Shown here piece by piece: positions 1 through 64,000 of a stretch of 64,000 nt of DNA. How positions within the stretch are numbered: position 1 is the first letter of the stretch; every line of letters begins with the position of its first letter. The translations under genes and the position numbers were made by a program. The notes below the pieces were generated by a model, which worked only from the letters and a program-made list of their open reading frames with translations, had not been told where the DNA came from and made no database searches. Origin of the DNA: Microgenomates group bacterium GW2011_GWC1_46_15 (GTDB taxonomy: Bacteria; Patescibacteriota; Microgenomatia; UBA1400; UBA12028). The stretch covers positions 192,302-256,301 of the forward strand of contig LCLX01000001.1 in the NCBI GenBank assembly GCA_001002285.1. Direction: 5' to 3'.

Positions 1-117
1 TTCAATTTGTTGAAGAGCAATGTTAACTGCTTGCATGCGCTGTTGCTTGAGGTTTGATACACTTCCCGGGACTGTTTGCTGAACCGTTTTAGCTTGTGAC
101 GATTTAACTGGGGACAT
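1..117 (-). CDS. hypothetical protein, N-terminal part (gene runs off the left edge)
   Basis: Uninterrupted minus-strand frame from ATG (rc of 115-117) to the window edge: MSPVKSSQAKTVQQTVPGSVSNLKQQRMQAVNIALQQIE... AAAGGAG RBS just upstream. Absent from the ORF track only because there is no stop inside the window. Confidence 0.35.
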   Translation of the reverse strand, partial: MSPVKSSQAKTVQQTVPGSVSNLKQQRMQAVNIALQQIE

Positions 118-149
118 ACTGCTCCTTTTTTGCTATACCGTATACTTTT

Positions 150-175
150 TGTACCAAAATTTCTTAAAGCCGGTT
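150..175 (-). promoter_or_regulatory. putative sigma70-type promoter with extended -10 TGGTACAAA for the leftward gene
   Basis: rc of ~158-166 reads TGGTACAAA. The same TGGTACAnT extended -10 appears before aspS, rpoD and pgk. Confidence 0.35.
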
Positions 176-534
176 CCAAAAACAAGAAAGAAAAGCGAAA
201 CTCTTATTCACTATAGCACGATACCACAATGTTTCGTGTTTTGCTCGGATATGTCGTACACAACGACGACATAGTGATAGTGTACAAGTGAAATCGAACA
301 AACACCTTACGGAAATGAAGTTGGTCTGTTATTGGATTAAAAATGGCGGGAGGGAAACAAGGGGAAATGCGTGGTAAAATAAGACTAATCTTGCTACGGG
401 GCGTAGCATAAAAGTAGTGTGCACGTCTGGGGGGCGTGCGGACCGAGAGCGTTACTCGGCGCCCCGACATTTTAATTGACTAATCAATATTTTTAATTAT
501 TGATTTCGGGTTATTTTTCTGTCATATTTAAAGT

Positions 535-1362
535 ATGCATTTTGCTCATACTTCCTGTTCAGTATGTGGAAAACTCCTCGAGAGAAGAATGAATTGGATT
601 CTTGAGAACGAACGGCATGAATACAAAACATATTGCTCCAAAGAATGCCAATCGAAGGGGAAAACAAAAAAAGTACAGTGCATATGTGAAAATCCAAAGT
701 GTAAAAAAGAATTTTCTCGAGAGTTAAATGATGTTTCACCACACAATTATTGTTCACGTTCGTGTGCTGTGGCAATAAATAATGTTCTCTACCCAAAGCG
801 CAAAAAGATTACCGTTACTCGTACACCAACACCAAGAATTTCAAAGTATACAAAAGAAAGCATTATTTCTGAGATAAGCCACTTCTTTCAAGAAAATCAA
901 CGCATTCCGTTGAAAATAGAGTTTGCAAAAGAATATTGGATGATCCGCAAATTATTTGGCACATGGAACAGTGCGATACGTACCGCCGGGTTCTCCCCTC
1001 ATTCTCACCGATTCGCACACCGATATAAAGCGAAGGATCAGCACATGTGTGATTCATTGGCTGAGAAAATCATTGATGACTGGTTATTTACACGGGGCAT
1101 CAAACATAAAATCCATGTTCCGTATTATTACAGAAACATGACAGCGGATTTTTCGATAGGGACTACGTTAGTCGAGTATTTAGGGTTGTATGGGAAATTA
1201 CATCGATATGACGTACTTGTTGAGGAAAAACGCAAGTTATGGAAAAGGAGAAAGTTAGACGTTATTGAGATATATCCAGAAGATCTTTTTCCGCAAAATC
1301 AACTTTCTGACGTGCTATCTCCATTATTGATTGACGATATTGTTACTTCTTTTACCGTGTAG
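535..1362 (+). CDS. Cys-rich zinc-ribbon protein with a homing-endonuclease-associated repeat and a C-terminal DUF559/Vsr-like endonuclease-like domain
   Basis: Several CxxC clusters in the first ~90 aa (CSVCGK, CSKEC, CICENPKCKKEF, CSRSC). Central FGTWNSAIRTAGF resembles the FGSWnnAL motif of HNH-associated repeats. C-terminal ADFSIGTTLVEYLG...YDVLVEE...LDVIEI resembles DUF559/very-short-patch-repair-like nucleases. Confidence 0.5.
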   Translation: MHFAHTSCSVCGKLLERRMNWILENERHEYKTYCSKECQSKGKTKKVQCICENPKCKKEFSRELNDVSPHNYCSRSCAVAINNVLYPKRKKITVTRTPTPRISKYTKESIISEISHFFQENQRIPLKIEFAKEYWMIRKLFGTWNSAIRTAGFSPHSHRFAHRYKAKDQHMCDSLAEKIIDDWLFTRGIKHKIHVPYYYRNMTADFSIGTTLVEYLGLYGKLHRYDVLVEEKRKLWKRRKLDVIEIYPEDLFPQNQLSDVLSPLLIDDIVTSFTV

Positions 1363-1592
1363 CACACTCCCCGAGTAACCCCGTGTTTTTGCACAAGACC
1401 TTGCTTGACCAACGAGGCAATATCATATGCCAATGTCCTCCCTGGCGTGGCCGGAAAACGCCTGGCGATTGCGTCAAACGTGATATAAGGGTGATCGGTG
1501 ATGATTGCGAAGATTTCCTGCCTGCGGGGGAGGAGCGCGCGGACAATCTCGGCGTGCAACTCTGGAGAGATGAGGGGCGGATTTTGCAACAT
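1299..1592 (-). CDS. LexA-type winged-helix DNA-binding domain protein (97 aa, no S24 peptidase domain)
   Basis: LPRRQEIFAIITDH...ITFDAIARRF...TPGRTLAYDIASLVKQGLV aligns by eye with the E. coli LexA N-terminal domain (LTARQQEVFDLIRDH...AEIAQRLGF...HLKALARKGVI). The 3' end overlaps 535..1362 convergently by 64 nt. The start codon lies inside the 10-bp repeat array. Confidence 0.45.
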   Translation of the reverse strand: MLQNPPLISPELHAEIVRALLPRRQEIFAIITDHPYITFDAIARRFPATPGRTLAYDIASLVKQGLVQKHGVTRGVCYTVKEVTISSINNGDSTSES

Positions 1593-1645
1593 CTAGCAAT
1601 ATTATGTAGTATTCAGCAGTATTGTGCAACATTATGCAATGATAT
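1586..1645. repeat. six tandem 10-bp helically phased direct repeats, consensus GCA(A/G)YATTnT
   Basis: Read directly: GCAACATCTA / GCAATATTAT / GTAGTATTCA / GCAGTATTGT / GCAACATTAT / GCAATGATAT. Lies between the wHTH gene start (1592) and the helicase-nuclease start (1713). Contains TTGCAA-N17-TAGTAT and TTGTGC-N15-TATAGA promoter-like spacings. Confidence 0.7.
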
Positions 1646-1712
1646 AGAGTTTTACAAACAAAGCGGATAGTTTCTCCTTCCCATTCGCCTTTTCATAGGG
1701 TATAACACATAT

Positions 1713-4700
1713 ATGCCCTCGCAATCTCCTTTAAAGAAACCACAGGAAAAATCCAATGCCGTGTTTTCTTCTCTCTACTCCAAACTTAATCCTGAGCAAA
1801 AGAAGGCGGTTGACGCAGTTGAAGGGCCAGTCATGGTATTTGCGGGTCCCGGTACGGGGAAAACACAAGTGTTGGCGATGCGCGCGGCCAACATTCTCAG
1901 AAAAACAGATGTCGGTCCGCACAACATTCTCGCGCTCACCTTTACCGAGTCGGCTGCAAAGGCGATGCGGGATCGGCTTATCTCGATCATCGGTGAGGAT
2001 GCGTACTATGTGAACATCGCGACGTTTCACTCGTTCTGTTCTGATGTCATTCAGTCAAACCCCGAGTTTTTCCCATTTTCCCGTGACGCAGAGCCATTAA
2101 CCGACCTCGAGCGGTTTACGATCGTTGAAAACATTATCCGCGAGCAGGCATTTGAGGCAATCAAGCCCATCAACAGTCCCATATTTTATGTTCGCGACTG
2201 TATTAAAGCGATGCAGGACTTAAAACGGGAGAACGTTGAGCCAGATGATTTCCGCAAATTGATTGAGTATGATGTGCTTCAATTGAAGAAAGCGGAAAGT
2301 CTGCCAAAAACAGAGCAAAAGCAGCGGGAGAAAAACATTGCCAAACAGCGCGAACTTCTCCAAGTATATGTGTTATATCAGCAAAAACTCCGTGAGATGG
2401 GACGGTATGACTACGAAGACATGATTTCGTTCGCGGTCCACGCGTTTGAACAAGATGAAATACTCCTACGGAGTTATCAAGAGCGTCTGCAGTACATCTT
2501 GGTTGATGAGTACCAGGATACGAATGCGGCGCAAAATAAAGTATTAGAGTTGCTCGCCTCCTATTGGGGAAAACAGGCAAACGTGTTTGTCGTGGGCGAC
2601 AGCGATCAGAGCCTGTATCGTTTTCAAGGCGCCTCTTTGGAAAACAGTGTGGCATTTGTGAAAAAGTACCCAACCGCGTTGTTTATCACGTTGACGAAAA
2701 ACTACCGGTCTACGCAGACCATTTTGGATGCCGCCACAGAACTCATCGCAAAAAATAATTTTACGCATGCGACATTGTTGGAAAAATTTCAAAAAATCAG
2801 TGCAAAAAAATCTACAAGGACTTCGGTTCCGCTCTCCGCAACAGTGTCATATCCTGCTCAGCCGGTTTATGTAGCCGCGTTTTCATCTGATCTTGCTGAA
2901 ACGGCGTATATCGCTGAAGAAATCAGCACGCTCATCAAAAAAGGCACGAATCCAAGCGAAATTGCAGTGTTGTACCGCACGAATAACGATAGTGCGGCAA
3001 TTGAAGACGCGTTGGTAAAATGGGAAATTCCATATGAAATCGACAGCGGTGTAGATATTTTGGACTCGCCAGTGGTCATGCAGCTGCTCACGCTTTTTCG
3101 AGTGATTTACGATTTGCGCACCACACGAGAAGCGATTGATTTATTCACGGTGTTGAACTATGAATGGGTTGGTTTGGATGCGCTTGATCTTCTCAAACTC
3201 TCGCGCCACGCGGCAGAAAAGAAACAATCATTGTTTGACATTGTGCAGGGAAACGAAATCAAAGCACTTCAATTGAAGAAAGCGAAAGAAACCATCGCGT
3301 TTGTGCAAAAACTTATTCAGTGGTCGAAAGATGATGCGCAAAAAACATTCCCGCTTTGGTTTGAAACGGTGCTGAACGACAGCGGATTTCTCTCCTGGGT
3401 TTTGAAACGGAATGACGCTGCGGAAGCGATTAATAAAATCCAGTCATTGTTCCGTGAAGTAAAAATACAAACTTCAGTTGATAAAAGTACAAAGCTGGAA
3501 ACATTTTTACGCACAATTGAACGTATGCGGGAGCATCGCATTGCGGTGAACGAAGAGGTATTGCAGCTCCAAAGAAAAGCGGTCAAGCTTGCGACCGCGC
3601 ACAGCGCGAAAGGTCGGGAGTGGGAGTACGTGTTTATCATCCGCGCGATAGATGGCAAGTGGGGAAATACACGGTCTAAAGACCTTATTCCACTTCCCGA
3701 AGGTGTCTTGCGGTACACGAATATTGAAGAAAAAGAGAAAAATGAAGATGACCGGCGGGTGTTTTATGTTGCGCTCACCCGCGCCAAAAAACGCGTTACC
3801 GTAACGTATGCAAAAACATCGGTTTCCGGAAACAGAACAAAAGAAAACACCCAAACATTGTTTATTGAAGAAATTCCGGAGAAACTAAAAAAAGAAGTTG
3901 ACACGACGTCGTTTGAACAATCCGCCAACGCGGTTCTCGCGAAGCTTCTTCACGCTCCGGTCAATCAAACACAGACGATAGAGGAAAACGAGTGGCTTTC
4001 TGGACTGCTTGAGAACTTTGTGCTTACGCCGACAACGCTCAACACATATCTTGAGTGTGCGTACAAGTTCAAACTGAATACATTGGTGAAAGTTCCACGT
4101 GCGAAAGAGGATTACTTGGCGTTTGGAACGGCAATTCATAAAGCGTTGGAAATGTTGTTTCGGTCGTTTATCGAAAAAAATAAGATTCCATCAAAGGAGT
4201 TTGTGATTGGTGAGTTTGAGAAAAGCCTGCATAGAGAAATTATGACGCAGGATGAGGAAAAAGCGCGGTTGAATCAAGGCAGAAAAGTGTTGTCGGCATA
4301 CTACGACGAGTATACATCGCAGTTTGCCAAGCCGGTCTTTTTGGAAAAATTCTTGGGGTATGGATGGCCACGCATCTATCTCGACGATATCCGAATTGGT
4401 GGCCGCATAGATAAAATTGAGTGGGCGGACGATGCGCATAAAACCGTGACCGTTGTGGACTACAAAACTGGCCAGCCAAAAACACGTGGAGAGATTGAAG
4501 GAAAAACAAAAACATCCAATGGTGACTACAAACGCCAACTTCTGTTTTACAAATTATTAACAGATCTTGACCGCAGCTTTGGACATAAAGTTGAAAAAGG
4601 CATGTTTGATTTTATTGAGAAAGACAAGCAAACGGGAAAATTCAGGCGCGAAGAGTTTTTTTTGCCAAAAGAAGAAGTGGATGGATTACGGAAAATTATT

Positions 4701-4847
4701 AAAGATGTTATGGGGGAAGTCCGCGCGCTCTATTTCCCGCGGACAACACACTACAGCGTATGTAAAGAGTGTGAGTTTGCCCAGCACTGCTGGCCCGATG
4801 GCATTCCAGAGCAAAAAGCGGAACAAATGAAACTTATCTCTTCTTAA
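1713..4847 (+). CDS. UvrD/PcrA-family SF1 helicase fused to a C-terminal RecB/Cas4-like PD-(D/E)xK nuclease with Cys cluster (AddA-like helicase-nuclease)
   Basis: Walker A AGPGTGKT, VDEYQDTN, TKNYRST, VALTRAK helicase motifs. C-terminal GGRIDKIE...VVDYKTGQ (RecB nuclease motif III-like) and the cysteines of CKECEFAQHCW. Confidence 0.85.
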   Translation: MPSQSPLKKPQEKSNAVFSSLYSKLNPEQKKAVDAVEGPVMVFAGPGTGKTQVLAMRAANILRKTDVGPHNILALTFTESAAKAMRDRLISIIGEDAYYVNIATFHSFCSDVIQSNPEFFPFSRDAEPLTDLERFTIVENIIREQAFEAIKPINSPIFYVRDCIKAMQDLKRENVEPDDFRKLIEYDVLQLKKAESLPKTEQKQREKNIAKQRELLQVYVLYQQKLREMGRYDYEDMISFAVHAFEQDEILLRSYQERLQYILVDEYQDTNAAQNKVLELLASYWGKQANVFVVGDSDQSLYRFQGASLENSVAFVKKYPTALFITLTKNYRSTQTILDAATELIAKNNFTHATLLEKFQKISAKKSTRTSVPLSATVSYPAQPVYVAAFSSDLAETAYIAEEISTLIKKGTNPSEIAVLYRTNNDSAAIEDALVKWEIPYEIDSGVDILDSPVVMQLLTLFRVIYDLRTTREAIDLFTVLNYEWVGLDALDLLKLSRHAAEKKQSLFDIVQGNEIKALQLKKAKETIAFVQKLIQWSKDDAQKTFPLWFETVLNDSGFLSWVLKRNDAAEAINKIQSLFREVKIQTSVDKSTKLETFLRTIERMREHRIAVNEEVLQLQRKAVKLATAHSAKGREWEYVFIIRAIDGKWGNTRSKDLIPLPEGVLRYTNIEEKEKNEDDRRVFYVALTRAKKRVTVTYAKTSVSGNRTKENTQTLFIEEIPEKLKKEVDTTSFEQSANAVLAKLLHAPVNQTQTIEENEWLSGLLENFVLTPTTLNTYLECAYKFKLNTLVKVPRAKEDYLAFGTAIHKALEMLFRSFIEKNKIPSKEFVIGEFEKSLHREIMTQDEEKARLNQGRKVLSAYYDEYTSQFAKPVFLEKFLGYGWPRIYLDDIRIGGRIDKIEWADDAHKTVTVVDYKTGQPKTRGEIEGKTKTSNGDYKRQLLFYKLLTDLDRSFGHKVEKGMFDFIEKDKQTGKFRREEFFLPKEEVDGLRKIIKDVMGEVRALYFPRTTHYSVCKECEFAQHCWPDGIPEQKAEQMKLISS

Positions 4848-6149
4848 TTATTTCCAACTTGGCAATGCAAAATAGACCCGATTAACAATCTTTTGTGGTA
4901 TAGGTATGCCCGTAAGGTGGGGATAAAACACAATAAACCACGCAAGCGCAAGCAAAGGAACAGTCACGACAAGAAACCGCAATCTTTTTTTCCGTGAAAT
5001 ATCGGCAAGAAACAGTGCAAGCATAATGCAAAGTAGTGGAATTGCGGGGGCATAGTGGTACGAGAACATAATCCTCGGAGAAAAAAGCCACGGTGTCCAC
5101 ACACTAAGATACGTAAGCAATAGAAATCCCCTTTTCCAGTCGCGGTTTTTGAGCCACAGTACCGCGAACCACACCGCGGTAATAAGTCCGCCCCAGAACA
5201 CAATGGGATTTCCCAGGTTATAAATATTGCCGACTTTTCCTGGTGTGTTGTAATCCACATACATCCAGACTGGTTTGAGATCAAACATCCATTGCAAGGG
5301 CGTTGATTGAGACGCGTGTGTCGCGTTCAAGTGCGTTTGGTAATACCAAATCTGGTTGTGGAGTTCTTTAAATTGGCTCCACGCATGGCCCTGCAGCCAA
5401 AACTGTGAGTAGGACAAAAGGTAAATCAGGATAGGAAGAATAATCCACGATAAAACTCCTTTCAGTAAAAGGATAAACTTTTTTTCTTTTAACACAACTA
5501 CAAAAGTATCAATGAAAAAGATTGGGAGAAGAAAGGCCCCACTCCATTTTGTTGCAACAGCAAGACCGGTAAGAATTCCCGATACAACAATCTGATATGG
5601 CTTTCGGTATTTCCGCCAGCGTGTGTAAAATACCAACGCACAGAGCATAAAGAAAACAAGAAAAATGTCATTCATCGCAATGCGGGATTGGGCAAGCAGT
5701 AAACCATCAACCGCGGAAAAAAAACTTGCAAGCAACGCAACACCTCGCACTTTTGTCAATTGAAGTGCCAATACATACGTCATCCACACCACACCAACGC
5801 CAAATATAACGGAAGGAAAACGCCATCCAAAACTATTTTCTCCAAAAATATACATGCTTCCAGCCTGGAAAAGTTTTGCTACCGGTGGATGGAGCCATTC
5901 AATTGCGGTATTTGGCTCAGGAGCGTCGTGCCACCATTCATATCCGGCGGGGTTGTTGTGCGCGTAGAGCTTGGCGGTAACTGCGTGATACACTTCATCA
6001 AAGTAGTACGTTTTTGGTAAAGTAACTCGGTACATTCGGGTTGCGAACGCGAAAAGCAAAATGAGTGGAAGAAGATAAAACGCTAGTCGGTCAAATGATA
6101 TATGTTTCATAAAACTGTATACAGTATAAAACATTGGAAGAGAAAACAT
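4848..6149 (-). CDS. integral membrane glycosyltransferase, GT39/PMT-ArnT-like (GT-C fold)
   Basis: Multi-pass hydrophobic protein with an N-terminal YYFDEVYHAVTA motif (DE motif of lipid-phosphate-sugar-dependent GT-C enzymes). The annotated start overlaps the divergent neighbour by 48 nt; the true start may be an internal Met (MFYTV or MKHIS). Confidence 0.55.
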   Translation of the reverse strand: MFSLPMFYTVYSFMKHISFDRLAFYLLPLILLFAFATRMYRVTLPKTYYFDEVYHAVTAKLYAHNNPAGYEWWHDAPEPNTAIEWLHPPVAKLFQAGSMYIFGENSFGWRFPSVIFGVGVVWMTYVLALQLTKVRGVALLASFFSAVDGLLLAQSRIAMNDIFLVFFMLCALVFYTRWRKYRKPYQIVVSGILTGLAVATKWSGAFLLPIFFIDTFVVVLKEKKFILLLKGVLSWIILPILIYLLSYSQFWLQGHAWSQFKELHNQIWYYQTHLNATHASQSTPLQWMFDLKPVWMYVDYNTPGKVGNIYNLGNPIVFWGGLITAVWFAVLWLKNRDWKRGFLLLTYLSVWTPWLFSPRIMFSYHYAPAIPLLCIMLALFLADISRKKRLRFLVVTVPLLALAWFIVFYPHLTGIPIPQKIVNRVYFALPSWK

Positions 6150-7772
6150 GAGGGAGCGTTTTGGTTTTTTACACTTTTCTCAACGTGGGGCGCATATTTT
6201 TTGTATCTTTGGCCACATATTCTGTATAAAACTGGGGAGGGAATTGTTGCTGGATGGATTGGTGTTTGGGCTGATTGGGCGGCACATTTTTCATACGCAA
6301 GTGTATTCGCGTATCGCCCACCAAGCGCATGGTTTTTGTGGCACCCATTATTTTTAGGAAAGAAATTCACATATCCGTTTTTGGCCGACGCAATCTCGGG
6401 AATGCTCATGCGGCTGGGTATAGATCGTGTTCCCGCATTTATTGGCCCATCCATCATTTTTACCGCGCTTTTTCTTGCGACACTATTTTTATTTTACCGG
6501 GAAATCTTAAAAAGTTGGAAGCAAGCATATCTTGCGGTTTCATTGTTTTTATTGAGTGGCGGGCTGGGATTCTTGTGGTTTTTACGCGATCTTTTTCAGA
6601 CACAGTCGTTACGTGTTGTACAATTTCCTCCACTTGAGTACACACACATCGGCGATTCGTACATCGAGTGGATCAACGTCGTCACGGGCCAGCTTTTGCC
6701 GCAGCGCGCGTTTTTACTTGGCTTGCCGGTTGCGCTCATGTTATTAATTATTCTTCACAGGTGGACACAAAAAGGATTTTCAAAAGTTTCTCTAGCCCGC
6801 CTTATCTTTTTTGGTTTGTGCTCCAGTCTTTTGCTGATTATTCACGTTCATACATTCATTATGTTTGTCATGGTGTGTGCGGTGAGCTGTATATTTGCGC
6901 TCTACAAGAAAAAACAGGATTGGAAGCATTGGGTGATGTTTGCCATTGCGGCGGGAATTCCTTCGATGATCATTTTTTCATGGCTGTATGGCGGAGAAAT
7001 TACACAGGGATTTTTCCGGTGGTATCCGGGGTGGCTCGCAAACCCACAAGCAAAGAACATCAACTTTTTCTATTTTTGGTGGATCAATTGGGGTGTATTT
7101 CTTCCATTTTCATTGTTTGCGATCATCAAAACAAAGTTATATAAACAACAATTTGTGTTGAGTGGTCTATTGTTATTTATTGCATCCAATCTCATTCTTT
7201 TTCAACCGTACGATTGGGATAACTCAAAGATTCTTACATGGAGTTATCTATTTTTCTGTATCCCATCAGCACAATTACTAGCGATGATGTGGAGAAGACG
7301 AATAATTTTTGCAAAAGTATCAGCTATTGTTTTAGTAATGGTGATGACCGCTTCCGGCGGCCTCGATCTTTGGCGGCTTCTTCACACGGATAAGCTTTCA
7401 TATCTTATGCTGAGCAGTGACGATCTCTCCATTGCCGAACAGTTCCGCCGCATCTCCACGCCCACCGATGTTGTATTGACCGCGGATAAGCACAATCACT
7501 GGGTTACAACGCTGACCGGGCGCCCCATTCTCTTGGGGTATAAGGGGTGGATGTGGACGTACGGCATTCACTACGAACAACGTGATGCCGACATGGTTGA
7601 GATGTTCCGCGGCGGTCCTCTCGCGCAAGAGTTATTAAAAACGTACGCTATCAAATGGGTGGTGATCGGCCCCGCTGAACTCTATGATTACCATGCGAAC
7701 GAGGCGTATTTTGCGAAAAAATATCCGATGGTCCTCAAAAACAGTGAGTACAGGGTGTATAAAATTCAATAG
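6102..7772 (+). CDS. integral membrane protein, probable GT-C-fold glycosyltransferase with a C-terminal soluble domain
   Basis: About 12 predicted hydrophobic helices followed by a ~150-aa hydrophilic C-terminal domain. No diagnostic motif recognised. The start is uncertain because of overlap with 4848..6149. Confidence 0.45.
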   Translation: MFHKTVYSIKHWKRKHEGAFWFFTLFSTWGAYFLYLWPHILYKTGEGIVAGWIGVWADWAAHFSYASVFAYRPPSAWFLWHPLFLGKKFTYPFLADAISGMLMRLGIDRVPAFIGPSIIFTALFLATLFLFYREILKSWKQAYLAVSLFLLSGGLGFLWFLRDLFQTQSLRVVQFPPLEYTHIGDSYIEWINVVTGQLLPQRAFLLGLPVALMLLIILHRWTQKGFSKVSLARLIFFGLCSSLLLIIHVHTFIMFVMVCAVSCIFALYKKKQDWKHWVMFAIAAGIPSMIIFSWLYGGEITQGFFRWYPGWLANPQAKNINFFYFWWINWGVFLPFSLFAIIKTKLYKQQFVLSGLLLFIASNLILFQPYDWDNSKILTWSYLFFCIPSAQLLAMMWRRRIIFAKVSAIVLVMVMTASGGLDLWRLLHTDKLSYLMLSSDDLSIAEQFRRISTPTDVVLTADKHNHWVTTLTGRPILLGYKGWMWTYGIHYEQRDADMVEMFRGGPLAQELLKTYAIKWVVIGPAELYDYHANEAYFAKKYPMVLKNSEYRVYKIQ

Positions 7773-7776
7773 AAAT

Positions 7777-8448
7777 TTATAGTTTCAAAAACTGTTTCGC
7801 GTCAAGGCTTGCTCCGCCCACAAGTAATCCACTAATTTTGGATTGCGCTAGGAAGTTCAGTGATGATTTTTCGTCAATGCTTCCGCCATATAAAATGGGA
7901 ACAGATGCGCCAAATGCTTCATGAATTTCTTTTATAATAGATAAAACAACATCAAGTTTTTCAGGTTCTCCCGAGCCAATGTGATCGGCTGGCTCAAACG
8001 CGACAATACATTTTTTACCTAAGCCGTTCTCCAAAGCACTCACTTGTTTCCAGATCGTTTCCTTTTCAACACAGAGTATTGGGGTGATGTTTTCCTCAAC
8101 GGCCATCGCAACTTTGTTTGCAACTTCCTGTATAGTTTCATGAAAATATCTTCGCCGCTCACTGTGCCCAACAATCGCGTATGTAACACCCAGATCTTTG
8201 AGATTGCGGACAGAAACTGCTCCGGTATACGAGCCGGCAGGGAACGGACTCAAATCCTGTGTTCCAAGCGCAATAGCATATTTTTTCTCTTTAATACGTT
8301 GTCCTAAAGGAACAAGAAAAGGGAAGGGGGGACAAAGGACGAGCGTGTGTGCCGTATGCCGGACAGATCCAACATCATCAACCCATTGCATTGCCTCATC
8401 AAGCGTTTTGTGTGATTTCCAGTTTGCGATAAGAAGTTTATGTGTCAT
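7777..8448 (-). CDS. tpiA: triosephosphate isomerase
   Basis: IANWKSHKT (TIM N-terminal NWK motif), GHSERR catalytic motif, ILYGGS near the C-terminus. Confidence 0.85.
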   Translation of the reverse strand: MTHKLLIANWKSHKTLDEAMQWVDDVGSVRHTAHTLVLCPPFPFLVPLGQRIKEKKYAIALGTQDLSPFPAGSYTGAVSVRNLKDLGVTYAIVGHSERRRYFHETIQEVANKVAMAVEENITPILCVEKETIWKQVSALENGLGKKCIVAFEPADHIGSGEPEKLDVVLSIIKEIHEAFGASVPILYGGSIDEKSSLNFLAQSKISGLLVGGASLDAKQFLKL

Positions 8449-8531
8449 AGCGTGTGCGCAGACTTATTTTAACAAAGTGCGGCAAAAATGTACGCAGTTG
8501 AACAAGCAGAAGTATGATAGCATGAAAGCCC

Positions 8532-10502
8532 ATGAAATCTGACTCCGCCCACTCACTCCAAGATCTCCGGGAGCGTTCGCCCCTGCTCAAGCCGTTGAAT
8601 GATCAACAGCTTTCCGCGGTGCTTCATGGTGATGGCCCCGCAATGGTGCTGGCGGGTGCTGGGTCTGGAAAAACACGCGTGCTCACCACGCGCGTTGCAT
8701 ATCTCATGACAGAGAAAAATGTTTCACCGAACAGTATTTTATTGGTGACGTTTACCAACAAAGCTGCTGCCGAGATGACAAACCGTGTTCAGCAGATGAC
8801 CGGCAAGCGTCCGCAGTTTTCCGGAACGTTTCACCGGTTATGCGCGCGGATTCTCCGCCAGGACGGCATCCTCATCGGCATTCCGCCGACATTTTCCATT
8901 TATGACGATGACGATCAGCTTGATTTGGTGAAAAGTATCTTAAAAAAACTGAACCTTTCGGTTAAAGAGTTCAACCCGCGTCTCATGCTCAGCATGATTT
9001 CAAACGCAAAAAATGAGTTGCTTTCACCAAAAGACTATCAAATTTTTGCGAAAGGAAAAATTCAGGAGGCGGCGAACCGCGTGTATCAGCTCTATGAAAA
9101 AGAGTTGGATAAAAATGGCGCGGTGGATTTTGACAATTTGCTCAATAAAACGGTTGAACTTTTCCGTAAACATTCAAATATTTTGCAGAAGTATCAGCAT
9201 ATGTTTGAGTATGTGTTGGTTGATGAGTATCAAGATGTGAATAAAGCGCAGTACCTATTAACAAAAATGCTCGCGGCTCCACAGAACAATTTGTTCGCGG
9301 TGGGAGATTTTAGCCAAAGTATTTATGCCTGGCGTGGTGCGGATTACCGCAACATGCTCGCGCTCAAAACAGATTTTCCCGGCATTCAAGAATATCGATT
9401 AGAGCAAAACTATCGGTCAACGCAGACCATTTTGAATGCCGCCAGCGCGGTGATTTCACACAACACATCCCATCCTATTCTCGAGCTTTGGACAGAAAAG
9501 ACAGACAAAAGGCGCATTACGTTATATGAAGCAGAAACCGAAAAGGATGAAGCGGAGTTTGTCACGCATCACATTCAGCAGTTCAAGAAAACTTTACCGT
9601 ATTCCGAAATGGTGGTGCTGTACCGCACCAACGCACAAAGCCGTGTTTTTGAAGAACTTTTCCTCAAGTATGGAGTTCCATATAAACTTGTTGGTGGTGT
9701 GCGGTTTTACGCGCGCAAAGAAGTGAAAGATGTTCTCTCGCTTCTGCGCCTTTTTGTGAACGAGCATGACTCTGTTGCGCTTTCCCGCATCGAAAAGCTT
9801 GGGAAAAAGCGCCTGCAGGTATATCTTTCGTGGCTCGCGTCAACAAAAAAATTTCCCGAGAAAACACTCGATATTCTTGATGCGGTGCTTGAGGCATCTC
9901 AATATCTCACACTCTATGATGAACGCCTTGAAGAAGATGCGGAGCGGTTGGAAAACATTCAAGAGCTGCGGTCTGTGGCGAGCGAATTTTCTGATGTTCC
10001 CAGTTTGCTCGAAAACGTTGCGCTTGTCGAAAATAATACGTTGCCGGACTCAAGCTCTTCCAATCAGCAACAAGATGCCGTTTCACTCATGAGTATCCAC
10101 GCTGCAAAAGGACTCGAGTTTAGTGCGGTATTTCTGGTTGGCATGGAGGAGGGCCTATTTCCACATAGCCGGTCGCTCATGGACAAGCATCAGCTTGAAG
10201 AAGAACGCCGCCTTTGCTACGTTGCGATCACGCGCGCGAAAGAACATTTGTACATCAGTTACACACGCCGGCGCCTCTTGTACGGAGCGGTTACAGGGTC
10301 CATTGTTTCGCGGTTTATTGCCGAGATTCCAGACCACACACTTGAGAGAAAAGGGGGAGAACATCCAGTGGGATTACTCTCTGGTTCACAACATTTAACT
10401 CATCCTCAGCACATCTCCCGTCGCTTTTCTCAGTTAAGCGACGAAACGCTCGAACGCGTGCTCAAGGGTGAAATTGACGTAGAGTCATTTTTGGATATGT
10501 AG
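8532..10502 (+). CDS. pcrA: ATP-dependent DNA helicase PcrA/UvrD
   Basis: AGAGSGKTRVLTTR Walker A, VDEYQDVN, QNYRSTQ, VAITRAK; about 650 aa, typical of PcrA. Confidence 0.9.
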   Translation: MKSDSAHSLQDLRERSPLLKPLNDQQLSAVLHGDGPAMVLAGAGSGKTRVLTTRVAYLMTEKNVSPNSILLVTFTNKAAAEMTNRVQQMTGKRPQFSGTFHRLCARILRQDGILIGIPPTFSIYDDDDQLDLVKSILKKLNLSVKEFNPRLMLSMISNAKNELLSPKDYQIFAKGKIQEAANRVYQLYEKELDKNGAVDFDNLLNKTVELFRKHSNILQKYQHMFEYVLVDEYQDVNKAQYLLTKMLAAPQNNLFAVGDFSQSIYAWRGADYRNMLALKTDFPGIQEYRLEQNYRSTQTILNAASAVISHNTSHPILELWTEKTDKRRITLYEAETEKDEAEFVTHHIQQFKKTLPYSEMVVLYRTNAQSRVFEELFLKYGVPYKLVGGVRFYARKEVKDVLSLLRLFVNEHDSVALSRIEKLGKKRLQVYLSWLASTKKFPEKTLDILDAVLEASQYLTLYDERLEEDAERLENIQELRSVASEFSDVPSLLENVALVENNTLPDSSSSNQQQDAVSLMSIHAAKGLEFSAVFLVGMEEGLFPHSRSLMDKHQLEEERRLCYVAITRAKEHLYISYTRRRLLYGAVTGSIVSRFIAEIPDHTLERKGGEHPVGLLSGSQHLTHPQHISRRFSQLSDETLERVLKGEIDVESFLDM

Positions 10503-10523
10503 CACGCATGTTATCATGACTCT

Positions 10524-11558
10524 ATGATTGTCCGCCCCCTCGATTCATCAGAAAAAGACGTATATAACGCTGTGGTGAAGCACCCGCTCCAGAGTTGGGA
10601 GTGGGGAGAGTTCCGCAAAAAAACCGGTGTCCAGATTGAACGCTTCGGGGTGTTCGACGGTTCCCGCCTGGTAAGTGGAATGCAAATCAGCTTTCATCCC
10701 GTCCCATATACACCGTTTACCGTTGGGTACTTTCCTAAAGGGACGATGCCGGACGAGGAGCAACTCCACGCACTTGAGGGGATTGGAAAACGCAAGAATG
10801 CACTGTATATCAAGATGGAGCCTAATATTGGTGTTTCAGTTGGATCAAACTCGGCGCACACCGCGATTATCGAGTTTCTCAAACAACACGGTGCAGTTCC
10901 AGGCCGACCCCTGTTTACCCGGTATACGTTCATGCTTGATCTCACTCCATTAGAGGAAAAACTCCTCGAGAACATGAAGCAAAAAACCAGGTACAACATC
11001 CGGCTGGCAGAGAAAAAAGGTGTAACAATCGTTGAGGACAGCACCGACGCAGGCCTGGAAGAGTATCTTAAAATCCTTAAGGAAACCACCCGCCGCCAGG
11101 CGTTTTACGCGCACAACGAAGCCTACTTCCGCTCGATGTGGCAGACGCTCAAACAGGGCAAAATGATTCACGTCTTTAAAGCAATGTTTGAAGGGAAGAC
11201 ATTGGTAGCCTGGATTGTCTTCATCCACAACAACACGCTGTACTATCCGTATGGCGCCAGTTCGTCTCAGCATAGAGAGTTGATGGCAAGTAACCTCATG
11301 ATGTGGGAGGTCATGAAGTTTGGAAAATCTGCTGGATGTACAAAGTTTGATATGTGGGGATCGCTTGGGCCAAACCCAAATCCGAAAGATCCTTGGTATG
11401 GTTTCCATACCTTCAAGGAAGGATATGGCGCAGTGTTAACAGAGTTTCTGGGAACGTATGATCTGGTACTCCAGTCTGCTCTCTATGCGCTATTTAGAGC
11501 GCTCGAGGATTTGAGATGGAAGTTCCTGAGGCTGAAAGCTTCGTTGTTCCGCCATTAA
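10524..11558 (+). CDS. FemAB-family peptidoglycan bridge-formation aminoacyltransferase
   Basis: GNAT-like FemAB signature GKTLVAWIVFIHNNTLYYPYGAS...KFDMWG; typical size (~340 aa). Confidence 0.6.
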   Translation: MIVRPLDSSEKDVYNAVVKHPLQSWEWGEFRKKTGVQIERFGVFDGSRLVSGMQISFHPVPYTPFTVGYFPKGTMPDEEQLHALEGIGKRKNALYIKMEPNIGVSVGSNSAHTAIIEFLKQHGAVPGRPLFTRYTFMLDLTPLEEKLLENMKQKTRYNIRLAEKKGVTIVEDSTDAGLEEYLKILKETTRRQAFYAHNEAYFRSMWQTLKQGKMIHVFKAMFEGKTLVAWIVFIHNNTLYYPYGASSSQHRELMASNLMMWEVMKFGKSAGCTKFDMWGSLGPNPNPKDPWYGFHTFKEGYGAVLTEFLGTYDLVLQSALYALFRALEDLRWKFLRLKASLFRH

Positions 11559-12150
11559 CAATGTCTCCAAGGGGAACAAACGTCGCAGGGTTCAAATATT
11601 TTCCGTTTTTGTGAATTTCAAGGTGGATGTGTGGGCCAGTCGTGCGGCCAGTCAATCCAACCGTACCAATGACGGTGTTGGCAAACACCTCGTCGCCTGT
11701 TTTTACCAAGCGTTTGGCCATATGGGAGTACAACGAGTGTATGCCGTTTGAGTGTTCAATCATAATAAAATTACCATATCCACTTCTCTCGAAGCCTGTC
11801 TCAACAACACGGCCTTCAGAAATAGGATGAATCTCGGCATTCAAGTTCGCGCGGACGTCAATACCGTTGTGGAATCTCGAAAAACCTTGGGAAACACCAC
11901 GGTAGTTTTCCTGAGTAATAGGGAGCTGAAAAAACGCGGAAAGTTTAAGCGCCTTCATCTCCTTTACAGAGGAGATGTGTAACTCATCTTGCTTGAGTTC
12001 ACGGTTTTCATTGTACTCAATATCAACCGACTGATTGGCAAGCACAATTTCATGGTCATTACCGTTCGCAGCAAATGCTGTGTAAGGCATGACTCCTGTC
12101 GCGATAACAATCGCGGTAGTAAGGGCAGTAAACTTCAAAATCTGTTTCAT
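11494..12150 (-). CDS. M23-family peptidoglycan metalloendopeptidase (LytM-like), secreted
   Basis: N-terminal signal-like segment. HNGIDV and GRTTGPHIHLEI (HxxxD ... HxH) Zn-binding motifs. The C-terminal tail overlaps the FemAB 3' end convergently by 65 nt. Confidence 0.8.
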   Translation of the reverse strand: MKQILKFTALTTAIVIATGVMPYTAFAANGNDHEIVLANQSVDIEYNENRELKQDELHISSVKEMKALKLSAFFQLPITQENYRGVSQGFSRFHNGIDVRANLNAEIHPISEGRVVETGFERSGYGNFIMIEHSNGIHSLYSHMAKRLVKTGDEVFANTVIGTVGLTGRTTGPHIHLEIHKNGKYLNPATFVPLGDIVNGGTTKLSASGTSISNPRAL

Positions 12151-12295
12151 ATATGCAGCATCATCGCTGCCAGTTCGGCCTTTTTTGGGCCAAAAAAATC
12201 TTCCGCAGATATACGTATATGTATAGTGCGAAAGAAGTGTCCTATAATAGCATTTGAAGTGTCATTTGTCAACCCATAATGGGTGGTCAAACTGA

Positions 12296-13330
12296 GTGTC
12301 AACCGGCACCGGCACTAGGCAAAAAATGTGGTACAATACGCCCATGTTTCGTACCGTACAATCAGCGAATGTCCAAGGCAAAGCGGTACTGGTTCGAATG
12401 GATCTTGATCTTCCCAAGCGTGGGCGTGGATATGACGAAACCAGGCTAGATAATGGTCTGGAGAGTCTGCATTGGCTCCTCAAGCAGGACGCCAAGACAG
12501 TAACGGTGGTTGGTCACTTGGGGCGGCCAGGAGGAAAACGTATTTTCGCATTTTCCCTCAAGAAAATTGAAAAACTCTTGAGGTCAAAGTTCACCAAGGA
12601 TGAAAACAAGAAAATCAAGGTTTTGGAGAATCTCAGGTTTGACTCGGGTGAGGAAAAGAACTCCGTGCTTTTTGCCAAAAAACTGGCAAAAGGACAGGAC
12701 CTCTTTGTGAACGATGCCTTTGCGAGCTCCCACGAAGAGCACGCCTCGATTGTTGGTGTTCCCAGGCTTCTTCCGTCCTACCTCGGTTTCCAGTTCCAGA
12801 AGGAGCTTGAAGGCCTCGAGAAGGCCGTACATGAGCCCAAAAGACCCCTTGTGGCGATCCTTGGCGGCGCCAAGCTGTCCACCAAGATGCACCTCCTCAA
12901 GCCACTTGAGGAAAAAGTTGATGTTCTCCTGGTGGGTGGGAAGATGGCCACAGAACTTGTCCAACACCCCGTTGAGAATCGCAAGCTTATTGTTGGGCAG
13001 TTGACCAAAGATGGGAAAGATATTTCTCCCCCCACAATAGAGCAGTTCATTCGGTTTATCCAGATGGCCCAGACCGTGGTCTGGAACGGACCTCTGGGGA
13101 AGTACGAGGACAAGGCGTACCGGAGGGGAACATACGCAATTGCCCAGTTCCTTTCCCACTCGAGGGCGTACACCATCGCCGGGGGTGGGGATACCGAGGC
13201 TGCGCTCACCGCGTTTAACATGAAAAAAGGGATCAAGTTTATCAGTTCTGGTGGAGGCGCAATGCTCGAGTACATCGCGTTTGGAACTCTGCCTGGGATC
13301 AAGGCTGTAGAGGCGTCGCCGAAGAGATAA
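12296..13330 (+). CDS. pgk: phosphoglycerate kinase
   Basis: KAVLVRMDLDLP...VGHLGRPGG (PGK N-terminal signature) and IAGGGDTEAAL. The true start is probably the ATG at ~12344 (MFRTVQS) rather than the track start. Confidence 0.85.
   Translation: MSTGTGTRQKMWYNTPMFRTVQSANVQGKAVLVRMDLDLPKRGRGYDETRLDNGLESLHWLLKQDAKTVTVVGHLGRPGGKRIFAFSLKKIEKLLRSKFTKDENKKIKVLENLRFDSGEEKNSVLFAKKLAKGQDLFVNDAFASSHEEHASIVGVPRLLPSYLGFQFQKELEGLEKAVHEPKRPLVAILGGAKLSTKMHLLKPLEEKVDVLLVGGKMATELVQHPVENRKLIVGQLTKDGKDISPPTIEQFIRFIQMAQTVVWNGPLGKYEDKAYRRGTYAIAQFLSHSRAYTIAGGGDTEAALTAFNMKKGIKFISSGGGAMLEYIAFGTLPGIKAVEASPKR
12300..12345 (+). promoter_or_regulatory. putative pgk promoter with extended -10 TGGTACAAT; transcript may be leaderless
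   Basis: TGGTACAAT at ~12329-12337. The ATG of MFRTV lies at ~12344, about 7 nt downstream of the -10 hexamer. Confidence 0.4.
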
Positions 13331-13360
13331 AACACTTCAACTCTGTGCTATGCTGATTTC

Positions 13361-14395
13361 ATGAAGTTTGCTATTAACGGTTTTGGTCGCATTGGCCGGA
13401 CGGGTTTCCGTGTCTGGTATGAAAAGCATGCCGACAAGGGGGAACTTGTTGTGGTCAATACCTCTGGATCTATGGATCTGGAGGGGTGGGCACATCTCCT
13501 CAAGTACGACAGCAACTATGGTGTGTGGTCAGTTCTAATCAAGACAGAGGTTCACCAGAAAAAAGATGAGGTTTCGGATGAAGACCCTTTGCTTGGGTAT
13601 TTCCATGTGGGTTCGCATACGGTTGCGGTGTTAGCTCAGCGTGATCCGGCGAAACTTCCCTGGAGTTCTCTTGGGGTGGAAACGGTTATTGAGTCAACAG
13701 GCAAGTTTATAAGCAAAGAACAGGCCTCAGCACATCTGGCTGCGGGGGCAAAACGAGTGGTCATTTCGGCACCACCCAAAGGTGGAGATGTTGGAACCTA
13801 TGTCCTCGGGGTAAATGAGAGCCCAGGATCTGGTATTGAGTCCAACGCTTCGTGCACAACAAACTGCGTTGCTCCGGTGGCGGCGATTATGCATGAGGTA
13901 TTCAGGGTGAAAAAAGCGATGATGTCCACGATGCATAGTTATACCGATGACCAGAATCTCCAAGATAACTCACACCATGATCTGCGCAGAGCCAGAAGCG
14001 CGGCGATGAACATCATTCCAACAACAACGGGCGCGGCAATCTCGGTGACAGAAACGATTCCAGAGTTAAAAGGCCTATTTTCTGGAGTGGCGTATCGAGT
14101 GCCCACGCGCACAGGCTCCCTTTCTGAGATGGTGTTTCTCGTTGAAAAGCCAACAACTGTTGAAGAAGTAAATCAGGCTTTTGTAAAGGCGGCCGATCAT
14201 CCGCGGTGGCGCGGGATTATCGGTGTTACGAATGAACCCATCGTTTCCTCGGACATTATCGGCAGAAGTGAGTCGGCCATCGTTGATCTTGCGCTTACCC
14301 AAGTGGTGGACGGCGACATGGTGAAAGTTGTTGCCTGGTATGACAACGAATGGGGATACTGTAACAGGCTGATTGAACAAGTGGTGATGGGATAA
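13361..14395 (+). CDS. gap: glyceraldehyde-3-phosphate dehydrogenase
   Basis: MKFAINGFGRIGR NAD-binding N-terminus; ASCTTNCVAPV active-site Cys motif. Confidence 0.9.
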   Translation: MKFAINGFGRIGRTGFRVWYEKHADKGELVVVNTSGSMDLEGWAHLLKYDSNYGVWSVLIKTEVHQKKDEVSDEDPLLGYFHVGSHTVAVLAQRDPAKLPWSSLGVETVIESTGKFISKEQASAHLAAGAKRVVISAPPKGGDVGTYVLGVNESPGSGIESNASCTTNCVAPVAAIMHEVFRVKKAMMSTMHSYTDDQNLQDNSHHDLRRARSAAMNIIPTTTGAAISVTETIPELKGLFSGVAYRVPTRTGSLSEMVFLVEKPTTVEEVNQAFVKAADHPRWRGIIGVTNEPIVSSDIIGRSESAIVDLALTQVVDGDMVKVVAWYDNEWGYCNRLIEQVVMG

Positions 14396-14406
14396 CAATT
14401 TTTCTC

Positions 14407-14436
14407 TTGACAAATGTTCCATATATGGCACAATGA
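14407..14436 (+). promoter_or_regulatory. promoter of toxin-antitoxin operon (TTGACA-N16-TGGCACAAT), leaderless start
   Basis: TTGACA at ~14407-14412, TGGCACAAT at ~14426-14434. The ATG at 14441 is ~7 nt after the -10. Confidence 0.5.
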
Positions 14437-14440
14437 ATGA

Positions 14441-14764
14441 GTGACAAAAACAATTTTAATTGATAAACGAGCGGAGAAAGAGCTTAAACAATTTCCCCGC
14501 TCAGTTCAATTAAAATTTCAGGCATTTTTTGAGATTCTTGAAAAAGAAGGGAGGTTGGAAGAGCCATTTGGTAAAAAACTTTCCGGAATGGCTCGTATAT
14601 TTGAAATACGGGTAAAACATGAAGGGCAATGGCGGGTACTCTATGCGTATCTATATAAAGATTCAATCGTAGTGTTATCCGCTTTTGCAAAGAAAACTCA
14701 AAAAACACCAAGAATAGAACTTGAAAAGGCAAAGAACAGATTACTTGGGTATAGGGAGGAATAA
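14441..14764 (+). CDS. HigB/RelE-superfamily (Gp49-like) toxin
   Basis: About 107 aa. FEIRVKHEGQWRVLYAYLYKDSIVVLSAFAKKTQKTP resembles phage Gp49/HigB-like toxins. Stop overlaps the start of the next gene (TAATG). Confidence 0.55.
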   Translation: MTKTILIDKRAEKELKQFPRSVQLKFQAFFEILEKEGRLEEPFGKKLSGMARIFEIRVKHEGQWRVLYAYLYKDSIVVLSAFAKKTQKTPRIELEKAKNRLLGYREE

Positions 14765-15054
14765 TGAAAACACTTCGAAAACAACAAACCATTACTTTGA
14801 GTGATTTTGGGAAAAATATAACAAAAGAAGAGCGGAAATTTATTGATGCCGAAAAAAGGTATTACCAAGTTGTCGTTGCTTTGCGGAAAAAGAGAGAAGG
14901 TCTTGGGCTCACACAAGAAAAATTGGCGCATCTTTCGAAATTACCAAGAACAACAATTACAAAAGTTGAGTCGGGATCAAGAAACGCAACACTCCAAACA
15001 CTCATGGTCATTGCTCAGGCAATGGGAAAAAGTATTGAGCTAAGACTTTTGTAG
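14764..15054 (+). CDS. XRE-family HTH antitoxin (HigA-like)
   Basis: GLTQEKLAHLSKLPRTTITKVESG helix-turn-helix; 96 aa; translationally coupled to the upstream toxin gene. Confidence 0.6.
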   Translation: MKTLRKQQTITLSDFGKNITKEERKFIDAEKRYYQVVVALRKKREGLGLTQEKLAHLSKLPRTTITKVESGSRNATLQTLMVIAQAMGKSIELRLL

Positions 15055-15080
15055 TGTATGTTAAACAAGTGATTGGGTAA

Positions 15081-15839
15081 TTATTCCGCCCAATTCTTAA
15101 ACCAAATTCCTATCTCCCGTGCCACTTTTTGCCACTCCTCTTTCAGGTTGTGCGCACTGTGAAACAATGTCATGAGTTGAGCGTTGCTAACGTGCTCACA
15201 AAAATTCTTGATTTGTTTATACGGGACAATGGTATCTGTAGTTGTCCCAATGACAAGGAACTTGTATGAAATTTTCTGGGCTTCTTGAGTAATGTCATAC
15301 TTAGCAGCGTCTTCAAAAAACCGATAATGCAACTTTTTTCTTTCTCCATTTTTCCGTAACTCAACATATCCTCTTTTCTTTGCCTGGGCTAAATCTTTGG
15401 GGTCATACAAGTTTGCAAGTACTTGATCGCTTTTTATGGAAGGTGTGGCTGCTACAACCGTGCTTATGCGTTGATCTTGCGAGGCAAGAAGAATGGCGGT
15501 AGTAGCTCCCATGCTGTGGCCATATATCCCAACTTTTCTTTTATTGAGTCTTGGTAAAGACCAAACAAACTCGAGTGCTGTCTTGGCATCATCTAAAAAA
15601 CCAGATAGCGTTTTTTCTTCCCTGGTGCTCCCAGATTCTCCCGTGCCGTGAAAATCAATCCGAAAAGTTGCTATTCCTTGAGGATTCAAGATCTTTGTAA
15701 TTTTTTCATTTTCTTCTTTTGTTCCTTTGCCAAATCCGTGTAAACACAGGACTAAAGGATATCGTGATTTTTTCTCCGGAAGATCAAGAAGTCCAGCAAT
15801 TTTAATTCCTCGAGAATTTATAAGAAAAACTTTTTGCAT
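15081..15839 (-). CDS. alpha/beta-fold hydrolase (dienelactone-hydrolase-like)
   Basis: Nucleophile elbow GIYGHSMGATT; LVLCLHGFG. The track start (15896) overlaps tRNA-Cys; the likely start is the internal ATG (MQKVFLINS) at ~15839. Confidence 0.7.
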   Translation of the reverse strand: MQKVFLINSRGIKIAGLLDLPEKKSRYPLVLCLHGFGKGTKEENEKITKILNPQGIATFRIDFHGTGESGSTREEKTLSGFLDDAKTALEFVWSLPRLNKRKVGIYGHSMGATTAILLASQDQRISTVVAATPSIKSDQVLANLYDPKDLAQAKKRGYVELRKNGERKKLHYRFFEDAAKYDITQEAQKISYKFLVIGTTTDTIVPYKQIKNFCEHVSNAQLMTLFHSAHNLKEEWQKVAREIGIWFKNWAE

Positions 15840-15843
15840 GTTG

Positions 15844-15918
15844 AGCTGCCGGCCGGATTTGAACCGGCGAATCGAGGGTTTTGCAGACCCCGCCATTAGA
15901 CCACTCTGGTACGGCAGC
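15844..15918 (-). tRNA. tRNA-Cys: tRNA-Cys (anticodon GCA)
   Basis: rc gives GCTGCCG acceptor, 3-bp D-stem, anticodon arm GGGGT-CTGCAAA-ACCCT, T-arm GCCGG-TTCAAAT-CCGGC, 3' acceptor CGGCAGC; folded by eye. Confidence 0.75.
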
Positions 15919-15990
15919 GAATCAGATTACCCGTATTCTAGCAGATTTGTTGCCAAACTCGGCCTTGCCAGTGTATGATGTGGGGATCGT

Positions 15991-16893
15991 ATGAGGAAAA
16001 TCTTTCTTCTCGTTTGTACAGCAGTTCTTTTGTCGGCGTGTTCGGCACCGTCATTTTTTCAGAAAAAAGCAGGATTGCAGATTAAGCTAACGGGTGAAGA
16101 TAAAGCCGAAGTATTTTTAAACGGATCAACCGTAGGAACAACGCCGTACGAAGCAGATAATCTTAAAGCGGGAACATACACAGTCAAACTTGTTCCACAA
16201 GACGCGACAAAACAGCCATACGAAACACACGTTGTCCTATCCCCGAGTCTCATCACGGGGATAACGTGGAGTTTTGGCGCAACGCCGGATGAAAGTGGCG
16301 GCGATGTGTTTGAGCTTTCAAAAGTTTCTGGAAAGAAAGCAGAATTATCGATTATTACCACGCCAGACAACATTGTGGTGCGATTGGATGGGCAGTCTAA
16401 AGGATTCAGTCCGCTGATTTTGCAGGAGCTTTCCGAAGGCGAACACTCGCTAACGTTGAGTGCGCCGGGATATGTTGAGCGCACAAGTGCTCCAAAAATT
16501 ATGAAGGGGTATCGCGTAACTGTAACCACAAAACTCGCGCGGGACTCACAAAGTTTGATCACAACTCCAGTGTCAACGCTATCTGCTCTGCCAACACCAA
16601 CTCCGAAGGCAACTCCGAAAGCGACACCGAAAACAACAACAGCAACGGGTTCGGCAACGATCAAAACACAGGTGACTCCGCCTTTACCCTACGTTGAAGT
16701 AACACAGACACCGACTGGGTGGTTACGCGTACGCACTGAGGCAAGCGGAGCTTCTGATGAAGTTGCAAAGTTAGACGTGGGTGCAAAGGTCCCGTATCTC
16801 AATGAAACAACAGATGGGTGGCACAAGGTTGAGTACACAACGGGGAAAACAGGATGGGTTTCCGGTCAATATGCGATTGTACATTCGCAGTAA
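15991..16893 (+). CDS. lipoprotein with PEGA domain, Thr/Pro-rich linker and C-terminal SH3b domain
   Basis: Signal peptide with lipobox LLSAC. PEGA-like KAEVFLNGSTVGTTPYEADNLKAGTYTVKLV. PTPTPKATPKATPKTTT low-complexity linker. C-terminal GWLRVRTEASG...GWVSGQYAIV is SH3_3-like. Confidence 0.6.
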   Translation: MRKIFLLVCTAVLLSACSAPSFFQKKAGLQIKLTGEDKAEVFLNGSTVGTTPYEADNLKAGTYTVKLVPQDATKQPYETHVVLSPSLITGITWSFGATPDESGGDVFELSKVSGKKAELSIITTPDNIVVRLDGQSKGFSPLILQELSEGEHSLTLSAPGYVERTSAPKIMKGYRVTVTTKLARDSQSLITTPVSTLSALPTPTPKATPKATPKTTTATGSATIKTQVTPPLPYVEVTQTPTGWLRVRTEASGASDEVAKLDVGAKVPYLNETTDGWHKVEYTTGKTGWVSGQYAIVHSQ

Positions 16894-16896
16894 AAA

Positions 16897-17826
16897 TCAG
16901 AACACATACAGCACGGTCATCACAGAAAGTCCCCACAGCACGACGGCAATCAATAGCGGTTTATCTTCCAGCAATACTTTATCCGGCGACTCTCCACGGT
17001 TTTTTTCGTATACGAGCTGCAAGTACCGCATCACGCCATAAATCACCAAGGGCACGGTAACCATCAGCCATTTTTGCGTGATAAATGTACGGGGCAGAAC
17101 GGTGTACACTTGTAACAATTTTCCCGCGGGAACGTACGCGTCGCTTTGGAATGCATAGAGCGCGTAGGTCAACCAAGTGGTGTTCGCGAACATGCCGGTA
17201 TAGATATCTAGCAAACGCTGTGAGTAATGTTCCAATGCTTTGCGCGTGTTTCCACTACCTTCCATGAGTGTCCGCTCGCTTTGCCGTTTGCCAACCGCGA
17301 GGAATAAAGCTGCGGAAATGACGGTGAGCAGGAACCACACGCTCATGTGCAGGTTCACTACTACGGCACCAGCGTATACACGGAGAATAAAGCCGGTTGC
17401 GATCGCCATGACGTCAAGAATGGGGATGTGTTTCAACGAGAATGAATAGAATATATGAAGTGCAGCATACGCAATCGTAAGCAGTAAAAAGTATGAGGAA
17501 AACGTGAGTGAGAAAAAGAATACGGAAACCAAGCCAACGATAGCAAAAAAGAGGGCGATTGGAACGGGCAACTTTCCGGACGCAATCGGCCGGTTTTTCT
17601 TAAATGGATGTTGGCGGTCCGATTTTAAATCAATAATATCGTTGATGATGTAAATCGAAGAAGACAATACGGAGAACAACACAAACGCCTTTGTGACGGT
17701 GAAAAAATACCGCGGAAAATCATAGAAAAAGAATCCTGAAAACACCAGCGCCGCATACAACGCAAGATTTTTTATCCACTGTCTTGGACGAGCCGCTTTG
17801 ATGATGAGAAAAAAAGTGTGATCCAC
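16897..17826 (-). CDS. UbiA-family prenyl-phosphate phosphoribosyltransferase (decaprenyl-phosphate 5-phosphoribosyltransferase, DPPR-synthase-like)
   Basis: ARPRQWIKNLALYAAL and NDIIDLKSDRQHPFKKNRPIASGKL (NDxxDxxxD) match the Rv3806c-type UbiA signature; about 8 TM helices; ends in TGA. Confidence 0.7.
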   Translation of the reverse strand: MDHTFFLIIKAARPRQWIKNLALYAALVFSGFFFYDFPRYFFTVTKAFVLFSVLSSSIYIINDIIDLKSDRQHPFKKNRPIASGKLPVPIALFFAIVGLVSVFFFSLTFSSYFLLLTIAYAALHIFYSFSLKHIPILDVMAIATGFILRVYAGAVVVNLHMSVWFLLTVISAALFLAVGKRQSERTLMEGSGNTRKALEHYSQRLLDIYTGMFANTTWLTYALYAFQSDAYVPAGKLLQVYTVLPRTFITQKWLMVTVPLVIYGVMRYLQLVYEKNRGESPDKVLLEDKPLLIAVVLWGLSVMTVLYVF

Positions 17827-18854
17827 GCGAGGAATCCTCCAAAGAGTAACACTGCTGCGATGATTGTATAGAATTTTTGCTCGCTATTCAATTGAAGCGC
17901 TAACATTCCAAGAAATGCAGTGGTGATCCAGTAGAATCCTGCGATTCTCCGTTTGCCCCATCCCATGTCAAGAAGACGGTGGTGGAGATGCCCGCGGTCG
18001 CCCCACACCGGCGAGTGGCCTTTCATGATGCGGCGCAGAATGACAAACACCGCGTCAATCGTTGGAATGGCTAAAACTAACAATGCAGTTGCAACTTTTG
18101 CACCGGATAAAATGGATAAGACGGCGAGGAAGTAGCCGGCTAGTGAGCCTGCCCCGTACCCAGCCATAATTTTTTGCGGATACATGTTCCATACTAAGAA
18201 TCCCAAGAACGCGCCGGATACAATAAGTGCCAGTGTGGTAACACTCGTTTGTGCGGGATCGGTAGAGAAGCGGAGCGATAGTACACCGATCACAAACGCG
18301 GCAATACCAACAAATCCAGGCATCTGCCCATCAATACCCTTCGACCAGTTCACGATGTTCATGTTCCACACAATCCAAAGAACAGCAAAAAAATCAGCAA
18401 GCAGCCAAATGGCGTGGGAAGATCCGAATGCTTGAAATATAAGCCGCGGTTGGTCCAACGCAATAACACCAGGGCCAAGCGGATTACTGACGTATGCGAT
18501 ACCAATACCGGAACCCACAACGGCAAGTGCGGCGCAAATGGTAAGTATAAGCCGCAAGTATGGATTGAGATCAAAAAGATCGTCAAAAAAACCAACAAGC
18601 GCAAGAATGATAGCACCAATAAAAATACCAATGAAATGTTTATCAATCGGCATAAACATCAAACTCGCCACCAACGTTGCCAAGAAAATAATAATACCGC
18701 CGCCACGCGGGACAGGTTTTGTGTGAACTACTTTTGGATGCGAACTTTTTTTAGGATCGTCAATCCACCGGAACTTTTTATAGAGCGCGATAACAATTGG
18801 GGTCACGCAGAGCGCGGTTATAAAACTGACAAGTAACGCGGAAATATTGAGCAT
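17772..18854 (-). CDS. glycosyltransferase family 4 polyprenyl-phosphate sugar-1-phosphate transferase (MraY/WecA family)
   Basis: Multi-TM; NMNIVNWSKGIDGQ (MraY/WecA NxxNxxDGxDG-like); HLHHRLLDMGW. Confidence 0.7.
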   Translation of the reverse strand: MLNISALLVSFITALCVTPIVIALYKKFRWIDDPKKSSHPKVVHTKPVPRGGGIIIFLATLVASLMFMPIDKHFIGIFIGAIILALVGFFDDLFDLNPYLRLILTICAALAVVGSGIGIAYVSNPLGPGVIALDQPRLIFQAFGSSHAIWLLADFFAVLWIVWNMNIVNWSKGIDGQMPGFVGIAAFVIGVLSLRFSTDPAQTSVTTLALIVSGAFLGFLVWNMYPQKIMAGYGAGSLAGYFLAVLSILSGAKVATALLVLAIPTIDAVFVILRRIMKGHSPVWGDRGHLHHRLLDMGWGKRRIAGFYWITTAFLGMLALQLNSEQKFYTIIAAVLLFGGFLAWITLFFSSSKRLVQDSG

Positions 18855-18875
18855 ACGTTTATTTTTTAACCTTTT

Positions 18876-19202
18876 CTATCCTACGACGACTACAATGCGG
18901 ATGCACGCAATGTACACCAATACAATGGTAAGAAGTGTTGCAATGTTAAGAATCGAGAGAAGGAACTCTTGCCCGCGGATTCTTCGCGCAATCTGTGATT
19001 GAAAAAACGCGACTCCACCAGCAAATAATGGAAAGATAAAAATATATTGACTTTTTACAATGAAGTCTTGTGTCCGCGCGAGTGTGTAAAACAACGGAAT
19101 CTCCGGCGGAAGAAAAAAGAAGTACGCGATTGTTACGATGAAAAACAACATGCCCACCAATAGAAAGGAGGCAGTTGGAGTAAAAAGAGCACGTTGCGGC
19201 AT
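18876..19202 (-). CDS. small integral membrane protein
   Basis: 108 aa with three hydrophobic helices; no recognised motif. Confidence 0.35.
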   Translation of the reverse strand: MPQRALFTPTASFLLVGMLFFIVTIAYFFFLPPEIPLFYTLARTQDFIVKSQYIFIFPLFAGGVAFFQSQIARRIRGQEFLLSILNIATLLTIVLVYIACIRIVVVVG

Positions 19203-19220
19203 ATATATTTCTAAGTCCGA

Positions 19221-20744
19221 TTATTTTGATCCGACTCTACGATACAGATTCATTGTGGGCAGTTGTTTCACAAGCACATATTGGCCATTCAGGTATGTAT
19301 AAAAATCAGGAAACTTTCCATCTTCATTGCGCATCACAACAATCACTTGTGGCGGATGCGCAACTAAACTATCCATCGTTTCTTGGTACGCGTTGAAGTC
19401 TTTAATGTGGAAAGACACAGTAAATCTTCCGGAGGGAACTCTGCGGGCAAGTGCGTACAGCATGGGATCGGTGCCCCATATAAAAAGTCTACTGTTAGAA
19501 GGGGTTGTTTGTTGGATGTACGACGCGGCGGCATATGTATCGGCCATGAGCGGGTTGAACTGTTCGCGGTACTGTTCGATCGAGATATCGTGGCGGATAA
19601 ACTGGAGGAATGTGGTGTAGTAGGAAAGCATAGGGTACTGTCCTGACTGGAAACCAACGAGAATGAGCACGAGTGGAAGAACACATAGCACAGGAACAAG
19701 TGATGATTCAATCGTAGATTTTACTTTTCCAAACCAAAACGCGAGCGCAAGCGCGAGTGGAGGAAATGTTTGAAGGAAGTAGTGCGGATACGGGCGTGAA
19801 GAAAGCAATGCGGAAAAGAGTGTTAATGCCATCCACGCGTACACAAACACTGCCTGCGGAGAAAGCTTTTTCCTTGCGAAAATTAAGAGTGCGATGATGG
19901 CAGCAAACGCAGACAATTTTCCCGGCATACTGAAAAGAAAAAGGAGAAAGGGATGAGAAAAGGGTGGAGAAAACTCAAAACTATACCGGAAGTTGTATAA
20001 CAAACCAAACGCGAGATAATCTCCCAACGCGTGTTTTGCGACGAAGTACGCAATACTGAGAAGAATCGGGATGGCAAAACCCATGGCAAGAATAATGGTT
20101 GCCTTTAAGAGCGCAGAAAGGACTTCCCACGATGGTTTGCGGAGATATAAAAAGAAAAAGAGAACTCCAACCGCCGCGGCATCAAATATCGCCGGGACTT
20201 TTGTAAGCGCGCCCAATGAAAAGAGGACTCCAACGCCAAAGAGCGGAACAACATCAAGAATACGTTTCTCTTTGTGGTGAAAAAAAGAGTGCCATAGTGA
20301 TGTTTGAGTAAGTAACGCAAGTCCGCCGAGCATAAATCCCATGACGAACAACTCTCCGTTCGCGATGTTGCCTTCAAAAAATGGTAATGCTGTGAGGAGT
20401 AGTAAGAAAAATGTTGCAAGATATGCCTGTTTTTTTGTCGTAAAAAAGCGTTCGGCAACGCGGTAAAAAAGCGCGAGCATGCAGGTTGTCCAGGTCATCA
20501 GCAAAAGCTTGAACCAAAACTGTGACGGCACCATTGCAAGAAGATAAATGATCGGTGTTTTATGATCAATAATGTCTTTGTACAGCGTAAGCCCATTGCG
20601 CAGTGCCAAACCAACCGTTAAATAAATGCCCTCGTCACCGTACCAATACGGTTCAAACAAATTTGGGATGCGGAGTAAAATATTGGCAACGAGAATGAAG
20701 AAAAGTGGTTCAATGCGGACAAGAAAATGAAATAATCGTTTCAC
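19221..20744 (-). CDS. GT-C-fold membrane glycosyltransferase (ArnT/PMT-like)
   Basis: N-terminal YGDEGIYLTVGLALRNGLTLYKDIIDHKTP (DE motif of GT-C lipid-linked-sugar transferases), >10 TM helices, C-terminal soluble domain. Confidence 0.55.
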   Translation of the reverse strand: MKRLFHFLVRIEPLFFILVANILLRIPNLFEPYWYGDEGIYLTVGLALRNGLTLYKDIIDHKTPIIYLLAMVPSQFWFKLLLMTWTTCMLALFYRVAERFFTTKKQAYLATFFLLLLTALPFFEGNIANGELFVMGFMLGGLALLTQTSLWHSFFHHKEKRILDVVPLFGVGVLFSLGALTKVPAIFDAAAVGVLFFFLYLRKPSWEVLSALLKATIILAMGFAIPILLSIAYFVAKHALGDYLAFGLLYNFRYSFEFSPPFSHPFLLFLFSMPGKLSAFAAIIALLIFARKKLSPQAVFVYAWMALTLFSALLSSRPYPHYFLQTFPPLALALAFWFGKVKSTIESSLVPVLCVLPLVLILVGFQSGQYPMLSYYTTFLQFIRHDISIEQYREQFNPLMADTYAAASYIQQTTPSNSRLFIWGTDPMLYALARRVPSGRFTVSFHIKDFNAYQETMDSLVAHPPQVIVVMRNEDGKFPDFYTYLNGQYVLVKQLPTMNLYRRVGSK

Positions 20745-20767
20745 CGAGTCATTGTACTATAGAACTT

Positions 20768-22285
20768 CTATACTTTCTCAGTGACGCGGTACTCGATGTA
20801 TTTACCGAGCATCAAGCGGGTATGTGAATCAATACCTGGGAGTGCTGAGAAGAAAAATCCAATGATGGGAAGCAAAATATACTCAAATGGTTGAATAAGT
20901 ACTTTAAGAAAAGAAACTTCTTTTGGCCGCGGTGGACGAGAACGTGCATCAATAACAAAAATAGTGAGGAGTGAAACAAGGCTCAGGGTTAAAATTGCGG
21001 AAGTAACTTGCGGGAGTGTTTTTCCAAGAATGGTTCGGCTGAACTGTTCATTGAGAAGCGTTGGAAATAGTGCGCCAAGCGTGATCGCAAACCAGTTCAC
21101 GGGCCAAAGGAAGTGATCTTCTACGGTCTTAAACACGCGGATTGTTTTATCCCAGAACGGAATGTTTTCAGCAAGAATCCATTGTTTGAGAATGTACGCA
21201 TCGTCACTCACACCCCAAGACCATCGTTTGATTTGCTCATACTGATTTTTCATTGTTGGCCAAAACCCATGTGATTCTGGGGCGTCTGCGTATACGGGAA
21301 TAAACATAGGAACAACCTCCAAATCGCCTTTTTTCGCAAAGTACGCTTTAAAGAACAGACGGTAGTCTTCCGGAATAACATCGGTATCCCAATACCCGAT
21401 CTCATCAATAAGTTTTAGTGATACTGAGTATGTGGAAAAATTAATAAGCCGGTCCTGCCGCATCAAAATAAACATTTGCATAACTGAGAACATTGAGGCG
21501 AGCACGCGCACAGGAGCAGGAACTTTCCAAATATTGTTGTAAAACATGATGGATGGTTGCCAAATACGGTTATATCGTTTGGGATCGTCAAGGAACTTAA
21601 ACGTGAGCGCGCTAAAATAATTCGGATGGAACTGCGCATCGGCGTCTTGGCTGGAAATGGTCACGTAGTTGATATCAATTTTTTGCTGGTCCACGAGCTT
21701 ATGTTTTGCCTCTTTTGCTCCCCAGCACATGTTTGATGATTTCCCTTTGACTTCACCCGCAATGTCGGGATGAAACGTACACCACAAATGACCAAACGTT
21801 TTTGCATAAAGTTTTTGAAGTGTTTTTGCTTTTTCTTTCCCCCCCTCTCCCTCGCGTTCTTCAAATGAAAGCATAATAGACATGTTTTCTAATGGAAACG
21901 TTTGTTTTTTGAGGCTTTCGATGGTGCGCTGGAGTGTGGAAAGCGGTTCTTTATATGTTGGAATCACGACAATGTGGTGAATGCGTTTCCAGTCTGGGAA
22001 TTGTTGAAGATCTCCGAGCCAGTCAAAGTTCTGAGAGGCGCGGATGCGGAAGTGCGCAACGGTCGCGAGTACAGCCATACTGAGTGAGCGGTAAAGCCAA
22101 TACATATCGAAAAAAATGATGTAGTACGCGACAACTTCTGGCACAACAAGCGCGCCCCATACGGGAAAAAGAATGAGCCACCACGACGTGAACCCGGGAA
22201 GGATTTCCAGGAAGCGCTGTGTTTTGACGGGATAGCGGCGGACGATTCTGCGCAGGAACGGAAACATATCGGGGTATTGTACCAT
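20768..22285 (-). CDS. glycosyltransferase family 2, processive (cellulose-synthase-like) membrane GT
   Basis: HIVVIPTYKEP, SQDADAQ (DxD) and QIKRW (QxxRW) motifs; TM segments at both ends. Confidence 0.7.
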   Translation of the reverse strand: MVQYPDMFPFLRRIVRRYPVKTQRFLEILPGFTSWWLILFPVWGALVVPEVVAYYIIFFDMYWLYRSLSMAVLATVAHFRIRASQNFDWLGDLQQFPDWKRIHHIVVIPTYKEPLSTLQRTIESLKKQTFPLENMSIMLSFEEREGEGGKEKAKTLQKLYAKTFGHLWCTFHPDIAGEVKGKSSNMCWGAKEAKHKLVDQQKIDINYVTISSQDADAQFHPNYFSALTFKFLDDPKRYNRIWQPSIMFYNNIWKVPAPVRVLASMFSVMQMFILMRQDRLINFSTYSVSLKLIDEIGYWDTDVIPEDYRLFFKAYFAKKGDLEVVPMFIPVYADAPESHGFWPTMKNQYEQIKRWSWGVSDDAYILKQWILAENIPFWDKTIRVFKTVEDHFLWPVNWFAITLGALFPTLLNEQFSRTILGKTLPQVTSAILTLSLVSLLTIFVIDARSRPPRPKEVSFLKVLIQPFEYILLPIIGFFFSALPGIDSHTRLMLGKYIEYRVTEKV

Positions 22286-22313
22286 GAAAAAGGAGGTATT
22301 ACTTGAGGAAAAG

Positions 22314-23123
22314 TTACGTCGTTTGTAGATTAAAAAACCGCATACTATTTTCGCTTATCATTTTTTCAAATATATCTTTCTCCATCGAAAGAAAATCTGC
22401 AAGAAATGCCGATGTTTCTGCGATATACGCAGGTTCATTGATATTTCCTCGCTTAGATTGTGGAGCGAGAAAAGGCGCGTCGGTTTCGATAAGGAGACGG
22501 TCATGCGGGGTATGGCGTGCCAACTCGCGGATACCATCTGCGTTTTTATATGTCACATTTCCAGCAAAACTGATAGAGAACCCAAGTTCTAATGCTTTGT
22601 TGAGATATTCTATTGAGCCGGACATGCAGTGCAGAACAGCGCGGGGTGTTTTTCCATCGCTTTTTGAAAAATGATTGAGAACATCAAGGACATCATCGTA
22701 TGCATCTCTGCAGTGAATAATCAGCGGTAAATCGTATGTTTTTGCTAATGTAATATGCTCACCAAACAATAGTTTTTGTCTATGCTTTTCCTGTTCGGCG
22801 TTTTGGTCTTTTGGAACATGAAAATAATCGAGTCCACATTCACCAATTGCCACAAGCGAATCTTTATGGTGTTCAATGAGCGCGCGGAGCTGTTGGATTT
22901 CAGTGTGTGTAGACGAAGCCGGGGTGTCGGTTGGATGGTAGCCAACCGCGCAAAACAAATTTGGATCCTGGTGCGCAACTTCAATCGCGCGCGCGTTACT
23001 TTGCGCATCTGTTCCAATCACAATGCTTTTGGAAACGCCGGCAGCCTGTGCCTCTTTCCAATATCTCTTCCAATCTGCATACAATGGGTCAAGATTGTAA
23101 TGGATGTGCGTATCAATAATCAT
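22314..23123 (-). CDS. tatD: TatD-family metal-dependent hydrolase/DNase
   Basis: IIDTHIHYNLDP, GECGLDY, LLIETDAPFL TatD motifs. The track start at 23297 gives a ~58-aa non-homologous N-extension overlapping metG; the likely start is ~23123 (MIIDTHIH). Confidence 0.75.
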   Translation of the reverse strand: MIIDTHIHYNLDPLYADWKRYWKEAQAAGVSKSIVIGTDAQSNARAIEVAHQDPNLFCAVGYHPTDTPASSTHTEIQQLRALIEHHKDSLVAIGECGLDYFHVPKDQNAEQEKHRQKLLFGEHITLAKTYDLPLIIHCRDAYDDVLDVLNHFSKSDGKTPRAVLHCMSGSIEYLNKALELGFSISFAGNVTYKNADGIRELARHTPHDRLLIETDAPFLAPQSKRGNINEPAYIAETSAFLADFLSMEKDIFEKMISENSMRFFNLQTT

Positions 23124-24541
23124 GCCGAAAGCCTTGGAAAAAGCGGCGCGGGTTGTGTGATGGTTTTTTCCGTAAAGATACTCAACATGCGTTTGGCAGT
23201 TTCTGGCAAAAATGGTTGGAGGTCGTATCCTACCGCAATTACTCCAGCGACAAGCTCGTTGAGTGTCTTGAGACGATCGTCGCCTTTTTTCTCCCAAACT
23301 TTTTCATCGCTGATGCGTTTGTTAAGCGCAGAAATACGGTTCCATATATCGTCAAGCGCCCCTCTCAGCGCAAATCGGTTGATAGCCTGAGATACCGCGG
23401 GGGAGAATGTTTTTACGTTTGTCGCAGCAATACTGGAGCCTTCGCACAACTTTGCCAACCGCGATACTAAGTTTCCTAGTTCATTTGCCAGCGCGGAACT
23501 ATACATCTCGCCAACGCGGTCAATGCTAATATCGCCGTCCTCGGTTGTTGGAATCTCGCGGAGCACATAGTAACGAACGGGTTCAACGCCGTATTTTTCA
23601 ATGATTTCGATGGGGTCAATCACGTTCCCGAGTGTTTTACTCATCTTTTGACCGTTCACCGTAATATAGCCGTGCGAGTAAATGCGTTTTGGAAGTGGTA
23701 GTTTTGCAGACAAGAGCATAGCCGGCCAGTACACCGCGTGAAAACGGATAATGCCTTTGCCGATCAAATGGACATCGGCTGGCCACCATTTTTTATATTT
23801 CTGCTCATCAATACCGAAACCAACACCGCTTTGATAGACGTTGAGCGCGTCAAACCACACATACATCATTTGTGTCGAATCACCCGGAACTTCAACACCC
23901 CAATTATGCGCACGCTCTTTAGAACGCGAAATACTAATGTCCCGCACATCACCCTGTAAAAAGCGGACTACCTCGTTTTTTTGTTTTTCCGGAATGATTT
24001 CAAGCTCACCCGATTCAATCAGCTGTAAAATCTTTTCTTTATACGATGATAACTTGAAAAAATAATTTTCCTCGCCAACCTTTTCCAATTTTTTTCCTGG
24101 ATGTTCAAAACACTCACCATTTTTATTGAGTTCATCTGGTGTATAGAACGCCTCGCATCCCACACAGTACAGCCCTTCGTACGTTTTTTTGTAGATATCA
24201 CCGTTTTTTGCGCACAGTTTCCACAATTCTTGGCTGGAAACGTGGTGTTTTTCACTACTCGACCGCTGAAATACATCGAACTGTACAGAGAGTTTTTCAG
24301 CAAGCTCAACAAACTCATCGGCATGCAATGTGCAAAATGCCCGCACTTCCTGCCCTGCTTTTTCCGCGGCCTGTACGTTTTTTAGTGCGTTTTCATCAGA
24401 GCCAGTGAGATACATCGTTTCATCGCCAGCCAAACGGTGGTACCGCGCGATCACGTCACCCTGCACAAACTCAAGCGCGTGCCCAATATGCGGCTTCGCG
24501 TTTACGTACGGAATGGCGGCGGTAATATAAAACTTCGTCAT
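23120..24541 (-). CDS. metG: methionine--tRNA ligase (short form)
   Basis: AAIPYVNAKPHIGHALE (HIGH motif); QKMSKTLGN (KMSKS); 473 aa, lacking the C-terminal tRNA-binding extension. Confidence 0.9.
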   Translation of the reverse strand: MTKFYITAAIPYVNAKPHIGHALEFVQGDVIARYHRLAGDETMYLTGSDENALKNVQAAEKAGQEVRAFCTLHADEFVELAEKLSVQFDVFQRSSSEKHHVSSQELWKLCAKNGDIYKKTYEGLYCVGCEAFYTPDELNKNGECFEHPGKKLEKVGEENYFFKLSSYKEKILQLIESGELEIIPEKQKNEVVRFLQGDVRDISISRSKERAHNWGVEVPGDSTQMMYVWFDALNVYQSGVGFGIDEQKYKKWWPADVHLIGKGIIRFHAVYWPAMLLSAKLPLPKRIYSHGYITVNGQKMSKTLGNVIDPIEIIEKYGVEPVRYYVLREIPTTEDGDISIDRVGEMYSSALANELGNLVSRLAKLCEGSSIAATNVKTFSPAVSQAINRFALRGALDDIWNRISALNKRISDEKVWEKKGDDRLKTLNELVAGVIAVGYDLQPFLPETAKRMLSIFTEKTITQPAPLFPRLSA

Positions 24542-24559
24542 AACAGGTATTGTACCGCA

Positions 24560-24937
24560 TTATTTTTTAGATTTTGGTGAGGGTTTTGCAAACATGCGTA
24601 AAAATTTCTTACTCATTGAACTTGCCCACTTATCCACTTTCATCTTTTGAAGTGCAAGTTTCATTCCTTTTGCATTTGTTTTTTCTGCAACAGTAGCAAT
24701 GGTGGCGCTGGAAACGTGAAGAATTTTCCCAATCTCTGTGTAGTTTTTTCCATCATTTAAAAACGCTGCTATAGCAAGTCTTTTTGTAAGCATATCCATT
24801 TCTCCGCGGCCCAAAAAATCCTCAAGAAAAACGCGCGACTCTTTCACTGTAGAAAGATCGGCGATCACTTGAAAAAAAGAGCGGTGAAGCTCCTCTTCAA
24901 ACACACTCTGCAGTTTTTGCGAAGACATTTTTGGCAT
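24560..24937 (-). CDS. TrpR-like YerC/YecD-family DNA-binding protein
   Basis: About 125 aa with HTH YTEIGKILHVSSATIATV, characteristic of the Trp-repressor-like YerC family; sits directly upstream of metG. Confidence 0.55.
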   Translation of the reverse strand: MPKMSSQKLQSVFEEELHRSFFQVIADLSTVKESRVFLEDFLGRGEMDMLTKRLAIAAFLNDGKNYTEIGKILHVSSATIATVAEKTNAKGMKLALQKMKVDKWASSMSKKFLRMFAKPSPKSKK

Positions 24938-24978
24938 ATATATTCCAGGGCAAACGGGATGTTCAGTACAATAGCAAG

Positions 24979-25323
24979 CTATTGTTTAGCAGTCAAGAGC
25001 AATTCAAATGATAAAAGTGTTAAAAGCAGAATAACGATGTTTAATGCGCTGATCATATGCAGAAAAGAGAACAAAATCAGGATGGTAAGACCAATGGCGA
25101 GCAACAATCCTCTTCTCATATTTAAGAAGAGGTAACTCAGTAAAAAACACGCGGAAAGAAAAATAAGGAGAAATATAATGGCATATGAGTTTTCCGGTGG
25201 AATGGTGCGAATAATGGATGGATCAACAAAAAAGAAAATTTCGAGAAGGATGAAGAGGAAGAAAACTCCGATGCCAAGAGTGGGAATGGTGTTGAGATAT
25301 GTTTTTTTTGTCACTCTGGTCAT
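24979..25323 (-). CDS. small integral membrane protein
   Basis: 114 aa with three hydrophobic helices. Confidence 0.35.
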   Translation of the reverse strand: MTRVTKKTYLNTIPTLGIGVFFLFILLEIFFFVDPSIIRTIPPENSYAIIFLLIFLSACFLLSYLFLNMRRGLLLAIGLTILILFSFLHMISALNIVILLLTLLSFELLLTAKQ

Positions 25324-25357
25324 TCTATCCTACTCCGCGCTTTGATAGAATAACCAC

Positions 25358-26410
25358 ATGACAGATTTACTCGTCATTCTTCTTTCGCTCGCCGCGCTTG
25401 TGGCTTTTTTTGCGTGGTACCTCAACAAGAAATTTTCCGAAATGACTGTAAAAAAGGAAGACACCACATTGGTTGAGTGGATCAAGGCAACGCAGGAAGA
25501 TATTAAAAATCTTCAGCAAACGCTGCACGACTCGATGCAAAAATCCAATCAGAACATGACCGTAACGCTTCAGCAGAACACAAAGGACATTCATGACCGT
25601 TTGACGCGGGCGGCGGAAGTCATCGGCGAACTTAAAAGAGAGGCAGGAGCGTTCAGTGAAGTCGGCCGTTCTATGAAAGAACTGCAGGAGTTTTTGAAGT
25701 CCCCTAAACTGCGTGGAAACATTGGTGAGCGTGTACTCAATGATCTCATTGGGCAGATGTTTCCAAAACAGAGCTTTTTTATTCAGTATAAGTTTCGGTC
25801 AGGAAATACGGTTGATGCGGCAATCAAAACAGATGCCGGGATTCTTCCGATTGATTCGAAGTTTCCCATGGAGAACTTCCAAAAAATGGCAAAAGAAGAA
25901 ACGGAGAAGGGTCGCGATCTTGCTCGTAAGGAATTTATTCGTAATGTACGGAGTCATATTGACGCAATCTCTTCAAAATACATTTTGCCGGAAGAAGGAA
26001 CGATGGATTTTGCATTGATGTATGTGCCTTCCGAGTCGGTGTACTACGAAATCGTCAACATGAATGACGTGATGGAGTACGCCCGCATCCAACGGGTATA
26101 TATCGTTTCGCCATCAACGCTCTACGCGCATCTGCAAACAATTTTGCTCTCGTTTGAAGGAAAAAATCTTGAACAAAAAAGCCGTGAGGTGCTTCGGTTA
26201 TTGCACGCGGTGAAAAAAGACTATGGAAAAGCGCTCACGCAGTTTGCGGTTCTTGGGAAACACGTAACGAATGCATACAACAGTGTTTCAACGGTTTCCG
26301 GTGCGTTTTCCCAGCTTGGCCAAAAGCTAGAAAGTACGGATAGACTTGAAGATGGAAAAGAAAAATCCCGGACATTGCTACAAGCAAGCGAGAGTGTGGA
26401 AGAGGAATAA
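25358..26410 (+). CDS. rmuC: DNA recombination protein RmuC
   Basis: N-terminal TM, long coiled coil, C-terminal ILPIDSKFPMENF and FALMYVPSESVYYE, typical of the RmuC family. Confidence 0.7.
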   Translation: MTDLLVILLSLAALVAFFAWYLNKKFSEMTVKKEDTTLVEWIKATQEDIKNLQQTLHDSMQKSNQNMTVTLQQNTKDIHDRLTRAAEVIGELKREAGAFSEVGRSMKELQEFLKSPKLRGNIGERVLNDLIGQMFPKQSFFIQYKFRSGNTVDAAIKTDAGILPIDSKFPMENFQKMAKEETEKGRDLARKEFIRNVRSHIDAISSKYILPEEGTMDFALMYVPSESVYYEIVNMNDVMEYARIQRVYIVSPSTLYAHLQTILLSFEGKNLEQKSREVLRLLHAVKKDYGKALTQFAVLGKHVTNAYNSVSTVSGAFSQLGQKLESTDRLEDGKEKSRTLLQASESVEEE

Positions 26411-26417
26411 TTTTTCA

Positions 26418-26825
26418 CTACTGTTTTGGTTGAATATAGAGTTCAAAGTTGACCGGAGGGAACGGCAAGTCGTTCGTACGTGGATCCGCGCGCAACACGT
26501 CTTCATGTAAAAGATTGAGCGTTTTTTGCATCGCGGATTGTGATGCGGTTTGTTGTTCCGTAACCGGCGTGGGAGTTGGCTGGACAGAAATAGGTAATTG
26601 TTTTTTCATTGTCAGAAGCGCTAAAACAAATACTAGCAAAAATATACCAACCGATACTCCGATCATAACGAGGCGGATATTTTTTTTCTTAGGAAGTTGT
26701 GTGCCCCCATTGGCCGTGCGCAACGAATCAAACAACGGCTGCTCTTCTGCAAACGTTGTCTGCTCATCCATTACGGGAACGTCAAGTTGTTTTTCATCTG
26801 GTTGTAGAATAGGTTCTTGGTTCAT
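26418..26825 (-). CDS. hypothetical single-pass membrane protein
   Basis: 135 aa; central TM (IRLVMIGVSVGIFLLVFVLALL); Pro/Thr-rich tail. 4-nt overlap with the upstream gene. Confidence 0.4.
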   Translation of the reverse strand: MNQEPILQPDEKQLDVPVMDEQTTFAEEQPLFDSLRTANGGTQLPKKKNIRLVMIGVSVGIFLLVFVLALLTMKKQLPISVQPTPTPVTEQQTASQSAMQKTLNLLHEDVLRADPRTNDLPFPPVNFELYIQPKQ

Positions 26826-27655
26826 TGCGCGAGCTCCTTCACAAAACTTTCAGCTTGTAGAACTTTTGAGTACACCGCATTCAATCCGTCAATAATGCGG
26901 ACATAGGTTGAAAGCGACATCGGGGTTTGATTTGTTGAGAAACCGAGTTGTTCGTCTGTTTTTTTCATGAACACATCTGCGATATCCATCGTGCGTTGAA
27001 GCTCATCAAATCCCCGTAGTTTTTCTGTTTTCTTCGAAACATCAATTGTTTGTTGATCAATGTCGGCGCGGAGTTGTGTTGAAACGATGCGGAGTTGATC
27101 AATTGCGTACTGCATGGCGGCAATTTTAGAAAGCGCGAGCGTCATGTATGCGGTAGAAAGCAATGGCGTTTGTCTTTCGGAAAACTGTGTTGAAGCAACG
27201 TCGAGTGCAACGCGATCCTGCGCGGCATCAACCAGTAATTTTTGCACGTTCAAATCATCAAGAATCTGCTGAATTTTTGTTTGCTGTTCCGCGCGTTTTG
27301 TGAGATCAAGTCCTTTGAGATCGGAAATATACGTGAGCAGTGTTTGAAAATATGACGTTAGTGTTCCAATGCGCGCAAGCTGAACGTTTCTTGACGCGGC
27401 AACGGCAACGTCAAGCAGGGCAAGTGTTTGGAGTTGGAGATACTGTTCATGCGCGACGGAAAACTGTTGTTCTTTTTCACGGTAGGTGTTTAATGTCGCG
27501 ATGTACGCTTGTTTTGCGGTATCAAACGTGGAAGGAGTTTGTTGGGCGTACAACGTAATGGGGGATACAACCAGTACGGTGAAGATAGTGAAGAAAGAAA
27601 CGATAGCAATGAGGTGGGCGAGTTTCACAGATTCATTATAAAGTGTTTGGAGCAC
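26822..27655 (-). CDS. hypothetical secreted/anchored coiled-coil protein
   Basis: N-terminal hydrophobic segment followed by Q/L-rich heptad-like sequence. Confidence 0.4.
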   Translation of the reverse strand: MLQTLYNESVKLAHLIAIVSFFTIFTVLVVSPITLYAQQTPSTFDTAKQAYIATLNTYREKEQQFSVAHEQYLQLQTLALLDVAVAASRNVQLARIGTLTSYFQTLLTYISDLKGLDLTKRAEQQTKIQQILDDLNVQKLLVDAAQDRVALDVASTQFSERQTPLLSTAYMTLALSKIAAMQYAIDQLRIVSTQLRADIDQQTIDVSKKTEKLRGFDELQRTMDIADVFMKKTDEQLGFSTNQTPMSLSTYVRIIDGLNAVYSKVLQAESFVKELAQ

Positions 27656-27679
27656 GGCTGCTACGATATTTAAAAATAT

Positions 27680-27694
27680 GCGCTAGATCGTTGC
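27680..27694. promoter_or_regulatory. conserved 15-mer GCGCTAGATCGTTGC overlapping a -35-like TTGCTT (copy 1)
   Basis: Exact 15-nt identity with 40610..40624; 56 nt upstream of the ATG at 27750. Confidence 0.5.
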
Positions 27695-27749
27695 TTTTTG
27701 TTTAACGTGGTATACTTCAGCGCAGTAATACTTTTTGAAAGGAGCCAAA

Positions 27750-28106
27750 ATGGGAAAACGATTGGTAGATGCTGAACCAACCGAACTTCAAGATGAGCGA
27801 AGGGAGTTTTATGCGATGACCGGCGCAAAAGAAACTGAAATACTTGATGCAATTCGACTTCAATTTCCTACAGTTACTCCGCCAGAAAGAATTCTTGCTT
27901 TAATTGCATTAAAAAACGGCTCCGGAACGGTATGTGGTTTTCAACGCAACGGGGGGATAAGTCGTGGTCTTATATCGCAAAATGATCTTGAACGATTTAT
28001 ACAGGAACAACGCCGCAAATTATCTTTACCAGCGGCAACAATAACTAAGCCAAGACCTAAAGCGGGTATGCCCGGGGTTGACTGGTCAATAACAGTTAAA
28101 GTTTAG
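27750..28106 (+). CDS. hypothetical protein
   Basis: ATG with AAAGGAG RBS (the track starts 15 nt earlier at a TTG); no recognised domain. Confidence 0.4.
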   Translation: MGKRLVDAEPTELQDERREFYAMTGAKETEILDAIRLQFPTVTPPERILALIALKNGSGTVCGFQRNGGISRGLISQNDLERFIQEQRRKLSLPAATITKPRPKAGMPGVDWSITVKV

Positions 28107-28113
28107 TCCATTG

Positions 28114-28686
28114 TTATCTCTTATCAAAATGAAATATCTGTGCTCTAAGCATGGCAACAATGGTTGCGGTATCGTGAATTTCTCCACGTTGAATCATTGC
28201 GAGAACTTGTTTACGTGGTTTTGTGAGTATTTCTAAACTTTCTTCATCATCTTGATGTTTTTCTCCAGATTTCAATTTCTGTGCAAGAAAAAAGTGAATT
28301 TGTTGATTTGTAAATCCTGAAGCAGAATATTGCTTGCCAATGTTTGTCCAGACTTCAGCGGAATATCCGGTTTCTTCTTGAAGTTCGCGTTTAGCGGCAT
28401 GAAGAGGGTCTTCACCATCATCAATAAAACCCATCGGAAACTCTAATGAATAACGTTGTGTTCCATACCGAACTTGTCCTGTCATAATAAGCGTCTCATT
28501 GGTGAGAAGAGGAACGATAACAACAAATGAGGGTCTTTCTATCACGGATCGCTCAATAGGTTTTCCGGTTTTTAGAAATATTCCCTTATCAATCCGGAGT
28601 TTTAGCCACCATGTATCGTATAAATATGTTGAAGAAGTAATGTTCCAAGGTGGTGGATGAGAAAAATTGTTTTGACCTTTTTTCAT
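28114..28686 (-). CDS. NUDIX hydrolase (ADP-ribose pyrophosphatase-like)
   Basis: Nudix box GFIDDGEDPLHAAKRELQEETGY. Confidence 0.75.
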   Translation of the reverse strand: MKKGQNNFSHPPPWNITSSTYLYDTWWLKLRIDKGIFLKTGKPIERSVIERPSFVVIVPLLTNETLIMTGQVRYGTQRYSLEFPMGFIDDGEDPLHAAKRELQEETGYSAEVWTNIGKQYSASGFTNQQIHFFLAQKLKSGEKHQDDEESLEILTKPRKQVLAMIQRGEIHDTATIVAMLRAQIFHFDKR

Positions 28687-28704
28687 AAAGGACCACTTGA
28701 TTTT

Positions 28705-29427
28705 CTAAACAGTTTTTGCGAGTTCTTTGTCACGCACGTATGTGGTTGCTTGGTAGAGCGCCTCAAATGTTCCTGTATCAAGCCATTTACCTTTCACCAT
28801 CGCAACTTCCAGCGTTCCTTCCTTGAGGTAAAGGTTGTTTAAATCGGTAATTTCCAACTCGTCACGCGCGGAAGGTTTTAATGATTTTGTCTTTTGCACA
28901 ACGGTGTTGTCATACACATACAGGCCAGTAACGGCGTACGGAGATTTGGGTTGTTTAGGTTTTTCTTCAATAGAAACGGCTTTATTATTCGCGTCAAACT
29001 CAACGACACCAAACCGTTCGGGATCGGGAACTTTAGATGCAAACACTAACGCGCCGGACTTAAAATTGCGAACGGGATTAATAAAATCGTCTTCAAAGAA
29101 GTTGTCACCTAAAATTAACGCGACATTTTCTTTATCAACAAAATTCTCTCCAATAAGAAATGCTTGCGCGAGTCCATTCGGTTTTTCCTGTACTTCGTAC
29201 GAGAATGTACATCCAAAATCTTTCCCGCTTCCCAACAGCTTCACAAAATCACCGGCATGGTCGGGAGCCATGATAATTAAAATCTCGGTAATACCGGCGT
29301 GAATGAGTGTTTCCAATGGAAAATAAATCATCGGTTTGTTGTACAGAGGGAGCAGTTGTTTACTGGTGACTTTCGTAAGAGGGGCAAGCCGCGTTCCTGC
29401 GCCTCCTGCCAAAATAATGCCGCGCAT
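28705..29427 (-). CDS. rmlA: glucose-1-phosphate thymidylyltransferase-like sugar nucleotidyltransferase (RmlA family, short form)
   Basis: MRGIILAGGAGTRLAPLTKVTSKQLLPLYNKPMIYFPLETL matches the RmlA N-terminus nearly residue for residue. Confidence 0.8.
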   Translation of the reverse strand: MRGIILAGGAGTRLAPLTKVTSKQLLPLYNKPMIYFPLETLIHAGITEILIIMAPDHAGDFVKLLGSGKDFGCTFSYEVQEKPNGLAQAFLIGENFVDKENVALILGDNFFEDDFINPVRNFKSGALVFASKVPDPERFGVVEFDANNKAVSIEEKPKQPKSPYAVTGLYVYDNTVVQKTKSLKPSARDELEITDLNNLYLKEGTLEVAMVKGKWLDTGTFEALYQATTYVRDKELAKTV

Positions 29428-29445
29428 ATCATCCTCCTGAATTTC

Positions 29446-29703
29446 TTACAGCGTAAGCAGAAATAAGACTGATCCTGCAAACAAACTGACAAAGAAATAT
29501 TCTAACACAATCCGGGCAGTAAGTGACTTTTCATTGCGATGATGCATGATGCCCCATAAAAAGTAGGCGAGCGAAATTGCAAGGGCAAAAGATTGTTGAA
29601 GCAACACATTTGGCCAGACCGCGAAAAAGCCAAAGAAAAATACCGCGAGAACGCATACAAGAATTAAATAATCGGCCGGATGTTTGTGTAGTTCTTTAAA
29701 CAT
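29446..29703 (-). CDS. small integral membrane protein
   Basis: 85 aa, three hydrophobic helices. Confidence 0.35.
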   Translation of the reverse strand: MFKELHKHPADYLILVCVLAVFFFGFFAVWPNVLLQQSFALAISLAYFLWGIMHHRNEKSLTARIVLEYFFVSLFAGSVLFLLTL

Positions 29704-29734
29704 AGTATTTTACGTGCTTTACGGTAAAGTGCCT

Positions 29735-30625
29735 CTAAAGCAGTGAACCCCCCTTGAATACAATGACAATAATGATAATGGTAATGAAGAGCGCAATGTG
29801 CGCAAGGTTTTTTCCAACAACACGGACGGTTTTCTTGTAGTGTGCGACAAACATGTCATAGATCAACACTGCCAATAATAGACCTAACATAGCAAGGAAG
29901 ACTGATTTTGAAACTTGCAGTGGTGAAAATGTTGGTGTTGAGTCTGTAGTTGTAGTTGTTGAGGTGACTTTTCGTAACGGGGTGGGTTCTGGAGCTGATT
30001 CTTTTGCAAAAACGGCGATAGCGGAGCCAGCATTCCCAACTTCCGCCTTTTTATTAGCAGGTGCGCCAAACATCTGCACAACTAATGTTGTTTCCACTCC
30101 CTGATACTTTCCATCTATCACCGCGATGCCCGTGTCAGAGTATGTGTTTTGAACAATGTTTGCCCTATGAGTGGGCGAAGCCATCCATGCGGTAACCATG
30201 CTATCGGTATCGCCAAAGTCTCGCGCTAAGTTTTCTCCGGCAATACTATACGAGTACCCCGATTTTTGAATAAACACCCAAGGCGTTGTTCCGTCTGGGG
30301 CGGAGTGTGCCCAGTACTGTTTCAAAAACATATCTGATGCTTTAGAAAGTGCGGCCTGCGTAAGGAGAGCGTTGTTTTGCAGAGGCTTGAGGTCCGCACG
30401 CTCACGCTCTGCATTAATATCTTGCAAGACCTGACTTGCGGTAATATTTGAAGCGTATCCAAGAACATAGCCTGAGGAGTTAAACAATGGTGGCGTCGTT
30501 TTCAAAAAGACGTGAAACACAAGGACAAGCGTGGTAAGGACAAAAAAACCCTCGGGGTGAAGAAGTCGTGGCCGGTGGTTATTTGTGTGCCTTGGTGTAA
30601 AGAGATGGGCGAGCAGGTCAAACAT
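29735..30625 (-). CDS. membrane-anchored CAP/SCP (PR-1-like) domain protein
   Basis: YWAHSAPDGTTPW...SIAGENLA...HRANIV resembles bacterial SCP/CAP (YkwD-like) domains; TM segments at both ends. Confidence 0.55.
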   Translation of the reverse strand: MFDLLAHLFTPRHTNNHRPRLLHPEGFFVLTTLVLVFHVFLKTTPPLFNSSGYVLGYASNITASQVLQDINAERERADLKPLQNNALLTQAALSKASDMFLKQYWAHSAPDGTTPWVFIQKSGYSYSIAGENLARDFGDTDSMVTAWMASPTHRANIVQNTYSDTGIAVIDGKYQGVETTLVVQMFGAPANKKAEVGNAGSAIAVFAKESAPEPTPLRKVTSTTTTTDSTPTFSPLQVSKSVFLAMLGLLLAVLIYDMFVAHYKKTVRVVGKNLAHIALFITIIIIVIVFKGGSLL

Positions 30626-30632
30626 GAATTCA

Positions 30633-31271
30633 TCATAACACGTTGAGTTTGTGTTTTTTCTTGAGGATTACTATAGCAAGCGTGGTTATTATGGTTACAA
30701 AAATGATACCGATGAATACGGCGACAAAAAGAGGCTGTTTATGTAGGAGGGGTGGAACTGTTTGGAGTTCTTGTGTAGTCTGTTCTCCAAGAACTTGCGG
30801 TGATGGGGGTGGAAGTGTTGGTTTGGGAAACTGGAAAACGGTTCGTGGTGTTGGTTGTAGAGATGGAACAGGAGTTTGTGTGGGCGATGGACTAGGTTCT
30901 GACACCACATTTTTTTCAACACCTGTCGTAATATCAAAAGAAACATTTTTCAATTGGTATTTGAGATCAATGTCTTTGCTGATGGTAAACTCAAGGATAA
31001 ATTGGCGGTCCGCATGTGCGGGGATTGTGGAAAGCGTTTGATTTCCATCGTGTTGAAACTCAGCGAGTGTTTGTGAAGGAATGGGGAGCTGTGCATCGTT
31101 TTCATCGAGAAATGCAATAGAAACGTATTGGGCAGAGCCTTGTAATAGTTCATGTATGTTGCTGAACTCAACTGCACCCATCACCTCACTATCCAGTGTG
31201 TTGTGGACAATAACGGACTGGCGTGATGTTACTCCAGGTCTTAACGATTGGAGTGTGAATGATGTGCTCAT
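30633..31271 (-). CDS. hypothetical cell-surface protein, C-terminal TM anchor, Pro-rich stalk
   Basis: PSPSPTQTPVPSLQPTP...LPPPSPQ followed by a hydrophobic helix and a KKKHK stop-transfer. Confidence 0.4.
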   Translation of the reverse strand: MSTSFTLQSLRPGVTSRQSVIVHNTLDSEVMGAVEFSNIHELLQGSAQYVSIAFLDENDAQLPIPSQTLAEFQHDGNQTLSTIPAHADRQFILEFTISKDIDLKYQLKNVSFDITTGVEKNVVSEPSPSPTQTPVPSLQPTPRTVFQFPKPTLPPPSPQVLGEQTTQELQTVPPLLHKQPLFVAVFIGIIFVTIITTLAIVILKKKHKLNVL

Positions 31272-32437
31272 CCTTCCTCCTGTATGTCTGAATGGTTGCC
31301 GAACGCATCTTGACTGATGATGGCAAAATAATATTGTGTGTTGGGATCGAAGTTGTTGATAAACAATGTTTCCTCCGCTTCAGGAATAAGCGGGCTATGA
31401 AAACTTTCTTGTGTTTGTTCTACGCGCGTCAGCGTTGAGAGATTTGTTTCATGTGTGATCGGAGTTGGTGATGCGTAGAGTTCGTATTTTGAAATGTTTC
31501 CAAAATCATCGGAAGGTGTTGTAAACTCAAGCACATACTCGCCGTTGCCAGCATTCATTGTTGAAAGAAAACGGATTGGTTGAGGGGCAACGTTATTAAA
31601 TGAAGCGGGGATATGTAACGATTCCTCTTTGTTTTGACTGAAATCCTCACTCCAAAAAGTGAGAGTGTTATTTTCAGGATTTTGCGTAAGCGTAAAAGGA
31701 GGTGCTACTGGTATTGGTTGAGTAAAAGAGGAATATTGAATGAACGATATTGATTGTTGAAGGTCATCAATAAGAAATGTGAGTTGTGTTGAAGGATTTG
31801 CGAGAATAGGTATCGTTGTTACGTGTGAAAATTCAACCCATGATGGATTTTCGTTATCTCCAGTGTTGCCTGCTGAAAATGTAATAAGAAGATGGTCTTC
31901 AGAAAACTGTGTGAGATCAATACGTACTGTTTGTACTTCTGTTGAACCATTATGAATATCTTCCGCGCGGATTTGAAATACTTGTTTGTCATTGATCCGT
32001 ACCTCAAACGCAGGATCGTCAAAACCCGCGCTTTGTTCTGTTGTAAATATTTGATACGTAAACGTGAGAGTTTTTGCAGTATTTGGAATAAGTTGGGCGA
32101 CTGAACTGTGTTCAGCCAGTATCGAGTGTTCCGAGCCAATTTGAACAAGATGATCTTTAGTCTCAACTTCTCCGTGAATATCCCACCCCTGTGTTCCATC
32201 TACAAAATCACCATTCACAATGAGCTCCTGAAAAGGAGTCGGATTGTTCGAGACATATTGATACGCAATGTGTGTTTTCGGTGGTGTCCAATCATCAAAT
32301 GAAAGTGTGTTATTCCTGATTGTTTCACTTGGTACGAACATTGCAGTTACTTGAGAAGGGAAACCAACAAACCAGGCTAAAAGCACAAGCATAATCATGA
32401 GGGTCATACATAACACTGTACTGCCGAGAACAAACAA
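31268..32437 (-). CDS. hypothetical secreted protein (N-terminal signal/TM), possible Ig/FN3-like repeats
   Basis: N-terminal hydrophobic segment; beta-rich composition; 4-nt overlap with the downstream gene suggests an operon with 30633..31271. Confidence 0.4.
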   Translation of the reverse strand: MFVLGSTVLCMTLMIMLVLLAWFVGFPSQVTAMFVPSETIRNNTLSFDDWTPPKTHIAYQYVSNNPTPFQELIVNGDFVDGTQGWDIHGEVETKDHLVQIGSEHSILAEHSSVAQLIPNTAKTLTFTYQIFTTEQSAGFDDPAFEVRINDKQVFQIRAEDIHNGSTEVQTVRIDLTQFSEDHLLITFSAGNTGDNENPSWVEFSHVTTIPILANPSTQLTFLIDDLQQSISFIQYSSFTQPIPVAPPFTLTQNPENNTLTFWSEDFSQNKEESLHIPASFNNVAPQPIRFLSTMNAGNGEYVLEFTTPSDDFGNISKYELYASPTPITHETNLSTLTRVEQTQESFHSPLIPEAEETLFINNFDPNTQYYFAIISQDAFGNHSDIQEEG

Positions 32438-32496
32438 TCACCTTACGAAAACCAAACTACTCAAACATGGTAAAATACCTCTGTAATTCTTGATTT

Positions 32497-32570
32497 GGCC
32501 CCATCGTCTAGTGGCCTAGGACGTCAGGTTCTCATCCTGAAGATCCCCGGTTCGAATCCGGGTGGGGTCA
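32497..32570 (+). tRNA. tRNA-Glu: tRNA-Glu (anticodon CUC)
   Basis: GGCCCCA acceptor; D-arm TCGTCTAGTGGCCTAGGAC typical of tRNA-Glu; anticodon arm TCAGG-TTCTCAT-CCTGA; T-arm CCCGG-TTCGAAT-CCGGG. Preceded by a TGGTAAAAT extended -10. Confidence 0.8.
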
Positions 32571-32580
32571 CAGAGTATTT

Positions 32581-33000
32581 ATGAAAAAATTACTGATTTT
32601 AGCTTGCATTGTTCTATTTGCTCTTCTCCTGGTGATACGCTCAAATCAAAGTACGACAATCCCTTCGGAGGGGGATGATGCTCAAGAAATAACAAAAGAA
32701 AAAGCTATTGCCCTAATACAAAAGAAGTTTCCAGAAGTAAAAAACATTAAAGAAAATCCAAATATTACAATTGGCATGACCATGTATATCCGTACCACAC
32801 AAAAAGACAATTTTTGGAAGCTATTATTTTGGCAAGGGTCAGGGGACTGTGAGGCGGGATGTTTAAATGATCACGAGTGGTATTTTATTGTGAAAAGTGA
32901 CAGTTCTGTAGAGAAAGTCGGAGAGTTTGAGAGAATTTTTAATTCAAGAAAAAATGGATCTGATGAAAAGGGAATGCGGATTGCAAACTTTTTAGAGTAA
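32581..33000 (+). CDS. hypothetical secreted protein
   Basis: N-terminal signal-like hydrophobic segment; no domain recognised. Confidence 0.4.
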   Translation: MKKLLILACIVLFALLLVIRSNQSTTIPSEGDDAQEITKEKAIALIQKKFPEVKNIKENPNITIGMTMYIRTTQKDNFWKLLFWQGSGDCEAGCLNDHEWYFIVKSDSSVEKVGEFERIFNSRKNGSDEKGMRIANFLE

Positions 33001-33144
33001 AATAAGGAGTAATAATTATCTATGTTAGAAAAAAGTCCCCATCCTTACGACATACGCGATACATTTGACCAAGAAATTCAGGACTGTGTTTAACAATATC
33101 CAGATCATGAAAAATGGGGAACTCCTTTCAGCGCGGTATACCGT

Positions 33145-33405
33145 ATGACAAATAATGCAGGACATCCTCATGATGAGAAGGCAAGGCATCTACTAGAAGA
33201 AGATGTTATCAAGGCTATTGACGTAAGAACGCCCGCGGCAGTAATAAGGTTTGCTTTGCAGAAAGCGTTAGAATGGCGCAAAGTACTTATTAAAGAAAAA
33301 GGCCGCTCCGAATGGAGTAGAATGCAACCGATAGAATTAAGGATATTAAAGGTGAGATTGATCGGAAAAATCTCTGGAGGCGCTCTTAGGGAAATTTTTG
33401 GTTGA
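33145..33405 (+). CDS. hypothetical small protein
   Basis: 86-aa ORF in an AT-rich, low-density islet after tRNA-Glu. Confidence 0.3.
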   Translation: MTNNAGHPHDEKARHLLEEDVIKAIDVRTPAAVIRFALQKALEWRKVLIKEKGRSEWSRMQPIELRILKVRLIGKISGGALREIFG

Positions 33406-33418
33406 AGAATAAAAAATA

Positions 33419-33646
33419 ATGATGAACAATCCGAAAAATCAGACAACAGACACGATTGTTGAGTCCCTTTTAAGTAATACGAGTAGGCAGTACACGGAGT
33501 CCGCACATGCTGAGATTTTCCGCCGGCTTATCAACACAATGAAAGAGTTTAACGACAAAACTGAACGTATAGAAAAAGTGATGCTATATCTTGCGGTGGC
33601 TCAAGTGGTGCTGGCGGTTACACAGATTATTGTTGCGATACGGTGA
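33419..33646 (+). CDS. hypothetical small protein with C-terminal TM helix
   Basis: 75 aa; C-terminal VMLYLAVAQVVLAVTQIIVAI hydrophobic helix. Confidence 0.3.
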   Translation: MMNNPKNQTTDTIVESLLSNTSRQYTESAHAEIFRRLINTMKEFNDKTERIEKVMLYLAVAQVVLAVTQIIVAIR

Positions 33647-33687
33647 TTGAAGTTTAGCTCGTTCTGGACTACAATCAGAAAAAATAT

Positions 33688-33936
33688 ATGCCACCTCGCT
33701 CTCGTGCAGAATATTTATTGAGAGAAGAGAAAAGGGATTTTTCATTAAGTGTCTCTAGTGTTGGACGCCCCCTTCGACTAGTACAAGAACACCCAAACGT
33801 TCGGATTAATGTTTTGAGGGATCGTTTATATCGGGATATTCAACGGCAAAAGCCGGAATTAGCAGAAAAAATTCGTCCCAGATGGTCCAAAATGACCATT
33901 GCCGAGTTGCAAGAACTCCTTTTATCTCCAAAGTAA
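33688..33936 (+). CDS. hypothetical small basic protein
   Basis: 82 aa, Arg/Lys-rich. Confidence 0.3.
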   Translation: MPPRSRAEYLLREEKRDFSLSVSSVGRPLRLVQEHPNVRINVLRDRLYRDIQRQKPELAEKIRPRWSKMTIAELQELLLSPK

Positions 33937-34785
33937 CTACCCTTCTCCCTGCTCTTGCATCAGCGTCGCCATCTCTCTCCGTACGGCCTGCGCTTCGAGC
34001 ATCGTTAAACCAAGCTCGTTGAGTGTGCTTTGCTGCTGTTCCAAGTCCCGCACCATCACAATATTCTTATTTAACAACGCCTGTTTGTGCGACTGCGATA
34101 ACGTGGTGAGCGAAGTAATGGGGTGAAGATGTGATTCCTCGATCATGTCCTGCAGGCTCCCGTGTTCGGGGTAGTTCCAACCGAGAACTTTCATGCCAAC
34201 ACACTGAGCATACTCCAACGCATCGGCAGTACATTTTGTGTTGGTGACAAGCCAAGCCTGATGGGTATCATTCTGTTCTTCAGGAGGTTCTTGTTTTTTC
34301 CACGCATTCAAAATATCTAAATACCTCGCCTGCACATACAAACTCACTTTTACATCCGACCGCAGGCCTGGTTCGTTGTGGAACTTGCACTCAATCATGT
34401 AATGCTCATGCCCTTTTTTTGCCAACACATCAACTTCATGGCTTACGCATGTGCCGCGCACAACAGTACCGACTTGAACAACATACCCTTGGCGTTCCAA
34501 CAGCGCTCCTATATAGCGTTCAAACGGATACCCGCTGGGGCCAAGCTCCATAATAGCTTGTTTGAGATTATACCGTGGTGCTCCTTCTGGATACGCGGAC
34601 ATAAAAAAGTTTTGCACATGTTGATAAATCTCGCGGGTAGGAATGCCGGGATATAACGAAGACATGATTTGGCGTACAACGGCGTCGTGGTGCTTTTGTG
34701 GAATGTGCGCGCGACGCAACGACCGACGAAGCTTGTGTTCATCGAATGGTTCACGCCGACCATCAGCCTTAATAATGTCAATCAT
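33937..34785 (-). CDS. ATP-cone domain fused to restriction-endonuclease-like (Mrr_cat) domain protein
   Basis: N-terminal MIDIIKADGRREPFDEHKLRRSLRR (ATP-cone as in NrdR). C-terminal FERYIGALLERQGYVVQ...HEVDVLAKKG...IECK matches the Mrr-type PD-(D/E)xK catalytic core pattern (D...E.K). Confidence 0.55.
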   Translation of the reverse strand: MIDIIKADGRREPFDEHKLRRSLRRAHIPQKHHDAVVRQIMSSLYPGIPTREIYQHVQNFFMSAYPEGAPRYNLKQAIMELGPSGYPFERYIGALLERQGYVVQVGTVVRGTCVSHEVDVLAKKGHEHYMIECKFHNEPGLRSDVKVSLYVQARYLDILNAWKKQEPPEEQNDTHQAWLVTNTKCTADALEYAQCVGMKVLGWNYPEHGSLQDMIEESHLHPITSLTTLSQSHKQALLNKNIVMVRDLEQQQSTLNELGLTMLEAQAVRREMATLMQEQGEG

Positions 34786-34788
34786 AGT

Positions 34789-35712
34789 TCAGCAATATTG
34801 TTTAAGCGTATCTACTGATTTTTTCAAGTTAACCTGCTCCCCGTCCGACAAGCTTAGATGTAGTACGCTTTCCACGCCTTGTGACCCAAGCACACACGGA
34901 ACACTCAACGACACCCCGCTATGCCCATAGTAGTTGTCCAGCGGAACGGAGAGCGGGAAAATTGTTTTTGCATCAGAAAACATTGTCTGCATAATCTTTG
35001 TTGCCACAACACCGATCGCGTAATACGTTGCGCCTTTTGACTCGATAATCGTATACGCAGCCTTTTTTGTTTTTTCGTGCGCTTCTTGAATTTTTTCGCG
35101 CGTAACTCCAGGAAAATCGAGTAGTCGAATTCCGCCAACCGTCGCATACTCGTACACGGGGAACGAACTGTCGCCATGTTCGCCCAGCACATACGCGTGA
35201 ATGCTTTTTGGATCAACATGAATAATGTCTGAAATATACGATCGGAAGCGGGCGGTATCTAACATAGTGCCGGAGCCAAAAATACGACCGCTTGCGTGTG
35301 GAGCAATTCCATGTGCGAGATTGACCAATACATCAACAGGGTTTGCTATAATAAGGATGACAGCGGTGGGATTGGTAGATAGAACTTTCGGCAGAATATC
35401 TTTTAAAATGGCTTCGTTTTTTTTGCAGAGGTCCAACCGTGTTTCTCCCGGCGCTTGAGCCGCGCCCGCAGTAATGACAACCAAATGTGCTTCCGCGAGA
35501 TCAGCATAGTCGTCCGTTGCAACAATATTGACGTAGTCTAAAAACGGAAGCGCGTGTTCGAGGTCCAGCTTTTCCCCGACCGCTTTCTTTTTATCCCGCG
35601 CAAGCAAAATAATATCGGTTGGCGTACCGTCGAGCATCATGGCGTACGCAACCGTGGCACCAACCTTGCCGATACCCACGACAGCCACTTTGAACGAGCA
35701 GGCAATGTTCAT
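34789..35712 (-). CDS. L-lactate/malate dehydrogenase
   Basis: KVAVVGIGKVGATVAYA Rossmann motif; LGEHGDS LDH/MDH signature; ends in TGA. Confidence 0.85.
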   Translation of the reverse strand: MNIACSFKVAVVGIGKVGATVAYAMMLDGTPTDIILLARDKKKAVGEKLDLEHALPFLDYVNIVATDDYADLAEAHLVVITAGAAQAPGETRLDLCKKNEAILKDILPKVLSTNPTAVILIIANPVDVLVNLAHGIAPHASGRIFGSGTMLDTARFRSYISDIIHVDPKSIHAYVLGEHGDSSFPVYEYATVGGIRLLDFPGVTREKIQEAHEKTKKAAYTIIESKGATYYAIGVVATKIMQTMFSDAKTIFPLSVPLDNYYGHSGVSLSVPCVLGSQGVESVLHLSLSDGEQVNLKKSVDTLKQYC

Positions 35713-35730
35713 ATTTCTACTGTAGCTCAG

Positions 35731-36381
35731 TTATCTTGGCGAAACAACACCGACACGCTTGCAATAGCGGGCGATAGGACAACGCGAACACCACGGGTGA
35801 AGCGGCCGGCATATATCCTGCCCATGCCGAACAAACACGCGGTTTACATCATGAATATATTGGCGGGGGATGAGCTTGGTGAGCGCGCGCTCAGTTTCTT
35901 CCGGCGTTTTTGTGTTGGTCCAGCCCAGGCGGTGTGCAATACGGTGTACGTGAACATCAACAGCAATCTGTGGTGTGTTGAAAAATAATGTCAGCATGAT
36001 GTTTGCAGTTTTTCTGCCAACCTGCGGAAGTGCTAAAAGGTCCACTTCGGTTGAAGGAACTTTGCCATTGTGCTTAGCGATGAGCGCGTGTGAAAGTTTT
36101 TGCAACGCTGTTGCTTTTGCGTGATAAAAACCAATGGGTTTAACCATGTTTTCAAGTGTTTTAACTGGGAGATTAGCCAGTTTTTGCGGAGTTGGTGCAA
36201 GAGTAAAAAGATTTTTTGCGACAGGAATCGTCATTGCATCCGTTGCGCGTTGGGACAACACTACCGCAACGAGCATCTGAAACGAGTCATGTTTGAACGC
36301 CTCATGCATTGGGTGGGTAACGTATGTTCGGCGCAAGATATCCATAACGGTAGACGCATCTTGCGGAGAGGGTGTTCGCAT
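35731..36381 (-). CDS. nth: endonuclease III (DNA-(apurinic or apyrimidinic site) lyase)
   Basis: HhH-GPD LLALPQVGRKTANIML and C-terminal 4Fe-4S cluster CRPLHPWCSRCPIARYC (C-X6-C-X2-C-X5-C). Confidence 0.85.
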   Translation of the reverse strand: MRTPSPQDASTVMDILRRTYVTHPMHEAFKHDSFQMLVAVVLSQRATDAMTIPVAKNLFTLAPTPQKLANLPVKTLENMVKPIGFYHAKATALQKLSHALIAKHNGKVPSTEVDLLALPQVGRKTANIMLTLFFNTPQIAVDVHVHRIAHRLGWTNTKTPEETERALTKLIPRQYIHDVNRVFVRHGQDICRPLHPWCSRCPIARYCKRVGVVSPR

Positions 36382-36413
36382 GGCATGATTGTACCAGAAC
36401 TCGAGGAATATAT

Positions 36414-36989
36414 ATGAAGATATTGATTGCTACCCACAATGCGGGAAAAAAGAAAGAAATTCAGCAGATTCTTGGTGGTGCGGTTGAGGTGTTAAATCTC
36501 GATGACATTGCTATTGTTGTTCCCGAGCCGGAAGAAACGGGAAGCACATACGAGGAGAATGCGCTTATCAAGGCCCGCCACGCCGGCGATCTTTCAAGTT
36601 TGATTACTATTGCCGATGATTCCGGGTTGGAAGTTGAGGCGTTGCCCGGTGAGCTCGGTGTAAAAACCGCACGATATGGTCCAGGGAGTGATGCTGATCG
36701 TTACACGAAATTATTGCGTGCGATGAGCGGCATAGCACAACGAAAAGCGAAGTTTGTCAGCTGTATTGTGTTGTATGATCCAAAAGACAAAACTTCTCAT
36801 ACTTTTTTGGGTGAAATGCCCGGCTCCATTGCGCACGAGCCGCGCGGAACGAACGGATTCGGATATGATCCAGTGTTTATTCCAGAAGGCTACGACCAAA
36901 CCTTTGCAGAACTTGGCACAGAAGTAAAAAATACAATCTCACATCGGGCAAAAGCGTTGGAGAAGTTAAAAGAGTTTATGGTAAAATAA
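36414..36989 (+). CDS. rdgB: dITP/XTP pyrophosphatase (Ham1/RdgB family)
   Basis: MKILIATHNAGKKKEI and GFGYDPVFIPEGYDQTFAEL. The start is placed at the ATG 42 nt downstream of the track start. Confidence 0.8.
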   Translation: MKILIATHNAGKKKEIQQILGGAVEVLNLDDIAIVVPEPEETGSTYEENALIKARHAGDLSSLITIADDSGLEVEALPGELGVKTARYGPGSDADRYTKLLRAMSGIAQRKAKFVSCIVLYDPKDKTSHTFLGEMPGSIAHEPRGTNGFGYDPVFIPEGYDQTFAELGTEVKNTISHRAKALEKLKEFMVK

Positions 36990-37007
36990 AGGAGAAAGGA
37001 AGGATAT

Positions 37008-37352
37008 ATGGCAGAGGAAAAGAAAAAGGGAGATGCTGAAAAATCAATTCAAGCCTTTAATGCATGGATTGATGATGTTGTAAATTACGGAAGGAAAGTA
37101 AATGAGAATTTTATTGCAGTTGATGCTGGAGGCTCTGTAGTACATTCTGGATATAAGTTATCGGAATTTAAAACAAAATTAGATTTGTTTGAAAAACTAG
37201 ACACGATAGGTTTGAATAGCAAAGATATTGAAGCGGTTCGCGCACAAGTCCTGATTCTCACTAGACAGGATTCAAAAGATCCAAATGTTGGATATGACAC
37301 TGATGTTGTTGGAGAAACACTAAATAAGCTTTCGTTATTAAGAAAAAAGTAA
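37008..37352 (+). CDS. hypothetical protein
   Basis: 114-aa ORF with GGAG RBS; no recognised domain. Confidence 0.4.
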   Translation: MAEEKKKGDAEKSIQAFNAWIDDVVNYGRKVNENFIAVDAGGSVVHSGYKLSEFKTKLDLFEKLDTIGLNSKDIEAVRAQVLILTRQDSKDPNVGYDTDVVGETLNKLSLLRKK

Positions 37353-37363
37353 GCTTCTTCTGT

Positions 37364-38455
37364 GTGCTATCATATCCCTCACCTATGACCGATCCGCGCA
37401 ACACTAAACTCGCCGACATTCTCGTGAACTACTCGATCTCCGCAAAACGTGGGGATACGGTGTGGGTGCGCACGAGTTCGGTGTTGGGTCTGCCACTGGC
37501 CCGCGAAGTTTTTCAAAAACTTGTTGATGTTGGCGCGGACGCATACCTTGATATTTCGGATGAGCGCAGTGGATCGTATCTCATCAAGCACGCGGCACAG
37601 TCCCAACTCGTAAAGTTACCAGCCGTTTCAAAGTATATTGCTGATTGGGCAAATAAATCCATTGCAATCTATGCTGATGAAAACACGCGCGAACTTGCAA
37701 ACGTGGACTCCAAAAGAATGTTGTTGCGCACAAAAGCGCTCAAGCCGATCCGCGATGTCAGTATTAAAAAACCGTGGGTGCTCACGTACTATCCAACACC
37801 CGCGATGGCACAGGACGCGAACATGGGGTATGAGGAGTTTTGTGATTTTTTCTATACATCTTGTTTGCGCGACTGGAAAAAAGAGGGCGTACGGATGCAC
37901 AAGTTGGCAAACATGTTAAACGATGCGCGCAAGATTGAAGTGACTGGTGAAAAAACACGTTTGAAACTCTCAGCAAAAGGCCGGTTATTTATTCCATGCG
38001 ATGGTGAGTTCAACATGCCAGATGGCGAGGTATTCACCGCGCCGGTGGATGACTCGGTGGAAGGTGAAGTGTATTTCAATTACCCGTTGTTACGGCAAGG
38101 AAAAATGATCCGTGATATTCATTTGCGGTTCGAAAAAGGAAAAGTCGTGCGTGCGGATGCAAGCGAAAACAAGGATTTCTTGATTAAGATTTTGGATACG
38201 GATGAAGGCGCGCGCCGATTGGGTGAGTTTGCGATCGGTATGAACCCCGGGATTCAGACGTACATGAATAATGTGTTGTTTGATGAAAAAATTCAGGGAA
38301 CGGTACACATGGCACTGGGCGAGGCGTATGAAGAGTGCCGCGGATACAATAAATCAGCAATCCATATGGATATCGTCAAAAACATGAAACCTGTTGGAAG
38401 TACGGTAACTGCCGACGGAAAAACAATCCTCAAAAACGGCAAGCTCATTATATAA
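37364..38455 (+). CDS. aminopeptidase, M29 (AmpS/PepS) family
   Basis: Size and pattern (VNYSISAKRGDTVWV...DGEVFTAPVDDSVEGEVYF...HMALGEAY) are consistent with thermophilic-metalloprotease M29 aminopeptidases; assignment by memory only. Confidence 0.55.
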   Translation: MLSYPSPMTDPRNTKLADILVNYSISAKRGDTVWVRTSSVLGLPLAREVFQKLVDVGADAYLDISDERSGSYLIKHAAQSQLVKLPAVSKYIADWANKSIAIYADENTRELANVDSKRMLLRTKALKPIRDVSIKKPWVLTYYPTPAMAQDANMGYEEFCDFFYTSCLRDWKKEGVRMHKLANMLNDARKIEVTGEKTRLKLSAKGRLFIPCDGEFNMPDGEVFTAPVDDSVEGEVYFNYPLLRQGKMIRDIHLRFEKGKVVRADASENKDFLIKILDTDEGARRLGEFAIGMNPGIQTYMNNVLFDEKIQGTVHMALGEAYEECRGYNKSAIHMDIVKNMKPVGSTVTADGKTILKNGKLII

Positions 38456-38475
38456 ACATCGTGCGAGGTAAAGAT

Positions 38476-38730
38476 TTAGCGGAATTTCCACCACGCGGCT
38501 GCGAGCAGTGCGATGATCACCACACTCACAACAAGTGTTTTTAGCATGTCGCGGACAATATAAAGATTTTGTTGTTTTTGAAGGCCTAAAGTCGGCGACT
38601 TACCACCTTTTTTCTCCGAAATTTTCATTGTTTGTGGTGAAAGCGCTTGAAGCGAGTATAGTTTTTCTGCCCCACTATGCCGCCGAAGTTGCGCCAATTC
38701 TTTTTGTTTTCGCGTGCGATGTTGTCCCAT
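38476..38730 (-). CDS. small protein with C-terminal TM helix
   Basis: 84 aa; C-terminal LKTLVVSVVIIALLAAAWW. Confidence 0.35.
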   Translation of the reverse strand: MGQHRTRKQKELAQLRRHSGAEKLYSLQALSPQTMKISEKKGGKSPTLGLQKQQNLYIVRDMLKTLVVSVVIIALLAAAWWKFR

Positions 38731-38757
38731 ATGGGCATTGTACTATAGAATACCCCT

Positions 38758-39240
38758 ATGGACGCTTTACAAATTATCGCACTTGTTATTTCCGCGGCGC
38801 TTGCAACATGGCTCCTCGTTATTACTGTTTTATTTCTCAAGCTCCGCACCTTTTTCCAAAAAATGACGATTGGAATTTCAAAAAAAGACATGAAAACACT
38901 CTTGGAAACAATGGATGCAAAATTAGACGCCGATCATGCCAAGCTCACTCAATTGGGCGAACGTATCCAGCATAATGAAAAAGAAGAAAAACAGCACATT
39001 CAAAAAACGGCGCTTGTGCGGTATAACCCGTTTGGCGAGACAGGCGGAAATCAAAGTTTTGTGTTAAGCTTATTGGATGCGGACGGTGAGGGATTTGTGA
39101 TAACATCACTGCATAACCGCGACTACACACGTGTCTACGCAAAAGAAGTCCGTGTAGAAGGCAAACTAGAGGGAAAAAACGACAGCTTCTCGAAAGAGGA
39201 GCGGGAGGCGATCTCTCTTGCGTCAAAAAAACACGGCTAA
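38758..39240 (+). CDS. DUF4446-like membrane-anchored protein
   Basis: N-terminal TM; RYNPFGETGGNQSFVLSLLDADGEGFVITSL resembles the DUF4446 family. Confidence 0.4.
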   Translation: MDALQIIALVISAALATWLLVITVLFLKLRTFFQKMTIGISKKDMKTLLETMDAKLDADHAKLTQLGERIQHNEKEEKQHIQKTALVRYNPFGETGGNQSFVLSLLDADGEGFVITSLHNRDYTRVYAKEVRVEGKLEGKNDSFSKEEREAISLASKKHG

Positions 39241-39288
39241 CGTAATGAAAGCCAACTTGGTAATGTAAAAAGAAATGAAAGGAAACTC

Positions 39289-40500
39289 ATGAAGAATACG
39301 ATTGTTGCTGGCATTATCCTTTATTTCGTTTCAACGGGTGTTTCATATGTTGCGTTTGCGAATATAGGCAAAGGCGGAGGTCTTCTGAGTCCAACAAATT
39401 TTCATACTGAAGCAATTCCGACCCCGGATCCATCCAACCGCATTGTCATTGCTCCGGAAGCTCCAAAAAATCAAGCGTGTCCGTTAAATGGCAAGATGTA
39501 CACCGAGGCAGAAAAGCAGTCATGGGATGTCCGCCGGCCGCTCGCGGTCATGGTTGAGAACCATGTTGATGCCCGCCCGCAGTCTGGTTTGAGTAAAGCC
39601 GATGTGGTGTATGAAGCGGTGGTTGAAGGGGGTATTACGCGGTTTATGGCGATGTACTATTGTGAGGCGCAGGCGAAAGATGTGTTGATTGCGCCGGTGC
39701 GTTCAGCCCGCCAGGCATTTATTGACTGGGCGTTTGATTACAATTTGCCGCTCTATGTGCACGTTGGCGGTGCAAACGGCGATGACACCGATCCACGTGT
39801 CCGCGCGCTTGAGCATTTGAGTGACTATGGGTGGACGATGCGCAACGACCTTAATCAGTTTTCGTTGGGGTATCCAACATTTGTGCGCAACTACAACCGT
39901 CTCCCGGGTAAAGACGACTTGGCGACGGAACACACAATGGAGTCCAGTACAGAGCGGCTTTGGGCGATTAGCGCAAAACGCGGATACACCAACTTAAGTC
40001 CAGACGTCAAACTGAGAGGAAAAGTTGTTCCAGGAAAAGATTGGCGCACAGGGTTTGTTGAGTGGATGTTCCAAGATGATGCTGAAGGAGCGAAGCGGGG
40101 TACGGTTTCAACAGTCTCCAATGAATTTTGGAGCGGGTACAAAGAGTTCGATGTGAAGTGGATATATGACAAAGCGGCGAATATGTACAAGCGCTTCGTT
40201 GCCGAACAGTCAGATGTTGATCTCAGCACAAGTAAGCAGATTGAAGTGAAAAACGTCGTGATCATGCAAGTCAAAGAGTTGTCGTCCATTGATATTCACC
40301 ATCACAACTACTTGCAAACGATCGGAACGGGGAAGGCATGGGTGTTTCAGAACGGTGAAGCAATTCAGGCAACGTGGACAAAGAAAACCCGTGACGGCGG
40401 CAGACTTATCTTTACCGATTCCCGCGGCAAACAGATTCAGTTTGTCCGAGGCATGATCTGGATCTCGGCAGTGAATCAAGAAGTTGCACCGGCGTACTAA
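39289..40500 (+). CDS. DUF3048 domain-containing secreted/lipoprotein
   Basis: VMVENHVDARPQSGLSKADVVYEAVVEGGITRFMAMYY is the characteristic DUF3048 N-domain; N-terminal signal segment. Confidence 0.6.
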   Translation: MKNTIVAGIILYFVSTGVSYVAFANIGKGGGLLSPTNFHTEAIPTPDPSNRIVIAPEAPKNQACPLNGKMYTEAEKQSWDVRRPLAVMVENHVDARPQSGLSKADVVYEAVVEGGITRFMAMYYCEAQAKDVLIAPVRSARQAFIDWAFDYNLPLYVHVGGANGDDTDPRVRALEHLSDYGWTMRNDLNQFSLGYPTFVRNYNRLPGKDDLATEHTMESSTERLWAISAKRGYTNLSPDVKLRGKVVPGKDWRTGFVEWMFQDDAEGAKRGTVSTVSNEFWSGYKEFDVKWIYDKAANMYKRFVAEQSDVDLSTSKQIEVKNVVIMQVKELSSIDIHHHNYLQTIGTGKAWVFQNGEAIQATWTKKTRDGGRLIFTDSRGKQIQFVRGMIWISAVNQEVAPAY

Positions 40501-40609
40501 AGCGAGACATTTTTTTCGGCATTAAGGTAATGACGAAGTCTTGTCAAGAAAAAATAACGACCGAGTCTCATTGAGTACTTTTCGTTTCCAAATAAATGGT
40601 GTATAGTTT

Positions 40610-40624
40610 GCGCTAGATCGTTGC
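40610..40624. promoter_or_regulatory. conserved 15-mer GCGCTAGATCGTTGC overlapping a -35-like TTGCAT (copy 2)
   Basis: Exact 15-nt identity with 27680..27694; followed by TTGCAT-N16-TACGAT. Confidence 0.5.
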
Positions 40625-40697
40625 ATACATAAAGTGTGCGAATACGATCAAATCCTGCACACAAATATATACACAATTCCTGCCGTAAGGAGCATAT

Positions 40698-41297
40698 ATG
40701 GCCGATTTATCAGACTTTATTCTTTCCAAAGTTCGCGTGAAGCTTCTTCAAGTATTTTTTGAGCAACCAACCGGAATGTGGTATGTCCGCGAACTTACAC
40801 GCAAAACAGACGAAGAGATTAATGCAGTCCGCCGTGAACTAGACCGCATGTTGACCGCAAGTATGGTGAAAATGGAAGAGCGTGGAAACCGGAAGTATTA
40901 TTTCCTCAACCCCGCGTATGATTTTTACCCAGAACTCATGCGGCTTGTTGCCAAAACAACCGGAATTGGGCATGAAATCAAGAAAAACAGAAAAAAGCTT
41001 GGAACAATAAAATACGTCATGTTTACGGGCAAGTTTGCGAAACATGAAAAACGCGCGAATGACGAAGTAGATATCTTGATGGTTGGCGATGTTGTTTTGC
41101 CGGAGCTTGCAGCAATTGTACGCACAGAGGAAAAACTCCGCGGATTTGAAATCAACTACACCGTGATGACCGAAGATGAGTTTATGTTCCGCAAACAACG
41201 CCGCGATCCGTTCCTTCTTGGTATTTTAGAGCTTCCACGTGTCATGGTGATTGGTGAGGAAGAAGAGATGTTGGAGAGAAAGCCCACCATTCAATAA
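40698..41297 (+). CDS. hypothetical protein with N-terminal winged-helix-like domain
   Basis: WYVRELTRKTDEEINAVRRELDRM helix-like segment; no catalytic motif recognised; immediately upstream of secDF. Confidence 0.4.
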   Translation: MADLSDFILSKVRVKLLQVFFEQPTGMWYVRELTRKTDEEINAVRRELDRMLTASMVKMEERGNRKYYFLNPAYDFYPELMRLVAKTTGIGHEIKKNRKKLGTIKYVMFTGKFAKHEKRANDEVDILMVGDVVLPELAAIVRTEEKLRGFEINYTVMTEDEFMFRKQRRDPFLLGILELPRVMVIGEEEEMLERKPTIQ

Positions 41298-41303
41298 CCT
41301 GCC

Positions 41304-42707
41304 ATGAAGACGAAACGCCCGATCCGATCACTTCTTTTTATCATGGTAGTTTCAATCATTTCACTTGTGCTTGCGATGCCAAAAGAGATTCCAATCAAGT
41401 TTTCTGCGATGGGGAAAACGGTGTCGTACACACTTCAGCGGCCGCACCTCGATCTTTCACGTTTGCGCATTCCGTTTAAACGCGATTTAGAGTTCAAGAT
41501 GGGATTGGATATTCGTGGAGGCACGCGTGTTGTGTTAGAAGCGGATATGAGTAAGATCGCGCAGGCAGACCGGGAAACCGCGTTGGAAAGCGCTCGCAAT
41601 GTCATTTCCCGCCGTGTGGATTTGTTTGGTGTGGGTGAGTCTGCCGTGAAAACTTCTCGGCTTGGTGAAACCTATCGCATTATTGCTGAGCTTCCGGGTG
41701 TTACCAATACGCAGCAGGCTGTTCAAATTATTGGGTCCACCGCTCAGCTGGATTTTCGCGAGGAGGCGAGCAGCTCCGCCCCCCTGACTCCGGGTACAAT
41801 TGATCAGCTCCTTGGCGGTCATTTTGTGCCAACAGGTTTAACAGGAAAAGATCTCAAGCGTGCGACCGTGCAGTTCAGCAGCGAAACCAGCGAACCGGTT
41901 GTAAATATCGAGTTTAATGATGAAGGAAAAAAGAAGTTTGCCGAGATCACGACGCGCAACATCAAAAAGCGGGTGGCAATTTTTCTTGACGAGTTCCCTG
42001 TTTCTGTTCCGGTGGTGAACGAGCCCATTGTGAATGGGAGTGCGGTCATCAGCGGCGGCTTCAAGGTAGACGACGCGAAACAGCTGAGTATCCAATTAAA
42101 CGCGGGCGCTCTGCCAGTTCCCATCACGATTGTTCAGCAGGAAACGGTAGATGCCAGTCTGGGTACAGAAGCGGTTCAAAAAACCGCGATTGCTGGTTTG
42201 GTCGGTGTTGGTTTAGTCGCACTTTTTATGGTGTTGTACTATGGATGGAAAGGATTGCTGGCAGATTTAGCCCTTGGTGTGTACGCGCTCATCACGATTG
42301 CGATTTATAAACTTGTACCGGTTACATTAACGCTTCCCGGCATTGCTGGTCTCCTCCTCTCTATTGGCATGGCAGTAGACAGCAATATTCTGATTTTTGA
42401 GCGCATGAAAGAAGAACTGCGGATGGGTAAGCCGTTTGATTTAGCAATGACATTGGGGTTTGGTCGCGCATGGGACAGTATTAAAGATGCCAACGTTGCA
42501 ACACTGTTCACCTGTTTTATTTTATTCAATCCATTCGAGTTTGAGTTTCTCAATCGCAGTGGAATGGTTCGCGGATTCGCGCTTACCCTAGCACTGGGTA
42601 TTTTTGTCAGCCTCTTTACCGGCATTGTGGTTACCCGCACCTTTTTGCGGTTATTCTTGAAAGAAAATATAGAAAAAACAGATATACAAAAGGGAGCCCG
42701 AGCATGA
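41304..42707 (+). CDS. secD: protein translocase subunit SecD
   Basis: GLDIRGGTRVVLEADMS and a C-terminal 6-TM SSD-like domain; followed by secF with 4-nt overlap. Confidence 0.85.
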   Translation: MKTKRPIRSLLFIMVVSIISLVLAMPKEIPIKFSAMGKTVSYTLQRPHLDLSRLRIPFKRDLEFKMGLDIRGGTRVVLEADMSKIAQADRETALESARNVISRRVDLFGVGESAVKTSRLGETYRIIAELPGVTNTQQAVQIIGSTAQLDFREEASSSAPLTPGTIDQLLGGHFVPTGLTGKDLKRATVQFSSETSEPVVNIEFNDEGKKKFAEITTRNIKKRVAIFLDEFPVSVPVVNEPIVNGSAVISGGFKVDDAKQLSIQLNAGALPVPITIVQQETVDASLGTEAVQKTAIAGLVGVGLVALFMVLYYGWKGLLADLALGVYALITIAIYKLVPVTLTLPGIAGLLLSIGMAVDSNILIFERMKEELRMGKPFDLAMTLGFGRAWDSIKDANVATLFTCFILFNPFEFEFLNRSGMVRGFALTLALGIFVSLFTGIVVTRTFLRLFLKENIEKTDIQKGARA

Positions 42708-43594
42708 TCCACTTCATGAAACTCCGCTGGCTGTACTTTACCTTATCTGGTTTGGTCATTTTGCCGGGTGTTGTGTCGCTGGTGTTGTTTGGTCTGTGTC
42801 CCAGCATTGATTTTACCGGCGGAACAGAACTCGAACTAAAGATTATTGATAAAAATCACAACGCAATTACCGAAGAAGCGCTGAAAAAAGAAACAGAAGG
42901 TGTATTAGATATCCGCGAAGTACGTATGCTGAAAAATAGCCATGTTCTCATCAAAACAGTCCCTATTGAACTAGCAAAAAAAGACGAAGCAGTGCAAAAA
43001 CTCCAAGTGGCAAATGAATTAGTTGAAGAAGTCCGGTATGAAACGGTTGGGCCGGTGCTAGGACGTGAGCTATTGGTGAAAACGTTGGTCGCGGTGGCAT
43101 TGTCTGCGGGTGGCATCATGTTATATGTTGCTTACCGGTTTAAAGAAATGCGGTACGGGGTATGCGCGGTGCTTGCGATGTTCCACGATATGCTTGTGTT
43201 GATTGGTACATTTAGCCTCCTTGGATACTTTCTCCATGTTGAAGTTGATGTATTGTTTGTGACGGCGGTATTAACAATCTTGTCATTTTCGGTGCACGAC
43301 ACTATTGTGGTGTACGACCGCATCCGTGAGCTTCGACGCAAAGAGCGCGGGCTCACCTATGTTGAAATGATTGATACCGCGGTAACAGAGACACTTTCAC
43401 GGTCGCTCAACAACTCGCTCACGATTATCTTTATGTTATTAGCGCTGTGGCTGTTGGGTGGCGAGACAATCCGATGGTTTGTGTTTGCACTTCTAATAGG
43501 AACGATTACGGGCACATATTCTTCAACATTTACCGCGGCTCCCCTGCTGGTGATTTGGGATAGCTTGCACAGTAGACGGAAAAAGGCGAAGTAG
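42704..43594 (+). CDS. secF: protein translocase subunit SecF
   Basis: Typical SecF size and topology; FTGGTELELK periplasmic-domain start; conserved C-terminal TM bundle. Confidence 0.85.
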   Translation: MIHFMKLRWLYFTLSGLVILPGVVSLVLFGLCPSIDFTGGTELELKIIDKNHNAITEEALKKETEGVLDIREVRMLKNSHVLIKTVPIELAKKDEAVQKLQVANELVEEVRYETVGPVLGRELLVKTLVAVALSAGGIMLYVAYRFKEMRYGVCAVLAMFHDMLVLIGTFSLLGYFLHVEVDVLFVTAVLTILSFSVHDTIVVYDRIRELRRKERGLTYVEMIDTAVTETLSRSLNNSLTIIFMLLALWLLGGETIRWFVFALLIGTITGTYSSTFTAAPLLVIWDSLHSRRKKAK

Positions 43595-43637
43595 TATAAT
43601 GGGCGGAAGAGTCAAGGAAAAGGAGGAAAATGCATGA

Positions 43638-44033
43638 ATGGATAAAAGAAAAAAAAGACGTACTGGAGAAATTGAACCAATGTTGTATTTTCTTAATAAA
43701 GGTAACAGTCTTCAGAAAGCGATTGCAGAGGGAAGAGTAACACCAGGGCTTATTGTGGGCATTCAGCGTCTTTCTAATATTGATGGGGAGTTTGTGGTTG
43801 TTACAAATCCCGAACTTTATACCCAAGTATATCAAGATGTAAAGAGGCGTGGAAGTATGGCACATGCAATTTCAATAGGAATGTTTGATTTGGAGAAAGA
43901 ATACGGTTTAATTCTTGTTGATCCAACAGATCTTATCGGGGAACGTAGTACAGAATTGCGTAGCATAGTACATGCGCTCAATGTACTCAACCCACTTGAA
44001 ACGGATGATCCGCGAAGTAGCAGGCGAAGATAA
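43638..44033 (+). CDS. hypothetical protein
   Basis: 131-aa ORF; no domain recognised. Confidence 0.35.
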   Translation: MDKRKKRRTGEIEPMLYFLNKGNSLQKAIAEGRVTPGLIVGIQRLSNIDGEFVVVTNPELYTQVYQDVKRRGSMAHAISIGMFDLEKEYGLILVDPTDLIGERSTELRSIVHALNVLNPLETDDPRSSRRR

Positions 44034-44068
44034 CAAACAGAAAGACTACTAAAAAAGAAAAAGAAACG

Positions 44069-45415
44069 TTAATCTTTTAGTTCCTTCACTCTTCCCAGTA
44101 AGTACCCCCTTGTGTTTTTACTCGGATCTTTCTCCACCTCTGCGAATAATGTGTGGAGTATCTTTCCAACTTCCGGTCCCGGCTTGAGCTTCAACGTCTT
44201 CATTACATCTCCCCCATCAACCGCCATATCGTTCATCGTGAACGTTACTTTTAACTGTTCTTTGATCCGTTCCTGTAGTTCTTCTAATCTCCAACTCGTA
44301 CGTTTGGCACCGCTTCCCAATCGATCGGCAATACGCAGATCAATCATGTCATCGAGGTTATCAACGTCGACGCGGCGAATAAATCGGCGGATGTACGCGT
44401 CCGTAACGCGCCGATCATACACAAACATATGCCAGCGCACGAGTGTAAACACGCGTTGAATATCTTTTTTAGAAAAACGGAAGCGGGTTGCAACATCTTT
44501 GGCAACACGCGCGCCAAGCACTTCGTGGTTATAAAACGTAACGACTTCTTTCACATCTTTCGCGGTTTGCGGTTTTGCAATGTCATGAAGTAAAACGGCA
44601 AATCGGACAATAGGATCTTGAGATGGACATGCGTGCACGGATTTCAGCGTATGCGTCCACACGTCATAAATATGATGATGTGCCTGATCTACGCCTTTTG
44701 TTGCCAATAACTCTGGCAAGATATGTTTCAATACACCCGTTGAGGCGAGTAACTCAATGCCGTCAACAGAGTGGTCTGAAATCAGAATCTTCAAAAACTC
44801 ATCGCGGATCCGTTCCCAACTAATATGTTGAATCATGTCCGCATTTTTCTGAATAGATTCCAGTGTTTTTACTTCAATAGTGAATCCAAGTTGAGCACCA
44901 AACCGGATTGCCCGCATCATACGCAGGGCATCTTCGGTAAAACGAGTATTGGCATCCCCGACTGCGCGGATGATTTTTGCAGAAAGATCTTTTTGACCAT
45001 CGTATGGATCAATAATTTTTTGATCAATATCAAGCGCGATCGCGTTGACCGTAAAGTCGCGCCGCTGAAGATCATCCGTAATAGAACTACCCCACTCCAC
45101 TTTTTCCGGCCGCCGATGGTCTGTATACATACCCTCGGAACGATACGTCGTGATTTCATATATTTCTTCCGGGTTTTCAAGATCATCAAGATATTTTCCC
45201 GCGATGCCGACCGTGCCGAACTTATTGTCATAAAAACTGTCGGGGAAAAGTTTTTGCACCTGTTCCGGGGTGGCGTTGGTGGTAAAGTCCCAGTCTTTGG
45301 TTGGTGTATGAAGTAAAAGGTCGCGCACCGCGCCGCCCACAATATACACCTCAAAACCGCCGGATTTCATGGTTGAAAGAATCTTTTTAACTGGGCCGGG
45401 GAGCGTAAATGCCAT
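44069..45415 (-). CDS. cca: CCA-adding tRNA nucleotidyltransferase / poly(A) polymerase-family enzyme with HD domain
   Basis: YIVGGAVRDLLL head-domain motif; RRDFTVNAIA; HD motif HHIYDVWTH. Confidence 0.8.
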   Translation of the reverse strand: MAFTLPGPVKKILSTMKSGGFEVYIVGGAVRDLLLHTPTKDWDFTTNATPEQVQKLFPDSFYDNKFGTVGIAGKYLDDLENPEEIYEITTYRSEGMYTDHRRPEKVEWGSSITDDLQRRDFTVNAIALDIDQKIIDPYDGQKDLSAKIIRAVGDANTRFTEDALRMMRAIRFGAQLGFTIEVKTLESIQKNADMIQHISWERIRDEFLKILISDHSVDGIELLASTGVLKHILPELLATKGVDQAHHHIYDVWTHTLKSVHACPSQDPIVRFAVLLHDIAKPQTAKDVKEVVTFYNHEVLGARVAKDVATRFRFSKKDIQRVFTLVRWHMFVYDRRVTDAYIRRFIRRVDVDNLDDMIDLRIADRLGSGAKRTSWRLEELQERIKEQLKVTFTMNDMAVDGGDVMKTLKLKPGPEVGKILHTLFAEVEKDPSKNTRGYLLGRVKELKD

Positions 45416-45437
45416 GAGGTGATGATATCATACTCGC

Positions 45438-47084
45438 ATGGTCTGGAATGTTCTTTCCCCAGGTGTGCCAAAAACTCAAGATGAGCTTCGCGCGGTCTTG
45501 TTGAAAAACCGCGGTCTTACAACAAAAAAATCACAAGAAAACTTTTTACATCCAGTCTCCCCGCTCGAGTTATCGTTAAAAGATGTTGGGCTTGATGGTA
45601 GTGTGATGAAACGTGCTGTAGCACTCATTACCGAAGCAAAAGAAAAAAAATGGAACGTCATTGTGTTCGGCGACTATGATGCAGACGGAATCTGCGCAAC
45701 TGCAGTGCTGTGGGAAACATTATTTGAGATGGAGATTCATGCGCTCCCCTTTATCCCCGACCGCGAGCGGCATGGATATGGCCTTTCTATCAAGGCGATC
45801 ACCGATCTTGTGAGCGAACACGGAAAACCTGATCTTCTCATTACGGTTGATAACGGCATTGTCGCGCACGATGCATTTGAACACCTCAAAACGCTCGGTG
45901 TGAAAACGATTTTGACCGATCATCATCAGCTCGACGTTCGCGGAGCTCCTGTAGCCGATATTATTTTACATACCACCGCATTATGTGGAACCACAACCGC
46001 TTGGATGCTTGCCCGCGCGCTCAATCCAAAAAAAGCGGAATCATTGCTCGATTTGTGTGGTATTGCGACAATCGCCGACCAAGTTCCTCTCCTCAACGCA
46101 AACAGAAGTTTTGCAAAGTTTGGCATTGAAGCTATCCGGCGCACCACCCGTCCAGGCCTCCATATGTTGATGGACACTGCTGGTATTAAAAAAGAGGACG
46201 TGAATACATACACGATTAACTATGGAATTGCCCCACGTATCAACGCAATGGGAAGAGTTGGCGACCCCAAAGATGCGCTTCGGTTGTTATGTGGAAAAAA
46301 TACGCAAAAACTACAAGCGCTTGCTTCAGCGGTTCAGGAAACGAATACCCTGCGGCAGGACATGACGTTCCAGTTTATCCAAAAAGCGAAACTGCAAAAA
46401 AATCTGTGGATAACCGAGCGCGTCATTATTATTGAGGATGAGGCGTTTCACGAAGGAGTGATCGGGCTGATTGCGGGTAAGTTGGCAGAGGAGTTTGGAA
46501 AACCTGCTATTGCGATTGCACGCGGGAAAACGACTGCAAAAGCCAGTGCGCGCTCAATTGCGGGTGTGAATATCACTGAGTTTTTGCGCCAAGTCCGCGA
46601 TGACCTCATTGATATTGGTGGACATCCTATGGCCGCGGGGTTTTCACTGCTGGCAGAAAATATTGCGAAAGTTAAAAAGCGATTAGAAGTTTTGGCGAAA
46701 GAGCAAATTGGTCTCGAATTGCTACAGAAGAAACTGGATGTGGAGTGTGAACTACCATGGGACCTTATTTCTGAAAAAACAGTAAAATCGCTGGAGGAGT
46801 TTGAACCGCATGGTGCTGGGAATGTAACACCTCTTTTTGGTGTACGCAGAGGACGGTTGATTGAGGCACGGCGGATTGGAAAAGAATCTCAGCATTGTAA
46901 GTTAGTGGTCCAGCCAGAGAATGATCCAAAGCAATTTTTAACTGTACTTGCATTTGGCATGGGCGAAGCATGTGAGCGCTTAGCCAAAGGTGAGCTATTT
47001 GATCTAGCGATTCAGTTAAAACTTAACGTATGGAACAGGAGAAAAGAAGTGCAAGGGGTGGCGAAGGATATAAGGATGCAATAA
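45438..47084 (+). CDS. recJ: single-stranded-DNA-specific exonuclease RecJ
   Basis: DHH motifs FGDYDADGICATAVL, TDHHQ; DHHA1 GGHPMAAGFSL. Confidence 0.85.
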   Translation: MVWNVLSPGVPKTQDELRAVLLKNRGLTTKKSQENFLHPVSPLELSLKDVGLDGSVMKRAVALITEAKEKKWNVIVFGDYDADGICATAVLWETLFEMEIHALPFIPDRERHGYGLSIKAITDLVSEHGKPDLLITVDNGIVAHDAFEHLKTLGVKTILTDHHQLDVRGAPVADIILHTTALCGTTTAWMLARALNPKKAESLLDLCGIATIADQVPLLNANRSFAKFGIEAIRRTTRPGLHMLMDTAGIKKEDVNTYTINYGIAPRINAMGRVGDPKDALRLLCGKNTQKLQALASAVQETNTLRQDMTFQFIQKAKLQKNLWITERVIIIEDEAFHEGVIGLIAGKLAEEFGKPAIAIARGKTTAKASARSIAGVNITEFLRQVRDDLIDIGGHPMAAGFSLLAENIAKVKKRLEVLAKEQIGLELLQKKLDVECELPWDLISEKTVKSLEEFEPHGAGNVTPLFGVRRGRLIEARRIGKESQHCKLVVQPENDPKQFLTVLAFGMGEACERLAKGELFDLAIQLKLNVWNRRKEVQGVAKDIRMQ

Positions 47085-47108
47085 ACCCTTGCTTTAATAG
47101 CTGTTTCT

Positions 47109-47318
47109 TCATTCACTCATATATGCGATTTCTCCATCATCGACTCTTCGAACAAGTTGTCCACCAAGTCTGTATGGTGTTTTTTCTTTAGGATCAAGTT
47201 TTCCCGCGCGCGTGGCAGCAAATGGATCTTCGTCGCTCATTACAGCTACAGGTTTTCCGTTTAACATGTAATAATTTTTTTCCCCATTTTCATTCATATT
47301 TCCTCCTTCTATATTCAC
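47109..47318 (-). CDS. hypothetical small protein
   Basis: 69 aa; second gene of a two-gene minus-strand unit behind a structured leader. Confidence 0.4.
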   Translation of the reverse strand: MNIEGGNMNENGEKNYYMLNGKPVAVMSDEDPFAATRAGKLDPKEKTPYRLGGQLVRRVDDGEIAYMSE

Positions 47319-47329
47319 AAACTTTGTTA

Positions 47330-47488
47330 TTATACACTTTTACTTTCCTGCAACCTATCAATCTTTTCTTTCTTATCCTTTGCTTGTTCAAGCATAAGCG
47401 CAACCAATAAGGCCGCGGCTTTCTTAGACCCATGTTCTTTCCAGGCTTGCAGGTTGTTCATTTCTGATGATTGCGCTGTTCCCAGCAT
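47330..47488 (-). CDS. hypothetical small protein
   Basis: Start moved to the internal ATG (MLGTAQSS), which has a GGAGAGGGGGTGA RBS; the track start at 47515 has no RBS and abuts a terminator U-tract. Confidence 0.35.
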   Translation of the reverse strand: MLGTAQSSEMNNLQAWKEHGSKKAAALLVALMLEQAKDKKEKIDRLQESKSV

Positions 47489-47520
47489 AGTACTCACCCC
47501 CTCTCCTCTATGCAATAAAG

Positions 47521-47553
47521 CATAAAAAAACCTCCGGGTTAATTCGGAGGTTT
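47521..47553 (-). terminator. intrinsic terminator hairpin (AAACCUCCG...CGGAGGUUU + U7) within the minus-strand leader; candidate attenuator
   Basis: 9-bp perfect stem, 8-nt loop, then UUUUUUU on the minus strand. An upstream GGGGGGAGGUUUGG (rc of ~47587-47603) can alternatively pair with the 5' arm. Confidence 0.55.
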
Positions 47554-47655
47554 GGTTGTTTCTTTGCTTTTTCTATCGTACTATTCCACCAAACCTCCCC
47601 CCGCGTGCGGGACAAATTTGCCTTGAATGGAAAGACGATACCACTGGTTCATAAT

Positions 47656-47691
47656 CTTGGGTATCATACAAACCAAAAAACTGCTTGTCAA
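47656..47691 (-). promoter_or_regulatory. consensus sigma70 promoter TTGACA-N17-TATGAT on the minus strand
   Basis: rc of 47686-47691 is TTGACA and rc of 47663-47668 is TATGAT, with a 17-bp spacer. The -35 overlaps the aspS -35 on the other strand. Confidence 0.6.
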
Positions 47692-47712
47692 CGTGTGATT
47701 TTCTGGTACACT
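47685..47712 (+). promoter_or_regulatory. aspS promoter TTGTCA-N16-TGGTACACT (extended -10)
   Basis: TTGTCA 47685-47690; TGGTACACT 47704-47712. The identical 12-mer TCTGGTACACTG recurs before rpoD. Confidence 0.6.
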
Positions 47713-47718
47713 GAAAAA

Positions 47719-47866
47719 AGAATATGTGGCGATGACCCTGCCGACACCAGGTGAGCCAAGCCGCCAGAGGCGGACGGGTAAGCCCGGTATAGCAGGAAAG
47801 AGAAACGACAAGGTGGCACCGTCTTCAGCACGAAGACCCTTTCGCACAAGGGCTCGTGCTTTTTTG
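47719..47866 (+). ncRNA. T-box riboswitch leader (Asp-specific) with terminator
   Basis: GCGAUGA K-turn-like start of Stem I. GAC-A specifier-like triplet. AAGGUGGCACCG at 47809-47821 matches the T-box consensus AGGGUGGNACCG, with N=C as expected for discriminator G73 of tRNA-Asp. Then hairpin AGCACGA...UCGUGCU + U6 (47827-47866) immediately before the aspS RBS. Confidence 0.6.
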
Positions 47867-47893
47867 TAGGCGAATACATACAATGGAGGAACT

Positions 47894-49306
47894 ATGGAGT
47901 ACGGAAACAGAGTATTAATCCAAGAGTCGCTTGTGCAGGTTGGCAAAACGATCACCCTCAAAGGGTGGGTTGCGACAAAGCGTGACCATGGGAAATTGAC
48001 CTTCATTGATTTGCGCGACCGGTCTGGTATTGTGCAGTGCATGGGGTACCAAAAAATGGGTGAACTGACCACGGAGTCGGTGATTGAAGTGACTGGTATT
48101 GTAAAGCAGCGGCCGGCAAACATGGTGAATACGCAGATTGAAACAGGAACGGTTGAAGTTGATGTACAAGAGTATCGCATTCTGAACACCGCAAAAGAAC
48201 TTCCCATCCAAGTTGAGGGTGACGGATATGAAATCAACGAAGAATCTCGGTTGAAGTACCGCTATTTGGATTTGCGGCGTTCCCGCTTGAACTCGATGCT
48301 AAAGTTACGCTCCAAATTTATCCGCGCGTTCCGTGAAGCCCTCTACACTGAGGACTTTGTTGAAGTTGAGACGCCGATGCTCACGAAATCAACCAAAGAA
48401 GGCGCGCGAGATTTCCTGATTCCATCCCGCTTTTATCCAGGAAAGTTCTATGCATTGCCCCAAAGTCCTCAGCAGTATAAACAGTTATTAATGACGGCGG
48501 GCGTTGAACGGTACTTCCAAATGGCGCGGTGTATCCGCGATGAAGACCTTCGGGCAGACCGTGGGTTTGAGTTTACGCAGTTGGACTTGGAGATGAGTTT
48601 TGTTGAACAACACGATGTGATGGCGTTGGTTGAACAGGTGGTGAAGTCTGCAGTAACCGCGGTAGGCGGAAAAATCAAACAAGACCCCTTTCCCGTTTTT
48701 GAGTATGCCGATGTGATGAAGAAGTTTGGCGCGGATAAGTTTGATGTGCGCACGGAAGAAGAAAAAAAGGCGGGAGTACTCGCCTTTGCGTGGGTGGTGA
48801 AGTTTCCGTTCTTTAAGAAAGTAGATAAAAAAGATGCTGCAGAAGTTCGTGATAGCAAGAGTGGGTGGACGTTCACGCATAATCCATTCAGCGCGCCAAT
48901 TCCGGAACACGAAGAGTGGCATGTGAAAGGCGAGCACACTGGCGAAATCATCACCGCGCAGTATGACTTGGTGTGTAATGGGTATGAAGCTGGTGGCGGA
49001 AGCATCCGCGCGCATAAGCCGGAAGTGTTACGTGCGACATTCCGCACGATGGGCTACTCGGATGCCGAGATTGAAGCGAGTGTTGGCCACATGCTCGAAG
49101 CGTTTGAGGTGGGAACGCCTCCGCACGGTGGGATTGCGCTTGGTATTGACCGCTTAGTCATGTTGTTGGCGGGCGAAAACAACTTGAAAGAAACAATTGC
49201 GTTCCCAATGACGTCAACCGGCCGCACCGCGGTGATGGACGCGCCAACAGAAGTGAGTAAAGAGCAGATGAAGGAGTTAGGGATGGAAGTCAAAGAGAAT
49301 AAATAG
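47894..49306 (+). CDS. aspS: aspartate--tRNA ligase (bacterial type, reduced insertion domain)
   Basis: FIDLRDRSG, QSPQQYKQLLM, RCIRDEDLRADRGFEFTQLDLEMSF (motif 2), HNPFSAP, GGGSIR, GIDRLVML (motif 3). Confidence 0.9.
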   Translation: MEYGNRVLIQESLVQVGKTITLKGWVATKRDHGKLTFIDLRDRSGIVQCMGYQKMGELTTESVIEVTGIVKQRPANMVNTQIETGTVEVDVQEYRILNTAKELPIQVEGDGYEINEESRLKYRYLDLRRSRLNSMLKLRSKFIRAFREALYTEDFVEVETPMLTKSTKEGARDFLIPSRFYPGKFYALPQSPQQYKQLLMTAGVERYFQMARCIRDEDLRADRGFEFTQLDLEMSFVEQHDVMALVEQVVKSAVTAVGGKIKQDPFPVFEYADVMKKFGADKFDVRTEEEKKAGVLAFAWVVKFPFFKKVDKKDAAEVRDSKSGWTFTHNPFSAPIPEHEEWHVKGEHTGEIITAQYDLVCNGYEAGGGSIRAHKPEVLRATFRTMGYSDAEIEASVGHMLEAFEVGTPPHGGIALGIDRLVMLLAGENNLKETIAFPMTSTGRTAVMDAPTEVSKEQMKELGMEVKENK

Positions 49307-49311
49307 TTTCG

Positions 49312-49851
49312 TTATCCTTGACTTCTACCTTCTAAATATTGTAAATACGCACCTTTTTGTGCCAGCCAAGATTTAAGAAACTCTTGCACATGCTGCAAAA
49401 CATTACCCAAGGCAAGATTTCCCCTATGTTGTTCGGATAATCCTAGTGTTTTTTGACCTTCGCCATAGTCTATGTTTGCACAAAGAACAGTCGAAGGATA
49501 AGAAAACACTTCCAAGGAGGGTTGTGTGCGGAGATCAGGGAGCTTGATACATACTCTTATCACTCCTAAGTCAGAATTTCTCCAAATAACAGAAGCCTCT
49601 CCACTTTCTACGGAAAAAGGATAACCGTGGTCTTTGAGTTCTTGGAAAAGAGGGAAAAGAATCTCATCAACTCTTCTTTTAATGCCATCAATTTCTCGTT
49701 GAAGGGTATTTTCTTGTAGAATTCTTTGATCCCTCGTTTCCCCAGCTTGAGTTAAAGCTTTAATCGCCTTGTTTCTCCCTCGTCGAAGCGTTTCTCCAAT
49801 CCATGCCATAGCTCCTCCTTTATAGAATACGGACAGTATACGAAAAAGCAC
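49312..49851 (-). CDS. hypothetical protein
   Basis: 179-aa ORF convergent with aspS; no domain recognised. Confidence 0.4.
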   Translation of the reverse strand: MLFRILSVFYKGGAMAWIGETLRRGRNKAIKALTQAGETRDQRILQENTLQREIDGIKRRVDEILFPLFQELKDHGYPFSVESGEASVIWRNSDLGVIRVCIKLPDLRTQPSLEVFSYPSTVLCANIDYGEGQKTLGLSEQHRGNLALGNVLQHVQEFLKSWLAQKGAYLQYLEGRSQG

Positions 49852-49913
49852 GTATTTGTCAAGATAAATTAAGAATTCATGCGGAGGTTCATTATTTTTG
49901 TCATAATATCCCC

Positions 49914-50843
49914 ATGTCTTCCCGCATCAAACTTACCCTCATTCTTTTCCTTATCCTTCTTTTGGTTCAACCCGGGTCAAACGCAATTCAGCAACTTAAT
50001 CTTCACCGCGGCACTCCTGTCATCCGCGAAACGTCATTAGTTATTCCAACCTCTGCTGTAGTTCCAGTCTCCAAAAACCGGCTCAACATACCACGGCTTT
50101 CGGCGTATGCGGCAATCGTGATTGATAAAGAGTCTGGATCGATTTTGTACTCCAAAAATCCTGACACACAACTTTTTCCTGCTTCGATCACAAAACTCAT
50201 GACCGCCGTTGTTGCGCTCGATACGTTTCAATTGGATAAAGTTGTTACGATCACAAAAGAGAGTCAGGCGGTGGGAAGCACGATGAAGTTGCAGGCAAAC
50301 GAAAAAATTTCAGTAGAAAACTTGCTGAAAGGCTTGTTAATTTCCAGTGGGAATGATGCGGCATACGCGCTGGCTGAGGCATACTCCGGCGGGTATGAAA
50401 AGTTTGTGGAAGCGATGAATACTAAGGCACAAGCGCTTCATATGGAACGCACAACATACAAAAACGTTTCTGGCGTTGAGCAGGATGGTCACGTAACAAC
50501 GGTGCGTGATATCGCGACACTTGCAAAAGTTGCAATGACGTATCCGTTTGTCCGCGATACGGTCAAACTTGAAAAAGCAGTTGTGACTGATACAACAAAC
50601 CAAATCACACATGAGCTTCAATCAACAGATAAACTGCTTGGGAAAGTTGTTGGTTTAGAAGGGATTAAAACAGGATGGACGACACAGGCCGGTGAGTGTT
50701 TAGTGGCACAGGTTACACGTAATGGGCACACGATTATTAGTGTGGTGCTCAAAAGCGACGATCGATTTGGAGAAACAGAATACTTAATCGAATGGGCGTT
50801 TAGTAACTACACATGGAAAACATTTCAGTTTGAAGAAAAGTAG
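49914..50843 (+). CDS. D-alanyl-D-alanine carboxypeptidase (S11, PBP5/6-like)
   Basis: Signal peptide; SxxK (ASITKLMT), SxN (SSGNDAA), KTG (KTGWT) motifs. Confidence 0.75.
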   Translation: MSSRIKLTLILFLILLLVQPGSNAIQQLNLHRGTPVIRETSLVIPTSAVVPVSKNRLNIPRLSAYAAIVIDKESGSILYSKNPDTQLFPASITKLMTAVVALDTFQLDKVVTITKESQAVGSTMKLQANEKISVENLLKGLLISSGNDAAYALAEAYSGGYEKFVEAMNTKAQALHMERTTYKNVSGVEQDGHVTTVRDIATLAKVAMTYPFVRDTVKLEKAVVTDTTNQITHELQSTDKLLGKVVGLEGIKTGWTTQAGECLVAQVTRNGHTIISVVLKSDDRFGETEYLIEWAFSNYTWKTFQFEEK

Positions 50844-50857
50844 AGAAAATCGAAGAA

Positions 50858-51940
50858 CTATTTTTTTCCCGTCGAACTTTGTTGAGCCACCGCGGGAACG
50901 TACGCAAAAAAGTTGTTATCTCCGGTAAACACATAGATCGGTTGGAGATAATTTTGCGGTGTATCAGAGTCATAGTATGCCAACGCAACATTCCGCACCA
51001 CAGCGCTTGTAACATTTTGGTCAACATACGCGACATATCCTTTGCCCGCTTGCAGTTGTTTCCACGCTTCTAACGTAGAAACAAGGCCGTACGTTTCGGC
51101 TCGGTCATACTCAACAGAGAAATGCATAAACTCCATTTCAACAACGCTCAAATCTTTTTCTTCACTTCCGGAAAAAATCATCCGCGCACTCCCTTTAGAC
51201 GGATCTGGACGGAATACAGGATATCTCAGTCCAAGCGCTGTGCGGAAAAGATCAACTTGGACGAAGTCGGCTTCAGAAAAACTTACCGCGGGAGTGTATG
51301 AAGAACCGGAACTTTTGAGAAGTGTTATCCGTGCTTCTCCCGTCGCCATGTCGTCGGGAAGAAGGCTTGCGTCACGCAGAATCCCACGCGCGCGGTTTGC
51401 AACCTCGCTTTGTGTGGGAAGTTTCCGGTTGTTCGTTAAAAAGTTTGGATCGGTGGACCAATCCGTTCTCATCGTAAAATTCTGTGAAACAATATCCATC
51501 TCAAGCGTTGAGGTCAGCGGCGTTGTACGTTTCCAGCGGTACACTGTTTCCGAGACTTGCTCTGGTGGGAACTCAAAACCAAGATCACCCGCAACCTGTT
51601 TTGCATTGTCCGAAGAGAACAAACTCGCCCGGCCAACGGGAATGAAATAAACCGGCAGTTGGTTGGCAAGCATAGGAAGCGATCCATCTTTTGTTTGGAG
51701 TGTATATGTTTTTATCTGGAACGGCGATTGAGGAAACGTTAATGATGGGAGGGTGCCAAAGCCATACGTTGGTTCCGGTGGTTTGGGTGGATTCAGCAAG
51801 CGATATAACGAAAAACTCATGTTTAAAATCACCCGGCCAATGATAAAAAAAGCAAGAAGAAACGCGCCATACTTAATCGCGTTGCGCGCGATAAACGCAA
51901 CGTTGCTCAAACTTGCCTGAGGAACCTCGGTTGGAGTCAT
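50858..51940 (-). CDS. hypothetical membrane-anchored secreted protein
   Basis: Start trimmed to an internal Met (MTPTEV) to remove the overlap with gltX; TM helix near the N-terminus; no domain recognised. Confidence 0.4.
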   Translation of the reverse strand: MTPTEVPQASLSNVAFIARNAIKYGAFLLAFFIIGRVILNMSFSLYRLLNPPKPPEPTYGFGTLPSLTFPQSPFQIKTYTLQTKDGSLPMLANQLPVYFIPVGRASLFSSDNAKQVAGDLGFEFPPEQVSETVYRWKRTTPLTSTLEMDIVSQNFTMRTDWSTDPNFLTNNRKLPTQSEVANRARGILRDASLLPDDMATGEARITLLKSSGSSYTPAVSFSEADFVQVDLFRTALGLRYPVFRPDPSKGSARMIFSGSEEKDLSVVEMEFMHFSVEYDRAETYGLVSTLEAWKQLQAGKGYVAYVDQNVTSAVVRNVALAYYDSDTPQNYLQPIYVFTGDNNFFAYVPAVAQQSSTGKK

Positions 51941-52007
51941 ACAGCCATCATAGCAAATCATAGAGAGGTTGCGATATAATCGCACTAGAACAAATCTAGA
52001 GAAAATT

Positions 52008-53456
52008 ATGACAGCCACATCAAAAACCAAAACCGTCCGTACCCGCATCGCCCCTTCCCCGACGGGTCTTGCCCATGTTGCTACGGGATATATTGCGCTG
52101 TTTAACTACGCGTTTGCACATCAACATGGCGGCCAATTTATCATCCGCATCGAGGATACCGACCGCGCGCGGTTTGTTGAAGGTGCTGAACAGGTTATCT
52201 ATGACTCACTGAAGTGGTTGGGAATTCCACACGCTGAAGGGGTAGATATTGGTGGACCGTACGCGCCGTATAAGCAGTCCGAGCGGTTGGATATCTATAA
52301 AAAGTATGCCGAAGAGTTAATTAAAAAAGGTCACGCATACTACTGTTTTTGCACATCAGCGGAATTGGAAACGATGCGTAATGCCCAGCAAAAAGCGGGG
52401 AAACTCCCCATGTACGATGGCCGGTGCAAGCAGTTGGATCCCAAGGTTGCACAAGAGCGCGCGCAAAAAGAAAAGCATGTGATCCGCCTTCATATGCCAG
52501 ACGAAGGGAAAACCGAGTGGGAGGACTTAATCCGCGGACACATCGAGTTTGAGAACGCGCTTGTTGATGACCAAGTATTGATAAAGTCCGACGGCTTCCC
52601 CACATACCATCTCGCGGTGGTGGTTGATGACTACTTGATGAAGATTACCCATGTGATGCGTGGTGAGGAATGGATCAGTTCAACACCAAAACATATTGCG
52701 TTGTACACCATGTTTGGATGGGAGATTCCGCAGTTTGCGCACATGCCGTTACTGCGCAACCCAGACCACAGCAAGCTTTCCAAACGCAAGAACGATGTAT
52801 CGTTGATCAGTTATATGAAAAAGGGATACTTACCCGAAGCGCTTGTGAACTTTTTGTGTCTGTTGGGATGGTCGCACCCCGAACACGAAGAAGTATTTGA
52901 CCTGCAAAACTTTTTGAAACACTACGCGATTGACCGTATGCAAAAAACAGCTCCGGTCTTTGATTTTAATAAACTCAACTGGATGAATGGCCTATACATT
53001 CGGGAAAAGCTCAGCGCTGCGGAGTTAAAGAAGCGGTTGGAACCATTTTTGCCAAGTGATTTCCCCAAAAAGAAGTTTGACACGATTCTCCCACTTATCC
53101 GTGATCGTCTTGTTTTATTAGCGGATGTTGAATCATTAACAGATTTCTTTTACCGCGACATTGTCGTGGATAAAAAAGCACTTCAATTTAAAAAAGCAGA
53201 CGATGCCCTCATCGCGCAACAATTACTTTCATCAATTGAAGCGCTTAAAAAGACCGACTGGACACTTCAGTCAATTGAAGCGGTACTCCGCAGTCTTCAG
53301 GAAAAAAACGACTGGAATAAAGGTCAATACTTTATGTTACTCCGTATTGTGGTCACCGGAAAAACCGCAACCCCACCGCTTTTTGAAACAATAGAGGTGC
53401 TAGGGAAAGAAAAAACATTCCAAAGACTCGAGAAAGCCCGCTCACTTTTCGCCTAA
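52008..53456 (+). CDS. gltX: glutamate--tRNA ligase
   Basis: RIAPSPTGLAHVATGYIALFNYAFA (HIGH-region equivalent) and KLSKRK (KMSKS). Start at the ATG of MTATSKTKTV; the track start is an upstream TTG. Confidence 0.85.
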   Translation: MTATSKTKTVRTRIAPSPTGLAHVATGYIALFNYAFAHQHGGQFIIRIEDTDRARFVEGAEQVIYDSLKWLGIPHAEGVDIGGPYAPYKQSERLDIYKKYAEELIKKGHAYYCFCTSAELETMRNAQQKAGKLPMYDGRCKQLDPKVAQERAQKEKHVIRLHMPDEGKTEWEDLIRGHIEFENALVDDQVLIKSDGFPTYHLAVVVDDYLMKITHVMRGEEWISSTPKHIALYTMFGWEIPQFAHMPLLRNPDHSKLSKRKNDVSLISYMKKGYLPEALVNFLCLLGWSHPEHEEVFDLQNFLKHYAIDRMQKTAPVFDFNKLNWMNGLYIREKLSAAELKKRLEPFLPSDFPKKKFDTILPLIRDRLVLLADVESLTDFFYRDIVVDKKALQFKKADDALIAQQLLSSIEALKKTDWTLQSIEAVLRSLQEKNDWNKGQYFMLLRIVVTGKTATPPLFETIEVLGKEKTFQRLEKARSLFA

Positions 53457-53483
53457 AAATCTGGTAAAATTCTCCTGTATTGA

Positions 53484-53554
53484 TGCCCGGTCATCTAATG
53501 GTAGGATGCGACACTCTGAATGTCGTCATTGTGGTTCGAGTCCACGCCGGGCAA
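53484..53554 (+). tRNA. tRNA-Gln: tRNA-Gln (anticodon CUG), boundaries approximate
   Basis: Acceptor TGCCCGG/CCGGGCA, D-arm ATCT..GGAT, anticodon arm CGACA-CUCUGAA-UGUCG, T-arm TGTGG-TTCGAGT-CCACG. Hand fold; exact ends uncertain. Confidence 0.55.
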
Positions 53555-53594
53555 CATCTTGTACTGCTTGAGTGAATAGTGCCATAATAAGAGT

Positions 53595-54242
53595 ATGCGG
53601 TTTCGCCTGCGGGGTCTCTTCATCGGTTGTGGAGTAACAACGGTTGCACTGTTTGCATATCTCTTTTTCCTCGCGTATACACAAAATCAAACCATTACAG
53701 AACTCAAACAAACAACAGAGTACCTTTCTTCTAAACTTCAACAAGGTTCACAGCAAGCATTACCACAACAACTCGCCTGTTCTGGAGCATGTATTGATGT
53801 GATTCAATCAGCAACGGCGTCGTTATCGCTCAAAACATCTACAAAAGCGCAATCTTCGACGCCAAAAACAACTTCGGGAGTAAAGGAATACTATATTCCG
53901 TTTGGCACAGGCTTCACGCAAAACAATAAATGGGAAGACGTTTCTGGCACCGATACAATGATCGATCCAGCCAACTATGGCACCATTGTAAGTGTTATTT
54001 TTGAGGCAGGCATGCGCATTCCTGTTGCGAATGGAACGATGTATGCCAGGCTCTACAATAAAACCGACGATCATCCGGTTTGGCTTACTGAAGTTTCCAC
54101 AAGCGCCGGCGTAAGCACAATGGTGAAGTCGCAACCCATTACTTTGGATGCGGGAAACAAACTTTACCGTGTGCAGATCAGCACGTCTTTGCAGTATCCG
54201 TCATACTTGGACTTCGCACGCCTCCATATTACGGTAAAATAA
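53595..54242 (+). CDS. hypothetical secreted protein
   Basis: N-terminal TM/signal; beta-rich; no domain recognised. Confidence 0.4.
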   Translation: MRFRLRGLFIGCGVTTVALFAYLFFLAYTQNQTITELKQTTEYLSSKLQQGSQQALPQQLACSGACIDVIQSATASLSLKTSTKAQSSTPKTTSGVKEYYIPFGTGFTQNNKWEDVSGTDTMIDPANYGTIVSVIFEAGMRIPVANGTMYARLYNKTDDHPVWLTEVSTSAGVSTMVKSQPITLDAGNKLYRVQISTSLQYPSYLDFARLHITVK

Positions 54243-54283
54243 TCATTTGCATTCTCCCCTGTTATCCGTTACGCTAGCACCAC

Positions 54284-55180
54284 ATGAAAAAACATATGTT
54301 CACTCTAAAAAACACAACAACAGCAAGTCTTTTTCTTGGAATCCTTCTTACTTCTTTTACCATTGTTGCCGCAAAAACTCCGGTGATGACGAAATACACA
54401 GCTGGAGTGGTATTGGGTGATGAGTTCGAACAAAAGACAGAAAAAACCAATGAAGAAACAAAAAAATCGGAAGAGCGCTCACGAGAACAGCAAAAACAAG
54501 AAACTTCATCAGGTACATCGAATACATCGGTGAATGTTCAGCGGGAAGGAACAAAACAGGAGCTTGAAATTCAAACAGGCAACCGGAAAGTGAAAACAAA
54601 AGCTGAGGACAATGGAAAATTCAAACTTGAAATCGAAAATCCAGATGTGAAACTCAAATATGAAGTCAAAGATGGAGAGTTATTATTAAAAACTGAAGAC
54701 AAAAAAGGAAATGAGAAAGAAGCAAGCGAACAAGAAAAAGAGGAAACGGAGGGTCTTTTTGAGCAGGAAGACATTGAAGTTGCATCGAAGGAGGGAGAGA
54801 TTGAGTTTGAACACAAAGGAGTTCGCACGCGGACAAACTTCCCACTTTCGATTGATCCCACAACAAACGGACTTGTTGTAACAACGCCAGCCGGACAGAA
54901 AACTGTCACCACTTTGCCTGACGTTGCTGTTCAGAACATGCTTTCCCAAGGAGTTCTCACGACTATTGTGAGCGAATCTGTGCAAACTTCTCCCGTTCAA
55001 CTCGAAACGTTTGAGGGTGAACTGGCGTATCGCATAGAAGGAGAAAAAGAAATACGTGTACTCGGCTTCATTCCTGTAATGGTGCAAACAACAGCGTATG
55101 TTTCTCCGGACGATGGTCAAATCGTTGCTCAACGGCGGTCGCTTCTCTCAAATATCTTGAACTTTATTTCAACGAAGTAA
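54284..55180 (+). CDS. hypothetical secreted protein with Lys/Glu-rich repetitive region
   Basis: Signal peptide; long K/E-rich low-complexity segment (EETKKSEERSREQQKQE...). Confidence 0.4.
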   Translation: MKKHMFTLKNTTTASLFLGILLTSFTIVAAKTPVMTKYTAGVVLGDEFEQKTEKTNEETKKSEERSREQQKQETSSGTSNTSVNVQREGTKQELEIQTGNRKVKTKAEDNGKFKLEIENPDVKLKYEVKDGELLLKTEDKKGNEKEASEQEKEETEGLFEQEDIEVASKEGEIEFEHKGVRTRTNFPLSIDPTTNGLVVTTPAGQKTVTTLPDVAVQNMLSQGVLTTIVSESVQTSPVQLETFEGELAYRIEGEKEIRVLGFIPVMVQTTAYVSPDDGQIVAQRRSLLSNILNFISTK

Positions 55181-55216
55181 TCCACACGGAAGACTTCTCT
55201 GTGTTACCATATCCCT

Positions 55217-56068
55217 ATGTCTTGGCAGATACTCATGTTTATCAGTGTTGTAACATATGCTTTCTCCATTCTCCTTCAACGTATCCTTCTTAAAGAAGAC
55301 ACAAGTGATCCAAAAGCATTTTCTGTTCTTTTCACAACAATAACGGGGTTGTTCATCGGTATGTTTGGATTTGCGACGATGGATATGCGCCTTCCGGCTT
55401 TGGGTTCCATCATCCCGAATTTTTTATTGATGATTGTTTTATACACGATGGGCAATTTTATGTTTTCGACTGCGCTCAAACATTTAGAAGCCTCGTTTGT
55501 CACGATTTTATTTTCTAGTAAAGTACTTTTTAGTGTTTTTGCATCAACGATCTTTTTACATGAAGGATTACAGGGCAAGCAATTTATAGGAACTTTTCTT
55601 ATTCTCTTGAGTATTGTGTTGGTCAATTTAAAATCAACAAAAATATCTTTTGGAAAGTATGCATGGATCACAATACTCGCAGCACTCTTTTTTGGTGTGC
55701 AAACAACAAATGACAGATATTTACTCCAGACGTTTTCTCTTTATCCATACGTAACATTAGCGTTTTTGCTTCCAACAGTTCTTCTAGCACTCACCGACCG
55801 GCACATTGTGAAGCACATGCAACCGCTTTTGCAGAAAAACACAGCGTGGAAATTAATTCTATCATGCGCAATTTATGCGCTTTCTGCGATCACTTTTTTT
55901 GCCGCACTCCAAATTGCACCAAACTCTTCACAGGTTGCCTCAATGAATGCGTCGAGTGTCATGCTGATCGTCATTCTTGGGATGATCATATTGAAGGAAC
56001 GCGGCGATATGGTGAAAAAAATAATTGGTGCGGTGCTAAGTACGATTGGATTGTTGTTGGTGGTATAA
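55217..56068 (+). CDS. DMT-superfamily (EamA-like) transporter
   Basis: 10 predicted TM helices in two 5-helix halves; 283 aa. Confidence 0.55.
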   Translation: MSWQILMFISVVTYAFSILLQRILLKEDTSDPKAFSVLFTTITGLFIGMFGFATMDMRLPALGSIIPNFLLMIVLYTMGNFMFSTALKHLEASFVTILFSSKVLFSVFASTIFLHEGLQGKQFIGTFLILLSIVLVNLKSTKISFGKYAWITILAALFFGVQTTNDRYLLQTFSLYPYVTLAFLLPTVLLALTDRHIVKHMQPLLQKNTAWKLILSCAIYALSAITFFAALQIAPNSSQVASMNASSVMLIVILGMIILKERGDMVKKIIGAVLSTIGLLLVV

Positions 56069-56476
56069 AACACGGTTTAGTCGTAGTAAAATGATGCGAA
56101 AGGAGAGGAGAAAATATGTCACTAAGAGAAATGGAATGAGTTATTGGACAAGCTATTATTAGTGATGCACTCAGGAGAGGGCTTCTTGGTCATCGTCGTG
56201 CCGAATTATTAAAAAGTTTTAATTTCTCAGAAAAAGAACGGGAGTTTTTGCTGAAAATTCAAGCAGACACGTTTGTGGAGTTTGCACAAGCCGTCACTGA
56301 TTATATTAGTAGTCATCCGGAAGAGAAACTTCCTCCAGCTGCAACAAGATAACTTACAGCCCATACCCACTCAACTGCGCGTTTCCAATCCGGATTCTTG
56401 GTGAGTGAAAGAATCATCATGAAGAGCAACAGCCTGAAAAATCTCTCCCGAATATAACTCGAAGATTTGATATACT

Positions 56477-58351
56477 GTGGGCATCATGGCTTCCCAAATT
56501 GAAGAGATAAAATCGGCGGTTGACATTGTGCAGGTGATTGGCGAGCGCGTGAATCTCACGAAGGCGGGAAAAAACTTTAAAGGCCTGTGTCCGTTTCATT
56601 CAGAGAAAACGCCATCGTTTTTTGCAACGCTAGAAATTCAACGGTATAAATGTTTTGGATGTGGCAAATCGGGTGATGTGTTAACGTTTGTGCAGGAGTA
56701 TGACTCGCTCACGTTTGTTGAAGCGTTGGAGATGTTGGCAAAACGCGCCGGCATTATGTTAGAAAGGCAGGCGTTTAGTCCCGAAGATGCCCACCGCAAA
56801 CGGTTGTATGAAGTTCTCCACCTCGCGCGTGAGTACTTTCATTATGTTTTAACGGAACACAAACTGGGTGAACCCGCCCGTAAGTACTTGAAAACCCGCG
56901 GTATTACGAGTGAAACGATTAAAACATTTGGACTTGGATACGCGCCGAACTCATGGGATGGGTTGTACAACTATTTAGTAAAGAAAAAAAAGTATGATGT
57001 GCGTGAGCTTGAAGATGTTGGATTGGTGATCCGCAAAACAGGCACGCGAGGCACAAGTAGTGGTATCGGTGCGGGTGATGTGTATGATCGTTTCCGTGGC
57101 CGTATCATGTTTCCATTGACCGATGCTCAAGGAAAAGTGGTTGGTTTTTCCGGCCGTGTGCTTGATCCGGAAATTAAAGAGGCGAAGTACATCAACTCGC
57201 CGGAAACGCAGTTGTATCACAAAAGCGAGTTATTGTTTGGCTACTCGGTACTCAAAAACTTTATCCGCAAAGAAGAGGAAGTGCTGGTTGTTGAAGGAGA
57301 ACTGGACGCGTTGTCCTCGTACCAGGCCGGTGCGCAGAACGTTGTGGCGATTAAAGGCTCTGCGCTCACCGAAAAACAGGTGCGGTTGTTGTCGCGTTCG
57401 GTGAAACGCGTGATTTTGGCGCTGGATGCAGACTCAGCTGGTGTTGAAGCAACCAAGCGCGCGATTGAAACTGCCCGCCCGTTTGAGTTAAGCCTACGCG
57501 TGCTTCCTCTCGTTGGCGGCAAGGATCCCGACGTGATCGCGCGCGAACAACCAAAAATCTGGCGCGACATGGTCAAAAAAACCGCCTCGGTATATGCATT
57601 TCTCATTGACTCTTCGTTTACCGCGCATGGTGATGAAGGTAAAACTGGTGAAGGCAAACGGCTTATTACTAACGAAGTCATTCCCGTGCTTGCTTCGATT
57701 CAAAACTCGGTGGAACAGGCGCATTTTCTTGAGTACGCGGCCGAACATTTAGACGTCAAACAAGAGGCATTGGAAAAAGAGTTGGAAAAGTATTTGCAGA
57801 AGCGCAAATTCTCCCCCGGTTTTACGCCTCGGAATACACCACCGCAGGAAAACCAAGACATACGAAAAAACCCAACGGTATTGTTCACCAGCCGCACGTC
57901 TCTAGAGCGGTATTTGTGCTCTTTACTCCTGCGTTTGGAGCCGGCCGACGTGCAAAAATATGTGGTACAACTCCTTGATATTGGTGTGCAGGAGCCCGTG
58001 ATCGCCAAACTCATCAAACACCTCGCGCGGTTTATAGAAACACAGCCACTCGACCTCACCAAATTTGCCCAGTCTTTGCCAGAGGAACTCCGGCAGCCGT
58101 TATCCGACTTGTATCTCGAGTTTGAAGATGATGATAGCAATGTCATTAAGGAGTTTGAAAAGGCCCGCCGGCGCCACGCGGTTTTGGCGCTTAAGGAGCG
58201 GATGCAGGAAATCGCGCACACAATGGCGGAACTTGAACAAAAAACACTGCAAACCGCTGAAGAAGAACAGACATTCAAAAGCTTGCAGGATGAGTTGGTG
58301 CTCGTTGGCGAAAAAATCCAAGTTTTTGAGGGGGAAAACGGGCCATTATAA
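56477..58351 (+). CDS. dnaG: DNA primase
   Basis: CHC2 zinc finger KGLCPFHSEKTPSFFATL...YKCFGCGKSGD; Toprim VVEGELDALS; followed by rpoD. Confidence 0.85.
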   Translation: MGIMASQIEEIKSAVDIVQVIGERVNLTKAGKNFKGLCPFHSEKTPSFFATLEIQRYKCFGCGKSGDVLTFVQEYDSLTFVEALEMLAKRAGIMLERQAFSPEDAHRKRLYEVLHLAREYFHYVLTEHKLGEPARKYLKTRGITSETIKTFGLGYAPNSWDGLYNYLVKKKKYDVRELEDVGLVIRKTGTRGTSSGIGAGDVYDRFRGRIMFPLTDAQGKVVGFSGRVLDPEIKEAKYINSPETQLYHKSELLFGYSVLKNFIRKEEEVLVVEGELDALSSYQAGAQNVVAIKGSALTEKQVRLLSRSVKRVILALDADSAGVEATKRAIETARPFELSLRVLPLVGGKDPDVIAREQPKIWRDMVKKTASVYAFLIDSSFTAHGDEGKTGEGKRLITNEVIPVLASIQNSVEQAHFLEYAAEHLDVKQEALEKELEKYLQKRKFSPGFTPRNTPPQENQDIRKNPTVLFTSRTSLERYLCSLLLRLEPADVQKYVVQLLDIGVQEPVIAKLIKHLARFIETQPLDLTKFAQSLPEELRQPLSDLYLEFEDDDSNVIKEFEKARRRHAVLALKERMQEIAHTMAELEQKTLQTAEEEQTFKSLQDELVLVGEKIQVFEGENGPL

Positions 58352-58377
58352 ATGCCATTATAGGTGCCATTATAAAT
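58342..58377. repeat. three tandem 12-bp repeats GCCATTATA(AA/GG)T
   Basis: GCCATTATAAAT GCCATTATAGGT GCCATTATAAAT; the first copy encodes the dnaG C-terminus and stop; abuts the rpoD -35. Confidence 0.7.
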
Positions 58378-58380
58378 ATC

Positions 58381-58409
58381 TTGCGCATTTCCCCTTTCTC
58401 TGGTACACT
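58381..58409 (+). promoter_or_regulatory. rpoD promoter TTGCGC-N14-TGGTACACT (extended -10)
   Basis: Shares TCTGGTACACTG with the aspS promoter. Confidence 0.55.
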
Positions 58410-58453
58410 GCGCGCGGTATCATGAGGATACGTCGTTGTGTTTGGTCGTGCCT

Positions 58454-59803
58454 ATGCCCAAGAAATTACCCAAGAAAACTATGCCAAAAAAAACCGTTTC
58501 CCACAAAAAATCCGGGGTTCGAACGAAGTCCGGGTTTAAAAATACACCAAAAACTAAAAACATACAATATAGTGTCTCTAAACACGCTGCTTTTAAACAC
58601 GGTGCGTCGAAGCAGGGTGTTTCCAAGCAAAATACTCCTAAGCAAGGTGCGTTTAAACAGTCAACCTCTCCGCGGCCAGCTCCAGTAACACTCTCTGCCC
58701 GCAAAGAAGCCCAAGCGAGTGCGCTCAAACAACGCATCGCCGATCTTCTCAAACGCGCGAAAAACCAAGGATTTATCACACAGGAAGAAATTCTCGGTGT
58801 ATTTGCATATCCCGAAGATCACCTCAAGGAGTTGGATGGGTTATACGGCACCATGTTTACCGCGGGTGTAGACGTGTTCGAGACCGTTGAAGAAGAGCAG
58901 ATGAAGGAAGATTCTGGCGTCATTTCTGACCTGGAGAAAGAACTCGAAGTATTGTCTACACTTGATGACCATTCCGTTGCCGACCCCGTCCGCATGTACT
59001 TGAAAGAAATCGGCCGCATTCCCCTGTTGACGCGCGAAGAAGAAATTGACTTGGCGCAGAGAAATGACGGCGGCGATCCGGTTGCAAAACAGAAGCTCAT
59101 TAATGCAAACCTGCGTCTAGTGGTTTCAATCGCGAAAAAATACATTGGCCGTGGCATGACATTTTTGGACCTCATTCAAGAGGGTAACAAAGGATTAATC
59201 CGCGCGGTTGAAAAATATGACTGGACGAAAGGGTTTAAGTTTTCCACATACGCAACGTGGTGGATCCGCCAAGCCATTACCCGCGCGATTGCCGATCAGG
59301 CCCGCACCATCCGTATTCCCGTTCACATGGTTGAAACGATCAATAAGTTGATGCGCGTCTCCCGCAAGCTTATGCAGGACTTGGGCCGCGAGCCAACCGC
59401 CGAGGAAATCGCGGACGCGATGGAAGGCATTGACCCCGACCGCGTGCGCGAGATTTTAAAGATTTCACAAAAAACCACGTCGTTGGAAACACCGATTGGA
59501 GACGATGACGATTCCTATTTGGGTGACTTTATTGCCGATGATACGCAGACCTCGCCGTACGATGCCACGAGCAAGCGGTTGTTGAAAGAAAACATTGAAG
59601 AAGTATTGAGTGCGTTGACCGACCGTGAGGCCAAGGTCTTGAAAATGCGGTTTGGACTAAACGGCGCTCGCCCGATGACGTTGGAAGAAGTTGGTCAGAA
59701 GTTCGGCGTCACGCGCGAACGTATCCGGCAGATTGAGGCGAAGGCGCTGCGAAAGCTCAAGCACCCGAGCAAGCGGAAAATGCTCCAGGATTACTTGGAG
59801 TAG
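58454..59803 (+). CDS. rpoD: RNA polymerase sigma factor RpoD (sigma-70) with an unusual Lys-rich N-terminal extension
   Basis: Regions 1.2-2.4 ([27 protein letters not shown]; [18 protein letters not shown]...[17 protein letters not shown]) and region 4 ([15 protein letters not shown]). Start at the ATG of MPKKLPKK (the track starts at a TTG 18 nt upstream). Confidence 0.9.
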
Positions 59804-59804
59804 A

Positions 59805-60092
59805 ATGACGATCCATAATAATGAGCGTACAAAACTTGCAAAACAATATCTCGCTCAATACTTTCCGAATATGGATAAAAACACCAGAAAAATTGTTGTC
59901 GAACTTGCTGTTCATCACTTTACTGGTAACTATTCACCAGTGAAAGTAGAACAAGATGATAGAGGAGCAATAGGGTCAGGAACAACATTCGAAGAATTTG
60001 TTATTTACTTGGGAGAACTTCGTGGAAACGAAGAACCCATGGGTGTTGATCATGCCTGGCTTGGATCTATTATTGCAAAAACAGGTATGTAA
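59805..60092 (+). CDS. hypothetical protein
   Basis: 96-aa ORF starting 1 nt after the rpoD stop (MTIHNNERTKLAKQYL...). Confidence 0.35.
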   Translation: MTIHNNERTKLAKQYLAQYFPNMDKNTRKIVVELAVHHFTGNYSPVKVEQDDRGAIGSGTTFEEFVIYLGELRGNEEPMGVDHAWLGSIIAKTGM

Positions 60093-60116
60093 GTTCTTTT
60101 CCCTGTGCTAAAATAC

Positions 60117-60899
60117 TCATATTCTCTTGCGTAGAATATAAAATATCGTTTTCCACCGTTTAAACGTTGTGTGTAGCGCAGATAGAAGTGTTGCATATGA
60201 CCGTGCCGAAGTATGAACAATGATTGAAGAATCAAAACCAATAGTCCCGAACTGAGAGAGTCTACTTGCAAGTTCAAAATCTTCAAGATTGATTCCGAGG
60301 AATAATGTATTGCGAAACCCTTCTGCCTTTTTTAATGCAGATGAACGTACCGCGCAATTAAATCCCTGAAGTGATGTAAATCCGAACATGTGATTCTTTA
60401 TTTTTTCCCAGAACTCAAAAAGATGCATATGATTCATCCAAAGAACGAGGGTTGGAGCGTCAAATAGAATAAGTCTTCCAGTTACGGCAATATCAGAGGA
60501 TGTTGAAAAATGTTCTGAAATTCGTTCGATCCAAGTTGATGTTGGTTGCGAATCAGCATCGGTCATAGCGATAATAGAAGATTGTGCACATGAACACCCT
60601 TTTTGTCTGGCAAGCCCGGTTCCAGAGTTCATTTCCTGAAGAATGTGAAATGAAACATTTCTTTCTTTAAATTTTTTCACATATGAACGAGCAACATCCA
60701 ATGATGAATCGGTAGATCCATTGTCAACAACGATCACTTCCGTGGGGAGTACTGTTTGCTGAAGGAGTGACTCAAGACAGTCTGGAAGCAGGGAAGCCTC
60801 ATTCTTCATGGGGATGACCACACTGATGGGTAAAATTTTCATCTGTAGAAAGTATACCAAGTATGCTACAGTACATCTTCTTTGTTGTAGTATGGGCAA
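60117..60899 (-). CDS. glycosyltransferase family 2
   Basis: ISVVIPMKNEASLLPDCLESLLQQT, VVDNGSTDSS, DADS - the classic GT2 (GT-A) N-terminal motifs. Confidence 0.7.
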   Translation of the reverse strand: MPILQQRRCTVAYLVYFLQMKILPISVVIPMKNEASLLPDCLESLLQQTVLPTEVIVVDNGSTDSSLDVARSYVKKFKERNVSFHILQEMNSGTGLARQKGCSCAQSSIIAMTDADSQPTSTWIERISEHFSTSSDIAVTGRLILFDAPTLVLWMNHMHLFEFWEKIKNHMFGFTSLQGFNCAVRSSALKKAEGFRNTLFLGINLEDFELASRLSQFGTIGFDSSIIVHTSARSYATLLSALHTTFKRWKTIFYILRKRI

Positions 60900-60935
60900 C
60901 TATGAGTTGATTGTTCCTATGTTCAGGACTATAAT

Positions 60936-61619
60936 TTGAACATGGGTTACTTTGGAAATTTGGAAAAGAAAATACAGGCGCAGCAATTAAGAAAAAAGGG
61001 CTTGTCCTACTCTGAAATCAAAAAACGCATTAATGTTCCTAAAAGCACTTTAAGTAATTGGTGTCGAGACATTGCACTTACCGAAGGACAAGCTCTTCGA
61101 CTTTTTAAGAATAAACTTACAGGTTCAGCTCGCGGACGAATAATAGGAGCAAAACGCCAACAGGCAAAAAGATTACGACAAATTTCCGATATGTTAACTG
61201 AGGGGAGGAAAGAAGTAGGGTCTTTGTCGACAAGAGACGTATTCATTGCGGGAATTTGTTTGTACTCTGCTGAGGGAACAAAAAGGGACAAGGCGTGTGG
61301 TTTTGCCAACAGCGATCCTTTGTTGATAAAATTTATGGCAAATTGGTTTAGAAAATTTTGTCATGTTTCGGAAGAAAAATTTAGGGGAGCAATTTGGATT
61401 CATTCGGGTTCTGATTATCGGAAGGCAACACACTATTGGTCTAAAGTTGCTGGTATACCAACATCACAATTTCTCAAACCATATATCGTAGCAAATAAAA
61501 CAGAGAGTCGAAAAATTCGGAAAAATATCCATCCATATGGAGTATTTTCCATCAGATTTTCTGATGCAAAAATTCATAGAAAAATAATGGGATGGATCTC
61601 TGGAATACTCGATTCCTAG
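60936..61619 (+). CDS. HTH-domain protein, possible free-standing LAGLIDADG-type homing endonuclease
   Basis: N-terminal HTH (LSYSEIKKRINVPKSTLSNWCRD). FIAGICLYSAEGTK resembles a LAGLIDADG motif followed by a beta-rich region; weak, by eye. Ends 34 nt before the intron-containing tRNA-Asn. Confidence 0.35.
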   Translation: MNMGYFGNLEKKIQAQQLRKKGLSYSEIKKRINVPKSTLSNWCRDIALTEGQALRLFKNKLTGSARGRIIGAKRQQAKRLRQISDMLTEGRKEVGSLSTRDVFIAGICLYSAEGTKRDKACGFANSDPLLIKFMANWFRKFCHVSEEKFRGAIWIHSGSDYRKATHYWSKVAGIPTSQFLKPYIVANKTESRKIRKNIHPYGVFSIRFSDAKIHRKIMGWISGILDS

Positions 61620-61652
61620 CTGATATAATACCCCTGTTCTTTTATAGATCGA

Positions 61653-61982
61653 TCCCCGGTAGCTCAGCCTGGTAGAGCGGGAAGCTGTAGCGTACTGCAG
61701 CCCTTTTTAGCGATGAAAAGGGAAACACAGGGTGAATTCAGGGAAGCCTTCGCTAGTGGTGAAAATCAATAGCATGGTAATCCTGAGCCAACTCCGATGA
61801 ATGGAATAAACGTAGTCGGAAGGGTGCAGAGACTAGGAGTGAGGATCCAACCAATACTCTCCAGAAGCGCCCTGCTCCAACATTATTTCGGTAGCGTTGG
61901 ATGAAGAGATAGTCCACACTTTATGGAAACATAAAGAGCATGTGTAACTTCAAGGTCCAAGGTTCAAATCCTTGCCGGGGAG
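61653..61982 (+). tRNA. tRNA-Asn: tRNA-Asn (anticodon GUU) interrupted by a group I intron
   Basis: Exon 1 61653-61688 (TCCCCGG acceptor, GCTC-AGCCTGGTA-GAGC D-arm, GGAAG, CUGU). Exon 2 61945-61982 (UAA, CTTCA, T-arm CAAGG-TTCAAAT-CCTTG, CCGGGGA, discriminator G). The spliced anticodon loop CUGUUAA equals the canonical tRNA-Asn loop. Confidence 0.75.
61689..61944 (+). ncRNA. group I self-splicing intron (~256 nt) in the tRNA-Asn anticodon loop
   Basis: P1: exon GCUGU pairs with the internal guide GCAGC (61697-61701), with U.G at the splice site. AAAGGGAAAC (P4-like). GGGUGCAGAGACUAGGAG (R element, P7 5' strand). GAAGAGAUAGUCCACAC (S element, P7 3' strand). The intron ends with G before exon 2. 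Closely resembles cyanobacterial tRNA-Leu intron core sequences. Confidence 0.75.
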
Positions 61983-62006
61983 CATAGTATAGTTAATATA
62001 ACCAAT

Positions 62007-62720
62007 ATGAAACCTTCTGAAAGAAAACAAAGATTGGTTGAAGAGTTAGCCGATCTTTATGAAAAATTAGATACCAATAAACTTTATGGTTTTCCGAACC
62101 AAAAAGATACACAACAATGGCTAGCAAACGTGGCATCTGTTCTAAAAAATTTAGATGAAAGCGATTATCAAGAGATTGTTAGATTAAGTAAAACTGTTGG
62201 CCTTTCTGAATCTCGTGAAGAAAGAAAAAAGGCAGCTAAGGAAATTAATCAGTTTTTAGGGCGCAAGGTTGCTGAGTATAAAAGATATGATTTTGGTTAT
62301 CTAGATAGAAAAGTTGAAGATTATCCTGAAGATATTACAAATTATGTCCACGACAAAGAATTAAGAGGTAGATGCCTAGATTTACTTCAAGCTAGTTCAA
62401 AATTCGATAGGGTTATCAATCAAGCAACGCAGGTACTGGAAGATCGAATCAGAACTAAATCTGGTTTGCAAGAGCATCTTGTTGGAGAAGCATTAGTCAA
62501 TAAGGTACTTAATCCAGATTTATCAAAAACAGTGATAAATATTTCTAGTGATGCTGATGAACACCAAGGATTCTGTAATATATGTCGTGGCATGATGGGA
62601 ACATTTAGAAATCCATCTCACCATCATTTAACAGACACAATTACAAGAGAAGAAGCATTCAAGGTTTGTGCCTTTGTGGATACGTTACTTTCTATTCTGG
62701 AGCGGGCTAAAAATGTATAA
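62007..62720 (+). CDS. Hypoth_Ymh (TIGR02391)-like C-terminal domain protein with HEPN-like Rx4H motif; putative abortive-infection/toxin component
   Basis: C-terminal QATQVLEDRIRTKSGL...GFCNICRGMMGTFRNPSHHH...EEAFKVCAFVDTLLSIL matches the TIGR02391 pattern (F..G..IRNP.AH) recalled from memory. Confidence 0.45.
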   Translation: MKPSERKQRLVEELADLYEKLDTNKLYGFPNQKDTQQWLANVASVLKNLDESDYQEIVRLSKTVGLSESREERKKAAKEINQFLGRKVAEYKRYDFGYLDRKVEDYPEDITNYVHDKELRGRCLDLLQASSKFDRVINQATQVLEDRIRTKSGLQEHLVGEALVNKVLNPDLSKTVINISSDADEHQGFCNICRGMMGTFRNPSHHHLTDTITREEAFKVCAFVDTLLSILERAKNV

Positions 62721-63315
62721 CGATAAATATATTGAAGACTTATTTAACAATATAAAAAATAGTATTGTTAATGACGTTGGATTGGCCATAAAGGCTTACT
62801 GTTCTGAGTATCACAACGGCAATATAACGTCTGGTTTCTTTGCTGTGCCTCGATTGTTACTACCTGAAATTGATGGCATGGGAGCATATATCACCGGAAA
62901 TGTTAATTCCACTGCTAGTAATATTGAAAGTTATCTCGAAAAAATTATGTCCAAAATCGATGATAAGTACTCCGTATATGCGAAGTTTATCTCAAAAATA
63001 TATAGGCATGGACTACTACATCAACATGAACCTAAAAATTGCAAATACCAGGGTAGGGATGCAGCGTGGAGTTTTGTGGTTAGTAATCCAAATAATCCTA
63101 TAGAGATTCAGCACAAGTATCATTTGGTAGAAAACCAAATTACTTTCGATAAATCCATACAGAACCCTCCTTTTGTTCTTCAAACAGACATGACACTCTT
63201 CTACAAAGATGTTGTTGATTCAATCGATAGAATGAAACAAGAATCTAAAACTACCTACAGGAAAACATTTGATAAAGCTAGGAATGAACAACTTAAAGTA
63301 CAAATATTAACATGA
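62713..63315 (+). CDS. hypothetical protein with Rx4H (HEPN-like) motif YRHGLLHQHEP, overlapping partner of 62007..62720
   Basis: Start at the ATG of MYNDKYIEDLF (8-nt overlap with the upstream stop); no other motif recognised. Confidence 0.4.
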   Translation: MYNDKYIEDLFNNIKNSIVNDVGLAIKAYCSEYHNGNITSGFFAVPRLLLPEIDGMGAYITGNVNSTASNIESYLEKIMSKIDDKYSVYAKFISKIYRHGLLHQHEPKNCKYQGRDAAWSFVVSNPNNPIEIQHKYHLVENQITFDKSIQNPPFVLQTDMTLFYKDVVDSIDRMKQESKTTYRKTFDKARNEQLKVQILT

Positions 63316-63505
63316 ATAAATTGTGTGTTTTACACCAAAACTTGAAGCATCTAATTCATTTCCTCCCTTAATTACTAAACAAACCTAAAATCCTCAAATA
63401 TATTGGACACTTAGGCTAAATTGGTGATTATATTAACATTACGATCTTCGAGCAAACGTATTTAGCCTTTCAAAACGAGCCATTTTTGAATGTTATAATG
63501 AGGTT

Positions 63506-64000
63506 ATGGAACTCCATCGATTTAGCCCAATACAAGACGAAGCGCAGATGATGAAAGCAATAAAACATATTCATTTTGCTTGCCACACGTTGTGTATGCA
63601 ATCAATGGGGAGATATTTACCAGTTGCTGGGAACGTGGGAGTCTTTTGTCATGATGATGACGAATATGCGTTCCTTACAAAACTCCGTGAAAAATTTACG
63701 GATTCGTCTAACAGTGTATACGGAAAATATTTTCGACTTCACAAACCTATCGTTATTCCAGCAAAGGGTGATATTCCAAAAACCACGTACAGTTATCTTT
63801 ATATTCGGAAACCTGACCCAAATAAAAACCAGGTGGGTGATATAGATTTCTACTTAGAGCCAGAAAAATATGCAGAATTAAAACAATCCTTACTTGAGGG
63901 TAAGATGATCACAGGCGCACGAGTGCTTCCCAATCGTCCCGACTTGGATTTGATTGAATTATATAGTCAAGACATCGACGCGTTCGGCTATATTGGTAAC
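63506..64000 (+). CDS. hypothetical protein, N-terminal 165 aa (runs off the right edge)
   Basis: ATG at 63506 with upstream GAGG and TATAAT (63495-63500); open frame to the window end (MELHRFSPIQDEAQMMKAIKHIHFACHTL...). Missing from the track because there is no stop in the window. Confidence 0.35.
   Translation, partial: MELHRFSPIQDEAQMMKAIKHIHFACHTLCMQSMGRYLPVAGNVGVFCHDDDEYAFLTKLREKFTDSSNSVYGKYFRLHKPIVIPAKGDIPKTTYSYLYIRKPDPNKNQVGDIDFYLEPEKYAELKQSLLEGKMITGARVLPNRPDLDLIELYSQDIDAFGYIGN

Follow-up and report, generated by a model that had tools for sequence, protein, structure and literature searches.

A phased direct-repeat array as the predicted autoregulatory operator of a stand-alone Fic-type winged-helix protein in Patescibacteria

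The closest described relatives of the system considered here are Fic proteins that bind DNA beside their own genes. CccR of Yersinia pseudotuberculosis, a Fic-HTH protein, represses its own promoter via 10-bp boxes, AGATAATCAT, located near the −35 and −10 elements, and its operator is made of two inverted boxes 26 bp apart (PMC9755527). For SoFic of Shewanella oneidensis, binding falls within the 100 bp immediately 5′ of the SoFic gene (bioRxiv 10.64898/2026.07.09.737422). BldC, a 68-aa protein of Streptomyces, forms head-to-tail multimers on direct repeats, one per turn of the DNA (PMC5859096; PMC11963761).

Here we analyze a 64-kb stretch of patescibacterial DNA (the window) in which a small gene for a 97-aa winged helix-turn-helix (wHTH) protein and a divergent helicase-nuclease gene flank a series of 10-bp direct repeats. 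The window matches GCA_001001445.1 (LCKN01000007.1) and several groundwater metagenome contigs. Patescibacteria (CPR) are hard to culture and, to our knowledge, almost nothing is known about their transcription-factor binding sites. A preliminary description of this DNA, made from its letters, had read the wHTH protein as LexA-like and the repeats as the operator of an SOS-like module controlling the helicase. We asked how well each part of that reading stands.

On the + strand the units at 1586-1645 read, in order, GCAACATCTA GCAATATTAT GTAGTATTCA GCAGTATTGT GCAACATTAT GCAATGATAT. GCARYATTNT had been described as repeated six times. Six units in 10-bp phase are indeed present, but the exact consensus occurs in only three of them, the remaining three carrying 1-3 mismatches. 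Compared with itself at a lag of 10, the array matches at 33/50 positions. This is the top value among all 60-bp windows of the 64 kb, and it is matched by just three overlapping 60-bp windows, all inside the array region. The proposal of six helically phased repeats is thus borne out, the array being the strongest 10-bp-periodic stretch of the window. Self-match at the remaining lags is close to background, the exception being a weaker signal at lag 13 (23/47), which 78 windows equal. TRF places the core at 1596-1640 with a period of 10, 4.5 copies and a score of 41; because only 68% of positions match within this core, the array is degenerate rather than perfect. A PWM built only from orthologous arrays (L001 and L006; homologous loci carry such numbers throughout) gives the window array 44.7 bits for five phased units. 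The runner-up, an unrelated site in the window, scores 5.3 bits with the same PWM (mean −49, s.d. 12). A search of positions 1100-2000 against Rfam returned no match at E ≤ 1, leaving an RNA-element reading without support.

As first described, the array spans the start of the wHTH gene, with the start codon falling in unit 1 (Table 1). The sequence ATGTTGC, which encodes Met-Leu, is kept among homologues of this gene. The array may reach further into the coding region through a weak seventh unit. The counterpart of this candidate in L016, GGCAGATTTG, was called as a unit, and a k=3 PWM hit spanning it (1576-1605) scores 19.5 bits.

Table 1. Features of the array locus, in window coordinates
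Feature	Position	Strand	Basis or remark
Stand-alone winged-helix protein, 97 aa	1299..1592	−	Recognition helix residues 51-63, Arg52 N-terminal
Possible weak seventh unit, GGCGGATTTT	1576..1585	+	Within wHTH codons 3-6; weak
Array of six 10-bp direct repeats, proposed operator	1586..1645	+ (opposite the wHTH gene)	Periodicity, PWMs, homologous arrays
wHTH start codon	1590..1592	−	Inside unit 1; GCAACAT is the reverse complement of ATGTTGC
Probable −10 box of the wHTH promoter, TAATAT	1599..1604	−	6 nt before ATG, in unit 2
Probable −35 hexamer of the wHTH promoter, TGCACA	1623..1628	−	In units 4-5
Matching helicase −35, TTCCCA, approximate	1678-1683	+	Inferred from genome-wide −10 to ATG spacing
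Probable −10 box of the helicase-nuclease gene, TATAAC	1701..1706	+	6 nt before ATG; final C non-consensus
UvrD-type helicase fused to PD-(D/E)XK (Cas4-like) nuclease	1713..4847	+	UvrD, UvrD_C and PDDEXK_1 domains; divergent neighbor

A word-indexed search with the 97-aa protein returned only five close homologues, of 62-97 aa. With tblastn it aligns at 52-54% identity to the C-terminal part of ORFs of ~320-365 aa that carry the Fic motif HPFADGNGR and SARIEGN, the motif of the class II inhibitory helix (alpha-inh), and Pfam Fic is found in these long forms at E values of 1e-16 to 1e-20. The source MAGs of the Fic-fused relatives are labeled Patescibacteria, or Gammaproteobacteria/Pseudomonadales in bulk MAG records. 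A profile search yielded 233 clusters (50% identity), roughly half of them ~330 aa and half 60-145 aa long. The Fic protein of L023 aligns to SoFic (3eqx, 9tch) with E=2e-15, the alignment extending into the first wHTH helix (LLPRREEIFHIIQDHPY). Since the window protein is homologous to Fic C-termini, one of which can be aligned to SoFic, it is, by homology, a stand-alone copy of the C-terminal wHTH of SoFic/CccR-type class II Fic enzymes (AMPylases).

Other stand-alone forms are found at L001, L005, L007, L026, L028, L030, L032-34, L038 and L043. In a neighbor-joining tree of the domain, built on 64 residues, solo genes emerge at least four times among Fic-fused relatives. The wHTH gene has a dN/dS of 0.06-0.08 at a dS of 0.45-1.2, which points to strong purifying selection. 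The best fold matches of the protein are the wHTH domains of MecI, MarR, ArsR, Fur and MotA, with the classic H-H-H-wing fold, and no oligomerization domain is recognizable in the solo protein. A Fic motif is absent from every frame of the 64-kb window, which thus holds no Fic paralogue as a possible target in trans.

The array travels with this gene. Upstream regions were aligned in 10-bp register with the ATG as anchor, and the best lag-10 score between −120 and +30 of the start was recorded. A score of at least 20/40 is reached by 33/34 family genes, solo or Fic-fused (mean 27.2), and by 6/277 control starts from the same loci (mean 14.9; Mann-Whitney p=1.8e-21). Only lag 10 is raised in the family genes, lags 7-9 and 11-13 being near background. 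In these 33 genes 4-8 phased 10-bp units abut or overlap the start codon, and the array is usually the sole strongly periodic stretch in its 2-12-kb locus; L001, L005, L014 and L039 each contain one other, unrelated segment.

Conservation is seen at several distances. In the close relatives L015 and L016 the array differs at only 3/60 bases in each, against a dS of 0.45-0.88 for the gene. The window and L016 are near-identical throughout the 120-bp intergenic region, flanks as well as array, so the array does not stand out when close relatives are compared. Array conservation in the 92%-identical relatives is weakened as evidence of selection for the same reason. Farther away, L001-L006 encode 72-aa proteins that are 65-68% identical and lie directly 3′ of ruvC-ruvA-ruvB, and L007/8 encode a 62-aa protein, 55% identical, in an unrelated context; both groups keep the array. 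The ATG falls in the last unit each time, in L015/L016, L001-L006 and L007/8. L005 and L006 encode an identical protein behind 6 versus 7 units, so that copy number shifts by 10-bp steps. When orthologous intergenic regions were aligned, as the preliminary description had suggested, the repeat was conserved, and its loss, which that description had named as telling against an operator, is hence not what is seen.

A metagenome scan contributed 43 further loci. Stand-alone genes with upstream sequence at L026, L028/31, L030, L032, L033, L034, L038, L043/44 and L063/64 all have 4-8 phased units beside the start; the only one without an array obvious by eye, L057, was excluded from the periodicity counts. 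Full-length Fic-wHTH genes also carry arrays, with GCAACATCTT five times at L054 and GCAATATTAT three times at L047. The settings are diverse. Arrays lie 3′ of ruvB (L001-6, L032), next to the helicase (window, L016), in further contexts (L007, L026, L030, L033, L034, L038, L043) and 5′ of full-length Fic-wHTH genes, the neighbor being ruvB, a pseudouridine synthase, DUF2130 or the Fic gene itself. No array is present at four distant Fic-wHTH genes carried by proteobacterial and Bacteroidota plasmids (Fulvitalea, Sinorhizobium, Enterobacter, Paracoccus), where the best lag-10 scores are 15-17/40. The tandem architecture therefore looks specific to the patescibacterial subfamily.

The units follow a common grammar, NN-A-A-Y-A-T-Y-W-T across the family and GCAAYATYWT (+ strand) for the window type. 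The repeats also have a direction. With a PWM from 42 units of forward-oriented Fic-type arrays, the window array reaches 38 bits on the + strand, against 4-6 bits on that of the gene. Because the score is high on + only, the array of the window clade is inverted relative to its gene. This + strand preference is shared by L016, L001, L005/6, L028 and L032, and the array points away from the gene in the window clade and toward the gene in the other 28 loci. The preliminary description gave the units on the + strand, which is their canonical orientation. The inverted polarity is not due to the helicase, since it is also present in L001, which has no divergent gene.

The first two bases of the unit vary by lineage and track the residue just before the conserved Thr/Leu at the N-terminal end of the recognition helix; in the window protein it is Arg52. 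Counting loci with kinship ignored, most units begin with G at 19/19 Arg loci (as GC, GT or GA) and at 0/16 loci where the residue is Lys, Ser or Thr. CT accompanies Lys in 7/7 loci, pyrimidine-pyrimidine accompanies Ser in 7/8 and AG accompanies Thr in L032, again without regard to kinship. The Arg/G state occupies about four separate branches of the domain tree, and at L032 a change from R to T goes together with a change from G to A inside an otherwise Arg/GC clade. In our view this covariation is the strongest indirect evidence that the domain would read the repeats.

The same data bear on a simpler explanation, in which the periodicity is a feature of promoters or of DNA shape, arising from stacked −35/−10-like hexamers, from phased A/T tracts that confer curvature or from slippage repeats. 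The units do contain a −35-like TTGCAA and a −10-like CATAAT, and promoter sequence could account for some of the periodicity; a 10-bp array of these hexamers automatically supplies −35/−10 pairs at a spacing of 16-18 bp. A collection-wide search for three copies of GCAAYAT at 10-bp spacing also found 25 viral contigs whose perfect tandem repeats are not accompanied by any wHTH-family gene, so the motif alone is not diagnostic. Against this, the rarity of comparable periodicity at the control starts holds in the same AT-rich genomes, and the first bases of the unit shift together with the recognition-helix residue. The arrays are moreover degenerate, not fresh products of slippage, and have been kept through repeated loss of the Fic domain. 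We regard an origin in promoter sequence, curvature or slippage as highly improbable.

To place the array relative to transcription, start regions were surveyed across the window. A Shine-Dalgarno-like motif is absent in 33/44 long ORFs. TAnnnT ends exactly 6 nt before the ATG in 13/45 genes and 4-10 nt before it in 21/45, against 9% of random positions, which suggests that leaderless transcription is common in this genome. A promoter scan of 1250-1800 gave a single sigma70-like match, TGCACA-16-CATAAT, on the minus strand at 1628..1601. The wHTH mRNA is thus probably leaderless. Taking this sole sigma70-like match together with the −10 box that ends 6 nt upstream of the ATG, units 1-5 would cover the TSS/ATG, −10, spacer and −35 of the wHTH gene.

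The helicase-nuclease is where the preliminary description put it, and its domains confirm the assignment (Table 1). It is, however, a neighbor only in the 92%-identical relatives and stands outside the conserved module. Since the genes of the window are mostly leaderless with a −10 box 6 nt before the ATG, the helicase core promoter likely lies at ~1678-1706, outside the array and more than 30 bp from it. In L016 an indel of 8 bp falls between the array and the helicase side, and the phasing of the array to this promoter is thereby not kept. TTGCAA-N17-TAGTAT, described earlier as the helicase promoter, was also considered. The sequence is present at 1584-1612 on the + strand, but it matches only 8/12 positions (4+4 of 12), which is below the scan threshold, and the ~100-nt leader that it implies is atypical here; it was rejected in that role. 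Control of the helicase by the array is likewise unsupported, as the array follows the wHTH gene whatever the neighbor and the likely helicase promoter is outside it.

Promoter geometry also bears on the sign of regulation. The wHTH protein might bind the array as an activator or architectural site, comparable to the pho boxes of PhoB, either in positive autoregulation or by bending DNA for the helicase promoter. The arrays of L033, L035, L054 and L013 end 10-30 bp before the ATG, covering the −35 and upstream region and leaving the −10 free, as class II activator sites do. Relative to the likely TSS of the helicase the window array lies at about −68 to −127, likewise compatible with upstream activation. 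In the window, L001, L005, L023, L024, L028 and L032, by contrast, units overlap the start codon/TSS and the −10, an arrangement that suits occlusion, and the spacing between array and helicase is not conserved. The sole characterized relative, CccR, is an autorepressor (PMC9755527). An activating or architectural role is therefore judged unlikely.

We then return to LexA. An SOS-like regulon, with the array serving a LexA-like repressor in the control of the divergent UvrD-Cas4 helicase-nuclease and possibly of further repair genes, has some features in its favor. The array lies within the 120-bp intergenic region that the two genes share. Repair genes are close by, recA lying just past the left edge of the window with its start at ~117 on the minus strand and the helicase starting at 1713, and homologues lie directly 3′ of ruvCAB in L001-6 and L032. 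Aligned with hhalign to an approximate sequence of Escherichia coli LexA, the protein gives a probability of 59% with 30% identity across 61 columns, which span the whole N-terminal domain. Within this alignment the motif RQxEIFxxIxDH and the ...KG...RG... wing find counterparts in LexA. The resemblance is thus not imaginary, although as a match it is equivocal.

Other observations speak against the SOS reading. The protein consists of a wHTH alone; it lacks an S24 peptidase or autocleavage domain and gives no match to LexA in Pfam. LexA is missing from its top 50-60 fold matches and from its top sequence matches, and its nearest relatives are Fic C-termini. A LexA identity is for these reasons not supported. 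The array stays with the wHTH gene outside repair contexts and is present at Fic genes too, and at the ruvB loci it lies 3′ of ruvB, not 5′ of ruvC. Its repeats are direct, not palindromic as in the SOS box. A search for further arrays near repair genes, proposed with the SOS-like module, scored runs of 1, 2, 3 and 5 phased units across the 64 kb using three PWMs. No site outside 1576-1655 rises above the shuffle level; the best outside k=2 site, at 15.3 bits, is within the shuffle range (up to 16.8). Specifically, no second array was found in the window upstream of recA (118-534) or of a second UvrD/PcrA gene (8532). With the likely leaderless helicase promoter (1678-1706) outside the array and its phasing broken in L016, an SOS-like regulon is very unlikely. 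The attractive but unsupported SOS-regulon annotation is accordingly removed for this window.

What remains of the first description is its element: a direct-repeat, non-palindromic operator type, conserved in phase and tied to the wHTH gene, for which an autoregulatory operator is the best reading. We think it likely that the array is the cognate autoregulatory operator of the adjacent 97-aa wHTH protein, acting by cooperative head-to-tail binding and promoter occlusion. In this model every helical turn would carry one wHTH monomer, bound to a single 10-bp unit (GCAAYATYWT) and aligned cooperatively head-to-tail with its neighbors, and the G that opens each unit would be recognized by Arg52 from the N-terminal end of the recognition helix. 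As the six units cover the start codon/TSS, −10 and −35, their occupancy would exclude RNA polymerase and so produce cooperative negative autoregulation. Binding, the ratio of one monomer per unit, repression and leaderless transcription are here what we infer from comparative sequence. Several points count against the operator model: the solo protein shows no oligomerization domain, the array is reversed in the window clade, CccR uses inverted boxes and the four plasmid genes have no array. In addition, with a helical repeat of 10.5 bp, six units at an exact 10.0-bp period accumulate a drift of ~100 degrees.

A broader and more speculative proposal can be built on this operator model. The patescibacterial SoFic-type wHTH could be a self-contained, re-programmable repressor/operator cassette in which residue 52 sets the first base and Fic paralogues are thereby insulated from one another. 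Stand-alone copies, some of them consisting of the Fic inhibitory helix and the wHTH only, would then be no mere remnants but trans-acting regulators of Fic AMPylases, in an antitoxin-like or immunity role. We hold this proposal as a whole to be doubtful, if worth stating; within it, an action of the solo protein in trans on Fic paralogues that share its unit type is possible.

In the open literature we found no description of a Fic-wHTH tandem direct-repeat operator together with recurrent Fic-less derivatives. Autoregulation by Fic-wHTH proteins is known from CccR and SoFic; the predicted tandem direct-repeat operator and the recurrent Fic-less derivatives appear to be new. Comparative sequence alone thus gives a protein family, a predicted operator and its grammar (10-bp head-to-tail units, 4-8 copies, beside a leaderless start), and also a candidate rule linking residue to base specificity. 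It further shows that the regulatory half of Fic-wHTH enzymes has repeatedly been turned into an independent gene.

Several known systems share parts of this arrangement. LexA has the same wHTH topology, adjoins repair genes and is an autoregulated repressor, as is predicted here. The window protein differs from it in having no S24 autocleavage domain, palindromic box or regulon within 64 kb. OmpR and PhoB are wHTH proteins that bind tandem 10-11-bp direct repeats head-to-tail on one face of the helix, with six OmpR on ompF F1-F3 and PhoB on the pho boxes; both act chiefly as activators, from sites that lie upstream of the −10 box. Unlike them, the window protein has no receiver domain and no Trans_reg_C match (Pfam, NCBIfam). 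In ParR-parC, TubR-tubC and the omega-heptad system, arrays of 7-12-bp direct repeats lie over the promoter of the gene for the coating protein, which is cooperatively autoregulated. These systems serve plasmid partition or copy control with partner NTPases, and they differ in fold, ParR and omega being RHH proteins. The contexts of the window family, unlike those of plasmid partition and iteron systems, are chromosomal and housekeeping (recA, ruvCAB, tRNA synthetases, PBP), and no partition or replication genes were found near the array loci examined.

BldC and the Xis/RdfS-type proteins are closer in form. They too are single-domain proteins of very small size that lack a dimerization domain, and they occupy a variable number of direct repeats cooperatively, in head-to-tail multimers with about one protomer per DNA turn (PMC5859096; PMC11963761), the mode of binding predicted here. 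The likeness is functional only, as BldC and Xis have a MerR-like or excisionase fold whereas the window protein is closest to MecI, MarR and ArsR. BldC also controls a regulon, whereas the only site seen here is a private one beside the gene.

The closest comparison is with CccR and SoFic, whose self-repression our analysis extends with a different, predicted, operator architecture. The window polypeptide has no Fic domain, and its family uses 4-8 tandem direct repeats at exact 10-bp spacing where CccR uses two inverted boxes and a back-to-back dimer. The DNA-binding domains are nevertheless homologous, the box length is 10 bp in both, and the site, predicted in our case, lies within ~100 bp 5′ of the protein's own gene and over its −35/−10. 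The CccR box AGATAATCAT also resembles the reverse complement of the window unit (AAGATATTGC), a comparison of our own that we offer only as a lead.

The non-repeat part of the intergenic region between the wHTH gene and the helicase gene (window 1646-1712) is near-identical in the close relative L016. This is despite synonymous sites in the wHTH gene being close to saturation in the same comparison (dS 0.88). An 8-bp indel lies immediately distal to the array in L016. The constraint on 1646-1712 may come from the helicase promoter or from some other site.

At the other end of the array lies a palindrome, TTGCAA (1584-1589), where unit 1 of the + strand (GCAACATCTA) meets an overlapping unit on the gene strand, GCAAAATCCG (1588..1579). 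The sequence ATGTTGCAA, encoding Met-Leu-Gln, is common to Fic genes with a forward array (L023 and L024) and to solo wHTH genes with an inverted array (the window and L028). Together, the junction and the common ATGTTGCAA may be a trace of the route by which the array was inverted.

An SD-like motif is absent from 33 of the 44 long ORFs in the window. At 13 of 45 gene starts, the end of a TAnnnT box lies exactly 6 nt 5' of the ATG. On these sequence features the genome appears largely leaderless. In contrast to this trend, recA has an AAGGAG SD.

Solo wHTH genes also occur in other homologous loci. In L001-L006 and L032 the gene sits directly 3' of ruvB and is convergent with a PBP1A gene, preceded by the order ruvC-ruvA-ruvB wherever upstream sequence is at hand. 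L031 shares this arrangement, with a hydrolase inserted. The ruvB-wHTH-PBP1A synteny is kept despite differing repeat unit types, GC in L001 and AG in L032. At L026 5094-5168 and L030 5466-5543 the called wHTH ORF runs upstream through the array, which is read as '...HLAILRNFMQYY...'; the true start in both is likely the ATG right after the array.

In the window, the 3' end of the wHTH gene overlaps that of a convergent HNH_repeat gene by 64 bp (1299-1362). The same gene arrangement is found in L016 and L017-L022. The HNH_repeat gene may be a mobile insertion. Elsewhere in the window, a group I intron is flanked by ORFs 60942-61619 and 62007-62720.

Additional features of the window
Feature	Position	Strand	Evidence or context
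Zn-ribbon + HNH_repeat (homing-endonuclease-associated) protein, 275 aa	535-1362	+	Between recA and the wHTH gene
Group I catalytic intron	61677-61936	+	Rfam full-length match, 89.7 bits (gathering score 50)

Short repeats were also seen in other settings. Three 12-bp direct repeats in the window (58342-58377; GCCATTATAAAT, GCCATTATAGGT and GCCATTATAAAT) span the end of ORF 56486-58351, with ORF 58454-59803 starting about 75 bp downstream; they are a possible second operator of the direct-repeat kind. Contigs of phages and giant viruses (L070-L094) carry perfect 10-bp tandem repeats that include GCAAYAT, with no wHTH-family gene within the flanks fetched. One of these, at L088 13098-13124, is GCAACATTAY in four copies, near-identical to the window unit.

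Eight proteins from the wHTH profile search (P0032, P0035, P0044, P0045, P0048, P0055, P0102 and P0131) are about 110-145 aa long, and in them a Fic inhibitory-helix motif, (S/T)xxxE(G/N) as in '...SARIEGN...', is joined directly to the wHTH. The Fic catalytic core is absent from all eight. These small proteins could be gene fragments, or else antitoxin-like minis that combine inhibitor and repressor.

Follow-up and report, generated by a model that had tools for sequence, protein, structure and literature searches.

A conserved five-gene operon of Microgenomates-group Patescibacteria as a possible variant of PRPP-dependent pentofuranose glycosylation systems

Do the glycosyltransferase and UbiA-type genes that lie side by side in a Microgenomates group bacterium encode one envelope glycosylation pathway, and if so, which sugar would that pathway transfer? 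We analysed a 64-kb stretch of the genome (the window), in which an envelope glycosylation cluster had been predicted at positions 16897–22285. The cluster is real. This interval is the exact span of five tightly packed, co-directional ORFs on the minus strand, and GT2, GT-C, GT4 and UbiA genes are all present (Table 1). The UbiA ORF and the ORF of the GT4 protein, a member of the PNPT (MraY/WecA) family, share 55 nt, and the GT2-to-GT-C spacing is 23 nt. Overlaps and very short gaps of this kind between operon genes suggest translational coupling. A literature search found no description of this five-gene operon.

Table 1. Genes of the window discussed in the text
Product	Position	Strand	Length and remarks
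UbiA-superfamily polyprenyl-phosphate 5-phosphoribosyltransferase (PPPRS/DPPR-synthase type, predicted)	16897–17826	−	309 aa
MraY/WecA-family (PNPT, Pfam Glycos_transf_4) membrane protein	17772–18854	−	360 aa
Conserved small membrane protein, ~3 TM helices	18876–19202	−	108 aa
GT-C-fold glycosyltransferase, C-terminal extracytoplasmic alpha/beta domain	19221–20744	−	507 aa
Membrane-integrated synthase-type GT2 (hyaluronan/cellulose-synthase-like)	20768–22285	−	505 aa, probably 499 aa
PMT-family GT-C	4848–6149	−	433 aa; Pfam PMT profiles

The order GT2, GT-C, small ORF, GT4, UbiA was found at one locus per species in 80 related Patescibacteria species. As this arrangement is repeated in so many other species, the genes are not neighbours by accident. 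Of 79 species that could be evaluated, 78 have GT4 immediately upstream of UbiA, and GT-C, which is two genes off in the window, was upstream of UbiA in 68 of 72. Median identities over the same loci were 67% for GT2, 63% for UbiA and 57% for GT4, compared to 42% for methionyl-tRNA synthetase (MetRS); conservation above that of MetRS indicates strong purifying selection on these three proteins.

The UbiA protein and its PNPT partner

The UbiA protein had been assigned to the decaprenyl-phosphate phosphoribosyltransferase (DPPR synthase) type on the basis of an RPxQWxKN/NDxxDxxxD signature. Both halves of the signature are present, as RPRQWIKN (residues 13–20) and NDIIDLKSD (residues 62–70). 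As the protein carries the UbiA-superfamily domain (PF01040), it might instead be an ordinary aromatic or lipid prenyltransferase acting in quinone, haem O or archaeal-type lipid synthesis, in which case the cluster would be unrelated to lipid-linked pentoses. We consider this alternative extremely improbable. The protein scored 224.9 bits against NCBIfam NF008978 (DPPR synthase; curated equivalog cut-off 207) and 43 bits or less against every non-DPPR prenyltransferase model, those for quinone prenyltransferases included, although it fell under the cut-offs of two sibling DPPR-synthase models (218 vs 234 and 168 vs 474). It also matched the structure of Mycobacterium tuberculosis Rv3806c (PDB 8j8j) with an E-value of 8e-43.

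The active-site residues argue in the same direction. Equivalents of Rv3806c R22, K28, Y70, N73, D77, K87, R90, Y138, K143 and K191 were invariant in 83 UbiA orthologues. In the window protein the Mg-PRPP site (Rv3806c N73 and D77 within NDxxDxxxD) corresponds to N62 and D66, and the PRPP-specific K/R cluster that binds pyrophosphate (Rv3806c R22, K87, R90 and K143) corresponds to R13, K76, R79 and K132. The contacts to ribose, the 5-phosphate and the lipid phosphate are K19, Y59, Y127 and K180 (Rv3806c K28, Y70, Y138 and K191). Two positions differ from Rv3806c: the equivalent of Q135 is His (Gln in 66, His in 15 and Asn in 2 of the 83 orthologues), and that of Y157 is Phe, as has also been reported for some mycobacteria. 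From these sequence comparisons we predict that the protein is a phosphoribosyltransferase of the DPPR-synthase type rather than a prenyltransferase of quinone or haem synthesis. Its occurrence outside Corynebacterineae, as originally predicted, is true but not novel, as such UbiA enzymes are already routinely annotated there. Homologues have been characterised or annotated in Pseudomonas, Citrobacter, Rhizobium, Lactococcus, haloarchaea, cyanobacteria and Bacteroidota, and the Patescibacteria UbiA profile scored 180–197 bits against the annotated PPPRS of Marivivens, Lactococcus and Tsukamurella.

The adjacent protein had been described as a polyprenyl-P sugar-1-P transferase. Its membership in the PNPT family was confirmed (82.5 bits against PF00953, cut-off 27), and it retains the DDxxD, NxxNxxxGxDG and HLHH motifs. 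Among 82 orthologues, 81 keep both D91 and D92 (the remaining one has a gap), 69 keep N164, and G173 never varies. However, the Mg-binding Asp of the VFMGD(x)GS motif, which we take to be MraY_AA D265, is replaced by Tyr233; 75 of the 82 orthologues have Tyr and the other 7 have Phe at this position, none having Asp or Glu, and its placement was consistent in alignments to three MraY structures. As the canonical Mg-binding Asp is missing, the activity of the protein and its assumed priming role are less certain. Equivalog scores supported orthology neither to WecA (77.9 bits, NCBIfam cut-off 326) nor to MraY (53.8 bits, cut-off 192).

GT-C enzymes, the GT2 synthase and the small membrane protein

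The GT-C protein matched solved GT-C enzymes in fold and contains a multi-pass membrane domain. The acidic DE motif of the first extracytoplasmic loop, whose absence would have spoken against a GT-C assignment, is present as D37/E38 on the outer face. Structurally the protein is closer to PMT and ArnT than to AftA, AftB, AftD or Emb, and it has no sequence similarity to AftB; an Aft/Emb-type arabinofuranosyltransferase was rejected on these grounds. Membership in GT136 was likewise not supported, as the 71-orthologue profile scored −0.8 bits against a 658-aa protein of Rhizobium sp. CCGE531. This PPPRS neighbour, a putative GT-C, served as a stand-in for the founding Citrobacter youngae ORF12; Rhizobium CCGE531 is a candidate system in the supplement of Kelly et al. 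2024 (PMC11127046). No sequence-profile similarity was detected between the window GT-C and the putative GT-C partners of the comparator systems, which counts against a pentofuranose-system reading.

Two more GT-C proteins had been proposed at 4848–7772. The 433-aa protein clearly belongs to the PMT family (Pfam PMT, 78 bits; PMT_4TMC, 56 bits; PMT_2, 52 bits), whereas for the 556-aa protein (6102–7772) neither Pfam, NCBIfam nor profile comparisons supported a GT-C assignment. In 39 of 75 related species, the gene directly downstream of UbiA encodes an ortholog of the 433-aa protein and is itself followed by a UvrD/AddB-type helicase gene. The same helicase gene abuts the 433-aa gene in the window (1713–4847), and the PMT-family GT-C is probably a displaced member of the same module. 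In a sibling locus without this GT-C family (L029), a Pfam scan showed a PTPS_related membrane protein after the GT4–UbiA pair, together with a weak match to GT87 that stayed below threshold, and at locus L017 a PMT_2 protein is encoded nearby on the opposite strand. We take PTPS_related, GT87 and PMT_2 to be families of the GT-C clan; if UbiA supplies the donor for GT-C enzymes, such swapping of GT-C partners is what one would expect.

The synthase-like character predicted for the GT2 protein was borne out by its motifs and fold. All 55 orthologues share D174, D214xD216, E306-D307 and Q351xxR354W355, and family members are 63–78% identical. The best Foldseek matches of the model (pLDDT 86) were Chlorella-virus and Xenopus hyaluronan synthases and BcsA, with a probability of 1.0 and query-normalised TM-scores of 0.43–0.53. 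At the sequence level the protein scored 33.4 bits against PF13632 and only 18 bits against the PgaC model, and it matched no solved synthase. Like the processive GT2 synthases (HAS, BcsA and chitin synthase/NodC), the window protein combines N- and C-terminal transmembrane helices with a GT-A domain that carries the D, DxD, ED and QxxRW motifs; it has no PilZ domain. The true start is likely M7 at 22267, because the orthologues are 496–499 aa long.

The slot between GT-C and GT4 holds an ORF of 68–133 aa in 63 of 68 loci. The window protein contains the motif (Q/P)PxIPLFY(S/T)LA, and a P[LIVM][FWY]Y motif was found in 51 of the 63 small ORFs. The protein matched no Pfam family and showed no similarity to the GtrA, SMR, EamA or PAP2 proteins of the comparator systems. 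This 3-TM protein is a candidate flippase or accessory subunit. It was not part of the original prediction.

Do the GT2 and UbiA genes serve the same pathway? The shared gene order also takes in MetRS and TatD, two unrelated genes, and adjacency of GT2 could therefore be inherited rather than reflect functional coupling. UbiA and the GT-Cs might then carry out pentofuranose O-glycosylation of proteins, as in pilin arabinosylation in Pseudomonas, with GT2 exopolysaccharide synthesis and PNPT priming of a wall polymer as independent processes. The targets could be pilins or surface lipoproteins, and there is a published case of a PPPRS and a GT-C that together glycosylate pilin. Consistent with such a separation, roughly half of the species have a PMT-family (protein O-mannosyltransferase-like) GT-C alongside UbiA, and GT2 is separable from the four-gene module, as 10 species have GT-C, small ORF, GT4 and UbiA without GT2 nearby. 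In addition, a PEGA/SH3 lipoprotein with a Thr/Pro-rich linker is encoded 3 nt from the UbiA stop codon, and the equivalent gene lies beside UbiA in 15 related loci. However, GT2 is upstream of and adjoins GT-C in 52 of 64 species, the spacing in the window being 23 nt, and no acceptor is identifiable from sequence. We regard separate pathways as a rather unlikely explanation.

Donor sugar and comparison with known systems

An arabinose-type donor had been anticipated for this cluster. Using Nocardia DprE1 and DprE2 as queries, which were validated on NCBIfam models (784.6 and 422.5 bits), we found no homologue at E ≤ 0.01 in either the 64 kb of the window or the 1.56 Mb covered by 88 related loci, and the arabinose assignment has no local support. 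It could be argued that DprE1/DprE2-like enzymes are encoded elsewhere, as these epimerases need no linkage; in Nocardia their genes are ~33 kb from ubiA. Polyprenyl-P-arabinofuranose would then be available to GT-Cs that build or decorate a PNPT-primed, GT2-extended glycan. In formal terms the genes correspond to glfT2 (GT2), PAP2, ubiA and aftB (GT-C) of Tsukamurella and Rhodococcus, and in mycobacteria the polymer is primed by WecA. Besides the failure to find the epimerases, this explanation is opposed by the affinity of the GT-C to PMT and ArnT described above, and by a GT2 of the channel-forming synthase type, unrelated to GlfT2. We consider a mycobacterial-type arabinan quite improbable.

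Other auxiliary functions were also missing from the neighbourhood. Searches by tblastn with PAP2, divergent-PAP2 and HAD-IB comparator queries found no phosphatase in the window or the 88 loci, none appeared in the Pfam neighbour lists of the related loci, and a profile search found no HAD domain in the 309-aa UbiA protein. GtrA, SMR and EamA homologues were absent from the window and the 88 related loci (1.56 Mb), and precomputed Pfam neighbour lists contained no MATE flippase. With no linked phosphatase, recognisable flippase or epimerase, two of the three canonical auxiliary functions are unaccounted for, and ribofuranose is the default sugar; where an epimerase is absent, polyprenyl-P-ribofuranose itself serves as the donor (Kelly et al. 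2024, PMC11127046).

In the comparator systems of Tsukamurella, Rhodococcus, Lactococcus, Marivivens and Rhizobium, the same UbiA type is encoded beside a large membrane protein, a phosphatase and a small transporter. The large membrane protein is AftB-type (annotated ZomB) in Mycobacteriales and an unannotated hypothetical elsewhere. In the Mycobacteriales arrangement glf-glfT2-Rv3807c(PAP2)-ubiA(Rv3806c)-aftB, a UbiA of the same subfamily is likewise flanked by GT2 polymerase and GT-C genes. The window differs in having no local PAP2 or DprE1/DprE2, a hyaluronan/cellulose-synthase-like GT2 in place of GlfT2, a PMT/ArnT-like rather than Aft/Emb-like GT-C, and an adjacent PNPT gene, which is unlinked in mycobacteria. 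Plasmid pF27D of Lactococcus cremoris, a Gram-positive system, encodes a hypothetical 462-aa membrane protein, a DPPR synthase, a HAD-IB phosphatase and GtrA. This monoderm system shares with the window a stand-alone PPPRS of ~290–310 aa (190 bits to the Patescibacteria profile) beside a large and a small membrane protein, whereas the window lacks the HAD phosphatase and GtrA flippase and adds PNPT and the synthase-type GT2.

Three-component pentofuranose systems are represented by ORF15-ORF14-ORF12 of C. youngae O1/O2 (Kelly et al., PNAS 2024, PMC11127046). As in the window, a UbiA-type PPPRS gene with an N-D-x-x-D-x-x-x-D active site lies beside a GT-C gene, no epimerase is linked, ribofuranose is the default, and the sugar is expected to be placed on a pre-made glycan outside the cytoplasm. 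Unlike the C. youngae system, the window has neither a fused HAD phosphoribose-phosphatase domain nor a separate phosphatase nearby. Its neighbour lists contain no MATE protein, the unclassified 3-TM protein occupying that slot, and a PNPT-family protein is the invariant, overlapping partner of UbiA in the Patescibacteria operon.

A predicted lipid-linked pentose pathway

The most economical reading remains the surface glycosylation pathway based on lipid-linked sugars that had been predicted, in its lipid-linked-pentose form. Folds, motifs and gene linkage are observed; from them we infer all of the pathway chemistry. Homology and the conserved active site suggest that UbiA would move 5-phosphoribose from PRPP onto polyprenyl phosphate at the cytoplasmic face. 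As the operon contains no phosphatase, an unlinked enzyme would strip the 5-phosphate, yielding polyprenyl-P-ribofuranose. This donor would be flipped across the membrane, a step for which the conserved 3-TM protein is a candidate by position. On the outer face, the GT-C (D37/E38) would pass the pentofuranose to an acceptor, and the adjacent or displaced PMT-family GT-C may do likewise. The acceptor would most likely be a polysaccharide that the neighbouring synthase-type GT2 polymerises and exports, or alternatively a glycan for which the PNPT protein provides a polyprenyl-PP-sugar primer. The underlying logic of PPPRS, flippase and GT-C is established in Citrobacter (PMC11127046).

With modest confidence, we favour a lineage-wide envelope-glycan operon of Microgenomates-group Patescibacteria, the core of which would be a variant of the PRPP-dependent three-component pentofuranose glycosylation system. 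Whereas the C. youngae type is a serotype-variable accessory, the Patescibacteria operon is core and lineage-wide.

Gene order and conservation of the operon

The original prediction placed an envelope glycosylation cluster at 16897-22285 of the window, and we found that five co-directional minus-strand ORFs fill this interval exactly (see table). They encode a GT2 glycosyltransferase, a GT-C candidate, a small membrane protein that was absent from the original list, a GT4 protein of the PNPT (MraY/WecA) superfamily and a UbiA-superfamily protein. Gaps of 18-23 nt separate the genes, with an overlap of 55 nt between the GT4 and UbiA genes, and a TatD gene, a MetRS gene and a Trp-repressor-like gene lie upstream on the same strand. 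A promoter and terminator scan of 16500-25400 gave counts not above those of shuffled sequence, so nothing was inferred about operon boundaries. The GC content of the window is ~45%, and the close relatives of its proteins all came from Patescibacteria (candidate phyla radiation, CPR) MAGs of the Microgenomates group (labels Pacebacteria, Woesebacteria and Cerribacteria).

Features of the window and, where a locus is named, of two related loci
Feature	Coordinates	Strand	Remarks
GT2	20768-22285	-	505 aa; probably 499 aa from M7 (22267), orthologues being 496-499 aa
GT-C candidate, polytopic membrane protein	19221-20744	-	507 aa
Small membrane ORF	18876-19202	-	108 aa
Glycos_transf_4 (PNPT, MraY/WecA family) protein	17772-18854	-	
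UbiA-superfamily protein	16897-17826	-	
PEGA + SH3 lipoprotein-like protein	15991-16893	+	Thr/Pro-rich linker (PTPTPKATPKATPKTTTATGS)
Gp49-like/HTH_3 pair	14441-15054	+	toxin-antitoxin-like; between GAPDH and hydrolase/tRNA-Cys region
Polytopic membrane protein	6102-7772	+	556 aa; C-terminal soluble part
PMT-family protein	4848-6149		
Helicase	1713-4847		
Zinc-ribbon-rich ORF	535-1362	+	'homing endonuclease associated repeat' (PF18780)
tRNA-Pro	397-468	+	
Split tRNA gene	61653-61976	+	5' half TCCCCGGTAGCTCAGCCTGGTAGAGCGGGAAGCTGT..., 3' half ...AACTTCAAGGTCCAAGGTTCAAATCCTTGCCGGGGA
Group I intron	61677-61936		Rfam, 89.7 bits
GT4-UbiA and GT-C-type partners, locus L029	10935-13767		Pfam-scanned
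GT2 and PMT_2 protein, locus L017	12170-14532		Pfam-scanned

Five GT-C homologues (41-91% identity) were all found in the order MetRS, TatD, GT2, GT-C, small ORF, GT4, UbiA. A scan with the UbiA alignment, using one genome per GTDB species, returned 294 species, which is a minimum from one narrow pattern scan; 80 loci were fetched, all from Patescibacteria. Among those that could be evaluated, GT4 was directly upstream of UbiA in 78/79, GT-C was upstream in 68/72 and GT2 in 52/64, and a PMT-family GT-C was directly downstream of UbiA in 39/75. Median identities to the window proteins in these 80 loci were 67% for GT2, 63% for UbiA and 57% for GT4, compared to 43% for PMT, 42% for MetRS, 41% for GT-C and 40% for TatD; hence GT2, UbiA and GT4 are more constrained than an aminoacyl-tRNA synthetase. 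As the synteny also takes in MetRS and TatD, which are unrelated genes, and ten species kept GT-C, small ORF, GT4 and UbiA with no GT2 nearby, the functional link is weaker for GT2 than for the four-gene core. We conclude that this is a core operon of the lineage. The window has its PMT-family gene, and the helicase gene that follows it elsewhere, ~10 kb from the operon, and both seem to have moved out of the module.

Several other features of the window were recorded. The lipoprotein-like gene is convergent with UbiA and ends 3 nt from its stop codon; homologues occur in 15 of 88 related loci, mostly right beside UbiA. The Gp49-like/HTH_3 pair is present in a 91%-identical contig and was not listed for a Pacebacteria relative (loci L001 and L002, respectively), which makes a recent insertion probable. 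The zinc-ribbon-rich ORF directly follows tRNA-Pro. The group I intron lies within a tRNA gene that ARAGORN missed, in a region of low GC (0.35-0.40 between 60 and 64 kb of the window). The anticodon of this tRNA varies with the exact splice site, ARAGORN giving His, Tyr, Thr and Leu calls on trial joins, and manual reading also allows Asn (GUU) as a possibility.

The UbiA protein and its glycosyltransferase partners

The UbiA protein scored 224.9 bits against NF008978, one of the NCBI 'decaprenyl-phosphate phosphoribosyltransferase' (DPPR synthase) equivalogs, with a curated cut-off of 207, versus 43 bits on the best ordinary prenyltransferase model. By these scores it does not group with quinone prenyltransferases, and we consider it highly improbable that it is an ordinary prenyltransferase. 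The protein also matches the cryo-EM structure of Mycobacterium tuberculosis Rv3806c (E=8e-43), in which the residues binding Mg-PRPP, ribose, 5-phosphate and lipid phosphate were shown by Gao et al. (PMC10994848). The UbiA counterparts R13, K19, Y59, N62, D66, K76, R79, Y127, K132 and K180 are all kept and are invariant in 83 orthologues, and there are two conservative changes: Q135 is His here (Gln in 66/83 orthologues), and Y157 is replaced by Phe, as has been reported for some mycobacteria too. From the model score, the structural match and the invariant PRPP and lipid contacts we conclude that the motifs had been read correctly as those of a DPPR synthase-type enzyme. The exact protein sequence has no database record, its nearest relative being on an ENA metagenome contig (91-98% identical). 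Annotated homologues with 30-38% identity are carried on replicons of Lactococcus, Rhodococcus, Tsukamurella, Marivivens, Rhizobium, haloarchaea, cyanobacteria and Bacteroidota; the occurrence of this enzyme type outside Corynebacterineae, part of the original prediction, is therefore not new.

The GT-C candidate had no Pfam, NCBIfam or PDB match by sequence. It has hundreds of Patescibacteria homologues, a few of which pass Pfam PMT. An AlphaFold model built with 47 sequences (mean pLDDT 92.3) matched STT3, ArnT, AglB, PglB and DPY19 in the PDB with a Foldseek probability of 1.0, and the stretch EPYWYGDEGIY straight after TM1, which contains D37-E38, is invariant, so the DE motif of GT-C enzymes is present. 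Two further GT-C proteins had been proposed at 4848-7772. The PMT-family protein stands, although not as a close paralogue of the operon GT-C (hhalign probability only 5%). The 556-aa protein had no Pfam or NCBIfam match and an hhalign probability of 0.2% against the GT-C profile, and is not confirmed as a GT-C; its gene has a 48-nt divergent overlap with the PMT-family gene, and the sole homologue seen among the 88 related loci is in L011 (37%). The sibling Patescibacteria locus L029 lacks this GT-C family; there, a PTPS_related membrane protein comes after GT4-UbiA, together with a GT87 match that is weak and below the Pfam cut-off. In the sibling locus L017 a PMT_2 protein and a small GT2 are nearby on the opposite strand. 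We take PTPS_related, GT87 and PMT_2 to be families of the GT-C clan, and on this basis the UbiA-GT4 core seems to exchange GT-C-type partners between lineages.

The GT2 protein gave weak but significant Pfam matches, is 63-78% identical across its family, and has invariant D174, D214xD216, E306-D307 and Q351xxR354W355. The best matches of its model (pLDDT 86) were hyaluronan synthases and the bacterial cellulose synthase BcsA. A fold match to PcManGT raised the alternative of a GtrB/DPMS-type polyprenyl-phosphate glycosyltransferase, which is less likely given these top matches and the invariant QxxRW.

The GT4 protein is a divergent PNPT superfamily member (PF00953, 82.5 bits). Its NCBIfam scores for wecA (78) and mraY (54) were far under the cut-offs, and on these scores we rejected the idea that it is the organism's own MraY. 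The motifs DDxxD, NxxNxxxGxDG and HLHH are conserved among orthologues. However, the position of the VFMGDxGS Asp, presumably the Mg-binding D265 of MraY_AA, is occupied by Y233 (Tyr in 75/82 and Phe in 7/82 orthologues, never acidic), an alignment that was consistent against three MraY structures. To our knowledge, all characterised members of the family have this Asp. Both remaining acidic motifs are intact. As judged from sequence, the replacement of this Asp makes HexNAc-1-phosphate transferase activity less secure than the family name implies.

Auxiliary functions and the predicted pathway

Experiments by Kelly et al. (PNAS 2024, PMC11127046) established the transfer of ribofuranose onto O antigens outside the cytoplasm by three components: a polyprenyl phosphoribose synthase (PPPRS) of UbiA type, a flippase and a GT-C. 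Optional epimerases give arabinofuranose (DprE1/DprE2) or xylofuranose (an ORF13-type enzyme), and the authors noted related systems in Pseudomonas pilin glycosylation, Gram-positives and a phage. We compared the operon with PPPRS neighbourhoods from five organisms. Those of Tsukamurella and Rhodococcus contain glf, glfT2, PAP2, ubiA and aftB; that of Lactococcus a 462-aa membrane protein, PPPRS, a HAD-IB phosphatase and GtrA; that of Marivivens a 740-aa protein, an EamA transporter, a GT4-family (GT-B) enzyme, PPPRS and a divergent PAP2; and that of Rhizobium CCGE531 a HAD-fused PPPRS, an oxidoreductase, a 658-aa protein, an SMR transporter and an epimerase. With the Patescibacteria UbiA profile, the three PPPRS proteins that stand alone scored 180-197 bits and the HAD-fused PPPRS 103 bits. 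The GT-C, small-ORF and GT2 profiles matched none of the flippases, phosphatases, GlfT2 or large membrane proteins (the putative GT-C partners) encoded at these loci.

The small ORF (68-133 aa, with a conserved IPLFY motif) lies between GT-C and GT4 in 63/68 loci. Pfam searches (E<=10) returned noise only, one orthologue reaching E=0.023 on DUF1648, and a profile of 63 orthologues plus the window protein (64 sequences) did not match the comparator GtrA, SMR, EamA, PAP2 or HAD proteins. Assignment as GtrA, SMR or PAP2 was dropped on this account.

The donor had been predicted to be of the arabinose type. As bona fide queries we used DprE1 and DprE2 of a Nocardia record, whose NCBIfam equivalog scores were 784.6 and 422.5 bits, together with the phosphatases, flippases and epimerases of the comparator loci. 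In the window and the 88 related loci (1.56 Mb), tblastn found no DprE1, DprE2, PAP2, HAD, GtrA, SMR or EamA homologue. The only matches were weak NAD-dependent epimerase/dehydratases (22-29% identity), which one sub-lineage (L022, L024, L025, L027, L042 and L051) has at 5-6 kb from UbiA. These are absent from the window and were judged to be generic sugar-nucleotide enzymes. An arabinofuranose pathway would have its DprE1/DprE2 genes at a distal site, and we consider it unlikely.

The most likely mechanism, in which our confidence is only a little better than even, is a pathway from PPPRS through flipping to GT-C-mediated pentofuranose transfer. UbiA would convert PRPP to polyprenyl-phosphate-ribose-5-phosphate at the inner membrane face, and a phosphatase encoded away from the operon would trim the 5-phosphate. 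A flippase, for which the conserved 3-TM protein is the positional candidate, would then carry the donor across the membrane, and the pentofuranose would be moved to an outside acceptor by the GT-C, possibly also by the PMT-family enzyme. The most plausible acceptors are the product of the synthase-type GT2 and a glycan primed by the PNPT protein. The chemistry, the sugar and the acceptor in this scheme are those that we infer for the observed folds, motifs and linkage. Alternatively, the genes may belong to neighbouring yet separate pathways, including pentosylation of surface proteins. The PMT-family partner and the Thr/Pro-rich PEGA/SH3 lipoprotein converging on UbiA are suggestive of this arrangement, which we regard as possible although not probable; that the lipoprotein is an O-glycosylation target is a possibility we raise as speculation.

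Novelty and implications

Each gene is annotatable by standard models, and the pathway concept has been published. What appears to be undescribed is the lineage-wide, highly constrained occurrence in Patescibacteria, loci at which the usual phosphatase and flippase families were not found, a distinct GT-C family, the operon's association with a synthase-type GT2, and an overlapping, invariant PNPT partner in which a catalytic-site Asp is substituted. In the literature searched we found nothing on Patescibacteria envelope glycans, no paper linking a DPPR synthase-type enzyme to CPR/Patescibacteria and none connecting these operon features. For the missing steps, concrete leads are offered by the atypical PNPT partner and by the small membrane protein, which falls in no known class.

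A bolder proposal, and a quite doubtful one, is that the invariant, overlapping PPPRS and Asp-less PNPT depart from the usual pairing of a donor synthase with a HexNAc-1-P primer and constitute a new two-enzyme unit feeding an essential, lineage-defining pentofuranose-containing wall polymer. The PNPT could, for example, process the phosphoribosyl-lipid or pass it on, or stand in for the missing phosphatase or flippase, and this polymer of the Microgenomates group could be built jointly with the synthase-type GT2 and GT-C enzymes. If true, ultrasmall bacteria would have in this polymer a functional counterpart of arabinogalactan.

Given its core status, its occurrence in 294 or more GTDB species and the conservation of three of its genes beyond that of a tRNA synthetase, the operon predicts a specific and testable chemistry, namely delivery of ribofuranose or another pentofuranose from a polyprenyl-phosphate donor. 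Failing confirmation, each gene of the locus can still be annotated correctly and as a matter of routine, and in that respect the locus is ordinary. Patescibacteria surfaces mediate attachment to host bacteria. If the prediction is true, the PRPP-dependent pentofuranose pathway would extend from a serotype-variable accessory of pathogens to an apparently core envelope function, strongly conserved in a major uncultivated phylum, and would provide chemical handles for labelling or inhibiting Patescibacteria.

Follow-up and report, generated by a model that had tools for sequence, protein, structure and literature searches.

Within the 64,000-nt stretch of the Microgenomates group bacterium GW2011_GWC1_46_15 genome analysed here (the window), two divergent transcription units meet beside aspS: aspS itself on the plus strand, behind a leader of its own, and on the minus strand a second leader followed by two genes for small proteins (Table 1). 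The minus-strand unit opens with a promoter that matches the consensus at 11 of 12 positions, one of three sites in the window to match at 11 or more, and its position predicts a transcription start at about 47657-47655. The original prediction had reported both this near-consensus promoter and the overlap of its -35 hexamer with that of aspS on common base pairs, and we find both; its "face-to-face" arrangement, however, has the geometry wrong, as the promoters are divergent, or back-to-back. A promoter search of the locus found none between the terminator of the minus-strand leader and the 52-aa gene. The only plausible promoter and the small genes thus have the terminator switch described below between them, and "attenuator" is the right term for it.

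Table 1. Features of the minus-strand leader, its downstream genes and the divergent aspS leader, in window coordinates
Feature	Position	Strand	Details
Leader promoter, sigma-70-type	47663..47691	-	TTGACA (47691-47686), 17-nt spacer, TATGAT (47668-47663)
Divergent aspS promoter	47685..47712	+	TTGTCA (47685-47690), 16 nt, TACACT (47707-47712); TG upstream of -10
Leader ORF, 23 codons	47581..47652	-	MNQWYRLSIQGKFVPHAGGGLVE; ATG 47652-47650, stop TAG 47583-47581
Region 1, 5' strand of long hairpin P1 (anti-antiterminator)	47609..47640	-	Inside leader ORF; from MFE fold
Region 2, 3' strand of P1	47574..47601	-	Core GGAGGUUUGGU (47598-47588) is the antiterminator 5' strand; from fold
Region 3	47546..47556	-	ACCAAACCUCC; pairs with region 2 (antiterminator) or, as terminator 5' arm, with region 4
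Intrinsic terminator	47524..47553	-	Stem AAACCUCCG / CGGAGGUUU (47553-47545, 47536-47528), 8-nt loop AAUUAACC, U7
First (putatively regulated) gene, 52 aa	47330..47488	-	MLGTAQSSEMNNLQAWKEHG...; clade-confined family
Second gene, 62 aa	47109..47297	-	Species-specific orphan; ATG 47297, strong Shine-Dalgarno
T-box-type aspS leader	47731..47865	+	Separate from the attenuator; previously unannotated
aspS specifier hairpin	47737-47751	+	7-nt loop CCGACAC, GAC at 47743-47745
aspS antiterminator	47810-47841	+	AAGG / bulge UGGCACC / GUCUUC..GAAGAC / CCUU
aspS terminator	47827-47865	+	Overlaps antiterminator

The minus-strand leader contains a short open reading frame that had been overlooked in the original prediction. 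Its ATG lies 10 nt after the -10 hexamer and some 3-5 nt after the predicted transcription start, which makes the predicted mRNA near-leaderless, and its stop codon falls 4 nt beyond the antiterminator strand, so that region 2 contains the last codons of the ORF together with the stop. The ORF has no Shine-Dalgarno sequence, and any translation of it would therefore have to begin by leaderless or near-leaderless initiation.

Further along the leader stands the intrinsic terminator; no other perfect hairpin in the window has T6 or more behind it. The perfect 9-bp hairpin with U7 claimed earlier is present as described, the first three U of the run (47530-47524) being part of the stem. The hairpin does precede the 52-aa ORF, as had been stated; the accompanying figures of a ~165-nt leader and a ~40-nt gap are corrected to a predicted terminated RNA of about 134 nt, a full 5' UTR of about 169 nt to the 52-aa gene (ATG 47488), and 35 nt between the end of the U-tract and that ATG. 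A second mini-ORF (GGAGG-U7-AUG, encoding MLYCIEERG, 47523-47494) starts at the end of the U-tract, its GGAGG lying within the terminator 3' arm. It is kept in the sister species only, and was set aside as a part of the mechanism.

The G-rich segment that the original prediction had placed opposite the terminator 5' arm is GGAGGUUUGGU, which complements ACCAAACCUCC (47556-47546) at 11 of 11 positions. The alternative structures suspected on that basis are mutually exclusive: the full-length MFE structure consists of P1 and the terminator, and masking of the 5' part gives the 2:3 helix instead (-18.1 versus -13.6 kcal/mol for the terminator). The leader fold is more stable than all of 200 shuffled sequences (200/200; z = -3.1).

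Homologous leaders were sought by three independent routes, namely aspS synteny, an exact-pattern metagenome scan, and the downstream protein family together with a covariance model. These recovered 17 distinct leaders, all in Microgenomates-type Patescibacteria, the distant ones by the covariance model only; a BLAST search with the leader and the small proteins, run on the aspS loci of other species (80 loci), gave no match. All 17 have a promoter, an ORF that runs as far as the antiterminator strand, a hairpin on the 5' side in which this strand is sequestered, and a terminator. Most of those with upstream sequence available carry a TTGACA -35 and a -10 at the same relative place, with weaker -35 variants in L004 and L014. 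The locus of this genome itself recurs unchanged in kind in SRR6487776 and GCA_003484165.1. The attenuator is kept beside aspS across the Microgenomates branch, often with a -35 in common with the promoter of a non-canonical aspS T-box, and the overlapping arrangement recurs in L085, L089 and L110. Between this genome and the sister species the leader differs at 8 positions in 137 nt and the promoter/T-box stretch at 1 in about 235 nt; four-fold-degenerate sites, our neutral yardstick, differ by 25-32%.

The two folds are maintained across this family. P1 plus the terminator is the predicted structure in 12 of 13 close and 6 of 7 distant leaders, and when region 1 is masked the antiterminator wins in 12 of 13 and about 4 of 7, respectively; the duplex of regions 1 and 2 is stronger than in shuffled sequences in 11 of 13. 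Regions 2, 3 and 4 co-vary as triplets that occur in seven sequence versions, among them (in the order 2/3/4) GGAGGUUUGGU/ACCAAACCUCC/GGAGGUUU, GCGGGGU/ACCCCGC/GCGGG, AGCGGGUUGUGUG/CACACACCCGCU/AGCGGGU and GGGGGGUCGUGUG/CACACGAACCUCCC/GGGAGGUU. For the terminator, an alignment of 20 leaders has 98% of cells paired and compensatory changes in 6 of 8 pairs, a result equalled by 0 of 500 shuffles.

The antiterminator is 90% paired in a model-fitted, fixed-column alignment, with compensatory changes in 3 of 11 pairs, a count that under-reports its support because distant leaders pair in shifted registers and with bulges. For this reason we used a register-free duplex test on each sequence, in which the segment at the ORF stop ranks within the top 1% of partners for region 3 locus-wide in 15 of 16 leaders. 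In the 13 closer leaders neither region 2 nor region 3 varies, and covariation is zero (RNAalifold on a MAFFT alignment of these leaders returned only the invariant 2:3 helix), so that covariation support for the antiterminator rests on the seven distant leaders. The comparative alignment thus agrees with the alternative pairing first proposed, which is conserved in the 17 distinct leaders and covaries.

Based on these observations, we suggest that the minus-strand leader is probably a ribosome-mediated, leader-peptide transcription attenuator of the classical four-segment design. The strong promoter would give a transcript that opens with the 23-codon ORF, in which region 1 can pair with region 2 at the ORF end to form the long hairpin. 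With this hairpin standing, region 3 would be free to pair with region 4, the terminator would form 35 nt before the first gene, and transcription would stop. A ribosome that is slow, or stalled, early in the ORF would occupy region 1 as region 3 emerges, and region 2 would then pair with region 3 instead; this 11-bp helix is predicted to be more stable than the terminator, so that no terminator would form and polymerase would enter the small genes. A ribosome that reaches the stop codon would cover region 2 and bring about termination again.

The original prediction had spoken of a riboswitch or attenuator, and it is the second term that holds, given a conserved, covarying switch between promoter and gene; the first finds neither an Rfam class nor an aptamer. 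Rfam contains no family matching the minus-strand leader, whether the window is searched at gathering score or positions 47000-48000 at E <= 10, and no riboswitch appears in either search, in line with the earlier failure to assign a known class. The best near-misses, both sub-threshold, are leader-peptide models, Trp_leader (RF00513; E = 0.008; 26.1 bits against a threshold of 41) and Phe_leader (RF01859; 20.6 against 55), with scores so far under the Rfam thresholds that the leader is not a member of these families. We found no conserved multi-helix aptamer in the 5' domain, which is one long imperfect hairpin, and the invariant positions of the leader fall in the pairing strands. The minus strand also lacks the features of a T-box (specifier, UGGN bulge, tRNA-binding architecture). 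A guanidine-II-like apical loop was considered and rejected, as the loop reads CACG and not ACGR and is unconserved in the sister species.

The terminator/antiterminator switch itself is well supported under any agent that might set it, and one could picture that agent as a protein (the first gene's conserved ~50-aa protein, for example, acting on the leader of its own message), a small molecule, as in a riboswitch, or another RNA, with the ORF incidental or secondary. Such a factor would suit the absence of a Shine-Dalgarno sequence from the ORF, the invariance of regions 2 and 3 and of an A-rich linker in the closer leaders, which goes beyond the needs of pairing, and the company kept by the ~50-aa family, which lies directly downstream of 9 of the 13 closer leaders. 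The distant leaders L107, L098, L043, L035, L014 and L007, however, retain the leader where this family is absent. No Rfam riboswitch was found even at the permissive threshold, and the parts of the 5' domain that lie beyond the pairing segments have diverged freely, to a near-random level between subfamilies, leaving a simple hairpin with no conserved pocket. Neither a pure RNA switch nor a pure protein switch explains why the ATG, the frame and the stop position of the ORF are conserved in 17 of 17 leaders, and we regard factor-dependent control as improbable.

The conservation of the ORF lies in its placement. An equivalent beginning with ATG and 21-29 codons long is present in 17 of 17 distinct leaders, where the chance expectation is 0.02-0.08 per sequence, and in each its end falls at -12 to +16 nt relative to the region 2 3' end. 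The stop codon starts at -12 to +9 nt in 15 leaders, compatible with occlusion of region 2 by a terminating ribosome; in L098 and L107 it lies 15-16 nt past region 2, where a terminating ribosome would probably leave region 2 uncovered. The ATG-to-region-2 distances of nine leaders are 49, 52, 55 or 58 nt, all 1 mod 3, so that the indels are multiples of three. The ATG is invariant within variable flanks, TAG and TAA alternate as stop codons, and in L091 the ATG shares bases with the TGA that ends an upstream gene (ATGA). Three to four leaders (L079, L043, L101/L103) fit a near-leaderless message less well, with a predicted 5' UTR of 12-20 nt. Avoidance of stop codons was discarded as a coding test, being uninformative where other frames of the same stretch are also nearly stop-free.

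A conserved position and length are also what one would see if the ORF were simply a functional first gene of the operon, the hairpin an ordinary leaky intra-operon terminator, and the complementarity of region 2 the outcome of a duplication, region 2 resembling region 4. The peptides do share a loose pattern, hydrophobic and then basic, which may simply follow from an apical hairpin with U-rich and purine-rich arms. Their sequences are otherwise poorly conserved: three non-synonymous changes separate the 23 codons from those of the sister species, and subfamilies are essentially unrelated. Region 2, unlike a relic of duplication, tracks region 3 through all seven sequence versions, and the pairing of region 1 with region 2 is maintained as well. 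A micropeptide gene of this kind therefore seems very improbable to us.

The leader is followed by genes for small orphan proteins, which are not the same even in sister species. The first gene encodes a member of a clade-confined family of proteins that are roughly 50 aa long and probably helical: a profile search of 5.8 billion proteins returned 18 members, all unannotated, phmmer against 1.84 billion representatives found the sister species only, and neither Pfam nor NCBIfam gave a match. Its core is conserved in the sister species, with synonymous changes. The second protein has no homologue among the 5.8 billion proteins (which returned only itself), and its place in the sister species is taken by other genes. 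Of the "two tiny genes, 52 and 69 aa" named in the original prediction, the first length stands; the second protein is 62 aa from its Shine-Dalgarno ATG and 69 aa only from an upstream GTG. Nor is the element specific to this pair, as was claimed, since the first gene alone belongs to a small conserved family and the second is replaced in the sister species. Among ten cargo proteins searched against Pfam, the sole match is a sigma-70 factor in L107.

With cargo so unconserved, the leader is the only constant part of the unit, and its strong promoter and strong terminator bound a discrete conserved RNA. One might accordingly ask whether the ~134-nt transcript acts in trans, as a stand-alone or dual-function small RNA, with transcription of the small genes mere leakage. 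A candidate seed would be the C/U-rich CCAAACCUCC, which resembles an anti-Shine-Dalgarno sequence, and an attenuator-derived RNA with a function in trans is known in rnTrpL (PMC6614838). A plain small RNA, however, could do without a conserved ORF and without a segment able to disrupt its own terminator, the small genes have no other promoter and begin just past the U-tract, and no target can be proposed. We think it unlikely, more so than a factor-dependent switch, that this is the principal role of the RNA, and action in trans would be compatible with attenuation as an added role.

Taking the leader as a ribosome-mediated attenuator, we turn to what it might sense. Among the 17 leaders we found no run of one codon, and no repeated residue, in the sensing part of the peptides. 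Asn occupies codon 2-4 in 14 of 17, encoded by AAC in seven and AAU in seven. Six residues (C, N, W, H, Q and I) show a 2.6- to 8.6-fold enrichment, and D, E and P do not occur; Cys numbers 0-2 per peptide. We rejected sensing of one amino acid, given the lack of a codon run, an enrichment that singles out no single residue and an Ile/Leu richness that is inconsistent between leaders. The peptide of L107 resembles E. coli LeuL, a likeness that we judged coincidental. A regulatory codon run defines only the amino-acid-sensing subtype and not all leader-peptide attenuators. Drug-sensing leader peptides, for instance, need none, as stalling can come from the nascent peptide or from a general slowing of translation (PMC6851288).

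The neighbouring aspS leader offers a related regulator for comparison. Judged from its sequence, it is a T-box with an ultrashort Stem I: at only ~145 nt, it lacks the long Stem I and the distal platform for the tRNA elbow. GAC-A is central in a conserved 7-nt specifier loop (YUGACAN), the 4-5-bp specifier stem covaries, and the UGGCACC bulge is found in at least 11 other Patescibacteria aspS leaders. Compensatory changes affect 7 of 17 consensus pairs, both antiterminator helices included. UGGC would pair with a 3' GCCA of tRNA-Asp, whose discriminator base is G, and the ultrashort Stem I would correspond to the type known from actinobacterial ileS leaders. RF00230 had no match in the window or in 15 related loci. 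The aspS T-box and the minus-strand leader are alike in that each is a terminator/antiterminator switch reading the state of translation; the former reads uncharged tRNA, whereas the latter would read the progress of a ribosome.

Only tentatively, then, and with doubts of our own, we propose that the attenuator responds to translation elongation in general and is not tuned to a single amino acid, with the supply of Asn- or other aminoacyl-tRNA, or a general slowing of ribosomes, as candidate signals. A sensor of this sort could conceivably make sense of the near-leaderless mini-ORF, the adjacency to aspS, the position in front of a hot spot where new small orphan genes are constantly exchanged, and the placement of Asn at codon 2-4 through both of its codons. 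It is also possible that AspRS provides a link, in that a non-discriminating AspRS would make Asn-tRNA as well and so join both divergent units to one signal.

The minus-strand attenuator is previously uncatalogued and belongs to a textbook-style kind. With the enterobacterial attenuators trpL, pheL, hisL, leuL and ilvL (Rfam RF00513, RF01859, RF00514 and relatives) it shares a promoter-proximal short ORF of similar size (21-29 codons here), the 1:2, 2:3 and 3:4 segments, a stop codon at region 2 and a terminator just before the first gene. It differs from them in lacking a single-amino-acid codon run and a Shine-Dalgarno sequence, in the 3-5 nt that separate its ORF from the predicted 5' end, in preceding orphan small genes and not a biosynthetic operon, and in its host, a member of the Patescibacteria with little biosynthesis.

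Mycobacteria offer another parallel in their leaderless polycysteine short ORFs (Canestrari et al., bioRxiv 10.1101/834739), where a sensory ORF likewise stands at the 5' end and ribosome position remodels the RNA to control operon genes; there a Cys run acts by unmasking a ribosome binding site, that is, at the level of translation, whereas here the target is an intrinsic terminator and Cys is mildly enriched. The Corynebacterium ilvB uORF motif (PMC10272879) and the tylosin-responsive yxjB leader (PMC6851288) are further cases in which conserved "RNA motifs" are translated upstream ORFs that control a terminator. In both of those, unlike in the leader described here, the inducer is known and is accounted for by what the downstream gene does.

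To our knowledge, almost nothing is known about gene regulation in Patescibacteria, the candidate phyla radiation bacteria, and neither attenuators nor T-boxes in them turned up in our literature search. A conserved attenuator of the leader-peptide type would imply conditional use of intrinsic terminators by these organisms, with ribosomes near enough behind RNA polymerase to determine how the RNA folds, and the leader suggests that initiation on near-leaderless messages is possible. The aspS leader, for its part, points to T-box regulation with an ultrashort Stem I in this phylum, of a form that the current Rfam model misses. If the leader does sense elongation, it would count as the first defined regulatory circuit of these uncultured bacteria and would give indirect evidence of coupled transcription and translation in them.

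The element of ~134 nt is compact and yields clear compensatory-mutation predictions: altering GGAGGUUUGG with region 3 intact should give low expression, and a matching change of regions 3 and 4 should rescue it. It might also serve as a native tool for regulated expression. Finally, the element marks an island of rapid turnover of small orphan proteins, flanked by recJ and aspS, which is therefore a good place to seek lineage-specific, perhaps host-interaction, functions.

The minus-strand leader ahead of two tiny genes beside aspS has the four-segment layout of classical attenuation, and we consider it likely that this element is a ribosome-mediated transcription attenuator. The promoter, hairpin and alternative pairing claimed in the original prediction are all confirmed in the sequence (see the feature table), as is the sharing of -35 base pairs with the promoter of aspS; the two promoters, described there as face-to-face, point apart and are divergent. 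Sigma-70 matches as good as that of the leader promoter number three in the whole 64-kb window, and the leader terminator is the window's sole perfect hairpin with T6 or longer behind it. The overlapping -35 hexamers are retained in at least four lineages, and polymerases would probably not occupy both promoters simultaneously.

Features of the leader, its genes and the aspS leader, in window positions
Feature	Sequence	Position	Strand	Remark
Leader promoter	-35 TTGACA / 17-nt spacer / -10 TATGAT	47691-47686 / 47668-47663	minus	11/12 sigma-70 consensus match
Leader ORF, 23 codons	MNQWYRLSIQGKFVPHAGGGLVE	ATG 47652, stop TAG 47583-47581	minus	
Antiterminator strand	GGAGGUUUGGU	47598-47588	minus	perfect 11-nt complement of ACCAAACCUCC
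Region 3	ACCAAACCUCC	47556-47546	minus	terminator 5' arm plus three extra bases
Terminator hairpin	AAACCUCCG / AAUUAACC / CGGAGGUUU + seven-U run	47553-47528	minus	
First gene, 52 aa		ATG 47488	minus	35 nt past U-tract
Second gene, 62 aa		ATG 47297	minus	
aspS promoter	TTGTCA-16-TACACT	47685-47712	plus	-35 on same base pairs as minus-strand -35
aspS T-box-type leader		47731-47865	plus	ahead of aspS ATG 47894
T-box hairpin, ultrashort Stem I	loop CCGACAC		plus	7-nt loop shows Asp codon GAC, then A
T-box conserved hairpin	CGGG-NNNN-CCCG		plus	then F-box-like CCGUUA in several relatives; window CCGGUA
T-box antiterminator	AAGG / UGGCACC / GUCUUC..GAAGAC / CCUU		plus	bulge UGGCACC
T-box terminator			plus	overlaps antiterminator

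From its predicted start to just beyond the terminator, the 143-nt leader folds better than 200 of 200 dinucleotide shuffles (z = -3.1). In the minimum-free-energy fold, transcript nt 18-49 (region 1, within the leader ORF) pair with nt 57-84 (region 2, which takes in GGAGGUUUGG and the leader-ORF stop codon), and regions 3 and 4 form the terminator as a separate structure. When the 5' part is withheld from folding, the region 2:3 pairing (-18.1 kcal/mol) displaces the terminator (-13.6 kcal/mol).

The leader ORF, the key part, had been overlooked in the original prediction. Its ATG lies five nt into the predicted transcript and 10 nt past the -10 hexamer, with no Shine-Dalgarno sequence before it in the window, and its stop starts 4 nt beyond the antiterminator strand. 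All 17 distinct leaders have an ATG within the first 20 nt and an ORF ending -12 to +16 nt from the 3' end of region 2, a placement that dinucleotide shuffles reproduce in 2-8% of trials per sequence and that is far beyond chance even when the independent lineages are taken to number just seven. The ATG is invariant amid variable flanking sequence, indels in the ORF are in-frame, and the stop is TAG in some leaders and TAA in others; it lies 15-16 nt past region 2 in two (L098 and L107), and the predicted 5' UTR is longer in three to four. Both exceptions, like the missing Shine-Dalgarno sequence, weaken the ribosome-mediated reading. At one related locus, L091, the leader ATG overlaps the TGA of the upstream gene.

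The encoded peptide is not conserved between leaders, and the apical hairpin, with its U-rich and purine-rich arms, can account for the hydrophobic-then-basic pattern of the peptide. A variable peptide from a maintained ORF is the behavior expected of a sensory leader ORF, not of a functional peptide; the lack of peptide conservation, together with the way region 2 tracks region 3 across leaders, makes it very improbable that the element is a functional micropeptide gene with a leaky terminator behind it. Within the opening 13 codons, C, N, W, H, Q and I are enriched, D, E and P are absent, and no residue is repeated. Asn occurs at codon 2, 3 or 4 in 14 of the 17 leaders (seven AAC, seven AAU), which could mean that the initiation region is A-rich or that Asn-tRNA is sensed, the second option being intriguing because the divergent neighbor is aspS: AspRS also produces Asn-tRNA in bacteria that lack AsnRS.

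We infer that the leader ORF would be translated in coupling with transcription, and that the response would have the following sign. With region 1 free of ribosomes, the 1:2 hairpin would form and the 3:4 hairpin would terminate transcription, keeping the genes off; a ribosome reaching the stop codon would cover region 2, with termination again; a ribosome delayed on region 1 would leave region 2 free to capture region 3, and polymerase would read through. This mode of working is that of the trp, phe, his, leu and ilv attenuators. Trp/phe-type attenuators were the best Rfam matches to the leader, all sub-threshold, and it does not belong to those families. It has a 5'-terminal sensory ORF in common with mycobacterial leaderless polycysteine ORFs, whose target is a ribosome-binding site, not a terminator (10.1101/834739), lacks an obvious inducer, like the Corynebacterium ilvB uORF motif prior to its characterization (PMC10272879), and finds a parallel in drug-sensing leader peptides, where no codon run is needed (PMC6851288).

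Two other readings bear on the same RNA. A factor- or ligand-dependent switch using identical RNA alternatives is unlikely, as it leaves the leader ORF unexplained and an aptamer-like conserved core is absent; of the "riboswitch or attenuator" first proposed, the attenuator is upheld and the riboswitch is not. A trans-acting small RNA would be compatible as an addition to an attenuator, for which rnTrpL is a precedent (PMC6614838), but by itself it leaves the antiterminator and the ORF unexplained, and we regard it as quite unlikely.

In the sister species, where AspRS is 95% identical and four-fold-degenerate sites are 25-32% divergent, the leader has 8 differences in 137 nt, and the promoters and aspS leader 1 difference in ~235 nt. 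The leader is also present at L089 and L091 (AspRS 76-77% identical). An exact-pattern metagenome scan returned 17 stretches, of which four (L096, L099, L100 and L104) were unrelated sequences and 13 were leaders, contributing eight additional distinct sequences; a search through the downstream protein family yielded mostly known sequences and one new variant, L115. In the closer leaders the -35 is TTGACA and a -10 hexamer follows; the ATG is invariant (8-12 nt past the -10 in most), and the ORF has 22-29 codons. The alternative pairing is conserved, all three segments (GAGGUUUGGUGG, ACCAAACCUCC and GGAGGUUUUUU) being invariant and the remainder of the leader variable. ATG-to-region-2 spacing is 49, 52, 55 or 58 nt in nine leaders, a single frame; two others use a different frame, with a correspondingly later stop.

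A covariance model built from 13 leaders and run on loci fetched for their aspS gene only revealed seven further leaders, including those of a Gottesmanbacteria (L079) and a Curtissbacteria (L043) locus. All of them combine a promoter and an ORF of 21-27 codons beginning with ATG with a long 5' hairpin and a terminator; six of the seven lie upstream of aspS in divergent orientation, and regions 2, 3 and 4 are altered jointly.

Pairing segments of the seven distant leaders
Locus	Region 2	Region 3	Region 4
L004	GCGGGGU	ACCCCGC	GCGGG
L035	AGCGGGUUGUGUG	CACACACCCGCU	AGCGGGU
L012	GGCGGUGUUGU	ACAACCCGCC	GGCGGGUU
L014	GCGGUGGUGU	ACACCCCGC	GCGGGGU
L043	GGGAGGUA	UACCUCCC	GGGAGGU
L079	GGGGGGUCGUGUG	CACACGAACCUCCC	GGGAGGUU
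L007	AGGGGUUGGUA	UACCAAUCUCCU	AGGAGAU

As a partner for region 3, the 38-nt segment around the ORF stop ranks in the top 1% of locus windows in 15 of 16 leaders tested; the few windows that tie with or beat it are presumably, for the most part, the site itself and region 4. In a model-fitted alignment of 20 sequences the terminator is 98% paired, with compensatory changes in 6 of 8 pairs (equaled by 0 of 500 shuffles). The antiterminator is 90% paired in fixed columns, with 3 compensatory pairs (equaled by 1-14 of 500 shuffles), an underestimate, since pairing in the distant leaders is bulged and shifted in register. At L079, L043, L014, L007 and L012 the leader divergently adjoins an aspS that carries no recognizable T-box motif, so its linkage to aspS either predates the shared -35 arrangement or does not depend on it.

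The source genome is a member of the Patescibacteria (candidate phyla radiation), named Microgenomates group or Candidatus Pacebacteria, and the locus, which lies among genes for CCA-adding enzyme, recJ and aspS, is identical in GCA_003484165.1 and about 20 other assemblies. Since recJ and aspS are immediately adjacent in many relatives, the ~800 bp between them here are a lineage-specific island; the stretch (window 47085-47893 versus 2310-3500 of the sister-species locus L085 and 1659-3000 of L089) is one in which genes are replaced rapidly. The sequence separating the terminator from the two small genes contains no promoter-like site. Homology to the sister species reaches into the 3' end of the 52-aa gene but no further; where the window has the 62-aa gene, whose product is an orphan, the sister species has two others, of 51 aa (Cys-rich) and 133 aa. 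A nine-codon mini-ORF (47494-47523, minus strand; MLYCIEERG) follows the terminator, whose 3' arm GGAGG, U7 and AUG make a well-spaced Shine-Dalgarno sequence and start; the sister species retains it in frame (MRNCMQERG), but leaders further removed do not.

The first gene behind nine closer leaders encodes one family of ~50-aa, probably helical proteins, with 18 members among 5.8 billion proteins, none annotated. The 52-aa protein has a sole distant match, P0006, whose 351 aa include three repeats of a ~50-aa module with the motif W-K-E-(H/W)-G, seen in the small protein as LQAWKEHG. The 52-aa protein may therefore represent one unit of such a repeat. Apart from this family, the cargo differs lineage by lineage and includes Cys-rich peptides and proteins of 87-210 aa that match no Pfam family. 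What stays constant is therefore the leader, with its place next to aspS, and not the cargo. At L004 (2540-2910, plus) the leader lies on the aspS strand; behind it come two tiny Lys-rich ORFs (MARKKKPSGEKKSHQKKKCAVI and VKKDKKKKRGHKKKH), both with a strong Shine-Dalgarno sequence and both with a hairpin of their own. At L107 (1745-2657, minus) it directly precedes a sigma-70-family factor (Pfam regions 2, 3 and 4), the only cargo gene with a recognizable function.

On the plus strand, the aspS leader is an unannotated T-box-type leader, although Rfam RF00230 gave no T-box match in the window or 15 related loci. The same parts occur upstream of aspS in many Patescibacteria, and 7 of the 17 pairs in their consensus fold are supported by compensatory changes. 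Several public metagenome-assembled genome records with clearly Patescibacteria-type aspS loci (L004, L009-L012, L014-L017 and others) are titled "uncultured Pseudomonadales" or "Gammaproteobacteria", and the taxonomic labels of these assemblies look unreliable. Elsewhere in the window, a group I intron (61677-61936, plus; Rfam 89.7 bits) lies 58 nt past a 227-aa ORF (60936-61619, plus) with motifs reminiscent of LAGLIDADG-type homing endonucleases; the surroundings yielded no rRNA or tRNA gene, and GC content falls to 35-40% from 60 kb on.

The literature searched, with incomplete coverage, contained no prior report of attenuators or T-boxes in Patescibacteria. The element is ordinary in principle and new as a family, and this leader family gives an initial view of how regulation is organized in a phylum about which little is known.
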